64,000 bases of DNA from Lingula anatina (lineage: Eukaryota > Animalia > Brachiopoda): NCBI GenBank assembly GCA_051362555.1, contig CM120643.1:24308848-24372847 (forward strand), written 5' to 3'. The position numbers were made by a program, and so were the translations under genes. The notes under the pieces were generated by a model that saw only the letters and a list, made by a program, of their open reading frames with translations, searched no databases and was not told the DNA's origin. Positions within the stretch are counted from its first letter, which is position 1. Each line of letters opens with the position of its first letter. Positions 1 to 64,000 of the stretch are shown here, in pieces.

Positions 1-40
1 TAACCAGAGTCTGTGATACGCTTACGATATTTAACCTTAC

Positions 41-160
41 CTTCTATTCTAGTTAAAGTTATATTTCCGTGGTTATCGCTGTGCCTAGCGTTTGAGTCTA
101 TGCAACTTCCTTTCAGTTTGCGAACATCCGCAGCCTTGGGTCTCTTGGTTTAAATAGCTG
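41..160 (-). other. Possible non-coding first exon of a minus-strand gene continuing off the left edge
   Basis: Strong minus-strand donor AAG|GTAAGG at 41/40, CpG-rich context and TATTTAAA near 150-157. No coding evidence within the window. Confidence 0.3.
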
Positions 161-433
161 TCGTAAAAATACAACTTGCACTTTTACCTCTTGACACAGG
201 AATGTTATTTGCAAGTAAAAACAGGCCACCTGTTTTAAAAGTACGTGAAGACTTATGCGATTGATTAATGCACGAAACAAAAAAGGGGAAATTAGCATGC
301 GCGAAAGTTTTCGATTCTTGATTTGGTATCACCGCGAATGAGAAATAATACTTTTTAAGGATATAGATTACGGTATAAAATCGAACAGACTGCTTTGGAT
401 GTGTGTGTATGCGGTTGTGCCCACGCACATGCT

Positions 434-467
<34 letters not shown>

Positions 468-2069
468 TGGGAAACCGTTAGCTGGAGATTAGAATTGCTC
501 TGACATGTACGTAATTAAGTTATACACCATTATTTATATAGTTAATATGGTTCTCTTTTCCCTATGATGTCGTAATGTGTTATACAGAGCTAGGCCTGAA
601 ACCACTAAAAAAAAAAAAAGAGCTCAGAGCTGCTAGTGTGGGTGAAGACTTCATAATATCATTACATCAGTCACTTTAAACTGAACTGGTCTTGGCTTAC
701 TCCATAAAGTAGACTGAACTAGTAGATTACACTGCCTCAGTTTGCGATGTTTCACACAGCTTATATAATGTTCTGTGCGGGTTGAAGACTGGTACACAGT
801 TGGGGTTGCACCAAACTACACCAAACTGACTAAAAGATCACCTTCAATTATTGTCCTACGGCTAAATGAGTTCCTGTGATGTTGATACATGTACTAATTA
901 AATCATTCTGATGACATTGCAGGCGTCGCCCTCTCACCACAATATTAATACCAATTATTGAACAAATTAGTATTGGTCTCTCTATCTCTGTCTCTCTCTC
1001 TCTCTGGCATCATCCGAAAACCGGGGTGGGACCAAGCTTGACCAGATGCTGAAAAAAGGCGCCTCCCCCTTCCCCAAAGGGCCGCATACAGGATATGACA
1101 CGAAAAAATACTAAGTGACTCGACACATTACAAGTACCAAGTGACTTTCATTCATCAACCGGAGGAGTAGCCAACAAAATATACGCCCTAGAGAAGACCA
1201 CTTTTTTTTACTGAGCCAGATTAAAAATAGCACGTACGACAAGTAGGGCCTAATAGGCAATGGATAATCTTTTATCATTTAGCGGACTTCATCAGCTTTC
1301 TCCAACAAGTAGTTTGAAATTTCACAGAAAAGAGGATTTTTTCACCAACGTTTTTTTTTTTCGTGAAAGAGGCCCTTGGCGAAGTATCTTAAGTCCCTGA
1401 CTTGCAGAAAATGCAATGTATACCGTGACACATGCAAGTTTTAACACATTTACACATATTCAGGTGCACACGCGTGCCACAACCCTGGTTTTTACTGCGA
1501 AGACAAGTGATAGCGTAACAGGAGATGTATGAATAAACGAACGAACGAATAAAGGTGTAGGGAAATTGAGCGTTAAGATAAGGCATGTTTATTGTGGATT
1601 TTTTCCATTATTTTATCTATTAAATTTTTTTATGTAGAGGGAGGGGGGTTGGAATGGAGAGAGGTTGGGAAATGGGGAACTTTATACCTGTTGACTTGCC
1701 TGTCACCGAGCATGAATCATAGCATACATATTAGTTGATTAATCTGTCTGGATTTCGTACTAAATATAATAAAGTGGCATTCAACGACTTTCCAAGCTGC
1801 TGTTTGCTACACGGGAGGAGAAACGAGACGCAATATTACATAAAACATGATGTAAGACTTGCAAGGGGCATTCGTGGCATTTTGACGGGTAAAACATTTA
1901 TGCCGTCATGGAGTGCGCACTAAGTTCCAAAGTCAAATATCACGAACAAATATACATTGAGCGGCAATATGCATCTCTTATTTGGTCACTGTGCATACTC
2001 ATCAGGGATAATACTTCACCTTCACATTGTTGGATTTTTTTTCCTGACAAAAAACAGGGAATTTCTTAA

Positions 2070-2390
2070 AGGGATAATAACTCTTCGTATGAGATCTATA
2101 CTTCACAATAAAAACATTGTGAATAACTCAAAGAAATATATTCTGTTTTACCACAAAAACGGCAGTTATAGCTATTATTCTGATAACTGAGCTGGTCTTT
2201 AGACCATGTGACATCCATTGATGGCTATAATCTCTTAAGAGATTTTAACAAAAAACCAAACTTTTTAGAAAAAAACAGGGACTAAATTTGAATGTAAAAA
2301 TGGATTCATTAACCATTGGTAAGTATGGGAAAATTGTTGTTTACTCCAGGAAAATTCATTTTTTGTCCAAAACGAAGAGTTATTATCCCT
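2070..2390. mobile_element. MITE with TTAA target-site duplication (Kolobok-like)
   Basis: TIR AGGGATAATAACTCTTCGT / ACGAAGAGTTATTATCCCT, flanked by TTAA at 2066-2069 and 2391-2394. Confidence 0.8.
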
Positions 2391-3215
2391 TTAAGAAAAT
2401 GGTGATAACAGAAAATAGATATAAATAGAACGGACCTCTTCACTGGTCCAACATAAAAAAAAAAGAATGACAGGCCCTTAGCTAATAACAGAGCAAAAAT
2501 CTGGGGGTACTAGAAGTTAGTTCCACTTGAGTTTTCAAAATGCCGTGTGTTTATTTGTCGCGATTTATGACCATATAAGCTTAATAGCTTTTTAAAGAAC
2601 AGACAAAATCGCTTTTCAAAGAACAGACAACAAGACATGAACCTAACTAGATTATACGTATTCAATATCCTGCGTGTTCATGATAGGGTCTTCTCTTTGG
2701 TTAAGACGCTCTGAAATAAACTGCAGACGTTTATTTCGAGCCACTGAATAAAAAATTTAAAGAGTATGGCTTAGTCACCCCCTCTTACCCTCACCCCCCC
2801 CCCCCCCAGCCCCCCTTACCTGCTTAGCTTGCTAACTGTCGATCATAAACAGCTATGTTCGGTCAGACCGCTTCCATCCACCCACGACCCTGCGGAACAG
2901 ACTACTACAGGATATATAGTCCAGCAAAAAATGACCTTTAGAAACTTTATTCATAGCTCTTTTCACACTGTCAAACTATTCTTAGGCGAACAAAGTCAGG
3001 TCAGCGTATACTAGGGTAGCTAAGACGCTGGTTTGATCTTCCTAGTTCAGGGACTTTATATGCAAAAAAGTACTTACCCCGGTACTTGAAGAGGATTAAC
3101 ATTTTGTTAAATCGGTGAATTTTAAGTTTTGGTCTTTTACCCCCGTCTTTCTGACCAATGGTATATATGGGACTGCTTTCTCATTCTGAATCCCTCTTGG
3201 TGTTTTTTATACGAG

Positions 3216-3251
<36 letters not shown>

Positions 3252-4782
3252 TATTGGTAAAATTCCAAGGGGAATTTTCATTTCTGACAATAACTTTCTA
3301 GTGTGTATATATACATATATAGCACGACGTCACATGCAAACCGATTCCCAAATGCGTGCCGTTCATCACACCGAGATCCACTTATCAATTACAATGTCTC
3401 TATTTGCGGTATCTTAGGTAGTTAATCTACAACCAAGGAGTCTGTTATAACTCCTTGCTACAACGAACGTTGTATAGTGCGCACCTGGGATATAAAGTGA
3501 ACAAAACACAAAGTATTATCTTATTTTTCTATTCAAAACCCAACTCTGCTGCGGTTCATGAGGTATTTTTTAAATAAATCATAACCATGCCTTCAAATTA
3601 CGATAAAATAACGAAGTTACCCAAAGACGAGTCCTTAAAGGCAACAATCCAATTTTTCTGACGACCGTCTCAGGTGGATGAAGCTCTGAGATAGCGTCAC
3701 TAGTACCCCCCCCCCCCCCCCGCCCCACATACTGCCCCTACTGTTCAAGTTCTGACCAATGTGGCTCGGCTGCATTGCCAACCCCTACAACTTCGGCGTC
3801 ATGTTGTGTATATATATAGACGAAACTTAATTCTTTATTGTGCATAAAACGGCTATTTATCCATTAATCATTAGTAGCCAGCTGTCACCGTGTTAAAAAC
3901 GTTTGCCGTTTCGAAGATAATGCTTTGAGCTATAAAAAATACGATAGGTCTACTCAAGTATCCTTTCATTTGTTGAATTAAAGAATAAAAGGCATGAATG
4001 ATTAAAGTAAAATGACCCAATCGTTATGGATCACGGAATTTGAATACCAACAGAGATGAAGTGCACGAGAGTTCAACCCAAGACATAGGGATTATATGGT
4101 CGATTGCAGTTTTAAAGACGGCGACAGTTAGTTGGCCGATAAGAGTAGTGGTGAAACCACTGCAACACCTTCGTCCGTTCGGAAAACGAAGCCAACAGAC
4201 CCCACTCTTCATTTTGTTTGCATTTGACGATTGTGCAAGCACGAAAAAATGATTATGATAATAAATAAAATAAAGTAAAACACAATTACAGACAGAATTA
4301 AGATAATCAATAATCATTCTATTAATTTCTTTCTTTGTCAGTCATGCTATCATTTTTAAGTTCGTGGCTCAGAATATGTACACAGCATGAAGCATTTTTC
4401 TCTTTAACTTAAAGTGACCTATTTATAGGGTGTATTGATATTTTCTTTTAGAACAGCATTTCCAATCTTGTAAAAATGACAGAAAACCCCTCTATTATTA
4501 ATGATGGTGAAAATGCAATCAAATTTCTGTAAGAATGTGCATGACATCTGAATCACTTGTACAATTTTTATTTCAAGTGCAACCTTCGAGGGGTTTCATG
4601 AAATATTCTGTTTGGCCATCATTAATTTCTCATAAAAATTATACAAAATACCTAATATAAAAGACCCATGGAAATACAGTCAAATTTCCATCATTTCAAA
4701 CCACACCTCTCAACAACGCACAGCACCACATCATTTCAAAGTCGACATGTTAACTTACTACTGGCAATGATCTCTTATCAAC

Positions 4783-5028
4783 GGGGTCTGGCTTCACAAC
4801 AAAACTTTCGTCTGAAAATTGGGGTGATCTTTTAGACACAAAAATTTGGTTTTTATTTCTGTTTAATGTACGTCCAATGTAGTCCACACAAGTTTAGGTT
4901 TGGTTTTAACAGAAGCAATATCTTTATTTTTTTATATCGACTTATCTTGGGCCAAAGTTAACAAAGGTGTGATCTATAAGTTTAGACCAATTTTCAGCTG
5001 TAAGTTTTTTTTATGCAAAACATGACCC
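4783..5028. mobile_element. Degenerate palindromic MITE
   Basis: GGGTCTGGCTTCACAACAAAACTTTCGTCTGAAAATTGG mirrored by CCAATTTTCAGCTGTAAGTTTTTTTTATGCAAAACATGACCC. Confidence 0.5.
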
Positions 5029-5196
5029 TAAGTTTTATCAGTTGCACAGCTTTCATCATTTGGACCAATATTTATACAATGTTAATAACAAAGCATGCTA
5101 CATACGCACCCTATGACATATATTGTGTATGTCACTAAAAAAAGAATATTAATGACAGCTGTAAACGATATTCAAATTATATTACTGGTGGGTCAT

Positions 5197-5422
5197 TCCA
5201 CAAAAAAAAAAAAAAAAAAAAAAAAAAATCCGAGTCACATCAGTGACACAAATTTCGTGTAATATTTGCATAATTTTGACATGCCAATTTTTTTCTCCAT
5301 TTCCTACTAGTATAGTACGCTTCAATGTGGAAAGAAATCAACAGTAATTCAAAAGTGACAAAACAAATATTACACACAATGTGTGTGTCACTAATATGAC
5401 TGAAATCTTCATTTTTTGTGAA
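5197..5422. mobile_element. Degenerate inverted-repeat element (MITE-like)
   Basis: AGTCACATCAGTGACACAAATTTCGTGTAATATTTG mirrored by CAAATATTACACACAATGTGTGTGTCACTAATATGACT. Confidence 0.5.
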
Positions 5423-5749
5423 AGTTCTGGTAAGAGCATTACTATATTTTGCAATTAAATGATGACCATTCTATACATAATGCATCTTAATTATACATAT
5501 CTTACTGTTCCTTTGAAGTGTACAAAAATCTTTCCAAATGGCAAAAATAGCTCCTCTCTGCTTAAAAAAACTAAAATTTGTTGAGTTTTTATCATCAGTT
5601 TATCAGGCATGCGAAAAAAAAAAATGACAGAGTTCTTTGATTCTAAAATTCAAGGTAGAGTTACTAGTTACCCCATATAATGGTTACCCACATCATTTGA
5701 TCTCTCATTTATGAATGAGTGTAACTTAAGAGGGAACCTTAAAAATTAA

Positions 5750-6113
5750 AGGCATACTATGAAGATCAGGCCTGTGGAAAAAAAATGAATGTTTTCCTGG
5801 AGATTCCAACAGTTTTCCATTAATCACCAAGATATATCACATCCATGTCTGTTGATAAAATTGGAATCTATAAACACGTTTTGTCTGTTAAAAGTTTACA
5901 ATTTTTGGGCAATTCATACTATATGGAGGTACAGACATTCACTTATAACTGTAAAAACTGCAATATAGAACATGAAATCAGAATACACTACATAGTTTTC
6001 TCAGCAGTTTTAGTTTATTTGGATTAAATATACTTTGGTGATTAAAAAAATGCTGAAATTCTAAGAAAATATTTTTCTTGTTACAAAAAGGTCTTATGTC
6101 ACACAGCATGCCT
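5750..6113. mobile_element. MITE with TTAA target-site duplication (Kolobok-like)
   Basis: TTAA-AGGCATACTATG... / ...CACAGCATGCCT-TTAA; imperfect TIRs. Confidence 0.65.
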
Positions 6114-7099
6114 TTAACTTGATAAGGTATTCTCCATGGCAGTGTTGAATTACATATTAAACTGTTTTAATTACAGCTGTACTTTTCTTGGTATTACACC
6201 AAGAATCATTTGGTTAAAGAGAGGAAACAGGTATCAAATAGCAACAATAAAACCTGCTTATTATCACTGGTACCAGACCGACTTCTCAGGCAAAAAAATT
6301 CAATGTGTAAAAATATCTGAAATATGTGAAACTTGATACCTAAGGACTGAAAACTTCAGAACTGTCTCATGTAGCAGATATTGGTATTATCTCCATGACG
6401 ACAGTTTCCAGGATACAAGAAAGCAGGACTTTAGAAAGACAACCCTCTATCCATATATTGGGCTTCCTCTTTCTGCTTTGGGAAGCCATTTCTTATATTT
6501 TTACTTTTGAAGCATGTGCTGGGGTGACCACCTCTCTCAGTTTAAAAAAATTCATCTGCAGTACCTGAATTCTTCAAAATCTTGGTTAAATCCTTATCAG
6601 AAAGAGGAGTAAATCAGGCTCCACTATCTGGCTGAAATAATTATTCAATATCTGGGCCATTTGTTTGAGAAAAAGGACCTTCTGAGCCCAGAGAAGGACA
6701 TATCTCCCTAATGTGCACAGTGGGGAAAGTATGGGAGGGTGTTTGGCAGGTGGCCTAATTTACCATTTTATAAGGGGAGGGGTGGGGCTAGAGGCAATTC
6801 CTCCATGATTTCCATAATTTCTCACTATCTCTATCAATTTCATTCAACATTCCCAGTGAATACAACATTTTCAGGCTGTTCTCAGGTGTGCAAGGACAAC
6901 ATCACACCTGTATGAGCTATATAAGGTGCACAAATATCACCATACCTTGTGAGGTAAAAACTGGACAAGTAAGTAGCAGTTGTGAAGTGACTGACTGACC
7001 TCTACATATTCAATGCCATTAATGTCACCACAAACACTTAACAGTTTTTTAAATGGTTGTGGGTATATGGGTATACAATATACAAATCTAGAGTTAAAA

Positions 7100-7133
<34 letters not shown>

Positions 7134-7321
7134 TAGTCTCATTTTCAGCATATATTTGCCAATGGCTTCTAGGCCATATATGGATAAGAGCAAAAGACAA
7201 CTATCTTGGTTTTATATGCTAAGATATAAAATTGTTGTCACTCTATGATTTTCTCCTGTTGTTCTCCTGATGGTATGTCAGAAAGAAATGAGGGGAGAGA
7301 GGAAGGAGGTGGGAGTTCCAG

Positions 7322-7458
7322 GGCCCTGTAACTCGAAAGCATCGCGTATTGCTACCAAGCGCAAGCGTCTCGATTCCACAACTCGCCCCTTATAATACAC
7401 TGTAGCCTCTATGTGATATCGCTATTCGCAATACGCGATGCTTTCGAGTTATGGGGCC
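7322..7458. mobile_element. Harbinger-like palindromic MITE with CAG target-site duplication
   Basis: ~31-bp TIR GGCCCTGTAACTCGAAAGCATCGCGTATTGC / GCAATACGCGATGCTTTCGAGTTATGGGGCC, with CAG on both sides (7319-7321, 7459-7461). Confidence 0.8.
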
Positions 7459-7733
7459 CAGGTCAGCATATGGCAATTCTCAATACTGGCAAGAACCATC
7501 AACAGCCTTGGTTCCACCTATCTAAAAATAGAGTACTTTACAGCATCTTATCATTACAAAGTTCACAGTTTGACACTCTTCATTTTATACTTTTGAGTAC
7601 GTGAACCAGAAATTAGATTTACTCATACCATATAAAACAAGCATTAAAAATTCTATATATGTTCCAGATCTATTACGTTCAGCCAACCAGTGCCAGCTTT
7701 AAACCTCCATCCTATAATTTGTCAACCTGGCAG

Positions 7734-10700
7734 TCAATAGCCAATGAAGTATCTGTAGAGGAGGTATCCCCCTGCAAGGGCCACTAGGCCAATACATATG
7801 GGTTTGAGCCAAGATCTCCTCTGTTTTCTGAGTTCGTGTTCTCGCTGCTTCCTTTTCATGCGCTCTATCTGGTCTGCAGTGCTTTTCAGTCTTTCTTCTC
7901 TCTTTCTGCGTCTGATCTCTGCAGGAGCATCTCTGCAAGAATGGAACATCATGATTTATGGTTCCGTGTGCTTCATAGAAAGGGAACTTGCCGTTTTATG
8001 AATTGTGGTAGTTGAGAATCCCTCATAATTTATCATTGCATTAGATGTACCTATGGTTGTGTTATGTTATTGTGATTGTGTAATACATCTCTGTAGGTAA
8101 CAGGTGACAAACAGGTAATACATATGTCATTAAAACCCTGTGGGATCCGACTCCTTTTCCATCCATGTATTATTCAAATAATTAACACATTTTTCTTTCT
8201 TACAAAAAATCAAGCCAAATGTCATACAAACCCTGTGGGATCGGACTTCTTTTCCATCCCAGTATTCTGAAAATGTTCGTCTTCTTTCTCATTGGATGGT
8301 GAACTGACAGCATTGGCCTCTTCAACAGGGCGTATTCTGCGCGGCGGGAGTGGCGGAGGCTCGTCATCACTGTCGCTGTCTTCCCAGCCTTGGTCTGCTA
8401 TCAGTCCTTCTGAGTGGTAGCTGCCGTTCAGGGTTATATCCTACAAAGGATCATCAAAGGATAATCTAAATATAAGATATTAAGTAATATGGTTCAATAG
8501 GTAACACTCGGGAATAATCTGCTCTTTTTCATTTTTAACACTATGCATGTTGAAAAAATATTAAGGACTTCCAATTAGAATTTTTGTCTGTTATCCTTAC
8601 TTTTGTAATTTACATTTTGTACATTTTTTCATTCATGATGCTTATGGCAATCGAATTTAAAAAAGTTATTATCTATAATATTTCCCATTTATAATAAAGG
8701 GTTTATTTTATGTATGATTAATCTTTCTGTCAATCTTTCTAAGGAGGCCATTTCTTTTCAACTCCAAAACATTTCAAGCAAAATTTGATGTAAAAATGTC
8801 TTTATTACATGTTTTTCCCTTTGTTAAATTTGACAATTAAAAGACAGATATTTTTAAAACAGATAATTTTTACATACTATAATAATCATGTATATAAAAA
8901 ATAACATGCAACCATGAATAACAAACTAAAATAAACTCACATTCATAATGCATAAAAAACTCATGCAATGATTTTTTTAAAGAGCACATGCAAAAAATTC
9001 CAAAATACCTTCAGATATCTTCGTTAAGCTGTTGCATACCATATTTCAAAGTTCAATTAACAAAACATGCATGCTATTTCATTACAATATATATAACAAT
9101 GGGCAACATCCACTCTATCTCTTAAAAGAGTGTGATGTCACTAGACAATTCAAACTACTGACGTTCAGATGAGGATTTCTATAAAACAGATTTTGATAAA
9201 TGTCTGGATAACAAAAATAAGATACTTAATTGAAGCAAGAAGTAAACTTAACACAAATACCCCACTATACAATTTATGTAAGTCAAAATAAGTTTGTAGG
9301 GCCTGTAGTATCTATACTGTTAGACAGTTCATTTTTATAGACCCAAGGGTTCTCTTTAATATTTGATGATCATTTTGTCCAACATCACTGGACACTTGTT
9401 ACACATCTATGACAGATTATTCATGCCCAGAATATGCAAGAGAGAGTTGGATATCCCCATTTAAGGAAAAAACAGGTCATAACAACCAGTAGGCTCAGTC
9501 ATTATCCCTTCACTTCCACCTGAGCCTCGGTGGTAATCAAGTCGGCAGAGAGGCTAGACAAGACATTCATCAATTTAGGTTTTCTATGGATTTACACAAA
9601 TGGAACTTTCTTTCAATAATAATAATAGAAAGACAGCAAAGCTGTCAAATGTACAGACATAAAGCAGAAATAAAGATGCACAAAATAAGTTAATTTGCTA
9701 ATTTTAATGTAATATTACACAATGCACCACAGCATAATCAACACCAATTTTTTCATTATACGCTGCAGATAACATGGACATAAAGGATATGTAAATAGCA
9801 AAGGGCTTCAGGCCCTTGGGATTTACACACTGAAATTGCCAATGAATATGAAAATTTCACAAAAATAAAATGAAAAAATAAATAAATAAAGTAAATTAAA
9901 ATACATAAAATAAAAAATCATAATCCCGAGAAAAAAGAATCTTATCAGGCTGGTTTTCTAACTCAAGCTGTATAAGTCTTAACAATCTTTTTTTTTTTTT
10001 AATTTGAAGATAGTAAGTAACGCAGTTTTCCCTTCATACTGTTTGCAGTGGCAGTGCACAAAATAGGGTTTCACCAATGAATGTATGTGCAATATTACAT
10101 TATGTTAAACAAAACTGTCACCACCAATTTTTAATTTTATACCACAGGTAATAAGGATATGCAGAAAATGTTACTAGCAGAGGGCTTCAGGTCTTTGGGA
10201 TTTGTATGCCATACAGTGAAAATGCTAATATTTGAAAAATTGAAAATTTCACAAAAATACTGCATTTATTTAATTTGGGGAAAAATCTAATAAGGCTGGC
10301 ATTTGGATTTAATCAATCTGGATCTAAGTGACAAAAATCACTCCAGTAAGTTTGATGTAATTAAATCATGTTTTTTTTTCCATAAATTGTATTAACATTG
10401 AAAATTGCACGGCGACAAAGACTCGGACAACAATACAGGCATAAGTAATATATACAGACACACTTTGTCTGCATAACAGGAAAAAAAAAAAAGTTTCATA
10501 ACTCATGTTTCCACTTTTCATAACTTCCAAGTTTCCACTTAACAATCATATGCTAATTCTGCAGAAACCAGGATATCCCTTTTTGATTAGGAATTTAACA
10601 CCTATGAAAATCAATCGTTGTACAATTAAGTCATTAACGGTTGCAGATTTTGGCACTTCACAGTTATAATAGTACTACAACAGTTACTAATGAAACCAGT

Positions 10701-13700
10701 TACTAATGAAACGTTCAACACACAAGAAAAAGGAAACGGCAATTACAATAAAGTAGCTAGTGACAAACAGTCTTTAGATTTAAAACTCTGAGCACAGTGG
10801 AAAACAATTGTTACAGGTATGCAAAGTCTATATATTTAACCTCTTTTCATACATCAAAAGCAATAAGGCTGCCTGGTCTAATTATTGAGCAACTGTTTAC
10901 AAGTTTCTGAAAACATTTTTGAGTAGACATAATAAACAACAGATCATTACAATCTGAGAAGTATATTATGCCCACACTGCCTTAAGATCTTGGCAAAATG
11001 AAATTCTTCAGTGCATACTTAAAGGCCCAGAGTTTCAAATCTGACTGTTCTAGCACACCCAAGGGCATTGGTGAATTATTTAATTTCCATGGTGACCATA
11101 AGAACAAAAACCACCACCATAGCAACCATCACCACCACCACCAACACCATCATGTAGCTAAGCAACCTTGTTTAAAAAAAAAAAAAATGTACACCAAATA
11201 GACACAGAAGCCAGATCACAACATTTATCATCAGCTTCCAGGCTGTTACCTCTTTAAGTTGTGCAGACAGACTGCTGTGCCGCCTGGGAGGGGCTGGCGG
11301 AGTGTCATCGTCAGATACGGAACCCTGACTCAGCTCTGCAAACTGCAGGACAAATCATAAAGGCCATCATGCTGTGACATGCAGTAATGTTGGATGAGGG
11401 ATTAGTGAAGGACTAAGAGGAAGCAATGGCAGTAACTCGCAGATTTGAAATTATTATTATTATTTTTGCAAAATATTTTATTATTTGGATATTTACCAGA
11501 AAACAAATCTGCCTTGAATCCCACTTGTTTAGAGATGAGCAATTGTACAGAAAATGTTATTTTGAGAAATCTTACAAAACTGACATTGCTTGAATTTCGT
11601 GAGAGATCATGTTTACTTATTAAAATATTTAAAATAACCTTAATGTAAATACTTGCAAAATAGTTCACTAACCAAAATTGAAATCAAGTAAATGGCCAGA
11701 ATAAATTTCTGAGCTTTTGTAGATGCTATTTTTATAACCTTCATTAATGGGATTTTCAAGTACTAACTGAACAGGTATACTACACCCGTCTAGTCTAATA
11801 TGGCCTTCAGACATAGCTTTTTTATTTTTCCTTTTTCTTTTGCAAAAGTTTAATTATGGACTGTGGTCGAAACAGATTAAATTTAACAATGCACCAGTGC
11901 AGTTTTCTTCCTCAGTGAATACAGCCATCAAGGTGATAGATTATCAACAGCATATGTAATCAAAATATAAAGAGATGCGATAATAAATAATATTACTTAA
12001 ACAAGATTATTGGCGACCAAAAAGTCTGAAATCCGCCAACGGTCAGAAAAATCTCATCCCTGAATATGGATAGTAAAAACTGAAGCTTACAGTAGATGAG
12101 TCATATTAGGCAAGCATTTGACAGGTGACTGCTGTATGAAGCAAAATGCAATCAAGGCTATTACAAGCAAAATAAGCTTATAAAAAGGACTGATTGTTGT
12201 AAACAGAGGATGGGTATTACTCTTTAAAAAATGCATGTGTAAGGTGAAATGTAATGCTTACACAATGAAACAGAAAATAAATTAAAAATGGAAAGATTTA
12301 ATCATCTGCACGATGAAGATCCATGTACTACTATTTTTAACCCTATCCCCTTTCAATCTGCCTTAAAATGCTTTGATCACAACAACACATAATAATGCAC
12401 GTTCTTCCACTCAAACATTTTTCCTGCTTTTTAAAGGTTTTTCCTTCTCTTCCAAGTATTAATCATCACTCTCCTTTCATGTATTGTTCAGACAATTCAC
12501 GTAACTCTAAATTCTAAGAGAACTGCTTCAAGGAATTGAAAATCATCAGATTACCTGAAAAAATCATTGCTGTCACATATTCTAGGAAAACTAATATTGT
12601 CATTTCTTATCACACGTAAAAAGGTGGTCACGCACAAAGAGCTGAAGTGGCTTAATCAATACCCTGCTCTGCCTGCAGGAAAATATTTTCTTGAACAAAA
12701 ATTTGTGAATTTCCTTTTAAAGATGAAATGTAGGAAAATTTCTCTTTAGAAATCACCTTATTTATCACGTATATTTAACCAGCAAGGAGTTATAAAACAA
12801 ATAATAAATATTTCTCTCAATACATCAGTGTTAAGCTGTGTCTTTCCTTGTAAGATGACATCATACTTCAGGTAAGAATGGTAATGACTCAGAATTTTCA
12901 AACACCAGCGTACTGAAAAAACATGATTCCCCTCGCCTCCAGGAAATAACCATATCAAGTTACTTATAAAAACATAATTTCTCACCCAACTTTTAATGCA
13001 AAACTTTCTACTTATTTTTAGTATCACTAAAAAAAGAACCTGTTACTAAAAAATGTGACCATGATTTTTTTTTGTTGTTGTTGTTTACCAAGAAATAATT
13101 GTGCAATGCTACCATTTAAAACCACAAGAGCCAATGTCACATTTGAATTTTTGATGATGTTTTCATGGTATTAACCTGGATATTTCCAAGGCAAACTCTA
13201 TATTTTCTCCTTAATTCATAAACCAAGGGCACAGTTTACACTAAACAGGTGTGTGTGTGTGCGTGCATGAATGATTCAGGCAAGTATATCAATGGCACAG
13301 AGGTGAAGGCAAACCTATAAAAATAACTGGGAAATGTCAGAGCCCAAGGCAGGCTGCTCTATGTGGGACTTCAGGGGACATTTATGCAACACCCACGTAT
13401 CCGGACTTCTGGATAAATCAGGAAAACTTCATTTCTAAAGGCACGCGATGCAAATTCCCAAAACCAAGCTCACTCCAAGCTCTTAAAGCTCATGACTCAT
13501 AGTTTTTTTCTAGAACTCACACCAGTATATTCTAGCCTTCTAGGCCATTTTTCTTGGGTTATAAGATGATCAATTATTGGTGACTTGTATAGTCAAGTTG
13601 ACGAAATAAGTTAATGTAAGCACTAACACTAAATGATGAAATCAAATATTGAATCAAAATGTAAACTTCTCATTCTTTTTGGATACAAAATATAATTTTT

Positions 13701-16700
13701 TTCTACGCTTCTTGGAAACACAGACTATACAAGCGTGAGTTCACGTTAACCAAGCAACCCCAAGGCAAAATGCATTGACTTATGAAGCATGCTCGGCTCT
13801 GCCTGCTCCACCCACGCAAGGCCAAAGGTTTCAGTCTAGCACCATTCATTATAAGGCCCTGCCTTTGGCTTGCAGGGCCCGGGTCAATCTCTTCAAGTTA
13901 TGCTTTTTTTCCACCAAGAAAAAATTGCACAAGTCGTAGGCCTGTGCTGGCTGAAAAGTTTCCCATGGTTGCCCTACTATACTTTCCGTCTAGTATCCAA
14001 CAGAGCCATTATCATAACTTCGATAAGTTAACCACATTTTTCCTTCAAGGTAAAGGTAGAGTACTGCGAGGCAGAGCCGGTTTTAGCTCGTCCCAATTTC
14101 TGAGAACCAAGTTCTTGGTACTCAAGAAATAGGACGTAGGTACCAAATCAGCAGAGAATTTCCTTCAAACTTCACTACTTTGCCCAAAGGCCAAATCAGC
14201 ACACATTAGCAAGCTAGATCAGGTCAATTTCTATTATGTGTCTCATATGTTACGATGCGATATAAATATCTCGCAGGCCAGAGCAGAATGAAGTCCAGTT
14301 CTGAAGTGAGCCACGTAAAAGGAAAAACGGCTTGGTTCAGATCAGAACTGAACTGGACTCTTACCTGGTGAGTAATATATAAAAATATTTTTTAATTGAT
14401 TTCTGGACTGGCACAAATGGATTTAAAATGTTTATAAATCATCTTTAGTGCATGTTCAATAACCTACATAAATTTATACATGACATAATATGATAAATGA
14501 ACAATTTCAACATAACAGGCCTGCACAATGAAAGCATACACAAAATCTTTACTCACTTCCTCCTCAAACATTGTGTACAACGTTCCCTCCATTATCCTCC
14601 TGGCGCCTTCAATGATGGCCATGTAGCTGAAGCGTAACTGGTCAGCCGTCTGGATGAGGCCCATTCTGTATTTCCTCATGTCCAGCAAGACTGACCGGAC
14701 ATCTACGCTGTCTGGGTCCCGACTTTGTTCAATCTGTGGCAGGAAAGAGCCATAATGAGCCTTCTCTTAGCTGACTAGTGTTATTATAGATATTATAGAA
14801 AATTTTATCAAAATTGTAACTATATGTTCAAATGAGGTGAAATATTCCAAGCAATTACATTTAACAAAGAAAACTAGTAAGCACTACCCAAGTCAATGCT
14901 CGGCAGAAGCACATCATGAAATAAGATTAAATATTTAACATTTACAAATACTTAAAGATGTTTTATACTGGATTTTGTGACAAATTTAATTTCCATTAAA
15001 AGATTTAATGCAATTTTCTCCCACACACAAGTTGCTGTTCTCCTCTAATTCACTTCAATTTGATGTCTTGCACCACTTCTAATTTTCAAATCAAAATAAC
15101 TTAGTTTTAAACGAGTCGTGATTCATTCAGACTATCATAGTCTTCCTGACATTTCAGAAGGAAATATGTGCATCAGGTGCTTTAATGTGAGGGGGTTTAT
15201 TCTTCGTAAGGTCTTAACTGGAAAAAACAGCTTTGCAGGATATGAATACATTAAAAACATAACTTTGGGACATTTACAATTTGGATAGTAAACCTTCAAA
15301 TTTTTTTTTAAACATAAAATAGCACTGGGGGCAGAGAGGGGGGCAACAATAGGTTTGTGTTGCAAAACCAGTTTTACAAAATTAAAGATATCTGATTGAA
15401 GCTGCTTATTAAACAACCTTTCAACATATAAAACTCAAAATGAAATATGTTGACAGAGATATTCAACCACAAAATGTTGTATATATATATATATATATAT
15501 ATATAAAAAGGCAGCAATATCTGTTGAAAAATGTACTTAAATGAGATTACTAAGAAAATGATGCCAAAAAAAAATTAATAAATATTGATAACATAATTTT
15601 TGGGTCTATCATTTGCCTGCTGTACCTTATAATATTATATGGACTGAGATACAAATCTGACGATAATTTTACACTACCAGCACTAAGCAGGTGTCCACAA
15701 GACAGAATGTTCCAGATCGTCCAATCCCAGCACTACAGTGTATCACTGCTGGGCCGACGTCTGCCTCCAAGGCCCCAGACTGGCGAACTGCGATAAGAAA
15801 GTTGAGGAAGGCAGCAGAGGATTGTGGGACACCAAAGTCGGGCCACGTTGTATAGTGAAACTGAAGGACCTGCCGTACTGCTCCTTCCTGAAAATGTGGT
15901 ACGGAAACTGGGCTATAAAATTATCATAGTTATTACTTCGAAGAAAGTGTTTTATTTTCTTTTGTTCAGAAAAATAATCTAAGCACCCTGAAATCTAGCT
16001 ACATTCCATTTTTCACAACATGATAAACTATAAATATACACATTTTTAACCCTTTATGTCCTTCAGTGACCAGCCAACACCTTCATGAGGTTACAACATG
16101 GATGTTGTCTTAGTAACCACACATTGACTGATACTGTAAGTCTTACTAGAAATACATCTTTAAATATTGTCTTCATATGGTAAATAATAAATACTATTAC
16201 ACACATGTTATATAAGAACTTACAATGAGGTGTTCAATCTCCAGCGTTCTGACAGTGTAGTAGGAGGCTCTCTGCTCCCCACAGTACGTCACTTTGATGT
16301 TCACGTCATTGAAGATCATGGCGTCTTGGCCGCCTTGTTCCTCGCCTATTGGAAAATATTGGCTGCATTTTACCTGGCATTTAAAAAATGTGTAAATTCA
16401 TTAATGTGATCTATCATAATAAAAAACAAAATCCTCGCTGTTACTATTCAATTTATTCATTCACAACCTATTTTTACAAAGAATTTGTGTATTTTGCTCA
16501 ACCTTATGGCCCTACACATACACAGATACAAACCATGAAATTGGCTTGACACAGTTCATAGAACAATTCTCACAGTCCCATTGTTTAGCACATTAGGCAA
16601 ATTTCAATCATGAATGAAATGTGACTGAAAAAAATGTCAAAGAATTCATGTTCACTTGAGGCCCCCATATTGATGACCCTGTTTGTGCAAACTGAAAGTC

Positions 16701-17967
16701 ATTTTCAATAATCCATGACAGAAATTTGATTGAAGAAAACATTTCACAGAATTATCTTTCACTTATGCCCCCTTTTCCATGACCTGTTCCTGCACAGGTA
16801 ACCTTCAATAATCAAATCTGATTAAAAACTGTTCAAAGAATTGCCTTTCACTTACGGTCCCCTTTTCAATGACCCTGTTCAGCATAAGGACGGCCTTGGA
16901 GTTTTGTTCCCAGACCATCTGCCAGAAGTGACCTGAGGTGTTTGGGAGTGGACCCTGGAAGGTAATTAACACTTAGTCTAATGAAATATTTGTAATTCAG
17001 AGGCATGGCAATAATTCCATCTTTTCAATGAGGAAATCTGTGAATCTGATTTTTTTAAAGTCATAAATTCTTTAAGTAAGAACATTCCTGATGAGTGGTA
17101 GCAACAAAATTGAAAAGCAGCCCATCCTATATTTGTACTGTTAACTGTTAAAGTACCAAAATGAATGATTCACACACGACCATAACTTATTCATATATCT
17201 TTCATTTCAACAGACACTGGATTCCTGAAATCAATTCAAAGCATCACAATACATTCACCTATGACACAGGGGGAGAAGAGAACGACAAACCTGTGTCAGT
17301 ATATACCGCCTGTTTGCCTGAGGTGCCTCTACGAGGCTAGCGTTGATGTAGTCGTTGGTGCCCGATTTGAGAACAACTCGACTGTGATCATCTGGAAAAC
17401 AAGAACAGATTTCATCAGGCACAAGCCTAGGTTTAAAAAAAAACAGATTTTATTGCAGATTTTGATGAATCTCAGGAACCATCAGAATTTTTCCGTGGAA
17501 AAAGCACGTCTGATTCATAAGGTACACGCAATTATCTTAGTGTTACATTAGCAGCATTATTGTATCAAAATAAAACCGTCTTGAAAGAAAGACTTAATCT
17601 CTTGCTTTGATGAATGTGGTGTTGGGTTTATGGGCTCATTCCCACTGACGCTATCGCTCTGTCATCTAGTATGTAGATCTATCCAACTCCGCAGGGTCTC
17701 AAAGGGAATGCAATCAGATTAACACGCCTTTGTCTGGCATCGAGTTGAAAACAGAAAAGCTGGTGATTTTACAAATATGTTGGCGAAATGAGAGGAGGCG
17801 TGTGAGTCTGTTAATCTCAGCAAGAGTCCCTGCAGAGTTGGATCATGCTACGTAGATTGATAATTTTGTTGGGAATGAACCCCATGTTATGCTTCGCAAA
17901 TGGCCAGGTTAAGAGTCTGTGACACACACACACACACACAAAAAAAAAAAAATAAATAAATAAAAAA

Positions 17968-18010
<43 letters not shown>

Positions 18011-21000
18011 AAATAAATAAATACAAAAAGTCAGTGTACTGGACACCAGAGTCGACAAAACCTACCTGCCCAGAGTCTATATACAACATTTTTATTGGCC
18101 TGGCTTCAACTGTCCTGGAATACGGCTTAGCTTGGGGCCAGTGATTACACACATTTCTCATACTTACAAGGACTAACGTCTCTGTATCTGTTTCTATTCC
18201 TATTCTCTGGGTTCCTGGCATGCTTGGCTGTGAACTCAAACTCTCTGTTCAGGGCAGATTCATTGCGTATCCTCTGAAACAGGCAATAATCGAGTTGTAA
18301 TTATTTCATATATATCAATTCAAATATAATCCATGCATACTAGCATAGAGTTAGTGATTACTACTTTATGCATCATTCGATTCTTTTGCTCTTGATTTCA
18401 AAGCAAGTTGAAATTGAAGTTTATGTAAGCAATGCTAGGTGAGCAAATGTCAATGATAATGGAGATAAGACTGTTAAGCAAAGAGAAAGAGGTTAGGCCC
18501 ATTTCTTACAATATACTCTTGGTTTCTCAAACCTGTTCACTGCAGCTATAGTAAACCCCGTCTGCATGGGGGAGGGGGCAATGGAATATTTGTTTCAGAA
18601 TAAAACTAGTATGTAAAAGATTTTCCGTCAAATCAAATGTTACAATATTTATATATAATATACAAGACAGACTTTAATCACCCTGCCAAGAGAAACAAAT
18701 TGCATATGATTTGCCTGGCATAGTGTAGGTTACTAGTATTCAGTTTTAACAGTGCTGCTTTCAAAACTAACCTGCAAAACTGCAACCTTTGGGGAAAAAA
18801 AACTGTGAAACACGAAAGAGGCAGCCTTACTAATAAATGAATTCTAGGAAAAGCCTATATAGTCTCTTGACATATAAAATAGACTGTTGGCCTGAAGCAT
18901 GCAATAGCCTTCAATAAGTACCGGCATGTTTTGCCACCACAGGTACTCTGCTAGAGACAATAAAGAGCTGGTGACAATCCCATTTTGTTGAAGATTCAAA
19001 TTGCATACATTCATTTACTGTACATGCCTAGAGCTACTAAGAAATTTATTCTGACGGAAAAATGTTTTATTACGAGCTACTAAGAAATTGCAAGGAAAGA
19101 GTACAAGTACTTTGGAACGGGTTGGGGCTTAAGTATGCTTCCTGCAGCATTTAAACATTTTGAAAGCAGATCTGTAACCCTCCACCACCCGCTTACAAAT
19201 AATAATAATAATAATAATAATAAAAATAATAATAATAATAATATCAAATGGAAAAAGATCATTTTTATCTCACACACACACACACATACACACTCTCTCT
19301 CTCTCTCCTTAACTGCTGTTAATACAGGTAAGATGCAGGTAAGATGTGTTTTTTTTACGTCTACATATCCTGCAAGACTACTGATCTTGCCTAATTCAGA
19401 TCTTAATCTGATAAACCCTATCAAACAAAAAGATACATGATATTGATATGCTGATTCCTTTTGAAATGTACAAGATGTGGTTGTCATTTAGAAGTAAATT
19501 AGTTAATTAGAGATTATATAAACATCCAAGGGCAGGGATAGGTCATGCGACGGCTTGTGAATAGGAAGAAATTGCCATTTCTTTTATGGGAAAAAGTTCA
19601 AATCCCAGATAAGATCCATTAAATAATATATATCTAGACAGCTAGGCTGAGACATGTATATTATACAGAAATAAATAATAAAAAATAAAAAAATAAATTA
19701 AACCTAAAAGTCAACACATTTTTAAAAGTCAAAGAAATGGGACATGTATTATGGACAGTTGACCTGGAAAAAAATCCAAGTTTAGAGTTTAATGATGGCA
19801 ATAGTGGAGTTTACCATGTCACTGTGCCTTTATAAACATAGTTGCAATCAGACGTAAGTTACCAGAGCAATCCCTCTCCCCAACCCTACCCACATCAAAA
19901 ACGGCCTTATCACCTGGCAGTCTTAAATGTTTTGGAAAAAAAACGAAATAAAAATTTTGGAAGGACAAGCAAAATTTTGGTAAGATCAGTAGATTTCTGG
20001 TCCAGCTGGTACAAAAGACCAGCAAAGCCCCAGAGTTTTCTCCATGTCTGTTGTTATATTTTGAAGTTTTGAAGTGAGGTTAATAAATAGTGTACCTTTC
20101 CAAATATATTTGTACATAATATTTTGAAGGGGCCACGAATAGTCCAGGTTAAATAGTTTTAGTGTACCTTACCAAATATAATTGTGCATAATAAATATTT
20201 TGAAGGTGTCACCAACAGTTAGGTTGAATTATGTCTCTATACCATTCTAAGAAGTAATCAAAACAAATTGAAGGTGTCAGCAATTGTCCAGGTTAAATGA
20301 TGTCACTGTGCCTTTATAAAAATAGTTTTATATTTGAAGGGGCAGCAAACGTGAGGTTGAACAATGTCACTGTGCCTTTCTAATAAGTATTTGTAATTTC
20401 TTAAGGTGTCGGCAACAGTGAGGTTAAATAATGTCAGTGGCTGTATCTTTCAAAATAGTTTTTTTACTTAAAATTACAGCAGAAAAAAAAACTACTCCCC
20501 AATGGAACTGTGCAAAATTCATGCAATATCATGCTAAACGGCAGGCAATGCTTCAGAGCTAAAAATGAGAAATGAAGAGCTCGGAAAATGGGTATATACT
20601 AGTAAATTGTTATTTTCTCGTGGTTCTAAATAGGGTATACCTTGGCAATAAAGAGAATTGCTAAAACTTCCAGGAATTTATTCTTGTGCATATAAAAGAT
20701 GCATAATGCACTCCATGCCTTCAAGCCATATGCAAACCAATTCAATGACATTAAAAGTAATAATAATGGTGCCACTGTCACCACAGTTGGGTAGGAAAGA
20801 AAATTTTGAGGACACTTCATATAATTTTGTGGAAATAACTGAAGTAATTGTTTACATGATAAACATAAAAAGACTTATTCAGCACCAGATGGTAGCCAGC
20901 AACAGCTTTTTATGGAACCTTTAAGGCTTTTAGAGTTATATAATAATTCAAATTGTATCTGCTGCTCCTGATTCATGCTGGATTATATATCTGATGATGA

Positions 21001-22844
21001 TTATTGATGACAATGCAGTGTGCACACAAATTTTTGTATGTCAAACATTTAAGTCAGTTCTTAACATATTATTCACTGACAAGCTGTTTTTAAAAAAGGT
21101 GAAAAGTTATGCAAGTTATATACACAATTAAAAATATAACCTGTTTCATTTGTAGAACTCTGTGCCAATAATTTTCAATGCTATTACATAGGGATGAGAG
21201 AGATAAATCCTTGCTTTTTCTTCATGCTGGTTACCAACCTCCCATAATTACAAGTAAATAGCTACAAATTTCTTTATCTTGAAATTTTGAAGAAAAGCCC
21301 AACTATTCATGTTTTTAGGAGGAATTGACATTTACCTTTCCTTGAAATCTGACACCATATTTGGAATAGAAAGCTTGTGGTAATTCTCAGTGCATACACA
21401 GATGCTGACTTGGAAAAAATATATATTGAGCCAAAAACTGAAAGTTCTATGACAGAAAGGATATTTAAGGATTTTTCAAATCAAGTAAATAAATAAGAAA
21501 CAAATTATATTTGAAAAAAATTGAATATTAAATATAACTGTGCTCCAATAAATTTTGGTACAAAACATCTATTCCTTTAGCATTTTGCCACTTAAAAGTA
21601 AATAACTTGCAGGGGCGGATTTAGGCCGTCTTCTGGGTCTTCCAGAAGACGGTCAGATATTCAAGTTTACATTAACAGGCATCTAATTTTTCTGTTGGAA
21701 GACGATAAAATTTTGAGGATGGATCAACAAAGATAATTTGGAAGACTGTCAGAAAATAGCTCTGGATCTGCCCCTGACTTGTGTAATGCATGCAGAAAAT
21801 CAGGACGATTATTAACATGAGTGTGCATGAGTTTTTAATAAAAATTTGCCAAGATTTGTTTTAAGAGAAATGTGAGCATGCAACAGTGCATTTAACATTT
21901 ACAGCTAAGTTTTAAATGGTCCTTTTAAGTTTTATCAGTGAATTTCTTAACAAAGGCAGTTATTCCAATAAACCTAAGATCTCGCTTTCTCTCTCTCCCT
22001 CTCTCTCAGATTAACTTACAAAAAACAGCATGTAAAACGCTGACTAGATTAAATCTACTAGCAAGTTTTCAAAGTAAATTCTCACTTTAGTTTTACAAGG
22101 TTGCATGACTTGATGAAGCTTTAAACATGAAAGATAGATGGAGTTGACCTAAATGCCATTTAATTACTATTATTATTATGAAAATGATTTATTTATTTCA
22201 ATTTTTTCCTTATGCAGGATAAAATACAAAGCCAACTGTATCTGCTCCTCAGACTGGTCTTCTTAAATCTTATGTAATGCCTGACATATGATGATATTAT
22301 CAAATCTGCTTAAAACAAATGAACTGATTTTGATATATGTCTTATTGTACCAATCTATCAATTTATATATTGATATTATAATGGTGGGGTAATATAATGT
22401 GACTTGCAGATCATCATATTTGCATTAATCACTTTTTAAGGAAAAGCCAGTAATTTTGCATCCCTGCTGCATTCTGATTTTTGCAATCCCGCAATAAGAT
22501 ATGTTACTCTATACACGGATGTGCACATGACTCTCCCTTTCAAGACGGGGGGACGAAGTGCAATTTTTTGAAGAAAAAAAGAAAATCAATTTAAAAAATC
22601 CACTATATTGTAATCACAGCTGGTTATTTTGTGACACATAATTACAAAAGTAAAACTACTGCATCTACAAACACTGCCGTTTTCAAAAGATAAACAAAAG
22701 TAAAAGTAAAACAGTGTGCAAACGCCAAATGCCAGTGCATAGTATTTGGATCGTTACTTCCCCAGTGCCCACCTCGTATTCGATTCCCCAGCTCCCGTTC
22801 CTGTCGTAGTCTTCGAACAGGCCGATTAGCGACGTCGAGCTCAT
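7734..22844 (-). CDS. PTPN1: Non-receptor tyrosine phosphatase of the PTP1B/TC-PTP (PTPN1/PTPN2, Ptp61F) family, ~471 aa, 10 coding exons
   Basis: Exons (minus strand): 22844-22773, 18273-18168, 17391-17291, 16954-16856, 16373-16224, 15887-15678, 14733-14557, 11342-11250, 8440-8232, 7932-7734. All introns are GT-AG, phases are consistent, total 1416 nt. Motifs: [66 protein letters not shown], Pro-rich segments, basic [14 protein letters not shown] and a hydrophobic C-terminal anchor ([25 protein letters not shown]). Probably co-orthologous to vertebrate PTPN1 and PTPN2. Confidence 0.96.
9708..10300. repeat. Diverged direct duplication (~250-bp homology, ~380-bp period)
   Basis: CACCAATTTTT..AGGGCTTCAGG.C.TTGGGATTT..GAAAATTTCACAAAAATA..AGGCTGG occurs at ~9741-9952 and ~10122-10299. 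Confidence 0.65.
17632..17882. mobile_element. MITE family with GGG(C/T)TCATTCCCA termini (related copies ~30637-30877, 49731-49941, ~57440-57705)
   Basis: TIR GGGCTCATTCCCA / TGGGAATGAACCC. Shared internal motifs (GATCTATCCAACTC, GCAATCAG(A/C)TTAAC) recur in the other copies. Confidence 0.7.
20058..20460. repeat. Degenerate ~60-bp minisatellite, ~7 units
   Basis: Unit ~TTTGAAGGTGTCAGCAACAGTGAGGTTAAATAATGTCACTGTGCCTTTCCAAATATA repeated in PTPN1/2 intron 1; an orphan unit lies near 19795-19843. Confidence 0.8.
21610..21776 (+). mobile_element. ~167-bp MITE, CAGGGGCGGAT termini, 5-bp TSD ACTTG
   Basis: CAGGGGCGGATTTAGG...CTCTGGATCTGCCCCTG; ACTTG at 21605-21609 and 21777-21781. Confidence 0.85.
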
Positions 22845-23260
22845 TTGGGGCTGTTGCTCTGAGCACTTTAATTCCACATTTGGGCGAGCTTTCACTCAAT
22901 CCTTCTCTCAAATATATCTGAATTTCCTGGCAGCCAGTTACTTGGAACGGAAGTAGAGTACGCATGGCAGGGTGTTTGGGCATTTCCAAGAAAGGCTTAA
23001 TTTCTTTGCGCACCAAACAGGAATTGTTTTTGCAAGTTTAATTAGCCTTTTTATCGCTTTCTAATTATGTTCATTAATGCACTCTTGACTTGCTTCTATT
23101 TTTGCAAGATGTGCTGTGATTCAGAGTGCTGCAATTATTATATAGGCCTATCTTGAAATGTAAGATATTTTAAACGTTGCCCCTGTACATCCGAGGATCT
23201 TCTTTATATCTAGCGATCTAGCGATGATGTAGAGCCCTGAGTTTACTGCAAAGAAGTTGT
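22845..23260. promoter_or_regulatory. Putative bidirectional promoter shared by the PTPN1/2 and ASB genes
   Basis: The two start codons are divergent and only 416 bp apart. Contains ETS/GABP-like CGGAAGT at 22948-22954 and GAS-like TTCCAAGAA at 22984-22992. Confidence 0.65.
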
Positions 23261-26200
23261 ATGGCGGGAGGCAGGCTTTCCGGGCCTCCAGGCAATTATT
23301 CTGAGCTTGCACCTCGAATGGTGCTTGCTTTGAAACGGCAAGATGTTATGGCGGTGAGGGGATGTTATTATTTTATGTCCACGTTTTTCCCAAAATCAAG
23401 GAACACAAGAACGTTTCTAAAGAGTGCAGATAGCCACATACATGTATCTGAGTATATGAATGGGTATAAATTTTGGCTCTGGAATTTTTCCAAACACAGA
23501 AATATACATTTAGCCTTGTAAAATAGGCAAAACGAAGGAATTTGGGTCTTGGAAATATGCAAAATAATTTCAGATACAATGTTTTATTAAGTAGCAGAAC
23601 TTGACCTCCTATCATTAGGTAACTAAGTCACAAGAAAGGTTTGGGAAGAAGAGATGTTGGCAAAAAAAAAAAAAAAAAACATAAAAAAACAAAACAAAAC
23701 AAAAAACATCAATTATTTTTCATAATATAATATATATTTTACTTTGCTTAAAAGATTTAATGAAAAAAATACTCCATAAAAATTCTCTTTTGACCTTTAT
23801 TAGCTTGATCACCAAATGTTGCCCACATGGTTAAAACGGTACTAGCTGATCTTGTCATGTATCAACGCAGGTTAGTTCTCAGTGCAGTACAGTAGTTGAG
23901 GGGCAGCACATCATGTAAAAATTGATAGAAATCTGACATACCAGGGACATTTTTATGGCAGTTTGCAAAAGCCAACAACTAAGCCTATACCTGCAATCAT
24001 CTGTGATCCTTAATGCATGATCACAATGAGGCTACATTGCAAATCTATACATCTAGTAGAGTTCAATAAATACCAATTCTGCATTCATAGGCTTAATTCA
24101 ACTTAATTTGATTAAACATAGCTCCATAATTATCAGCCTTAATTAATGAACAAGCACTTAGTGCCAGACAAATTATCCAGTAGGATATCCAATACATTAA
24201 ACACTCTGTAAAAATACCATCCAAGGCATGGGATACTCTTTCAGAGTTAGTGACCTCCTTCTAGATATATATTAGCTATTTCACCTGGCGCAGTGATAAG
24301 TGTAGGGTAGTTTGGCATTTTCCCAACATGGTAACATCTTGCCGATTTTCAAATGTCAGAGAAACATCTTGTAAGCTATTGGTATTTGTAAAACTTGACA
24401 CTCTGCTATTACATGTAAAACTTATGCTATGTTTACTCTCCCTTCACATATAAATTAAACTTATGATAGTCAAACTGTCTTTTGTTTTTATCTTTTTACA
24501 ACAGGTAAAAAATCTACTGGAAGAAGGTTACAGGAAGTTAATCAATGCTAAATTGAAACATTCTGATGATGCTAGACGTTCCATTGCTGAACCCTGTGTA
24601 TATAAAGAAACAGCACTTTGTGTTGCTATCAGAGTGGGACAGGATAAGTTGGAAGATTTATTAAATCTTCTTCTACATTCTGGTAATATACTTATTCTTT
24701 CACTGTTACAGTAACTGTAATTTTTACCTTCGACAAGGAGGTTTTGTTTTTGTTACCATTAGTTAGTAGGTTTGTCTGTGGAGAGCATTACACAAAAGGT
24801 TATATATGGAATTTGATTAAATTTTCAGGATAGTTTGCAATTGGCTCAGTGAAAAAAATGATTAGATTTTGCTGATTATCCATAAATTAATTAGGTAATA
24901 AATTAGCTAATTAATTAATTAATTGTGTACAGATTTTGATGACATTTTTAGGAAATGGGCCAACAGATTTATGATTAGATTCTGGCAATGATCCATTAAT
25001 TAATCCATTAATTAAGTGTTGATAATTAGTTAATTATTTGTCTTGATGGAGGTCACACTCTTTGATTGCTTTTCCATATTTACATAAGTACATAACACTT
25101 ATGGCTAATTGTATTTCATATTTGCTTCAGTTATATTTATTCATGGTAGATACTGGCCAGTAGTGCTTTACAGAAGTCAGCAACTTTTATCATTACCTCC
25201 ACCAAGGAGGTTATGCTTTCACCCCTGTTTGTCTGTTTGTTTGTCTGTCATCGTCAAAACTCAAAAAGTTATAGACCAACTTTGATGAAATTTTCAGGAA
25301 CTGTAAGAAGTGGGCCAAAGAACAGATGATTAGTTTTTGGTGGTGATCCGGATCAATAATCAATCAATAGTCAATTATAATAAAAAATTGCTGCCTTGGT
25401 GGAGGTCTGCGCTCTCGGACAGAGTGCTTTTCTAGTATATATATATATGAAAAAGTCTACCAGTACACACAGTAGCATAGTGGTTACCCTGATACAATAT
25501 TTAATAGAAGTACATTAACTCACTTTGAGTAGTAAAATAGGGTATTCCCAACATTAACTTTTGCATAGCTTGGTGGTTTGATTACCTAGTAGTAAAGTGA
25601 TTGAGCACAAGGCAGAATTTTGCCTACCATTGTAAGCTTATGGCCAACAATAGGGTCCTGGTCGCTGAACCACCCACTAGTCAGGAAGTGATATTATATT
25701 AACATCTGCATGTACTCACATCAGCTTGATGAAGACATACATCTATGTTGTGTATAAGCCAATGCGCTTGCTAAAAATTTCAGCTTGTGTTCAATAACTT
25801 AATTTTTGTGAAATAATTGACTTTCTTCTTTTATTCTAGGAGCAGATCCCAACAAGAGGTCAGAGGAAATTACTGCAACAAGACATTCTGTGGTGTCTCC
25901 ACTACTTCTGTTGTGCCAAAAAAGTCCTTCACTGATATATAAGCTACTGGAAGCAGGTTGGTGCAATTAATTCTTCATCAAGATATTCTGCTGGTAATAT
26001 GTTGTTAATTTTTTAAAGTGTCTTTCTCAGAGATATGGCTGACGGTAGTGCTTACACATTTAAATTCTGATAAAGTGAATCATTGGAGCATATTACTCCC
26101 TTATAAAAGATTCAGATCAGCATTGTAATACTCTTCCCTCAATACCTATGGTGCACTTCATCTGTTCCATTCATTTAAAAGGTCTGTATCTTAACACCTT

Positions 26201-28021
26201 TTCTAGATCAATTTGCACATACTATAAATCTTTGTTAAGATTCATAAGTTGCCATCTCCAACCACTATAAGTCTCCAATCCATATATTAATTACCTCAGG
26301 TTTCAACGTTTTTCACAAGAAAGCATGGTTCTTGGGCAGATTTAGGCCGTCTTCTGGGTCTTCCGGAAGACAGTCAGAATTTCAAGTTTACATGGACAAG
26401 AATCTAATTTTTTTCGTCAGAAGACGGTCAAAAATGGAGGATAGATCAATAAAGATAATTTGGAAGCCTGTCAGAAAATATCTCTGGATCCCCCCCCCTG
26501 CGGTTATACCATTCATTTTGCTTTAATCTTAGTCCATCTGAAGACTTGTGTTAGTCTGATAAAAGAAATTTAGCCTCTGTACTTTTTAACAAATTATGGC
26601 ACTCATTATTTATTATCTGCTTTTTGTCTGTACATTTGACAGCTTTGCTGCCTTGTTAACAAGTTGTGGCACTCATTTCCAGGTGCAGATATAGATGCCA
26701 CTGCCTTGAAGGTCCAGATACCTGAGGAAGAAGGGGGCAGTATGCTTTTTATATACAGGTACAAGAAAACCATAATTCCTTCTGAAAAAAAAAAATAATT
26801 GAAGGGGAATCATTTGAGTCACATTGTGTTCAGCTGGCTTTTAATTCAAAGAGATTAAAAAAGAATGTGAGTGAAACTATATTTTCATACATGAATTGAA
26901 GTTGGCCATACTAGATCTTTTAATGCCATTGGGTAAGTTACCATAACAAAATTCAAAATTTGCTTAATAAGTGATGTAAATGGTAACACCTGTTTGGAGA
27001 CATTTTTATTCTATTTAATGAGAGAGTTATGTCCTGCGTATGTTAAGTTGAACATGGATTGGCAGGCATTAAATAATGTTTTAAGTAAGAACGGAACATA
27101 TTTGGGGAATTTGCTGCAAGTAAAACACATGACACTACTATAAAAAACTGGCATGTGCCAGTTGGCAAATACTTAGTCTAAATCTAACAGTACATGCGCA
27201 CTGCATGCATATACTTTGGTATGGAAAATAGAACTGTACAATCAGTCCCGTAGCTAGGGGTGGTTCGGGGGGTTCGAAAGAACCACCCCTTTTGCTGGGT
27301 AAAATTTGATCTAGGTACATGAAGTTTTTATGGGAAAAGGTCCACTTTTTCAAAAAAAAAAAAAAAAAAGAACCCCCCCCTTTTGAAATTGCTGGCTACA
27401 GGCCAGACAATCTATAATGTTCTTCACTTTGATGTATACAGGTCATGTCTGTACTGGGCCATAGATCGAGATCAAGCCAGTCTGGTCAAGATGCTTATCC
27501 AGTATGGGGCAGACACCTCATTAATGGATGACCAAGGGAATCGGCCCATCCATCATTGCTGCTGGGAGTCTGTACAAATGGACTGCGCGTGGGAAGTGAT
27601 TAAAGGGGGTGGTCTCATTTCTACTAAAGAAAACACGGTTTTGAATGACAAAAGGGTGTCTAACCAGCCATCTCTGTTCAGGACTCTACTATGGCAGCTA
27701 CATGTTGAGCCCGATGCGCAGATGTTGGTGAAGATACTGCGGATGTTGGTAATTTGGGGGTACAGTGTCCACACTACAGAGGCCCATCAAATCGTATCTA
27801 CACTTCACTTAGCGGACATAACAATGGTTGAAGACCCTGAAAATTTCAAGTCATTTGTTCAGTGGTTTGAAGAAAAGGTAAAAAACCCACACACTCTGAA
27901 GCATTCATGTTGTTTGAGCATAAGAACTGCCCTCGGAAGTAAGAAATTGAGGGACAAAATCTACTCTCTGCCACTCCCACACCAGCTACAGATACATTTG
28001 TCAATGGAGGACTGCATTTAA
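23261..28021 (+). CDS. Ankyrin repeat and SOCS box (ASB-family) protein, ~347 aa, 5 coding exons
   Basis: Exons 23261-23353, 24505-24682, 25840-25956, 26683-26758, 27442-28021; GT-AG, in phase, 1044 nt. Ankyrin-like motifs: ETALCVAIR..LLLHSGADPN, SPLLLL..LLEAGADIDA, SCLYWAI..MLIQYGADTS..GNRPIH. C-terminal SOCS box: PHTLKHSCCLSIRTALG...IYSLPLPHQLQIHL. Confidence 0.9.
24724..25072 (+). mobile_element. Helentron/HINE-like non-autonomous element (degenerate copy)
   Basis: TTACCTTCGACAAGGAGGTT ... CTTGATGGAGGTCACACTCT..TGCTTTT; homologous to 25192-25435. Confidence 0.55.
25192..25435 (+). mobile_element. Helentron/HINE-like non-autonomous element
   Basis: Subterminal inverted repeat ACCTCCACCAAGG / CCTTGGTGGAGGT, (TGTY)n tract, 3' hairpin GCGCTCT..AGAGTGC and TTTTCTAGT end. 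Confidence 0.65.
26331..26500 (+). mobile_element. Second copy of the 167-bp MITE (5-bp TSD TGGTT/CGGTT)
   Basis: Shares TTTAGGCCGTCTTCTGGGTCTTCCGGAAGAC...AAAGATAATTTGGAAG..TGTCAGAAAATA.CTCTGGATC with 21610-21776. Confidence 0.85.
27243..27406. mobile_element. MITE with CAG..CCGTAGC termini and 5-bp TSD ACAAT
   Basis: CAGTCCCGTAGCTAGG ... CTGGCTACAGGCCAG; ACAAT at 27238-27242 and 27407-27411. Lies just upstream of the last ASB acceptor and explains the spurious N-terminus of track ORF 27383..28021. Confidence 0.75.
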
Positions 28022-29399
28022 CATTATTTAACGCGAGCTGAGAGTGCCAATGCGTTGTCTACACTGGATATTATAGTTGAAAAGATCTCGAGACACCTTA
28101 ACATTTACCAACTTTACTTATAAGAACGGGAGTTGATCATAAAGCACCATTTTGCATGTGTTGCATCGACTGCAAAACGAGCAAGAGTCAGTATTTTTGG
28201 TGTTCTTATTGTGGAAAAGTCACTCTGGTCAGGTTAATTGCTATACTCAGCACTCTGTATATGTACACATACCAGTATACTGTGTATAGGAAAAGGTATG
28301 GAAAAGTGAAATTAGGGAAAAATTTTAAAGGAACCTCAGTTGATTTTGAATGGTATATATGTTTTATTTATGCATGTACCTTCTGTGGTACTTTCAGTCT
28401 CTAGGTACTTTTAGAAGGCATGTTTTAAAATTTTATGATTTCATCTACTAAAATATATATCACATGGTGCTGAGATGAATGCAGACTAGACATGATTGAA
28501 GTGACACCTGGCAAACAAAATACAACAGTGACACCTGGTTGACGAAGCATGCTGGTGACACATGGTTAAATGTACACTAAGGCAGCACTTAATTGATATA
28601 TATATATAAAGGCAGTAAAATTGTGTCAAAGAAATATCGTCATTTACAGAGTTCTTGAGATGACAATTTCCATTGCTTTATGATGACCTACATTTTGTTA
28701 GAATGCTATTCTTTCTAATATACTCCTGGCAAGCATATTTTTAAATAAATAAAAATTATAAAAATTGATTTGCCTCAAATTGCCTGCCTGTTTAATATCT
28801 CGTTCTTTGGTCAAATGTTCAGCCTTTTAGTCTGTCTGCTGTATGTAACTGCCAAATCAATCTTATGATAAATAAGAATCTAAACACTCTTTATTGTGTA
28901 CATCTTGTCAATATATATAACGTACATCCTATCACTATTAAACAGTGATTATAATAAAACTCGGATGGATCAAGAAACTATTCACTCAGCCAGGATCAGC
29001 AAGCGCGTGGCCGTGCTCCAGAAATTGTGTTAGAGGTGACTGGGATTGCTACTGTAATCGAAGTTAGGGAATTTACTATAATTCTTTTTCTCAGGGAGCT
29101 ATGTTGTTTAAATTCAAGTCCATTGCATAACTGTATAACTTCTCAAATGGAGATTGTATTTTTTTTAGAGATTTCAAGATGTATTTTGGACCTATAATCT
29201 CCCCTAATCTCTATAGAGTGTTTTGTACTAGTATGCTATAAGTAAAATATATATACATATTAAATAAAATAAAAGAGCAAAAGACATGAAAAAAATTGTA
29301 TTTTTTTTTCTCCGTATCTTTTTTTCAAATTGATTTTACCTACTTTTTAATCGCATTTACTCAATGAGCTCTTTTTTTCTTAGTGTCATTTTTCAAAAG

Positions 29400-29890
29400 T
29401 TACGTCCATGGGTCCCCGTGCCTCCGTAAGCCTACGCGTGCTCAGGTGGTAACTGCACGTGACTTCGCCTGCAGAGCTTTGTTTACTCACGTGACAGGGG
29501 TCGTGACGGGGTCGGTTTGTCTAAATATAGTACACTTTATTTTAAATGACAGTGTTGATATTGAGTTATATATCTTCGTATTTCTTTAGATACCCGGCGC
29601 ATACATTAACCCTTCACGATTTTCAATCTTTTCCCTCCTTTTGATCATTTTTACAAATATGTGAATGAGATATGGCCTTTACTGGTAGGTTAAGCTGACC
29701 TGTCTAGTAGACTTCACGGATGTACAATTGACTTTTAGCACGTCAAATTGTCATAACATCATCTCCCTGTCAAAACACAATCATATACTAAGTGGTCATT
29801 TGACACAATCATCTAGTTTGCATTTTTTTTCCTACACATTGTAGAAGAGATGCTGCCGTTCGATCGACCGGCGAGTTACACGTGACCGCT
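29400..29890 (+). promoter_or_regulatory. CpG-rich putative promoter/first exon of the fusion gene, with E-box (CACGTGAC) cluster
   Basis: Local CpG enrichment. CACGTGAC at 29456-29463, 29488-29495 and 29879-29886; TGTTTAC at 29480-29486; splice donor G|GTAGGT after 29684. Confidence 0.55.
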
Positions 29891-32800
29891 GTTGACGGTC
29901 AGTGAGACGGCTTTTAAATAGGTCAGCTGCCTTGACCTAGATATCCCCCACGTCTCTGACAGCACATGTGTGGGTACGCCGTAATTCACATTTGTGTGGG
30001 ATAGCTGGCTATAATATATATATATCAGGTGAGTGGCATGACAATGAAACATAACAGCATGTGTTAAATGAAGAAGATAGAGCATTGTCAATATTTAAAA
30101 CGAACAGCAGGAGTGACAGAGAGGCATAAAGTAATTTTTAAAGATACCCGGTAAATGCATGAGGTACGCTGTAACGATTTTCCGCCCTAGCGATTGCCAT
30201 GGCTATATGCTGTGTATATGGCATTGGAACTACGAAATATACTGATCTGCAGGCAGTTTGCATGCATTATGTATGTTTCTAATTCATAATTAAAATTTTT
30301 AAATCTTTGTATTGACTAACCATGATTATTATATATTATTAATAATAATAATAATAATAATTATTATTATTATTATTCCAGAGGGGGTATGTTTTGCTCT
30401 TCTAGGCTGTGTGTCTGTGTATGTGGGAAATGAGCCCATTCTCATAGACACCACAAGGCTTAACACTAACTTTTTTTGATACTGGCCCAAGATATCAATC
30501 GGTAAATATGCAAGGATGATTTGACACATGACATTTTACTTGCTCTTTGGGCCAGTGACCTCAGTTATTCAATGGCCCTGGGTTGGTTTTCAGTGGCCCA
30601 GGACCAATGGGCCACCCTTAATGTCAAGCCCTGCACCATCAGTCTTTGTACTTAGATCAATCCAATTCTGCTGGGACTCTCGCTGAGTGCAATCAGCTTA
30701 ACTGAACTTCATGACTTAATTCTCTTGTTTCCAACATACTCAAATAATCACCAGCTTTTTTGTATTCTAACAATACTTAACACCAAGAGAAGGCATATTC
30801 TAATAAAGCTGTGAAACTGAGTCTCCATGGAGTTGGATTGATCTACGTAGACCGATATTGTCTATGGGAATGGGGCCTTATACATCAATCAGTTGCAATG
30901 CAGGGGCAGATCCAGAGATATTCTCTGACAGTCTTCCAAATTATTTTTATTGATCTATCCGCTATTTTTGACCGTCTTCCGGCAGAAAAAAATATATACC
31001 CGTCAATGAAAACTTTAAAATCTGACCGTCTCCCGGAAGACCCAGAAGTCGACGGTCTCGATCCTCCCCTGCAATGCACAGTTCTCATTTAAGACCTACA
31101 TATATAGACAGCTAGCACTAGAATGTAAGGCACCCATTATTATGATATTACGTCATGTGCCAGATATAGTGTCACGAGATGTCAGTCAGGTTGGTCAAAG
31201 CATGATAACAGTATCTTAACCTATGACCTGCATGTACTAGTACATGTATACCCCTCTATATATGTTTCATGCATTAGTATATGATATTGGTTGGTCCAAA
31301 AAATCGTCCATGCTGTTATTGGTCAATATTATGATTGGTGCTGACAGTATATCGGTATTGAGTCGTATCAGACTTACTATTCCTTGATATGAATATTAAT
31401 TTATCATCTGTGCAGATTACATAATTATTGAGATACATTATCAGTTGGCAAATGCCATTTTGTAGGCTTGAAATTAACCTGGTAAAAATAGGTTGGATTG
31501 AAGTCAGTTAGTCACATTTGCATGGTATAAATACTAGTACATTGAAATATGATATCTTACTTGAATTTTAAATACAATATTTCTTGTTATTTTTGTGAAT
31601 TCAGTGAAGTTTATAATAATTAAGCAGATATCTGGTAAAATCCAAGTGTCTTTCCTCGAGTTATCAAATTATCAATGTAAACACCCCCTACCTCTCCCCC
31701 CCCCCCCTCTCCCCCCGAGTTAGGAATTGTATCATGTTCTTTCAATAATAAGATTGTAAACCAAGATGAGTGGGCCATGCTCATATGTACTTTCAGGTAA
31801 AAACATAAGAAATATAATTATTCCAATGAAATGCTGTGGTAGAGTGGTTGCAGGGAAAATCAAAGGAATAGAAGCAAAGGCTTTGTCTAGAGTTTATTAG
31901 CTTATGGATGGATGTGTCCTATGAATAAGTTCTGAGGTCACTAGACCTAGGTTATTTTCCCCTGATCTGTTTAACATATATCCAGTTCCTAGTAAATGAT
32001 TATGATAGAAATAAATGGATTAGGAATAGTATAATACTGTTGGAGGAAGGAACGTCACAAATATATGAGACATGCTGATGATACAGATGTCATTGCAACA
32101 TATTGCAAGAGAAACTACAGACATTATTGAATAAAGTGGGAGGTGAAAACAGAAAATGGGCCTCACAAGAAAATGGAATGTATGGTTCTTGGTTTACAGA
32201 AAAAGCAGCACCTGCCTGGTCAGTGAAGTTAAAATAAAGGGCAACAGCATCAAGCAAGTCAAGGGCTTCAATTATATATAGTACCTAGTAGGAAGCAGGA
32301 TAACCATTGATGGCAGGTGTGGAGCAGACAGTCGGTGCCGTAAACTTAACAGCTTACTGGCCATTCAGGTCACCGGTTTCTTGAATCTACTGGTCCGAAT
32401 AAAAATTATCTGGTTCGAATGAAAAATTCCATCAGACCTGACATTTATCCCTATTACTTTAATACTAGTAGTAATAAGACATTAAATTTGTCAATTTTTT
32501 TTTTAATTTAGAAACATTAAAGATATACATTTCAGTAAAAATAAACTAATAGCATCTCAAAATTTTGTAGGGATTCTCCTAGACTTTGTCATCATTTTAA
32601 TTGTTGGATTCATGACCATGAGTTATTTTAATCCTAAAACAGTAAATGTGGAATAAGACTAAAATTTTAGTTGCCTGACTACAGAAATCAGTTGCGCCGG
32701 GACAAGTAACACAAGTACATACTGGTGAGTGTGACAAGCCATGCACTCAAACATATTTAACAGAAATTGTGGGAAAAGGTTAGTTTTTTAATGAAAACAA

Positions 32801-32902
32801 AATCTGGTGGCCATGTTGGACCACTAAATTCACAAGTTCTGAAGTCATCTGAAGAAAGGAAGTTGCTTAGTTTCATGATAGTCAGTGTCCTGCAAGGACA
32901 AG

Positions 32903-32958
<56 letters not shown>

Positions 32959-33910
32959 GTGGTTGAATGCATGAAAAAAAAAATTAAATAAATAAACTAT
33001 ATTTGACCAGTTCAACCTTTAACTTATATGTTAAAGTTAACATTATAAAAGATTTTAGGCATTTGTTGGACAGAATTTAATCTGTAATTGTACACATCAG
33101 CAAAAGAAACATTAATGTACATTTAACCTCATGCTTTGTCACACATCATAGAATGTTAACCTCCTAATGTGTACAATATTTATTATATATATCAATTTGT
33201 TCCACTTCCCTGGCTCAAAAATCATTCAGTAGTCATTGCTAAAATCAGGCATGCATATCAGTTGCTGTCACAAAAGATATAGAGAGGAATAGGTCTCTAC
33301 TTAGCCTAATAGATTTCAAAATACTAGTACTATTAGTATTATTAGTACTTGTGAATGTACCCATTGCTGTCACAGGTTGAGGAGAAGGCCAGGTAAAATT
33401 GATAAGTGGGTTAATGAGCTCTGGCTCTGTAAACAGGGTCGATAGACCAAATTCATTTATTTATTTATTTTTGAGTCTTATTTTAGATGGCCCAGAAATG
33501 TCGGGTCCATAATTTTGAGCATAAGAACAACATAATTAAGGCTGCTTTCACAACCAGTTGAACTGTAGACTACTGATAACTAGTCTGTGGATCAAATGTG
33601 GCACAGCTTATTTGAAAGCATTCAGAGATTCCCCCCTGCAGGGACTGCGTATGTGGGAAGTGGGAATTCCATTGTCAGGTGTGTGCCATATTTGATCCAC
33701 GAATTAATTAGTCCACGGAACAACTGGTTGTGAACATGGCCTAAAGCTTATTTAATGGTCTGTTTTAAACTTCTCCCATTTCCTCAGCTAATACCTGATG
33801 CAAGCTGTAGAAATGTGGTTCTGTTCATGAGAAGAATGTGAGGAATATCGTGGAATATATATAAATATCTCCCACTTCCTGAGCTAATATCCAATGTACT
33901 TTTGCCATTC

Positions 33911-33941
<31 letters not shown>

Positions 33942-36900
33942 AACCATTAACCAGTGTACATATTACATATCTGGCCTAAGAATAGCATTTTACTTAGTTC
34001 AACCAGTGCATGCCATTTGAAAAAGGTCATTGACATCACAATTTTATTGTGTTTTATTTTTGCTAAGATTGAATACAAACCAGTTTGTTTTGTAAAACAA
34101 ACCCATGGCAAGTACTAGTACCTCTAGATAAACTGAGGTGTGACATTTGGCTTCGATGACATTTTCATCGTCTTGAAGATATTGAAAGTTATAATATATA
34201 ATGTTAATTTATACAAATCCAGGTCTCTGTTCGTCCGCCCAGAAACAACCAGTTGCTTAATGGCCATTTGCAGTCAAACCTGGCTTCCCATCAGCCTCCT
34301 TGTCTCTGCAATACAGTTCCTGGAAAAACAACTTTTTGTATTGGTAAGTACCAGTATGCATATTGACATAGTTGTTCTTAGAACATTTATCTAGAACTCT
34401 TTGACAGCTAGGGCAAAATTTATTTCATGTTTCTATCTTTATTTTTTGCAGGATACTTTGCATGTATAACCTTTTTATTTTTTGGTAATATCTGTAATAT
34501 ATATATATGATACCAATTGCATTATTTTTTGTCAAATACAATTGTAACATTAAGATATATTCTTGTACTGGGTCACTCATCATTGGGCTGAATAATGTTA
34601 CTCAAGTGGTATATATTGTTAAAATTCATACTAGTTACAAAAGAAGATGTCAATTATTCAATGCAAATAGGAAAAGGGGGAATCAAAAATTCATTTTATT
34701 TTTTAAAGATACGCGTTCACAAAAGTTTTTTCAACTAATAATGTGTCCTTGGTTAAGAGCGATGATTTTGCAGTACTCATTACTATGAAGTACTAGTACT
34801 TGTGCTGTTATATAATACATTAATTTCTTGAATAAAATATGTACATGTATAATGCAAAAGTAGAATGCCTATAAAATTTCTGCCCAATTCATTGTCTCAT
34901 GGATGATATATTAGACCGTACAATGGAAAATTACAAGTTAAGTTCTGGCTCAAACCAAAATATTTGTACCCAGAGCAGAAACTGAAATTTGTGATTAAAA
35001 AAAAACAAAAAACTTCAAAACATAGCCCTGTGTATCATGTAATTGTTTCAGGTGAAGTGGTACGATATATATATCTACACTCCAATTGAACGTTTCACGT
35101 CCCCAGTGGTGTCGCGAATTCCTCGTTACATTACATTCGGAGAGCACCAATATGTGGTGTTTAGTGCCAACATAGTATCCTGGTTGAGAACTCTACTGGT
35201 AGTACCAATTGCTATTTATTTGAAGTAAGTACATGATGTATATTTAAAGTATTAATTAAAAATTTTTTTTATATAATTTATGTGCAGTTATGTTTATTTT
35301 TATGCATTTATTATTTTTTAATTTATGATTATTTGTTTATAAACATTAAGTTATTATTATTATTATTATTATTGGTGGTGGTGGTGTTATTGTTGTTGTA
35401 ATATTTATTAATTTTCTTTTTGACAATTCTGTTTGTTCTGTCAGATTTCTTTTGCCAGATTTATTTTAGTGGTTTTCATTGTCTCATTGTCATGTCTTGT
35501 AGTAGTTAACAATTTTAAACATCATCGCTATAAAGTGTGCTTCTTTCAGTTTGCCTTTGTTCGATAACAGTTAGCCCTTTTTTAAAGACCTAATTTTTAA
35601 CATTAAAACATTTTCACCACTGCCTGCCTAGTATCAATGACAGCTTGATGTTATTATATCACCAGCTGGGGATATTTATATAATTATAATATAAATATAT
35701 GATAATAATATAAATATTATGAGTACATGTTGTTTTAATTCCCTTTCCTGTTATGACAGCTAACTAAAGATTTAAAAATGAAATTGCTGAAGTAAAAAAG
35801 TAAGCAATTATTTTATTGATTAACCAAAATAAATTAGTGTTTGTAACTGGTAGTGATAACTTATTGTGTAAAGTATGTGATAACATGAACCTAGCATCCA
35901 CTTTTCTTTTACTTCATCTTGAGATGTGACCTTTTCTTCCATTTGAACTAATTTTATCGTATGTCTTAAATCTATTTAAACTTGCCTATTATTTTGTTTT
36001 TTTCTCATTTGTTCATTATTAAATTATCCTAAATGGCTATTTATTTTATTTTTCCTTGCTGTTGTTACGAAATCTTTTTCAGCTACATTATTTTGGTTGA
36101 CTTAATTTTCATGTTAAATAACAATTACTTGAAGAACCCAGATTTTCTTTCACTTCTGATTTTAGGTGTGGTCATTTTTCAACATGCTTCTGGCTGGTCA
36201 TTTTGCATGACTATCTTGACCATGTGGATGGTATAGTAGCCAGGGTTCAGCGAGAGCACTATGGTCCTGTTGACGACCCAATTTTGGGTGGTTTCATGGA
36301 TGCATTCTGTGATAAGGTACTGTAGCAGAGGCATCTCTTTTTGCTCTAATAATATGTGTATCATAAACTCAAGAGTTTCTGAACAATTATAAATTAAATA
36401 TAAAATATTTTGTGCGCCATCCTCTAGTGTGTCAGTGTTTTCAAAGCAGGTTAATCTCTGAAATTAAGTTACATTGTGTTTTAATGTACCATTATAAGTT
36501 ACTGTACATTGTCATTTTGTGTTTGCTGGAATACTTTCAAATTGCTTTCTGCCTGGGAATGCATTTCTTTTTATCAAATCCTCAAATTTATTCATTGTTC
36601 AATCCAGCCATGAAAAGTCAAAATTATCACGTTTAATTCATGTCGCAAGCTTTGATTCTTTATCACACAAACTTCAACTATTACTGTATTATATCATCAC
36701 CTTATTTAAGGTGTTTCATGTTTTACTGACATCAGTGCCAAAGGAAAACATGTTATTCATAATTAAGTACAGTAACTGATACAGAAATAAATAGTATCAG
36801 AAATAAAATTGTTTTACTCATGATGACATCTAATAATTGCATTATGAAAGATAATTCATAGTATTGCAATTGCAAAGCACAATTTTCAGCTGTTAAACAT

Positions 36901-39900
36901 TGAATGGCAGCTGGTAAAGAGATGGGCACAGTTTAAACCTTGATAAATTAACAATTAAGTGATTAAATGATGATTACGAACAAAGAATGAATAAATGATA
37001 TTTGACAGCATTGTTTAATATAATGTAATTACAGAAGTGTTTTCTGTTTGATGCTGCAAATATTTCAGGATTGCCCAAAACATGGCATATGACCAAGGAT
37101 GGAAATTCAAACTTCACCTCAGTCCAAAAGTTGCAGTCACATTTAGGTAGTCAGGCAGTCGCAGTCATGCTATGCCACTGGATATCTGAGATGTGATAGT
37201 CACTTTTATTACATGTGGTGAATTAATCACTCTTTCTTTGTTTTCTTTTACATGTAGTCTATATGCCAAGCTCATATATATTGCCTGCATGTTCGGTACA
37301 ATTTAGGATAATTATGGCAAATTTGATGATGTTTTACTGAAAAAATATTCATTGTTTAGATCTATAATTTTTTGACATCCTGATGAAGGTTTTGTCTAGT
37401 TTTTACCAAGACTTGCTCCCAACTGTCAGTGATTTTTGCTGATTACTAACAAGGTCAACAATGTCTACATGAAAAGTAGAAATCATCAAAAGGAGTGAAA
37501 GTACTTTCTCAGCAGTGAATATTTTCATCTGTATAACTAGCTACAGAACCAGTGAAATTATTTTCTCATATGTTGATGAAACAGAGCAAACTTTTGAAGA
37601 TTAAAAATTGCATACAATCATGTTATTACCCCAGTCACCATTTGTCAGAAGGCGCGTTTACTCCATGCCGTACTTGAACTGGTAATAGTCCAAGTGATGT
37701 CTCCAGAAAAGACTATTGGTTAATAAAGAATTTGCATTTAGATTTCTAGGACTTGGAAGTGGTTCTCAAATATGATCATTTGTTGGGACGCCAGTTTGAC
37801 CAAGTGCTATTTAAGTTGGACCTTGTCTGAACACACAGTCAGAAGGAAACTTGACTGGATTGTCTTTGATTTTTGGAATTGTTATATATTTTCTCTCTGT
37901 ATATAAACATAACGTTTTTTCATGCAGATATTTTCCAAAGTAATATAATAACAATTAGATTGTTTGCAATGATAAATGTTATGAGAAAAAATACTGTAAG
38001 GATTTCTGAATTGCTTTTAAACCTTTTGCAGTTACTCTTCAACAGTGTTCTTTTTAATTCTACAATAACTGAAAAAGGATTAATGAACATCCTAGTAAAA
38101 GGATATATATGCACACATCATGTTATCGCAAAACATGTTTGCGACAAATGTACACACAAATCCTGCCCAAAAATAGTTGTTGAATTTTGGAGTTATTACA
38201 TGGCTGAAAGGATGTTCACTTTGTCTCTGCCATTGCAAATTATGGAGAGAGCCTCTGAAACAAACTTTAAAAGGAATTAAAGGCAAGATATATTAATGAA
38301 AACGTAATAGCTCGTGCATACTTTGATATAGTACATTATTTTGGTTAAAACTTATAATCATGTTAGCACAGAACAAAACAAGATCATACATTTAGAACAA
38401 ATTATTACTGCAGTATGGCAGATTAAGAAACAGATGATGTTCATGTAACAGTATACTCTAGTGACTACTCATACCAGCTAAAACCATGTTCATTTCTCCT
38501 GTCATAGTTAATTTATAGTGATTAGTATATTTCTGTGTCTGGACATCAATCTTCTCCTCATATTGTGTAATTCAAGGGTCCAAATTCTTAGGTCTGTTCA
38601 ATAATAATTGTTCTGATGATCAAAATTGGAACTATGGCAGTCTTTTTTTTTTCTTTTTTTTTTTTTGTACATGCTAGCTGCATGGAAGCAAAATGGTTTC
38701 TATAGTTCTTGATAATGTAAGTGGCATTTATTAATACATTACATGTAGGTATTTGGGGTAGGTGTAAGAGAAAGGAGTGTAGAGGAAGGGCAAGTAATTT
38801 ACCAATTTAAAAGGTTTAAACTGTGAGTATAATTGATTATAATGGACTGCTGCTCCAGTTTAAGACAAACACTGCCCTATGTTATATAATTTGATGGAGT
38901 ACCTGCCTTCCTGAAGGAAATTTCCTTCACACAAAGATGATTTAATGACGTTCCAGTATAGATTTTCGTTGTCTAAATTAATTGACTTAATTGCCATGTA
39001 TAAGTGATGTTTGCAGTCACGTACTTAATTTGTTGTTTGTTCAAAATACATTTATTACATTAAAATATAAATTGGTCATAATGAAATTGTTGTACTCGTA
39101 ATTAATGTATGCAGTAATACACACCTGTATATTTCTACCAGTAGATTGTGGCTATATATATTCATGTACATAGTATATTATACTACCAGTAGTATGTCCC
39201 AAAATGCTACCCTGATACACAATGAATCATCAGTTGAAAAAAACATACCTGTACCTATTTGAAGTTCTTGTTACATATCTGGATTTTTCCAGCACCATAC
39301 ATATATGTGCAGTTACGTTTCAGGTAAATGAGCTTTAAAAAGAAAACTGAATTTCACACCCATGATTCTCTGAAAATTTGCAAGTTAAATGAAATTAAGG
39401 TTATTGACACATTAAAAATTGGGCTTCTGTAAGCAGTATGTTTTGCTTTGTGTTAATTTATATACATGTAAATGCAATACCACTATATGCAAAGATTACA
39501 TAATATTATACAGTACATACTAGTATTACAATATACCAGGTTTGTAACCTTTTTATAATTATGATACTTTGATTAATCAAAATGAGAAACAGAGAACAGA
39601 CCAAACCTGTTTTCAAGGCAATGTTGGATAAACTAAAAAAAAAAAAAATTAAAAAATATTATTTGAGGGGACAGATGGTGACTTTGGTAAATATTCTATA
39701 AAAGTTGACAATATGTTTTACAAAGTTAATAGCATGCACACTTGTATACATGTTTTGCCCATAATAAAGCATTATAATATTATATGACTTTTGGCTGGGC
39801 TGTCGCAGCTTTTCAATAATCTGCTAAATTTAATTTAATTACAAGTATGTGATTACCTAATTTTACTAATTTACTTATGTTCTTATGAAATAACTTCAGT

Positions 39901-42900
39901 TAAAATAAATAAATGAAGTATATGCCAGAGGTACTCCATACTACTACTTTGTGATTATTTTAATGAAGATTTTTTCACTTTCAGATTGTCAATGTATTTG
40001 CACTGTGGACTATCCTACTGGTGTCGGACTTCAGCCTGCTGACCCCTGCCCAGTGTTGGGTTCTTTTCTTGTCCTGTGCAGTCATCATAGTCTATGAATT
40101 CACACTAGGTGTAGTCAGAGTTCAGGACTACTTCCATGCCCACTATGCCAGGTAAATGATGTTCATTATACCTAACCTCTGAACTCACCGTGACCTACGC
40201 TCCATACTTGTAGAGTCTGTTCACAATGCATGAATATAGTCGGGGCACTTTTCACATCAGGGACAGCTCCGTGTGAAAAAGGTTCACTATACCAAGGTTT
40301 CACTATTCTGAAAAATCTTTCTGTAAAATCAGTTGTTCACTATGACGAAAGTGTGCTATGGTTCGCTATGACGAGGGTTGGCTATTCCGAAAAATAAGAT
40401 TGCCATAGCTGCTCTTCACCAACTGCATTATTTCATATAATATATATCATATAATCATATAATCATGATGAGCACCGACCTTGTTAGGAGTAACATTTTT
40501 TTAAAATTCTCTTTTTGTATGTTTAACATATTACTTAATTTACCAATATGTGGGACAATTATAAATTATTTTACATTAAAAATAAAGTACACTGTATTTT
40601 CTTCAAAGTCTTTGCGCTCTATATATAGGTGTGTTTCGGATTCAACCTTCATAATAGCAGACCTTCATCGTAGCAAACCTTAATCGTAGTGGACCTTCAG
40701 CATAACGAACCTTCCTCATAGCGGAAGTTACGCGCAGCGAACCTGCTTGGAAGTGATTCATGCAGTTGTTATGCACATGTACATCATCAGCTAAATTAGC
40801 TAAATTTACACTCACTGATGTATTTTTGATGTGACAGCATAATCTCACAACATGACTGTTTATTTCCACATAATCAGAGTTCTGGTGTCAAATGCCTTTA
40901 AATTCAGATATTAATGTTACATGCTCAGGTATACAATATCTCACTATTAGAGTTGCCCTTATCATACTAAGTGTAGTTACCAGTTGCCTGAATCATCCTA
41001 TCAAATGTTAATTCACAAATATATTATATTATATTATATCTCTTTTATCCTTGCTGCTGTAAAATGTAGGTTGAACAAAAAATTCAAGAAGCAGCAGCCA
41101 TTTGCCACTGCGGCAGTAATGGAGGGCAAACTAAAGGAGAAGCTCGAATCCCTCGGCATCGCTTTTCTGGCTCTGGCGCAGGGAGCACATGGTGTACTGA
41201 ACTGTTGGTGTAAGCTGGATTCTGTTATTATCATCAGATATATTTGATGTGGAATAAACTACCGTGCGTTATCATTTACTTGTACTTTGAAAAAATGAAT
41301 AAGCTACAGTGACTTTTAATTGATTGAAATTCGATGTTTGTTTTATGTTTTAATTAACTAAAGCCTTACACGAGCAAATTGTGAATATTACTTTACAGTG
41401 TTCCCTACTGGGCTGCTATTAAATACATATAGTCAATTTGGCTCATTGGTTGCAAAGTTGTAAAAACTGTGTGTGGCAAAACACAAAATATTCATCAGTA
41501 GTGTTTTGGAATGTAGGTGTAAGACAGAGGGGAAAATGGCAGTACTATAATGCTCATAATAGCTTGTGATAGCTAGAGAGCCCTGATACTAATAAATTTG
41601 AAAAAAAAACACGAAAATTCAAAATGTCTGCAACATTAATTCTCTTTGAGATAATCTTTTGGCCCATTCAGAACAAGCTGATCCACAGCTTAACAGACCC
41701 TTGGATCAAATATGGCTGACCCACTTAAAAGCTTGCTGCATAATCCCCTAATAGACACCGAATAGATTCTGCAACCTTGATGTGGGTTGGTCATATTTGA
41801 TCCGCGGATCTGTTAGTCCAAGGATCAACTTTGGTTGTTAATGCTGCCTACTATGCCTACTTAAAAAAACAGTTATTTTCTCCATGCAGCTGGAGTTGCC
41901 GGAGTGGTCTGCCTCGTACTTAGCATTCGTCTGGCACATGCCAGTTTGAGCAGAAAGTTAGAGGCTCGTACAAAAGAAACCAAAGGGAACAAGTCACACC
42001 ATAAAATTAATGCCAGTTTAGCTGCCATTGATCTTCATGAGAAAGAGGGATGCTCCCACCGACCCCTGTATAACGATGATGGATCTAAGAAAGTTTATCA
42101 CAGAAAGGTGAGGGTGATAATTGATAGTATTTTTGCAACTCATTTTATGATTGATTTATTGTGATATGAACACATTCTGTTTTTCTGTAATGGAAAAAAA
42201 ACACAATTTGAAGCCAAGCTGTCTTTGTTTTTTAAATTTTGCATATTATAAATCACATAAATATTTCTCACCCATTTTAAGTATAATTTTTAAAGAAGAG
42301 ACACAATTTATCAATATTTTGGCAATGTTCTGTAATAGAAGCATTAAACCAATTCATTAAAAAAATCCATTATCGTAAAATATATTTTTTTAACAGATCC
42401 GATTCTCTCAGTGAAATGTTTGAAATTTCCATTTTAGAAACGTCCAGACGGAAAGCACAAAAAGATTGAGGAAAATGAAGATGTTTTCAGAGGTAAAGAT
42501 CAGGAAGGGGCCACAGAAAACTTCTCACATCTACCTTACAGCCCAGGCAATACAGGGGTGTCCACCTTTGAGTCAGAAACAGACACTGAGACTGACACAA
42601 GGAGGTCCAGAAGGTGGAATAAAGGAACCAAAATGGAGGACCAAAGGTCAGTCAGCGCACAAGTTAAACCAGAGGATTTCATTAATGATGAGTCAGGTGA
42701 GAAACAATGAGTCAGGTGAGAAATGGAGTGAAATCTAAAGGTATAGTGAAGTCATTTTAGTGAATATATACATATGACTGTTTTAATGGAATGATACTCT
42801 GTCATGTTCAAACTTCTGAATCACCTTTGTGATTAAAAAAGAAAAAACTACACTTTTCTGATGCTTATTAATTTAAACGCAGAATTAGCAAAATATTAAA

Positions 42901-45900
42901 AACACTGTAACAGTTGTTAAAATGTACGTTGTAAATGGACATTAATGTTAAAGTCCAGATTTATCAAACGGGGAATCAAAATTATCTAAAATTAATTCAT
43001 TCTTTTTTTTTTTTTTCAATTTTATCACTATGTATAATAAGTTTTTATCTTTAATATTCTCAGGCAATTCCACCACAAGTAATGACTCAGCATTTGTTAA
43101 AGATGAGAAGGAATCTGATAAGTCAAGTGGAAGTGGGAGCAGTGGAAAGAAAGGGTTCGTTTATTTATATTGATGTGTTATGTTCATTATTTTGCTTTGC
43201 TGAACACATGGTAACATAATACTGTATATTTGTCAGTTTTACCATCTCCATAATGTGGTTGGGAGGGAATTGAGATTTTAATTTTTTTTTTATTGTTCAC
43301 TTTCATAATAATTTAGGAAGTTAGTGAAATTGGGGTGTCTATTTGTCTGTCTGTATTCCATCTGTTAGAAAACATTTGGCTGTCTTCTCCAATACTATTC
43401 TGTTCAACAAACCTTTCCATTCATGAAAGTTTAAACGTGTAGTAGTGTAACAGAATAATTTATTTCCCAATTGTGCAAATACTTCAGTATTATGTTATCC
43501 AAAGTCTGAGATGAAAATACCTTTTCAAGTACAGGTAAATACATCTTTTTACAACAGACACTTTGTTGGGAACATAATTATAATATTGATTTATTCATTT
43601 GAATAGAAAAAAAATCATTTAAACAAGGCAGCCTGAAATTAAATGTATAACTATCATTTGATGCAAGACAAATTACTTAATATAATATTAAGTAATTATA
43701 ACCTTAAGGTTGAGTATCATAAAATGATGTCCTTGATAAAACTACCGTCTGTATTTTCCTTCAGTTGTAGCAATGCTGAGGGAGAGACATGATCATTTTC
43801 GGTGATTGTTCAAGTCATTTTTGTTTTATGTTGCTGTGTTACGCATCTACACAAAAGCTGCAAATTGTTTAAATAAGTCAGAATGATACATGTAGATTGA
43901 TACTATTTCTTTTTTCAACTCGAAGATTAGATATAATTAATATAAAATGCTTTTTTGATAGGGTGTCTGCCTCTTCTCTTAGACTTATGTATTTTTGAAA
44001 AAAAAAATGGTTAAAAAAGTGTTACTTTGTGCCTGATGGGCTGTTGTAGATGCTATTGAGTAGATTCATTTTTTTTAATTGATCTCATCTTGAACTAGTG
44101 TCCTCTGTTGTTCAATACTTGCAGTTACATGTACCATGGTATAAAAGTAAGGCTCAGATGTGCTCATCAGTGCAAACTCCATAGGTATATTTATCATATA
44201 TGCAAGCATATGCATCTTTCACCAAATCCAATTTAGCAATGTGTTATTGAAATATTAGAAAAATGAAAATGGTTAAAAATTTTCATCAATTAAGTCAATG
44301 ATTTGGCAATGCATTGATGGAAATAACACCTCAATGAATATAGAGATTTCTCTTGTTAGCATACTAGTAAAGTTGACATAGACAAAATTGAGAAATTTTG
44401 ATGAAAATCAAAATAATTTGATCCTTTCTAGAAATAATTGCTTTATGAATTTAAAAGCAAGCACTGCATGCATACAGGGAAATAATTTCTTTCCCACCTA
44501 TAAATATCTGAATTAGATTCAGTGGCTCACAGAAGTCAGTTTCCTTCTCCAACCATTGGCTCAGACATTAAAACATTTACCTTAATCATGGTTGTTAATA
44601 CAGATCATCATAGAAGGCCCAGGGGCTGGCAAATTTAATTTGTGTTTGTAATCAAGCAAGATTTGGAGAGCGAGATCAAAAAAGTGGCAAACAGACTAGT
44701 AACTGAGAGTTGGCAAATTAACATGTATGAGTTGACAGTATTTATCCACAAATATTTTCCTGGTCATTTTTCTCTTGATTTACAGTCTATAAATTGCACA
44801 AAAGTTCAGCCTTGCCTTGTTTTGCCTATTACTTAATTTGTATTGCTTTGAAGTTTTTAGTCAACATTTCCAGAGCATGCATAGAATTTTACCCTATCCT
44901 TGGAAATTTTACCCACATCACAGGGATATGCCATTCTCTGGAATGAACTGCCACTGCACGTGTGATCAGCTACTGTTTTAAATAATGTTGACATTTTTAA
45001 ATCAAATCTAATTTTTTTTAAACAATATTATAATGATTATCAATTTTTTAGACTTTCATTATTCATTGGACTTGTTTAATCTTTGATTTCTGCAACGACT
45101 AAAGAATTTTTATACATTTTAATAATAATCTAAGTTTGGGTCTTCATCAACACAAGTCATTTTTCCTTATAACTGATATTTCCAGATAGAATGCTATTAT
45201 ATAGTTGTACAAGCACTGAGAAAAGTATAATATGGAAAGTGGTTTGAAAGAACTTATAATTATATTTCTTCCACTTCAGAAAATACTCAACAGGGTCTGA
45301 CACGGAGGAGGATGAGAAGGCCCTCTACCGCATCCGGCGTCGCTCCCTGCCAAACATAGACATAGATGGCAGGGTGGACAAGGTGTACTCCATTGGTTGT
45401 TTTGATCTGTTCCATAGGGGGCATGTGGCAATACTGCAGAAGATGAGAAATATGGGTAAACAGGTGAGGCCCTATATGGTAAATGACTGGGTCTTTTCCG
45501 TGGAAAAATTGTTAATTTAACAGCTACTTTAATTAGCAATTTTTTCAGGTCAGAAATTTTTATAATTAGAACTTTTCTAGTTAAATTAGTGGTAGTAACA
45601 AAACTGAAAAGCAGCTAGGTTACCCAATAGTTAATTCAATACAGGTAAAGCACCGATAATGTACTTACTAATTAAAATTCAAAATTAAGGACACTAAAAA
45701 CAAGTAATGTCAATATATATTTTTACTAGGTTATAGTTGGTGTTCATGACAGCCGCAGCTACTATAAACTGAAGAACAAAGTCCCCATTGACCCAATAGA
45801 AAAGCGCATGCTGAACGTAAAGCAGTATGCAGATGTGGTATGAGAAAGAAATTCAGTGCTCTCTAATTGCTGTGTTACATGTAGTCCTGACAAGTGTTTT

Positions 45901-46382
45901 ATGGTACATTGTACAAGCAACTGTGCAATCTCTTTGAAGTTCTTTTAATACAGATAATTGTTGTTTTTATGTAAGATATTATATACCACATGCGCGTAAT
46001 TTACATCATTTCATTAAAGTAACCAAAATGTTTCAGCACTGATTAATTGGTGTTCTTTTCCAGAATTAATCCTTAAAAAAAAAAAAAAGATTTCAACATT
46101 TTTTGTTAAAGTCGCAAATACACATTTCAGGTCTACTGCATCACCAGCACAGATCCATCCAACTTCATCTCATGTATTGTGCACCTGTGTGAGGGGGAGA
46201 CTGCCCTCTACATCCGCGGGGATGACATGCAAAACTTCCCGTCTCGCCACGTGGTTGAGGCCCTGATGCCAATACGCTTCCTGCCCTATACGCAAGGCGT
46301 GAGCAGTACCAAGATCCGTAAAGAACTGTTTGCCAGGATCAGGAGAGATAGCAACGAGTGGCTGAGTGACGGAGCAGTCTGA
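29665..46382 (+). CDS. Bifunctional CDP-alcohol phosphotransferase + HxGH cytidylyltransferase fusion protein, ~608-627 aa
   Basis: Exons: (29665-29684 tentative, MRYGLYW), 34223-34343 (in-frame ATG also at 34260), 35052-35224, 36166-36316, 39985-40151, 41070-41209, 41890-42107, 42438-42696, 43064-43154, 45280-45463, 45730-45837, 46131-46382. All introns GT-AG; one continuous frame. N-terminal domain: SANIVSWLR (PgsA-type 'PNxLTxxR'), DHVDGIVAR..GGFMDAFCDK (DxxDGxxAR..GxxxDxxxD), MEGKLKEKLE (GKxK) and several hydrophobic helices. C-terminal domain: KVYSIGCFDLFHRGH, VIVGVHD, IRGDD, LPYTQGVSSTKIR. Confidence 0.9.
30901..31071 (-). mobile_element. Third, inverted copy of the 167-bp MITE (5-bp TSD CAATG)
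   Basis: Reverse complement of 21610-21776; CAATG at 30896-30900 and 31072-31076. Confidence 0.85.
32042..32322 (+). mobile_element. Degenerate RTE-type LINE reverse-transcriptase fragment
   Basis: Frameshifted remnants read GGRNVTNI..HADDT, KLQTLLNKV, KMECMV, IKGNSIKQVKGFNY..GSRITIDGRC, matching the YADD through FxYLGS region of RTE-type RTs. Confidence 0.7.
32906..32956. repeat. (AG)n microsatellite
   Basis: Read directly. Similar tracts: 435-465 (AG), ~17950-18020 (TAAA), ~19198-19242 (AAT). Confidence 0.95.
33540..33741. mobile_element. Harbinger-like palindromic MITE, TAA TSD (related copy ~41660-41849)
   Basis: TAA-GGCTGCTTTCACAACCAGTTG ... CAACTGGTTGTGAACATGGCC-TAA; internal IR GTGGATCAAATGTGGCACA / TGTGCCATATTTGATCCAC. 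Confidence 0.7.
40262..40735. mobile_element. Non-autonomous DNA element with short subterminal tandem repeats in inverted orientation
   Basis: Left end has ~15-16-bp units GGTTC(A/G)CTAT..(G)AA; right end has the reverse-complement units TTC..(A/G)TAGC(G/A)AACC. Confidence 0.5.
41660..41849. mobile_element. Palindromic MITE related to 33540-33741
   Basis: GGATCAAATATGGCTGACCCAC mirrored by GTGGGTTGGTCATATTTGATCC. Confidence 0.6.
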
Positions 46383-49004
46383 ATGAAAGTCGCTGACATT
46401 ATTAGGTGACGATACAGGTGTCCTTTGAGTGAAAATGATTATTATATTACATGTATATAAATATATACCAGTATACAAGTATAATAAATTATGGCTCTTG
46501 CATTTGGTATTTATCTATAATTTATACAATAGCAGATTCAGAAGAACTACCTGCAGCAGTCTGCATACGAGTATAGGAAATACTTGCCGCTGCTCGCTTC
46601 TAGTCCATGTCTTTTGGCTTGTGCTAGTCTTGCTATGATCATCATTTTTACATGATTTTATCAAATGCTTTTCACGTGTGATGTATTTCTATAAGCACTG
46701 TGGCCAGTCTGAAGTTTTTTGTTTAAATTACTGAATAGAAAAAAAATAATCGGTATACAAGGTTTATTGAAGTACACATTTCAAAATAATTTAAAGGTCT
46801 TTGCTCAAATTAATTAGAATACTGGTATGTGACAGTGTTATTTGAAAGCAGGTTGTGACCTTAATTTTACTGGTTTTCATGACTAAGTTTTTTCTCAATC
46901 AGGGGTCATACTGTTATGTGTTGTTTACAAATGATGTAAAAAATATAAAACTATTCAATACATGTACATTTCATTTACAGTTGAATTTCACTAAATTATT
47001 TTACAATATACCTTTTATTTATATACACATACTCTGCTGATTTTTTACATTTGCAATAAATATCAGTATTGTAAATAAGACAGGGTAATTGCATTGCATT
47101 CCCTGAAAAACATTTCTAAATCAATAATGAAATCTTTGGAGAATAATGTGCCTGTTATTATAATAACATTCAGATTATTGTGAAACAGCAATTATCTTTG
47201 GTGAAAAAGAAAGAGATTGCATTTTATCACTGTTGACAGTTCTTTGAATTTTACAATATATTTGCTGGTTTGATTACTATTGTCTGATTTCTGAATAGAT
47301 TAAAAATGCAAAAATATGTATAAATTACAATTATATCCATTCATATAGACATGTAAACCACATTTTCAAAGTGGCACAATGGTAACATACAGTATATTGA
47401 ACTCCATGTCATTATCTTCTTCTATACATCTTGGCTTTAAATTGAGCTTGTCAGTAACAAAAGGTTGCAAAAATTCTGAATTAGACTCTACTACATGTAC
47501 TGTATAAGTAAGCTGTGTATATTCAGATTGGGTTATACAAGTACTTGTATCTGTGTAAAGAATTTCATTTATTTGATTAAGAAAATACTTGTGTAGGGAG
47601 AAAAGATTAAAATGATACATTGATGTTGGTGAACAAAAGTATTAATTTTTGTAACTTAGAATTTGAACCAGTATTGAATTGAGACATTGTTTTCAAGATA
47701 CAAATCTGTGCTGAAGTTTACGCCATGTACGTGTATGTCAGTCAAATAGACACAATGCTCTTTTTCAATCTGACTCAGAGATTAAAAGTGGACCAAAGAA
47801 TAGTAAGTTTCTGATATGTCTGGTGATTGTAGAATGTACAATTGGAACTATATATGTATCAGATAATATAAACAGTATTTTGTTTTTCCTCACCTGTGTG
47901 TGAAACAATAATGTATCTCTCTCTTTTGTTACTGGTGCTGTTAAAATTGAATCTATAATAATGATGATTAAATGCCGATGCATTGTAATTTCCTTTTTTA
48001 TTTATTCTGCATGCTGGTGACTTCTGAGAAGTCAGTTCCTATGACTGCCAAACATGTTTGATTAATGATTGGGCAGCATGAGAAAATTGGCATGATCAGG
48101 TTGTTTTAAATTAAAATTTACTGGTACATTTTTAAAATTTTGATAAATTTATGGATGAATTTTCTCATGTATTTGTCAACATTTGCCCCTACAGTACAGT
48201 TTTTAAAAGTGTCAAGAATTATTCATATTATTTATTTTTGTTTAACTTCAAATTTGCTGAGCAGTATTTGAAAATTATAGGCATGATTGGGTGTTTAATT
48301 ATTTAAATGTTTTTGCATTATTATATTATAAATAGAGTATCGCAATACAATTGAAATAATTTAATTATTGTTAGAAAAAAGTGTGCAAATATTGCAGTGA
48401 TGACAGCTACATGGTCTTGTTTATGACTGAAGCCCACTGATTGAAATACATTATACACTTCATAACGTGAGTCGTCCACCATGCAAATGTCATATCCCCA
48501 TACTGTGAGACACTACTTCCATAAAACTTCCACAGACTTGTGCATAAAAAAAATAGGAACAATGTTCTTGTTCAAAAACCAGTTTGATTAGATTTTTTCT
48601 CGAAAGCCGAGTCCTGTTCGGCTTGAAGGTAATTGATGTTTTTCACAACTTGAAATTCTTCATACTCGTTGATAGAAGCAATTCATTCCTGTTTGTTAAA
48701 TATTTGGCCTGACAAAGCATATCAAGCTTTAGGCCTGAGATGACATGTAGTAGACAACTTGCGGCCTCATGTGACTTATCTCCGGGCTCCAGCCTGTTGT
48801 CTCTTATGACCTAGAATTGATGACTCACGCTCTTCTCCAAATAAAACCTCTTTGTGGATCTATGGAGAGTGGCTCCTCAACCAGCTGAATATATTTTCAA
48901 AGAGAGGCTAGTAACAGAAAATAAGGTCAAAACAGCCGCCATATACAAAACGTGAACAGGTCTGAGAACCGGCCGGCAGAGTTATAAAAAGGAATTTGTA
49001 TATC

Positions 49005-49334
49005 ATGTAAGTATTCGATCGTAATGAACAAAAGCAACATTTTACATTGCCTTCAAATAAAGACGCTGAGGTGGTTTTTGTGATTCATATCTTTTTGATA
49101 ATATCACGAGCGTCAACTTTAATCAGTGTGACTATGATTCATTACACTCAGTGTGGAATATTTTAAGCTAATTAAATTATTATGCCCATTAAACTTCTTC
49201 TTAATAGGCGATCGAAGTCACATGAACCGCAGTTTTATAAAGATAATGTATCACAACTCTTTATCACGTTGATCAGAATACTTTTAGATATAGAAACATG
49301 GATTAAATGATAATGTAGTTTATCCATGATTCGT

Positions 49335-49431
<97 letters not shown>

Positions 49432-52400
49432 AAGTTTTGATTCATACTTGTATACTAGATCTGTTTTTTTATTTTTTTTTCAGGCAATCCGGCATCTCCC
49501 TTATTATAGCAGGGCTAGTTGTCCATGTGGTATTCTTCATATCCATCTTTGATATCTATTTCACATCACCGCTGGTGCATGGAATGACACCATTCCAGAC
49601 ACCACTGGAGCCGCCATCTAAAAGACTGGTGTTGTTTGTAACTGATGGTTTGAGAGCTGATAAATTCTTTGGAGCTGATAGAGGTACAGCTCCGTACATG
49701 AGGTAACCCTCATTTTGCTATCAGGACTTAGTGTTCATTCCCAATGTAACTGTCAGTCTGCATAGATTGATTAGATTTGCAGATTCACACTGCTCCTCCT
49801 GGTGTTGAGTAAAATAGAGAAAAGCTGGTGATTATAAGAGTACACTGGAAACAGAGAGGCTTGTTAATCTGGTTGCATTCAGTGAGAGTCCCCCAGTTGG
49901 ATTGCTTTATGTAGACCAATAGTTTCATTGGGAATGATCCCTTACAGATCTGAAGTGCTGTGAAGTTTTTGTTCTTACGCTGATTTGCTAAGGTTTGGTT
50001 AGACCCTTAGTAGCAGTAGTTAAAATTTTTAACTGATCAAGTGGGCAATTTTACTTAAAAGTGATAGTGATGAAAAGGATCTTTGTTCTTCATTTGACTT
50101 ATCATAATAATTGTATTGATAATATATTGATGATCAAAAATAACAATGATGATGATAATTATAATAATAACAAAACAAAGAGGCTCCGAGTACAATTCCA
50201 AAATACACAGTGGATATAACATGATGGAAAGTACAATTTTTCAGAGATGTGATAGAAAAGCGTGGTGCGTGGGGGATATCCCACACCAGGGTCCCCACCG
50301 AGTCTCGCCCAGGCCATGTGGCACTTATTGCAGGATTCTATGAAGACGTTAGTGCTGTGGCCAAAGGTAGGAAGACATGATCTATACCTGTGATTGCATT
50401 GTAGGACTTGGAGAAAATACTGTATTTTTGTATTGCCACACACATACATACACACACTCAAGCATTCACACAAGTGCCCTTATTAATTCATAATTGCATA
50501 GCCAAGGGTTTATTGACTATACTGATTCTAATATAGTTCAGTCTTTTTGGGTCAGACCTGCAATACGAATATAAATTCTGTGCTAAGCCACATTTATGTC
50601 ATAAGCTCTCAGCATGTCGAGGGTTATATCTTATGGTTTAAAAATCTAGTCCAGACTTGTTGGTGATAATAACATCAAAAGTATCCTTTCTTATCTGTTT
50701 ACCCCCTTATTTCTTTACAAGTAACTAAAAGTAAAAATAATTGATTTATAATAAACACAGTTAATTGATTAAGTATAGTTTTTCAATAAATGATTTAAAT
50801 ATTATATGTCAGATTACTCTTCGTTTGTTGTAGGATGGAAAGAAAACCCAGTTGAGTTTGACTCTGTTTTTAATGAAAGCCGAACAACTTGGTCTTGGGG
50901 AAGTCCAGATATTCTACCAATGTTTGCAAAAGGTAAGGGTATAAAGTGGAGGTGTGGAGTGTATTTTATCCACTTCTGACTTTTTTCTCTCATATTGAAA
51001 TATGGTCTGTTAATTAAACACCTACAAACTTTTTTACTTTGATGTTTACATTGTCATTGTATTGTAAAATGTGCAAAGAAAATATAAAGTTAAAATTATA
51101 TTAACTAAAGTTTTATTTTTACTAGTTAAAAAACTGTAAACTCAGCAACAACTAGCCTTGGCTATACATTGGCAAAATGATTTCATTTTTTCAATTCAGT
51201 TTGATTATTTTAATTAAAAAAAAAACAAACTTGTACATGACACTAAAAATTCTATTCTAATTTGAGCCTTGATTCTACTCTAAATGGCCATTTTATTAAC
51301 TTAATGTTTTACGTCTCTCAGGTGCCACTGGCGACCATGTTTTCACAAAGATGTACCCTGCCGCAGAGGAGGACTTCGCTGGCTCAGACACCACCAAACT
51401 GGACACTTGGGTCTTTGATGAAGTTGTGGTAAGTTTGAAATAGTAAGGGTTATGAATGAGTTCTGTTATAGTATAACCAGACCTGTGTAGTGAACGTGTA
51501 TTTTGCATGTTTTATGAAATGTGAGATAGACCTAACTCATAGCTGTTGATGTAATGTAAACCCAGTACTTTGGTTGTCATATTATACTATAACAGTGCTG
51601 ATAATACTATATCAGCATTCTATAACAAGCTGAGTGATTCTATCACTTGTTTTGAAGGCTGTGTTGATTAATCTATATGCAAAATTTGTGGTGTGTGAGG
51701 ATATGACCCCCCCCCCCTTTTTTTTCAGCTTTCAACTGATTCAGAAATGGAAACTTTATTTAGTCCAGAAGAACACTTTTCACATAGACTGTAATATTAT
51801 TATGACAACCACAATTTTACTTACTGTAAGTGCTTCTTTATTTTCAGGAATTTTTTGAAGAAGCAAAAAGAAATGCCTCTCTGGCAAGGCTTCTATCCCA
51901 AGATCGTATTGTGTTGTTTTTGCATCTACTGGGTCTGGATACATGTGGACATTCTCAGAAACCTCACTCAGAGTAAGTGGTCATTCCCAGAAGCCATGCT
52001 AAAAGAATGACTTTAAATTTGTGTTATTTTTAAGCAAAGGATGCCCTGGACTGCACCTGACTGTTAAGTGCCTTCATATGACAATGGTTGACTAACCAAC
52101 AGTATTATTTAATATCAGTTAGTCCTATATTTTATGTAGGTGTATTGCTTCTTTAGATATAACAATATGGATTGATGACCTATTATCCCTTTATTTTAAT
52201 TATTCTTTAGATTCATAACCTTGTCACTTAATTTTATGTGATTGTTTTTCAGAGAGTATTTGAGAAACATACGTATTGTGGATGAAGGCATAAAAAATAT
52301 AAGCCAAGTTGTAGACAGTTATTTCCAACAAGATGGCAGAACTTCTTATATTATGACAGCAGACCATGGCATGACGAACTGGGGTGGGTATAGTTGTATT

Positions 52401-52680
52401 TTTTATTCCATTTAAGAAAATGAGACGGTGCAATAAATATATTCATCCTATAGGAGTGACCAAAAAGATGACAAAATGAATAGAAACATAGGAACCAAGT
52501 ATACTAAGGTTAACAAAATATGCAATTTCAATGCCATCATGTTAACAAAAATAAAAATATCAAAATACATGAGGCCCTAGGAAAAAAGAAAAAAAGAAAA
52601 AGCATTTTAAATGTGATCACAAGAGCAAAGTAATTTTGGGTTGAGATTTGGGGGTGGGTAAGGAGAGGAGGTGAGGGGGG

Positions 52681-52715
<35 letters not shown>

Positions 52716-55700
52716 GTACAATCATATTTTCCTATACTTGGATTCATCAACTTGTTGTATTTCATTAAACTGGAGAATTTGTTGCTGTTTACTGACTTGG
52801 ATTCAACAGACTGAAAAAAAAAAGAATGAAGAGCAGGTTGCAAAGTTGGTCTCTGTCAACTTCTGTGGCTGGCAATTTGTGGAAATAAGCATGTAATGCA
52901 AGCTTGAAAACTTGAATAAAACATTGCCGAAACCTGTCTCCTGAGTTGGTGAGGGAGGACAGACCAAAAATGTATGAGTTTAAATACCTGTGTATTAATT
53001 GGACACTATGTCAACATGTGCGAGCCATGCCACTACTCAACAAAATTAATGCCCCCCCCCCCCCCCCCCCCCCCCGGCCACCCCTTGGGATTTGGAAGTC
53101 TTCTGTCTTTTCTTAAATGTATTACCAGGAACATATACGATGGAAAAGAAGCGTCATGTCTATTTAGGTTTTGTTGTTATTCATTTTTACAATATTGAAA
53201 ATTCACTGAAATTATTCTATGACACAGGTGGTCGTACATGTACATCATTAAAGAAACCACCAAGTATTTGTAATGATGCTTGATTACAGCCAGTATAAGC
53301 TCTCAGAACTACTACAGTTCGTTATATTTGATGGAATTGTCTGTTTCTCTTTTTGAAGATCAACGGAGAACAATTTCCATCGCGTCTAATATTAACTATT
53401 AACTAATCAATTTTTGGAGTCCATGCTGAGGCATCTAAATAAATTCATAAAATGACTGTAGAATAGAACGCTGTATACACTTTCATGATGTAAAAAATAA
53501 CATCGGTTATAATTTCAACAAATGATATATAACTGCATTATATACGACATTGTTTTTATTCACCAGAATCAAGGTGACGGCCGAGCGTGGATGTTTGTTT
53601 ACATATTTTCCGTGTTGTTACACTTTCGCGCCTCCAGTTTTGAAGAGTTAGTCGCTTCCCGTTTATCAAACTGGGTCAAAGATAGGAGTTCTACTATCAG
53701 TTTGGAGCCGTAACTTTAAATTGACACACATAATGACAAGAAGGGCACTTTTTTATCAGATGTAGCAGCTCATGTTTAGTTTACAGAGGATGAAAAATGG
53801 CCACGAGCAGCAAATTTCCACTTGGGCTTCCTGCGTCATCCCCAGGTGGCGGTCGCGAACACTTCCTCACTTGTCCCCTCTGCCAGATTTGCCTGGACGA
53901 TTTTGAAGATCCGCGAATGCTACCATGTTTCCACACCTTCTGTTTCAAGTGTATATCGAGTTATGCAAAGAATAATGGCGGCAAGTCAAGTTTCCTATGC
54001 CCTGTTTGCCACGAAAAAGTCCCGGTGCCACACGGGGGAATGAAGAAACTTCGCAAGAACTTTTTGTTAAAGAACGTGACAGACTACGTACCAGAGAGGC
54101 TCGACCCAAACCACCTGCCATGCCATCTATGTTGTCAGCACAGGTGTCATAAATGCCACAAAGTTATGACCCCAGTGAATCACATAGCAACTGACCTCCC
54201 CTCTGCCGCCTCTAACGGCAGTCTATCTCCATTGAGGAAGCCAGCTAGCAGTCCCACACCTACCAGTACCAACGGATGCAGAGAACATGCTGCTGCAAGT
54301 GCAGACAAAGCAGCTGACGAACACAAGGATAAGATGAAGAGTTTAGCGGATCAGATACAAGGGAACATTCCCTCGGTTCAGCTCCAGCTGGACACGACAT
54401 CCAGTCAGACAGGCGTTGTAGATCTCAGCCAACAAAAGCACAGCATTCTGGTCCCAGACATTGAGGCTCACACCAAAAAACTGCACAGCATTGTGGAAGA
54501 GCATACCAAGAATCTTGTGGCAAGAGTCAACTCCATCTACGACACCGAGACTGAGATGCTGAATAAGATGCAGGACAAGATAGATGCCCATAAAGCCAAT
54601 GTTGACCATGTCGTCCAGTATGCTGAGATATTGACGAAGTTTGGCTCTGACTCCGAAATCATCCAACAAAAGCCAATGCTTGAGAACAGAATGAAGGAAC
54701 TGATGGAGGATGAAGTGTGCCAGCCAGACTATATGGACAATTGTCGGTATAATGCTAAAGAACTCTCAGAGAAGGCAATAGACGAGGCATTTGAGGATAT
54801 CACCAGGAAGCTTGCAGCAGTGAAGTATTCCCCACCCATGAAGAGAAGGCAGTTGGAGTTTGAAATCAATGAGATCAATCCACACCTGTTTCCCATGGAG
54901 ATCATTGTTCCCTTTCGAGTTCCATCAACACGCACCGTTGTTGTGAAAGAACTGCCATGTCAGACGATCAACACGGCACTTTTCAATGATCGTTTAGGTT
55001 GCGAGCTGGATGGTATTGCAGTGGATCCCAACAACGATGACATATACGTGGTGGATCGCATCAACAGTTGTGTGAAGCTCTTCACAGCCAGTGGCCAATA
55101 CAAACTGCAGATAAATCTAAGGGCAGCCATCCCCTACCCGAGTAGAATTGCAGTGGTTGAGAATGGGAGCATTGCCGTTGGCTGCTGCAGCACCCTTGTT
55201 GGTCTCCCTTGTGAAATTAGAATTCTTTCTGTACCCGCTGCCAAGAACGAACTGTCCATCGCAATGAGCAATATCAGAGACTTTAAACAGGGTCGAAGGG
55301 GTCTGTTCCTTGTGCTGAAAGTGGATACGGCCATCAGGAAGATCTACGTCTTCAAACGAGAGAAGGTAAAAAAAGCAATGGACATTCCTCCAGAGATCAA
55401 AGATCCCTGGGACATGGGTGTTGACAGAAAAACCGGCAACATTCTTCTCTCGGACATGCAGCACTGTGTCTGGATCCTGGACCAACACGGGGATATCCTG
55501 TCACACTACGGGGTAATTGGGATCAGTGGTTCCACCACAAACCACATGCTGTACAGACCAACTGGACTGTGTGCTGACCAACACGGACACATCCTGGTGG
55601 GGGACTCTCGTAATGCCAGGATTGTGATGCTGACACCCAAGGGAGAGCTGATGCATTATGTCGCCACCAGGGGGAACCTGGCCGGCCCTCTAGCTGTTGC

Positions 55701-58700
55701 AGTGAACAAGTGGGGCCAGTTGCTGGTGACCGACTGTGATGGAAAGGCCACGGTGAAAGTGTTTAAATACCTGATGTAAAGGACAATCACTGGTATTTAA
55801 TATATTATAGTAATTGTACTTGACAATGTCATACAATGGCACCAGGCTTTATTTATATCTGACTAGATGTTAACCCCTTAAATAATTATTTAATGTTTGA
55901 TGTCCAAGACATTCATACTAGTATGAGTATTGATATAAAGCTTTTTGTTAGAACTTGACATTTATCATTCATTTTCTCCTTATAACAGCATATTTGCCTT
56001 ACACTGTTAGAGAGAGAATTTGTATTTTGTATACTTACATAATTATTCAAGAATTGCAAGTGTGATCCATGTGAAATATAATATTATGTTTTCCTAGTTT
56101 ATGTCAGAGTGCTTTGTAAATATTGATGCCAAGCAATGTGTCTTGAACAGAGTGATGTATATATCTTTATCAATGTGTTATTTACATCCTTGAAAGTTTT
56201 AAAATATTTATTTATATATTCTCTGCTTAATATTTCATGTTGGAATGCATTAAGATTATTTAACGATTAATTTACATGCTTGTAATTTTTAAAATGGAAG
56301 CTAATAGCTACTAGTATATATTTATATATTCTCTGCTTAATTTTTCATGTTGGAGTGCATTAAGATTATTAAACGTCAAATTGTGATCTATTTATTAATA
56401 ATTTTTATGTGAAGATAATCAGTTTTTTGTGCACTTAGAAATGTTTATATCTAAGAGTGATATTTGAGGATACTTATTATACAGTTTAGTTTGTATTTTA
56501 CTCTCACTGTTATAACAAATATTCTTCTCATTCTTTCATGCAAGATGTATAATATAGCAACAATCACTGTGCCATTGCATCACAATTCTACATTTAATAT
56601 TACTTGTGCCATAAAATTATTTTTATACATTGATTTTGTTGATAATGTGCTTTCATTTGATGAAAACAGCACAGGAAAGAGCCATTCCAATAAAGTTGAT
56701 TGTCAAATTCTTAATGTTATTTATTTATGTTCTGCACTCAGGATGTTCTAAATACTGGCACAGATAGGTGTTTATTAGTAAAATTTGTACCTTTGAAGAA
56801 AAATGGTGAAAGCGGAGTGTTATTTAAGTGCTGTGAAGTGTACATTTTCTTTCCTTTAATTTGCATTACACAAAATGTTCTGCATTCAAAATTGGCAATC
56901 TGAGATTGAGCTAACTCCACCAAATTTGAAAAATTTTATTACAATTATTCATTCATTCATTTATTTATTTGTATTTTATTTATTTATTCCTTGCAAAGTT
57001 CACCTTTACAAGACAGGCATGGCAGATTGGGGAAAAAGCCTTGTTGGTGTAATGCCTCATGCTGGGTTATTATTATCTACACATGTGGGACAATGTTCCC
57101 TACATTATGTGGGTTATCACACAGATTGTGTCTCAGGTCACTTCACATAACATGATTCCACTCCAAGGCGTTAAACTGGCTGATAATATTCCTGTTAAAA
57201 CCTATGTGATAAATTTTGGCACATAAAGCCCTGTTCTGCTGTATTGAACAATCACATTGATAAAAGCAGAATTTGTTTAACCAATCTATTAGTTATATAT
57301 AATACTTGATATAAATGATATAAAATCAAACCATTTCTAAAGAGACTTAAAGGGTGTTTCTTTTCTCATGAAGCATGTTCTTTTTGTCCATTGTCCAATA
57401 AATTTACTTTTTTATCATCATGACATAATTAGACTTTGACAAACAGTCAGATTCGAATGTCGTACCAGCTGGAATGATCCAACTCTGCATTCGAACTCTA
57501 GCTTAAGTGCATTCAATGCAATCAGTTTAACTGTCTGAAACTCCCCCCCCCCCCCTTGAGTAGCTAGATAATTACTTAATAAGGGGTTGCAACTTGAAGA
57601 GGCCTGTCAGACATTTAAGCTTACTACATATATTGATTGCACTGGGGGAGAATCTCCTTCAGTGATGGATCGATCCAGCTAGTATGATGGGTTTATCTGA
57701 ATGCTCTCCATGTCATAGTATTCTGATAAGATTGTATTAAGGAGTGCACATCTGGCACTAAGACATCTTTTATCTGACATGTTTGAGTTGTTATTTGTCC
57801 CCACCTCAGGCTTGTCTTCCATAATCATCATGCCTCAGTCTGCTATAGTGGAGCAGTGAATTTTCAGTAATTTCTGGAACTCAGGTGACCCGAGCCTGTC
57901 CTGTGGTAATTGGCCCCCTTTTATTTCACTTTCATACCCCCCCCCCAGTGGTAACCTGAGTTACACAGCTCTTTCTGTTTGTGGACAACTTTTGGTGTTT
58001 AAAATGAGAGTCACGGTTCTGACTCTGAAACTCATATGAAGAATCATTCTGTATGAAAGCATGAAAAAAAAAAACATTTCAGATAGCTGTTCTTTGTATG
58101 TCAACTTTTGTTTACCTTCACTAGCAGTTATAAAGTTAATCTTTGACAATTCATATAACCAGGTTAATCCATGTGCATTTTTTCACTTTCCCAGCACTAC
58201 CCAATATCAGCCCTGTCTGAGCACAGACCTTACAATGTTTCACTTAATTGTCATATCTGTCAATCACAGGTTCCCATGGCGCTGGCCACCCCCACGAGAC
58301 GCTGACCCCCCTAGTGGCCTGGGGTGCTGGGATTAGAAGAGCCGTGCCACCTACCTCACAAGATGGATACAGTGACACTTTCTCTGAAGGTGATTGAAGT
58401 GCATGACATTGTATTTTAGTTGAGATCTTAGTAGTTTGTAAAAATTTAAGTTAATAAAAGTGATGGGGCCAAGATTTTTTTAAAATCATTATGATAATAT
58501 AGATAAGATAATTTACAGCAAATTGTTACAGCATTATTCCAGCTGTCTTTTGGCTATATATGAACAAATTTGATTTTATAATAATTTTTTTTTATCATAT
58601 GTGCTTATCTATTTTTAGATTGGAATTTATCACATTTAAAAAGAAGTGATGTCAATCAGGTAATTTTTTCTTTCTTTTTTTGGAAGAGCTAAGAGTGATA

Positions 58701-61700
58701 AGTTTTGATAATTATCAACTTCAAACTGGGATTAGATAATAAATCAAATTCTCACATGCAGAAATACACATATACTGATTATAATAGTAATTCTTGAAAG
58801 AACAAAATTGACTACACATTTAGTGCAATATTTAATTTAATGATAGTAATTTTTCTATTTGATTACAGGCTGATATTGCCCCTCTAATGTCCTCCCTGAT
58901 AGGCATAGCTTTCCCACTGAATTCTGTGGTAAGTTACATGCTCTGTCTTTGAATTCCTGGGAATGGATTCAGTGTATGTACCTGGTGGTAAAGTAATTGC
59001 CTTGTATTTTATTGTTGAAATAAATAATCTGTTGTTGTTACATGCTCTGTCCTTTAATTCCTTGGAATAGATTTAATATATGTACCTGGTGGTAAAGTGA
59101 TTGCCATGTATTTTAATGTTAAAATAGGTAACCTGTCGTCCATTACAGTTTATTTTACTAATAATGGTGTGGGAGATTTAAAAGGAATCAAACAGTCAGA
59201 TTAAGACCATATCTGCCTGGGCACAAATCTCCCTAGATTATATCTCCAGTTATTACTCCACCAACATTTAAACGTTTGATGATGCAAGTGAAACATCAAC
59301 CAGGAGTAGTAACACACATTTTTTCAATATTAATAATTCTATAGACAAACTAATGGGAAAAAACACAACATTCTAATAACTTCAGTAAAGAGATCTGTAC
59401 TGAAGGTCTGTGTGTCTCCCTAGAGCAACTGCCTTAGGATGGCTGCACTAGTTAACACATATAACTATTGCAGTGAGAAATGAGGCAAACAATATTGAAT
59501 ATTGATTTTTAATCAGCTAATTTTGTTAATTCATGTATTTATTCACACAATGTAAGGCTTTTAAGAGCACTATTAAGAGGGAAAATGTATATATAAGAGA
59601 ATTTTTTTAATCATCTATAAGCATTGACATCAAAGTATATCATAAAATATTAGTCAAAAAGATCAGCAAGGTATGAATTTTAAAGTTGACTGATCTTGTA
59701 TATCCTGGGTTTAAGGCTTTAAACCATATCTTCCCATTTTGTCAATAAGGACCATCTCATTAAAGTTAACATGTGTTTTATATTATCAGGGACTGCTTCC
59801 ATTAGACTACCTCAACAACACAATGGAGTATAAGGCCAAAAGTATTTTTGCCAATGCTCAGCAGATACTGGCCCAGTATCAGGTAATGATAATAATGATA
59901 ATAATTATGATGATAATAATGATTATGATAATGATGATGATTGTGATAATGATGATAATAATGATCATAATCATGATAAAAATGAAGAGTTCTTTTAGGA
60001 TGGTGCTTCACGTTCATATCTATTCTGTGTACAACGATTATAATAAAGGTTAAAACAAAATTCTAAAGCGTACCAACTAATATAGAATATGGCATGTACA
60101 GAGGATATTTCTTTTAGTTCCAATAATATTCAGATTTATTTGTTGAACATTGAATGCAGCAATTTATTTTTTGTCTGTTTTACTTTTTTTAATTATTATT
60201 TTTATTTCTCTATATATATATTTATTTTTTAGACATTTACAAAAATTTGAATACCAGAATAATTACGGAACAATTCCTTAGGCAGTGTCAGATATTCTAT
60301 ATTTGGAAGGACTTGGATTTAAATGTTTTCATATTTCTAGGTTAAAATGTCACAGAAACAGGAGACAACCCTGTCAGCTTTATTTAAACCATTCATGTAA
60401 GTACAGAAAAGGAAGAAAAAAGAGTTACCATGAAAGCAATAAGAACTGAGGCACTGAAATATATGAACAAAATAGATGTCTTATTAATCATCTTTTAGGT
60501 TTGTCACAGTATTTTTTCCAATTGTGTCATAAGCATCAATCGGAGAGAGGTGACAATTGAAATGACTCAAAACATTTTACATTTTTATTCTTGATGTAGT
60601 CTGATTTGTCACCTATTCTTTCATGCCATTTTATTATTTGTTGGTTCACTGTTGTCTTAAAAATCTTGTTTTTCCAGGCCCCTAACATTGTCCAAGCAGG
60701 TAAGTGAACATTTCTTTTGTAGTTTATTAAAATAGGCCATGATGTTGTCAGAGGTCATGAAGTTGTTTTTACTCATCAGAATTATTTGACAATGTTTAAA
60801 AATAATTGATTTTCCAAATTGAATTGTTTGAGTTTTGGCTTATGTTGATAATTCATTCAGTTTTTGTTATTACTTATGATTAATTATTTTGAACTTCTTT
60901 TTAAATTTTCCAGGCAGACAGACTTAGAGCAATAAGAAGTGACATTCAGACAGAGAAGTTTCAAGAGGCTGTAAGTGCACTGAAACTTATAAAAATTCAG
61001 TTTGTTAATTTGTACTATATGTATTAAGGGATTAATGGTGATGCTTTCTTGACCATATCCATATTGATTTCTTCTGAGATGAATTGCAAAATTTGGAAAA
61101 GTTTGAAAATAATGTATAAGTTTTGCAATGGTTTATATTTTAGATTGACCAATCAAAGGAATTAATACAATTGGCTTTGGAGGGTCTAACCTATTATCAT
61201 TCATATGACAGATTCTTCTTGGGGTAAGTTGTTGCAGTTGTATGATCAGAGGGCAAACGTTACATGATATAGTGGAAGAGTGATAGATGATTAGTTGGCA
61301 GTGAATTTTGATAAACTGCGCATTGCCCATCAGAGGTCACCTATTCCAATGTGGGCCATTTGGCATTTTAAATAGTCAAAATATTATCATCACACATACT
61401 TTTACAAATATATACAAGATTAATCTAATACAAACTTCCATTGCCTCAGTGTCAGCGTTGCCTTTGGATTTTTGGGATGGATGGCATTTGTGTTCACTCT
61501 CATCATCCGCGATCACACAGATATTTCTAAACACCGCACCAAGATGGAGCTGTTGGACCTTCCAGTGTGGAGAACAGAGAGAGGTCTGGGAGTAGTGTTT
61601 GCAGCTGTTGCCATGACTGTGATTGTCCTGCTATTTGGTAATTGGCTAACTATAATTATTATTTTTTGATCACACTGTTATTTTTCAGTTTGTTCACTAT

Positions 61701-63682
61701 GATACATGTCAACAGGTGTAAATTGTCTTGAAATTTGCTTCATGAAGTTTCTCTGGCAGTGTGGTATCTTTTTATTTGTTTTTTTTCTTAGAATTTCCCA
61801 GAGATCACATAAAACATTTTGATTAAAGGTATACATGTACTTCAGGTTTATCTGCATCATGCACACAGCTACACTTCACTGCCACCTGTGTGATGCAACC
61901 ACTGCTTAAACATTTGATGATGTCTGTTGAGCAGAAATCATACAAAACACTCATAAATTATACTGATCTTTTTGTATTTCAGTTCAAAGTCTGCCATTCA
62001 GCCACTATGTGTATTGCCTGCTGCCTGTTATATTGTGGTGGGAAGTCATAAGAAGGTAGTCAGCTGACAGTCATGTGACTAGAAACCTTAAATGGACAAT
62101 ATATTGGATTTTTGACACCAGAATAATTTGAATAAAATTTTCCTTCATCAATACCAAAGTTACTGTTATACAGAAAACTTATTTATTTGGCTCATTGGGG
62201 TATCCAGTGTCATTAAGCCAAATATCTGTCTGGAAGTATTATACATGTAAATTTTATGACAGACCTTTAGTGCGTCAGCACAAACTGTTTTAATAGAAAT
62301 ACGGGCACATTAATAAGCCACTGAAAAGTTCATGTTGGTTCTCAGTGGGTGTTATCTAGTAGAATATTGTACATTGTTTTACTCTAAGATCCAGTTGAAT
62401 TATTTCAATACTTTGATTTATTGTTCTGCAATTACTATGTTTACCTCCACTAAAACATGATTAACAAAATATGTTAATGCAGCTTTAGAATTATCAGGGC
62501 GTATAGTTTTGAAAAGAGGATATATCTTGTAATTTTAGAAATATTTCATTATAAATTATCATGATTATTATAGTGTTAGGTGAGACACAACTAGTATTTC
62601 ACTAATTTAAAACATTTCTCCTGCAGGAATACAATATTGGAAGATGCTTGGAAGAATGGCATTAAAAACAATGCCTTAACAGTGCTGCTTATTCTGGGTA
62701 TAGGAAGTGGCGGCCTGGAGATCATTGTGAGTGTTGGACTTAAGATGAATATACAGTTAATAATGCCTAGTTTGCTTTTGAAATTGATATTTAAATACAC
62801 ATTCCCTTTATATTGAAAAACATGATTCATGTTCCAGTCTAGGATAGTAAATTTCTGTTGCTTTTAACTACTGTAACAGCTTTCTTATATTATTACTATT
62901 GTGATTATAATGCTGTATGCAGAAGTATACAATTATGGCAATTTTAATTTACAATTTTCATCATATTGAAAAAAAATCAGGTTTTTTTAGTACCATTCCA
63001 TGAGAAATTTATTGCTAGCTTAAGTGTTATTTTTTATTATTCCTCAGGTAATGGGATTCTTTCGACGTGAGCTGCTCTCAGTGGGGTTTATATCAATGGC
63101 AGTGTGGCCATGGCTTTCTTCTACTTCCAAAGCACACAGAGTAAGATGGAGTGAATCTTTAAAAATATTTTGATAATTGTCTGCTCACATCATTTACAAA
63201 TTTCATACTGTGGTCATTTTTGCTTCCTTAGCATAGATTTATGGCCAAGAAATTCATTTTGAATATTTGCATGATGATTTTTCAATTTTTATGTAACAGT
63301 TGAAACAATAATTTCCATGATAGTTATCCTAGGCTATGAGAATAAAAAATGTCACTAAATTTGCAGTTTAACTCTAAACAGCTACCGGTAAAATCCGTAC
63401 TAAGTAGTCTTATAAATTAGCATCATATTCTTGTTTTAAAATTCCACTCATAGCATGTAGGCTCAAATATTATTGCTCTCACTCTAGCAGTTAGGCAGTT
63501 CCTTCTGGAGATTGAGTTCTGTGCTTTATGATGTTTATTTACAGTTATGATCTTTATGATTGTTTTATTGTATCTGTGTCTGTTTTCCAGAAGACTGTAA
63601 TAGCTTGGAGTATATCATGTGTTTTAGTGGCTATATTTCCCATGATGCCTGTGGTAGGCAATGGTGCTAACTATTCCCTAGT
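49005..63682 (+). CDS. PIGN: GPI ethanolamine phosphate transferase 1 (PIGN/Mcd4), 3' end runs beyond the window
   Basis: Exons 49005-49006 (AT of the start codon), 49484-49702, 50245-50366, 50834-50932, 51322-51428, 51848-51972, 52253-52383, 58270-58389, 58619-58659, 58869-58928, 59790-59882, 60341-60396, 60678-60699, 60914-60970, 61144-61223, 61450-61637, 61983-62055, 62627-62726, 63048-63140, 63591-63682. Motifs: [125 protein letters not shown]. Confidence 0.97.
49337..49426. repeat. Compound (CT)n(AT)n microsatellite in PIGN intron 1
   Basis: Read directly from the sequence. Confidence 0.95.
49731..49941. mobile_element. Harbinger-like MITE, same family as 17632-17882
   Basis: TTA-GTGTTCATTCCCAATG ... 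CATTGGGAATGATCCC-TTA. Confidence 0.65.
53797..55779 (+). CDS. Intronless TRIM-NHL-like protein (RING, degenerate B-box region, coiled coil, NHL beta-propeller), 660 aa, nested in PIGN intron 7
   Basis: Single 1983-nt ORF. C3HC4 RING: [24 protein letters not shown]...FLCPVC followed by LRKNF. A heptad-rich middle region and NHL-type repeats follow ([81 protein letters not shown]). Confidence 0.92.
   Translation: MATSSKFPLGLPASSPGGGREHFLTCPLCQICLDDFEDPRMLPCFHTFCFKCISSYAKNNGGKSSFLCPVCHEKVPVPHGGMKKLRKNFLLKNVTDYVPERLDPNHLPCHLCCQHRCHKCHKVMTPVNHIATDLPSAASNGSLSPLRKPASSPTPTSTNGCREHAAASADKAADEHKDKMKSLADQIQGNIPSVQLQLDTTSSQTGVVDLSQQKHSILVPDIEAHTKKLHSIVEEHTKNLVARVNSIYDTETEMLNKMQDKIDAHKANVDHVVQYAEILTKFGSDSEIIQQKPMLENRMKELMEDEVCQPDYMDNCRYNAKELSEKAIDEAFEDITRKLAAVKYSPPMKRRQLEFEINEINPHLFPMEIIVPFRVPSTRTVVVKELPCQTINTALFNDRLGCELDGIAVDPNNDDIYVVDRINSCVKLFTASGQYKLQINLRAAIPYPSRIAVVENGSIAVGCCSTLVGLPCEIRILSVPAAKNELSIAMSNIRDFKQGRRGLFLVLKVDTAIRKIYVFKREKVKKAMDIPPEIKDPWDMGVDRKTGNILLSDMQHCVWILDQHGDILSHYGVIGISGSTTNHMLYRPTGLCADQHGHILVGDSRNARIVMLTPKGELMHYVATRGNLAGPLAVAVNKWGQLLVTDCDGKATVKVFKYLM
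56205..56375. repeat. Direct duplication (~60 bp, 110-bp period) downstream of the TRIM-NHL ORF
   Basis: TTTATATATTCTCTGCTTAAT.TTTCATGTTGGA.TGCATTAAGATTATT.AACG occurs twice. Confidence 0.75.
58933..59138. repeat. Tandem duplication, ~104-bp unit x2, in a PIGN intron
   Basis: GTTACATGCTCTGTC..AATTCC..GGAAT..TGTACCTGGTGGTAAAGT.ATTGCC.TGTATTTT repeated twice. Confidence 0.8.
59884..59978. repeat. Degenerate (ATA/ATG)n trinucleotide tract in a PIGN intron
   Basis: Read directly; it produces the M/I-rich and H/Y-rich spurious ORFs in the track. Confidence 0.9.
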
Positions 63683-64000
63683 GTAAGTATATTTGTGGCC
63701 TGGAGATTATAGAATATATTGTATCCAAATAATAGTAATTTGGTGATTGAAAGGTAAATTTTGTTTAAAAGGTTATTGGATGAATATTAAACTATGTCGT
63801 TTGCATGAGATTTTATTTGATAGCCGGTAATGTTAGAATTAAGTTAGTCTTTGCGGCTTCCCCATTCATTTAACGAAGAGGGACTGTATGTCAGAAAGCT
63901 GAAACCAGTCATAATATGATGTAGTTTACAGCAAACAAACAGAAAGCACCAGACCCTCCATAATAATTGTTCACACCATGATAACTCTAAAAAATTAAGC

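Follow-up and report, generated by a model that had tools for sequence, protein, structure and literature searches.

The well-studied CDP-alcohol chemistry of animals comprises the Kennedy pathway together with PI and cardiolipin synthesis, which are known to be encoded by separate genes. The Kennedy enzymes PCYT2, PCYT1 and CHPT1/CEPT1 belong to the same two superfamilies as the domains described below, and likewise perform CDP activation followed by transfer, but they are separate proteins; PCYT2 possesses two cytidylyltransferase (CT) domains, of another clade, and CEPT1 has the extra helices TM7–10. In the IPCT/DIPPS protein of Archaeoglobus fulgidus (PDB 4MND) and in AF2299 (PDB 4O6M), a nucleotidyltransferase-type domain and a six-helix transferase lie on one chain, with a polar second transmembrane helix (TM2) and a soluble CDP-alcohol donor. 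The IPCT domain, which is not known to have the HxGH fold, precedes DIPPS (residues 296–489 of 4MND). PgsA of S. aureus (PDB 7DRJ/7DRK) and bacterial PIP synthase (PIPS; 5D92, 6H5A) use CDP-DAG and have no CT domain, TagD (PDB 1COZ, 2B7L) is an HxGH-fold CT, and the Fom1 CyTase (PDB 5X3D) and PntC-type enzymes activate phosphonates with a domain of the PF01467 family.

Here I describe a gene of the brachiopod Lingula anatina in which a CDP-alcohol phosphotransferase is followed by a CT domain, the reverse of the IPCT/DIPPS order. An earlier note, made from the DNA alone, held that this architecture matches none of the known enzymes that it listed, and PDB sequence and literature searches found no characterised enzyme that has it. 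The fusion was nowhere described in the literature searched, mainly open-access main text; annotation tables of genome papers may list the gene.

The window analysed is the whole 64,000-nucleotide stretch of contig CM120643.1 (assembly GCA_051362555.1, positions 24,308,848–24,372,847). Twelve exons with GT-AG ends join into one ORF of 627 amino acids, whose sole stop is the terminal one; they are listed here together with an additional cassette exon:

29665..29684, + strand: putative exon 1 (a 20-nt coding exon in the earlier note), in phase with exon 2
34223..34343, + strand: exon 2; ATG 34260 is the P0001 start; juxtamembrane helix begins
35052..35224, + strand: exon 3; juxtamembrane helix and TM1 (SANIVSWLR); introns on either side common to the rotifer-type locus L128
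36166..36316, + strand: exon 4; TM2–TM3 with His100-Asp101, the CDP-alcohol phosphotransferase signature and K136
39985..40151, + strand: exon 5; TM3–TM4; E174 and R181 invariant
41070..41209, + strand: exon 6; TM5; K212, K214 and K216 invariant; 3' intron common to L128
41890..42107, + strand: exon 7; TM6 (A254, S257, K261); linker begins
42438..42696, + strand: exon 8; predicted disordered linker
43064..43154, + strand: exon 9; predicted disordered linker
44125..44184, + strand: 60-nt cassette exon in the linker; in P0001, not in P0105 or P0106
45280..45463, + strand: exon 10; linker ends, CT begins; HxGH motif H493/H496
45730..45837, + strand: exon 11; VGVHD, K524/K526 (aligned with TagD K44/K46)
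46131..46382, + strand: exon 12; RGDD..FP, PYTQGVSST, stop codon

The single ORF of phase-consistent exons proposed in the earlier note is thus borne out, and matches the RefSeq gene LOC106155363. A model that starts at ATG 34260 and includes the cassette exon, which was absent from the note's list, encodes 628 residues, 9 of which differ from the RefSeq protein (P0001). The putative exon 1 is used by none of the three Lingula models (P0001, P0105, P0106), whose N-termini all differ; an alternative donor at 30028, with an upstream in-frame stop, would yield the P0001 start. The frame is lost when exon 8, exon 9 or the two together are left out (tested with a provisional shorter exon 8). All motifs quoted in the note were located on the + strand: SANIVSWLR at 35163, DHVDG at 36218, GGFMDAFCD at 36287, GKLK at 41125, GCFDLFH at 45395, VGVHD at 45736, RGDD at 46215 and PYTQGVSS at 46284. 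The two Pfam profiles it had suggested both score above their cut-offs on the assembled protein, PF01066 at residues 67–229 (28.4 bits, cut-off 22) and PF01467, as a single CT domain, at residues 486–609 (44.9 bits, cut-off 21); PF01066 was missed when the scan was run exon by exon.

That two neighbouring genes were merged by the gene model is extremely improbable. Seven AATAAA or ATTAAA hexamers, which would suit two genes, lie in the AT-rich DNA from 42107 to 45280, but both domains are present in mollusc-like proteins of 488–526 residues encoded on contigs of only 1.6–4.0 kb (P0022, P0037, P0038, P0039, P0048), within one unbroken ORF at two loci (L117, L135), and across a ~46-nt intron at L128. 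Both Pfam domains occur in the Lingula order in 63 of the 92 homologues, the query included. Judged from these sequences, the fusion is real, and the single polypeptide with two intact catalytic sites envisaged in the note is well supported.

The membrane domain carries the complete CDP-alcohol phosphotransferase signature (D1xxD2G1xxAR...G2xxxD3xxxD4), with all eight positions present in the Lingula protein (D104, D107, G108, A111, R112, G127, D131 and D135). An AlphaFold2 model predicts six helices and a juxtamembrane helix (residues 8–50), with pLDDT mostly ~90 over residues 11–270; the TM7–10 of CHPT1/CEPT1/SELENOI-type enzymes are absent from it, disorder setting in from residue 288, and residues 288–476 (pLDDT < 50) are predicted to form a disordered tether of ~190 residues. 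The best fold matches are PIPS (Z 13.9) and PgsA (13.3), at 12–20% identity, followed by DIPPS (11.6, over 190 residues) and CHPT1 (9.0). With the IPCT/DIPPS model NF041135 (cut-off 580 bits) the transferase stays under 20 bits; searches with this model did not list P0001 and gave its relatives 16–25 bits, and those with the PgsA model TIGR00560 (cut-off 109.1 bits) did not list it at E 0.01, the best relatives scoring 22–45 bits. Judged by trees and the predicted model, the phosphotransferase is a distinct six-helix clade, PgsA/PIPS-like and separate from that of IPCT/DIPPS.

Unlike in PgsA and PIPS, TM2 carries a His-Asp pair. These enzymes take up CDP-DAG in a hydrophobic groove formed by JM1, TM2 and TM5; TM2 of the Lingula protein has the polar residues H100, D101 and H105, which speaks against such a groove, the first two lying at positions −4 and −3 before the first signature Asp (D1). 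Enzymes with soluble donors have His and Ser (AF2299), Ser and Ser (AfDIPPS) or Tyr and Gln (CHPT1) at these positions, and CDP-DAG enzymes have Ala and Ser (SaPgsA), Phe and Val (MtPIPS) or Ser and Ile (MjPssA). The His of the fusion family is matched in AF2299, which is reported to bind CDP-glycerol (PMC4634129). Among CT-fused proteins with a readable motif, His-Asp is present in 95 of 97 and the Asp at −3 in all 97, and the 19 reverse-order fusions all retain the pair. The position after D1 is His in 34 of 35 alignment rows, the remaining row having a gap, and this His replaces F58/M69 of PgsA/PIPS; F58 of SaPgsA is described as adjoining acyl chains (PMC8640168). In ten stand-alone bacterial-type relatives, positions −4/−3 are small or hydrophobic and D1 is followed by Phe. 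The His-Asp proteins form one clade apart from this bacterial group (SH-aLRT 99) in a tree that left out six long or divergent rows (P0214, P0129, P0205, P0202, L095, L097), and in the tree of all rows the bacterial group is unresolved as sister; both are quick trees without bootstrap. TM2 is polar here, whereas the CDP-DAG enzymes and the stand-alone bacterial relatives have hydrophobic or small residues on the donor side; this suggests a soluble donor, and that the donor is soluble, with the two steps coupled, is highly probable.

In the CT domain, H493 and H496 of the HxGH motif are invariant (35 of 35 rows), as is K524, and position 526 is Arg or Lys in all 35. The last two align with K44 and K46, the phosphate-binding lysines of TagD; the K526 equivalent is lost in many viral members. 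The HxGH fold, GDD and the C-terminal T-x-G-[IV]-S motif are also shared with TagD, but unlike TagD the domain is tethered to a membrane enzyme, and it scores 39.8 bits with TIGR01518 (cut-off 165.4). The animal CT domains fall outside the PCYT2 clade and are also set apart from TagD (99/95) as a clade of their own, marked by a Phe-Pro motif, an Arg that invariably precedes GDD and a Tyr replacing the Arg of RTEG. The top Foldseek match, GCT of B. subtilis, speaks for glycerol, but the fold scores are tied between GCT (14.2), the Fom1 CyTase (Z 14.2) and HldC (13.7), and among PDB profiles human PCYT2 matches best. The best NCBIfam match, the HldE adenylyltransferase model TIGR02199, falls with 49.8 bits far below its cut-off of 181.5; in the tree, HldE is placed on a long branch away from the clade. 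Five reverse-order fusions (two from Amoebophrya, one from Aureococcus and two others) cluster with canonical TagD-like proteins (97/91), and the three of these that were scored give 102–110 bits with TIGR01518 (cut-off 165). Because the animal clade is separate from TagD, it is by way of these relatives that glycerol is suggested, and the chances that it is the donor alcohol are about even.

The head-group reading of the earlier note, in which a CDP-alcohol is made and used, is supported, and the following reaction may be proposed. The CT domain would make a soluble CDP-alcohol from CTP and a small phospho-alcohol, for which glycerol-3-phosphate is the likeliest candidate, and the membrane domain would transfer it to an anionic hydroxyl acceptor, a second glycerol-3-phosphate or an inositol phosphate being likeliest, with release of CMP. 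What results would be a phosphodiester akin to diglycerol phosphate or glycerophosphoinositol, still phosphorylated and left for a separate phosphatase to finish. In its specific form, in which glycerol-3-phosphate or another anionic acceptor receives the head group of CDP-glycerol, this is the most probable reading, though it falls somewhat short of an even chance.

The acceptor side is PgsA-like. K136, R181, K212 and K214 align in sequence with K83, R118, K135 and K137 of SaPgsA, and E111 is kept as well. The acceptor phosphate of SaPgsA is reported to be bound by K83, R110, R118, K137 and Y181 (PMC8640168); by sequence alignment alone, K83, R118 and K137 of this set are retained, R110 is replaced, by Tyr in 27 of 35 rows, and a Y181 equivalent is not evident. 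Most of the cationic acceptor pocket of PgsA thus appears to be retained, and an acceptor that is soluble and anionic may be given about equal chances of being right or wrong. Six-helix CDP-alcohol phosphotransferases have been tied to soluble acceptors (PMC4634129), which argues against a CDP-glycerol-like donor being transferred instead to a lipid (phosphatidylglycerol, a ceramide phosphodiester, DAG or ceramide) to give an extended or unusual glycerophospho-lipid without CDP-DAG. The donor evidence is identical for such a reaction, and the cationic pocket would suit an anionic lipid too; the long juxtamembrane helix (residues 8–50) predicted by the model and the membrane location would also fit lipid handling. 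In CEPT1, TM7–10 are said to serve dimerisation and the lipid acceptor to sit inside TM1–6 (PMC10156783), so a lipid acceptor is compatible with six helices, and a precedent comes from Caulobacter, where CpgD makes CDP-glycerate, which CpgA is proposed to add to ceramide phosphoglycerate (PMC12275187). No such lipid appears in the mollusc lipidomics covered by PMC8708635, where PG is minor, and a lipid acceptor for this donor is distinctly unlikely.

The fusion family is found in the brachiopod, molluscs, rotifers, amphioxus, a sponge (Sycon) and protists, and both Pfam domains, in any order, in 66 of the 92 homologues. Molluscs predominate among the named matches, which include no vertebrate, arthropod or nematode. 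The rotifer-type gene (L128) occupies 1.9 kb and has three intron positions in common with Lingula. Thecamonas, Nutomonas, Amoebophrya, Aureococcus, virus-like contigs and a stand-alone clade of Patescibacteria belong to the wider family, and Chromosphaera and Balamuthia have the transferase part only. A homologue search with longer proteins and a mixed alignment gave 9 matches, of which only Aureococcus and another Amoebophrya were new, and a search for the membrane domain with P0089 in viral contigs and plasmids gave no match. The stand-alone transferase occurs in 2 of 401 Patescibacteria genomes, adjoining dnaB, with no pathway context; among 301 genomes of an Asgard phylum, 2 gave high-scoring members of the CT clade, and there were 7 weaker generic CTs besides. 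Lingula and Branchiostoma group together in both phosphotransferase trees.

Gene contexts bear on whether the two domains work together. The membrane domain might be PgsA- or cardiolipin-synthase-like and use CDP-DAG, or be a mere anchor, with the CT domain feeding LicD/fukutin-type glycan modifiers. The CT clade is indeed often found with LicD where the membrane domain is missing, or with SPX (43 of 95 loci), and in several fusions the CT is intact but the membrane domain degenerate (P0090, P0138, P0143, P0150, P0063, P0061). In favour of a soluble donor, the CT clade lies within two genes of a LicD-family gene at 9 of 18 distinct non-eukaryotic-looking loci and shares one chain with LicD in 4 of the 47 proteins scanned, and LicD enzymes use soluble CDP-alcohols. 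The viral relatives of the animal CT adjoin LicD genes. Against uncoupled domains, there are at least three ways in which the membrane domain is joined to a CT (phosphotransferase then CT, clade CT then phosphotransferase, and TagD-like CT then phosphotransferase, the reverse-order form of the alveolate and pelagophyte members), the polar TM2 switch tracks CT association, and the Lingula protein keeps the full signature; uncoupled domains are therefore improbable. A further candidate role for the CT, that of a new phosphatidate cytidylyltransferase, arose from a locus where a CT-decarboxylase fusion adjoins PssA and from G001 and G002, which have no full CdsA match; it was rejected, as LicD partners and the polar TM2 residues indicate a soluble product.

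The main rival to the glycerol reading is an amino-alcohol lipid head-group pathway encoded by one gene, in which the CT would make CDP-ethanolamine or CMP-2-aminoethylphosphonate and the membrane domain would use it on ceramide or diacylglycerol; CPE, CAEP or a glycerophosphonolipid would result. CAEP, N-methyl-CAEP and CPE are reported from mussels, along with trace amounts of diacyl phosphonolipids (PMC8708635), and the named matches are chiefly molluscs. Like Glu65 of CEPT1 (PMC10156783), Asp101, which is invariant, could form a pair with an amine. Two related archaeal-type genomes have the CT fused to phosphatidylserine decarboxylase, and in one of them (L082) PssA adjoins; these fusions and the PS synthase at L113 point to serine or ethanolamine. 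A glycerol-3-phosphate dehydrogenase two genes off at L113 speaks for glycerol. PCYT2 as best profile match and the Fom1 CyTase among the tied best folds are in keeping with this, and PF01467 domains are described as often fused to PEP mutase (PMC6697681). The phosphonate option, raised in the earlier note, gained no positive support: a PEP-mutase motif was found at 0 of 95 loci holding the clade (a weak test, most loci being short), unlike in Fom1/PntC-type systems, and identity to the Fom1 CyTase is 23%. A strongly cationic, PgsA-type acceptor site would be unexpected for neutral ceramide or DAG, the CT lies outside the PCYT2 group, and alveolates pair the same membrane-domain clade with a TagD-like CT. 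No cnidarian is among the named matches (7996 candidates scored), yet cnidarians are described as rich in CAEP (PMC8708635). An ethanolamine or phosphonate lipid pathway is thus unlikely, though to be taken seriously.

Diglycerol phosphate is reported as a solute of the hyperthermophilic archaeon A. fulgidus (PMC1224877); among the papers listed by a literature search, none links glycerophosphoglycerol to the animals concerned here. The phosphodiester pathway proposed for the fusion was not found described in animals in the literature searched; the earlier note's view of a pathway unrecognised in animals stands to that extent, but the family is not animal-specific. In a broader and rather unlikely scenario, a one-gene pathway of early eukaryotes, converting CTP and glycerol-3-phosphate to diglycerol phosphate or a related phosphodiester, would have been kept in molluscs, rotifers, brachiopods, amphioxus and calcareous sponges, a PgsA-like lipid enzyme having been turned to a soluble donor by the His-Asp change in TM2. 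If so, the SPX-fused CTs of other eukaryotes would link this chemistry to phosphate status.

The conserved family would add a self-contained activation-and-transfer enzyme to several invertebrate phyla, and implies a phosphodiester metabolite or lipid that still lacks an assigned enzyme. With both steps on one chain, expression of a single gene should expose the product, which may prove to be an archaeal-type phosphodiester solute in animals or make the protein a candidate for CAEP/CPE synthesis in molluscs. The His-Asp switch offers a testable rule for the change from lipid to soluble donors in CDP-alcohol phosphotransferases.

One further feature of the window:

29456, 29488 and 29879 (29456..29886), + strand: three E-box-like CACGTGAC motifs

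These are the only three matches in the 64-kb window, where 0.29 would be expected, and 0 of 100 shuffles reach three. The trio probably lies within the promoter region of the fusion gene.

The motifs quoted in the earlier note were all located on the + strand, between 35163 and 46284, and the spliced single ORF that it described was recovered as 12 exons, with GT-AG ends throughout and a continuous frame of 627 aa.

Exons of the fusion gene, window coordinates (exons 1–12: GT-AG ends, in the 627-aa ORF)
29665-29684, + strand, exon 1, candidate first exon only
34223-34343, + strand, exon 2
35052-35224, + strand, exon 3
36166-36316, + strand, exon 4
39985-40151, + strand, exon 5
41070-41209, + strand, exon 6
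41890-42107, + strand, exon 7
42438-42696, + strand, exon 8
43064-43154, + strand, exon 9
44125-44184, + strand, cassette exon of 60 nt, included in the 628-aa model compared with P0001
45280-45463, + strand, exon 10
45730-45837, + strand, exon 11
46131-46382, + strand, exon 12

Using exon 12 as query returned a 100% match to P0001, the RefSeq protein of Lingula anatina LOC106155363. A model starting at the ATG at 34260 and including the 44125-44184 cassette gives a protein of 628 aa, of which 9 residues differ from P0001. The cassette is missing from two further Lingula models, whose N-termini also differ, so exon 1 stays a candidate. RefSeq holds two Lingula loci within one 90% cluster, LOC106155363 and LOC106151504 (protein P0105), which may be haplotypes or duplicates. 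The E-box motif CACGTGAC, which resembles sites of USF/TFE/SREBP-type factors, occurs three times within 430 bp (29456-29886), which is the window total, against 0.29 expected; this cluster is likely a promoter mark of the fusion gene. Upstream lie a protein-tyrosine phosphatase gene (about 7700-23000, - strand) and an ankyrin/SOCS-box gene (24454-28040, + strand). Just downstream is a PIG-N-like gene (49434 to beyond 61666, + strand; PigN 24.5 bits, cut-off 25.4), in which a 661-codon intronless RING/NHL (TRIM-like) frame (53794-55776) is apparently nested on the same strand.

Judged from sequence comparisons, the two domains are one gene. PF01066 and PF01467 are both present in 66/92 homologues and follow the Lingula order in 63 (query counted). 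Named homologues come from bivalves, gastropods, a chiton, bdelloid and monogonont rotifers, a nemertean, Branchiostoma and Sycon, and contigs of only 1.6–4.0 kb encode mollusc-like homologues of ∼500 aa. An artefactual gene model joining two adjacent genes is highly improbable: loci L117 and L135 carry both domains within a single ORF, and the rotifer-type locus L128 accommodates the entire protein within 1.9 kb, its halves joined across ∼46 nt. Three L128 introns share both position and phase with Lingula introns, and another lies close to a Lingula one, which indicates vertical inheritance of the fusion gene within Spiralia. The named family matches (7996 candidates scored) included none from a vertebrate, arthropod, nematode, annelid, echinoderm or cnidarian, which is not proof of absence.

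AlphaFold2 predicts a juxtamembrane helix (residues 8–50), six membrane helices (67–287), a disordered linker (288–476) and a Rossmann-like domain (480–612). The predicted membrane domain matches PIPS (Z 13.9), PgsA (13.3), DIPPS (11.6) and CHPT1 (9.0), and the predicted cytidylyltransferase (CT) matches GCT and the Fom1 CyTase (both 14.2), HldC (13.7), CCT (12.5) and ECT (12.0). Separate trees, a check suggested earlier, place each domain in a separate clade: the CT (45 rows, support 99/95) apart from PCYT2, TagD-like proteins and HldE, and the transferase, in quick trees, apart from PgsA, AIPS-like, DIPPS-like and PssA references. In the CDP-alcohol phosphotransferase trees, the Lingula transferase groups with that of Branchiostoma (P0019; SH-aLRT 98) and not with other spiralians, which could be paralogy, transfer or artefact. 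In Thecamonas, Nutomonas-like proteins and some animal paralogues (P0090, P0138, P0143, P0150, P0063, P0061), the transferase motif is degenerate but the CT intact; P0136 has tandem transferases ahead of the CT, one intact-looking and one degenerate.

In an NCBIfam scan, P0001 passed solely the general cyt_tran_rel domain model and reached no equivalog cut-off. The bifunctional IPCT/DIPPS is similar in its way of working, but the Lingula protein fails its family tests, as it does those of PgsA, TagD, PCYT2, CEPT1 and HldE. No description of a CT-transferase fusion of this kind was found in literature listings and the opening parts of abstracts. Homologues are named "uncharacterized protein", "cytidyltransferase-like" or, automatically, "PCYT2" and "hlde". 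The family is real and conserved, a variation on known chemistry, and apparently uncharacterised; its product is directly testable.

The membrane domain probably uses a soluble CDP-alcohol as donor. At JM1/TM2/TM5, CDP-DAG enzymes form a hydrophobic groove, whereas AF2299 and DIPPS show a small polar pocket there (PMC4634129, in part). In PDB alignments, the TM2 residues at -4/-3 before the first signature Asp (D1) read H,S for AF2299, S,S for AfDIPPS and Y,Q for CHPT1, and A,S, F,V and S,I for the CDP-DAG enzymes SaPgsA, MtPIPS and MjPssA. I counted this pair in 169 proteins matching the transferase profile, 110 with a CT and 59 transferase-only proteins or fragments. His-Asp is found in 95 of the 97 readable CT-containing proteins (the remaining 13 of 110 are fragments or degenerate) and in 39 of the 59; among the other 20, the pair is unreadable in 8 and consists of small or hydrophobic residues in 12 (10 from a bacterial-type group, plus two unrelated weak matches). 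The position after D1, F58 in SaPgsA, lies beside the acyl chains (PMC8640168, in part), and is His in the Lingula-type family. His-Asp proteins form one clade once six long or divergent rows are left out; in the all-row tree, the bacterial-type group is unresolved among them. In two Patescibacteria genomes, a stand-alone relative directly precedes dnaB (L259:1462-2109, L260:1399-2142) and keeps lipid-donor-type TM2 residues.

The gene context of the CT clade also supports a soluble CDP-alcohol. A LicD-family gene lies at most two genes away in 9/18 distinct non-eukaryotic-looking loci (viral, phage-like or prokaryotic), four CT-LicD fusion proteins were found, and the second structural neighbour is an Atlas cluster of 73 CT-LicD proteins, mostly viral. 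The CT adjoins LicD on giant-virus-like and phage-like contigs L001, L133, L137, L170, L185, L191, L193, L194 and L197; three phage-like contigs share a similar 541–549 aa neighbour, a GT2 glycosyltransferase in L191. SPX is the CT partner in 43/95 loci (the 43 lying among L111–L190), and eukaryote-like metagenome contigs carry such fusions (these loci and P0094, P0095, P0177, P0178) very frequently; a search of the literature returned no account of an SPX-cytidylyltransferase fusion. In L112 the CT clade precedes a His-Asp transferase in one protein, and in Amoebophrya, Aureococcus and relatives the same transferase is fused to a CT grouping with TagD-like proteins (97/91). Taken together, these fusions show the transferase joined to a CT in no fewer than three ways; that the domains are uncoupled is quite improbable.

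Archaeoglobus makes diglycerol phosphate from CDP-glycerol and glycerol-3-phosphate. Diglycerol phosphate has been described as a solute (PMC1224877, in part). For the Lingula enzyme, transfer from CDP-glycerol to a soluble phosphorylated polyol is the best reading, held tentatively: the CT would make CDP-glycerol, and the membrane domain would use it as donor for the transfer. Pointing to glycerol are the TagD-like CT as partner of the same transferase, the alignment of K524/K526 with TagD K44/K46 (which bind phosphate), the TM2 His common to the Lingula family and AF2299, and the top Foldseek match of the CT, B. subtilis GCT. By sequence alignment, equivalents of SaPgsA K83, R118, K135 and K137 are kept (R110 is lost) and K216 and K261 are invariant, which suggests an anionic acceptor. 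Six helices have been tied to soluble acceptors (PMC4634129, in part), and the CEPT1 lipid acceptor lies within TM1-6 (PMC10156783, in part), so six helices are compatible with a lipid acceptor too. Synthesis of a glycerophospho-lipid, for which addition of a soluble CDP donor to a lipid is a precedent (PMC12275187, in part), is unlikely.

Synthesis of an amino-alcohol lipid (ethanolamine, serine or phosphonate) is possible, if doubtful. The invariant Asp101, the PCYT2 profile match of the CT and the high CAEP and CPE content of mussels (PMC8708635, in part) favour it, as does fusion of the CT clade to phosphatidylserine decarboxylase (L082:7977-10160, L081:1742-3028, L083:7974-8765), with PssA coming next in a Helarchaeota genome. 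HxGH phosphonate CTs are documented (PMC6697681, in part); against the phosphonate form, the PEP-mutase motif is absent from the 95 loci examined, a weak test. A compact lipid cluster (L113:424-3638) combines the CT with a PAP2 phosphatase, glycerol-3-phosphate dehydrogenase and a base-exchange PS synthase. The L081 CT, whose genome was recovered by the Asgard phylum scan, shows 65% identity to the archaeal one.
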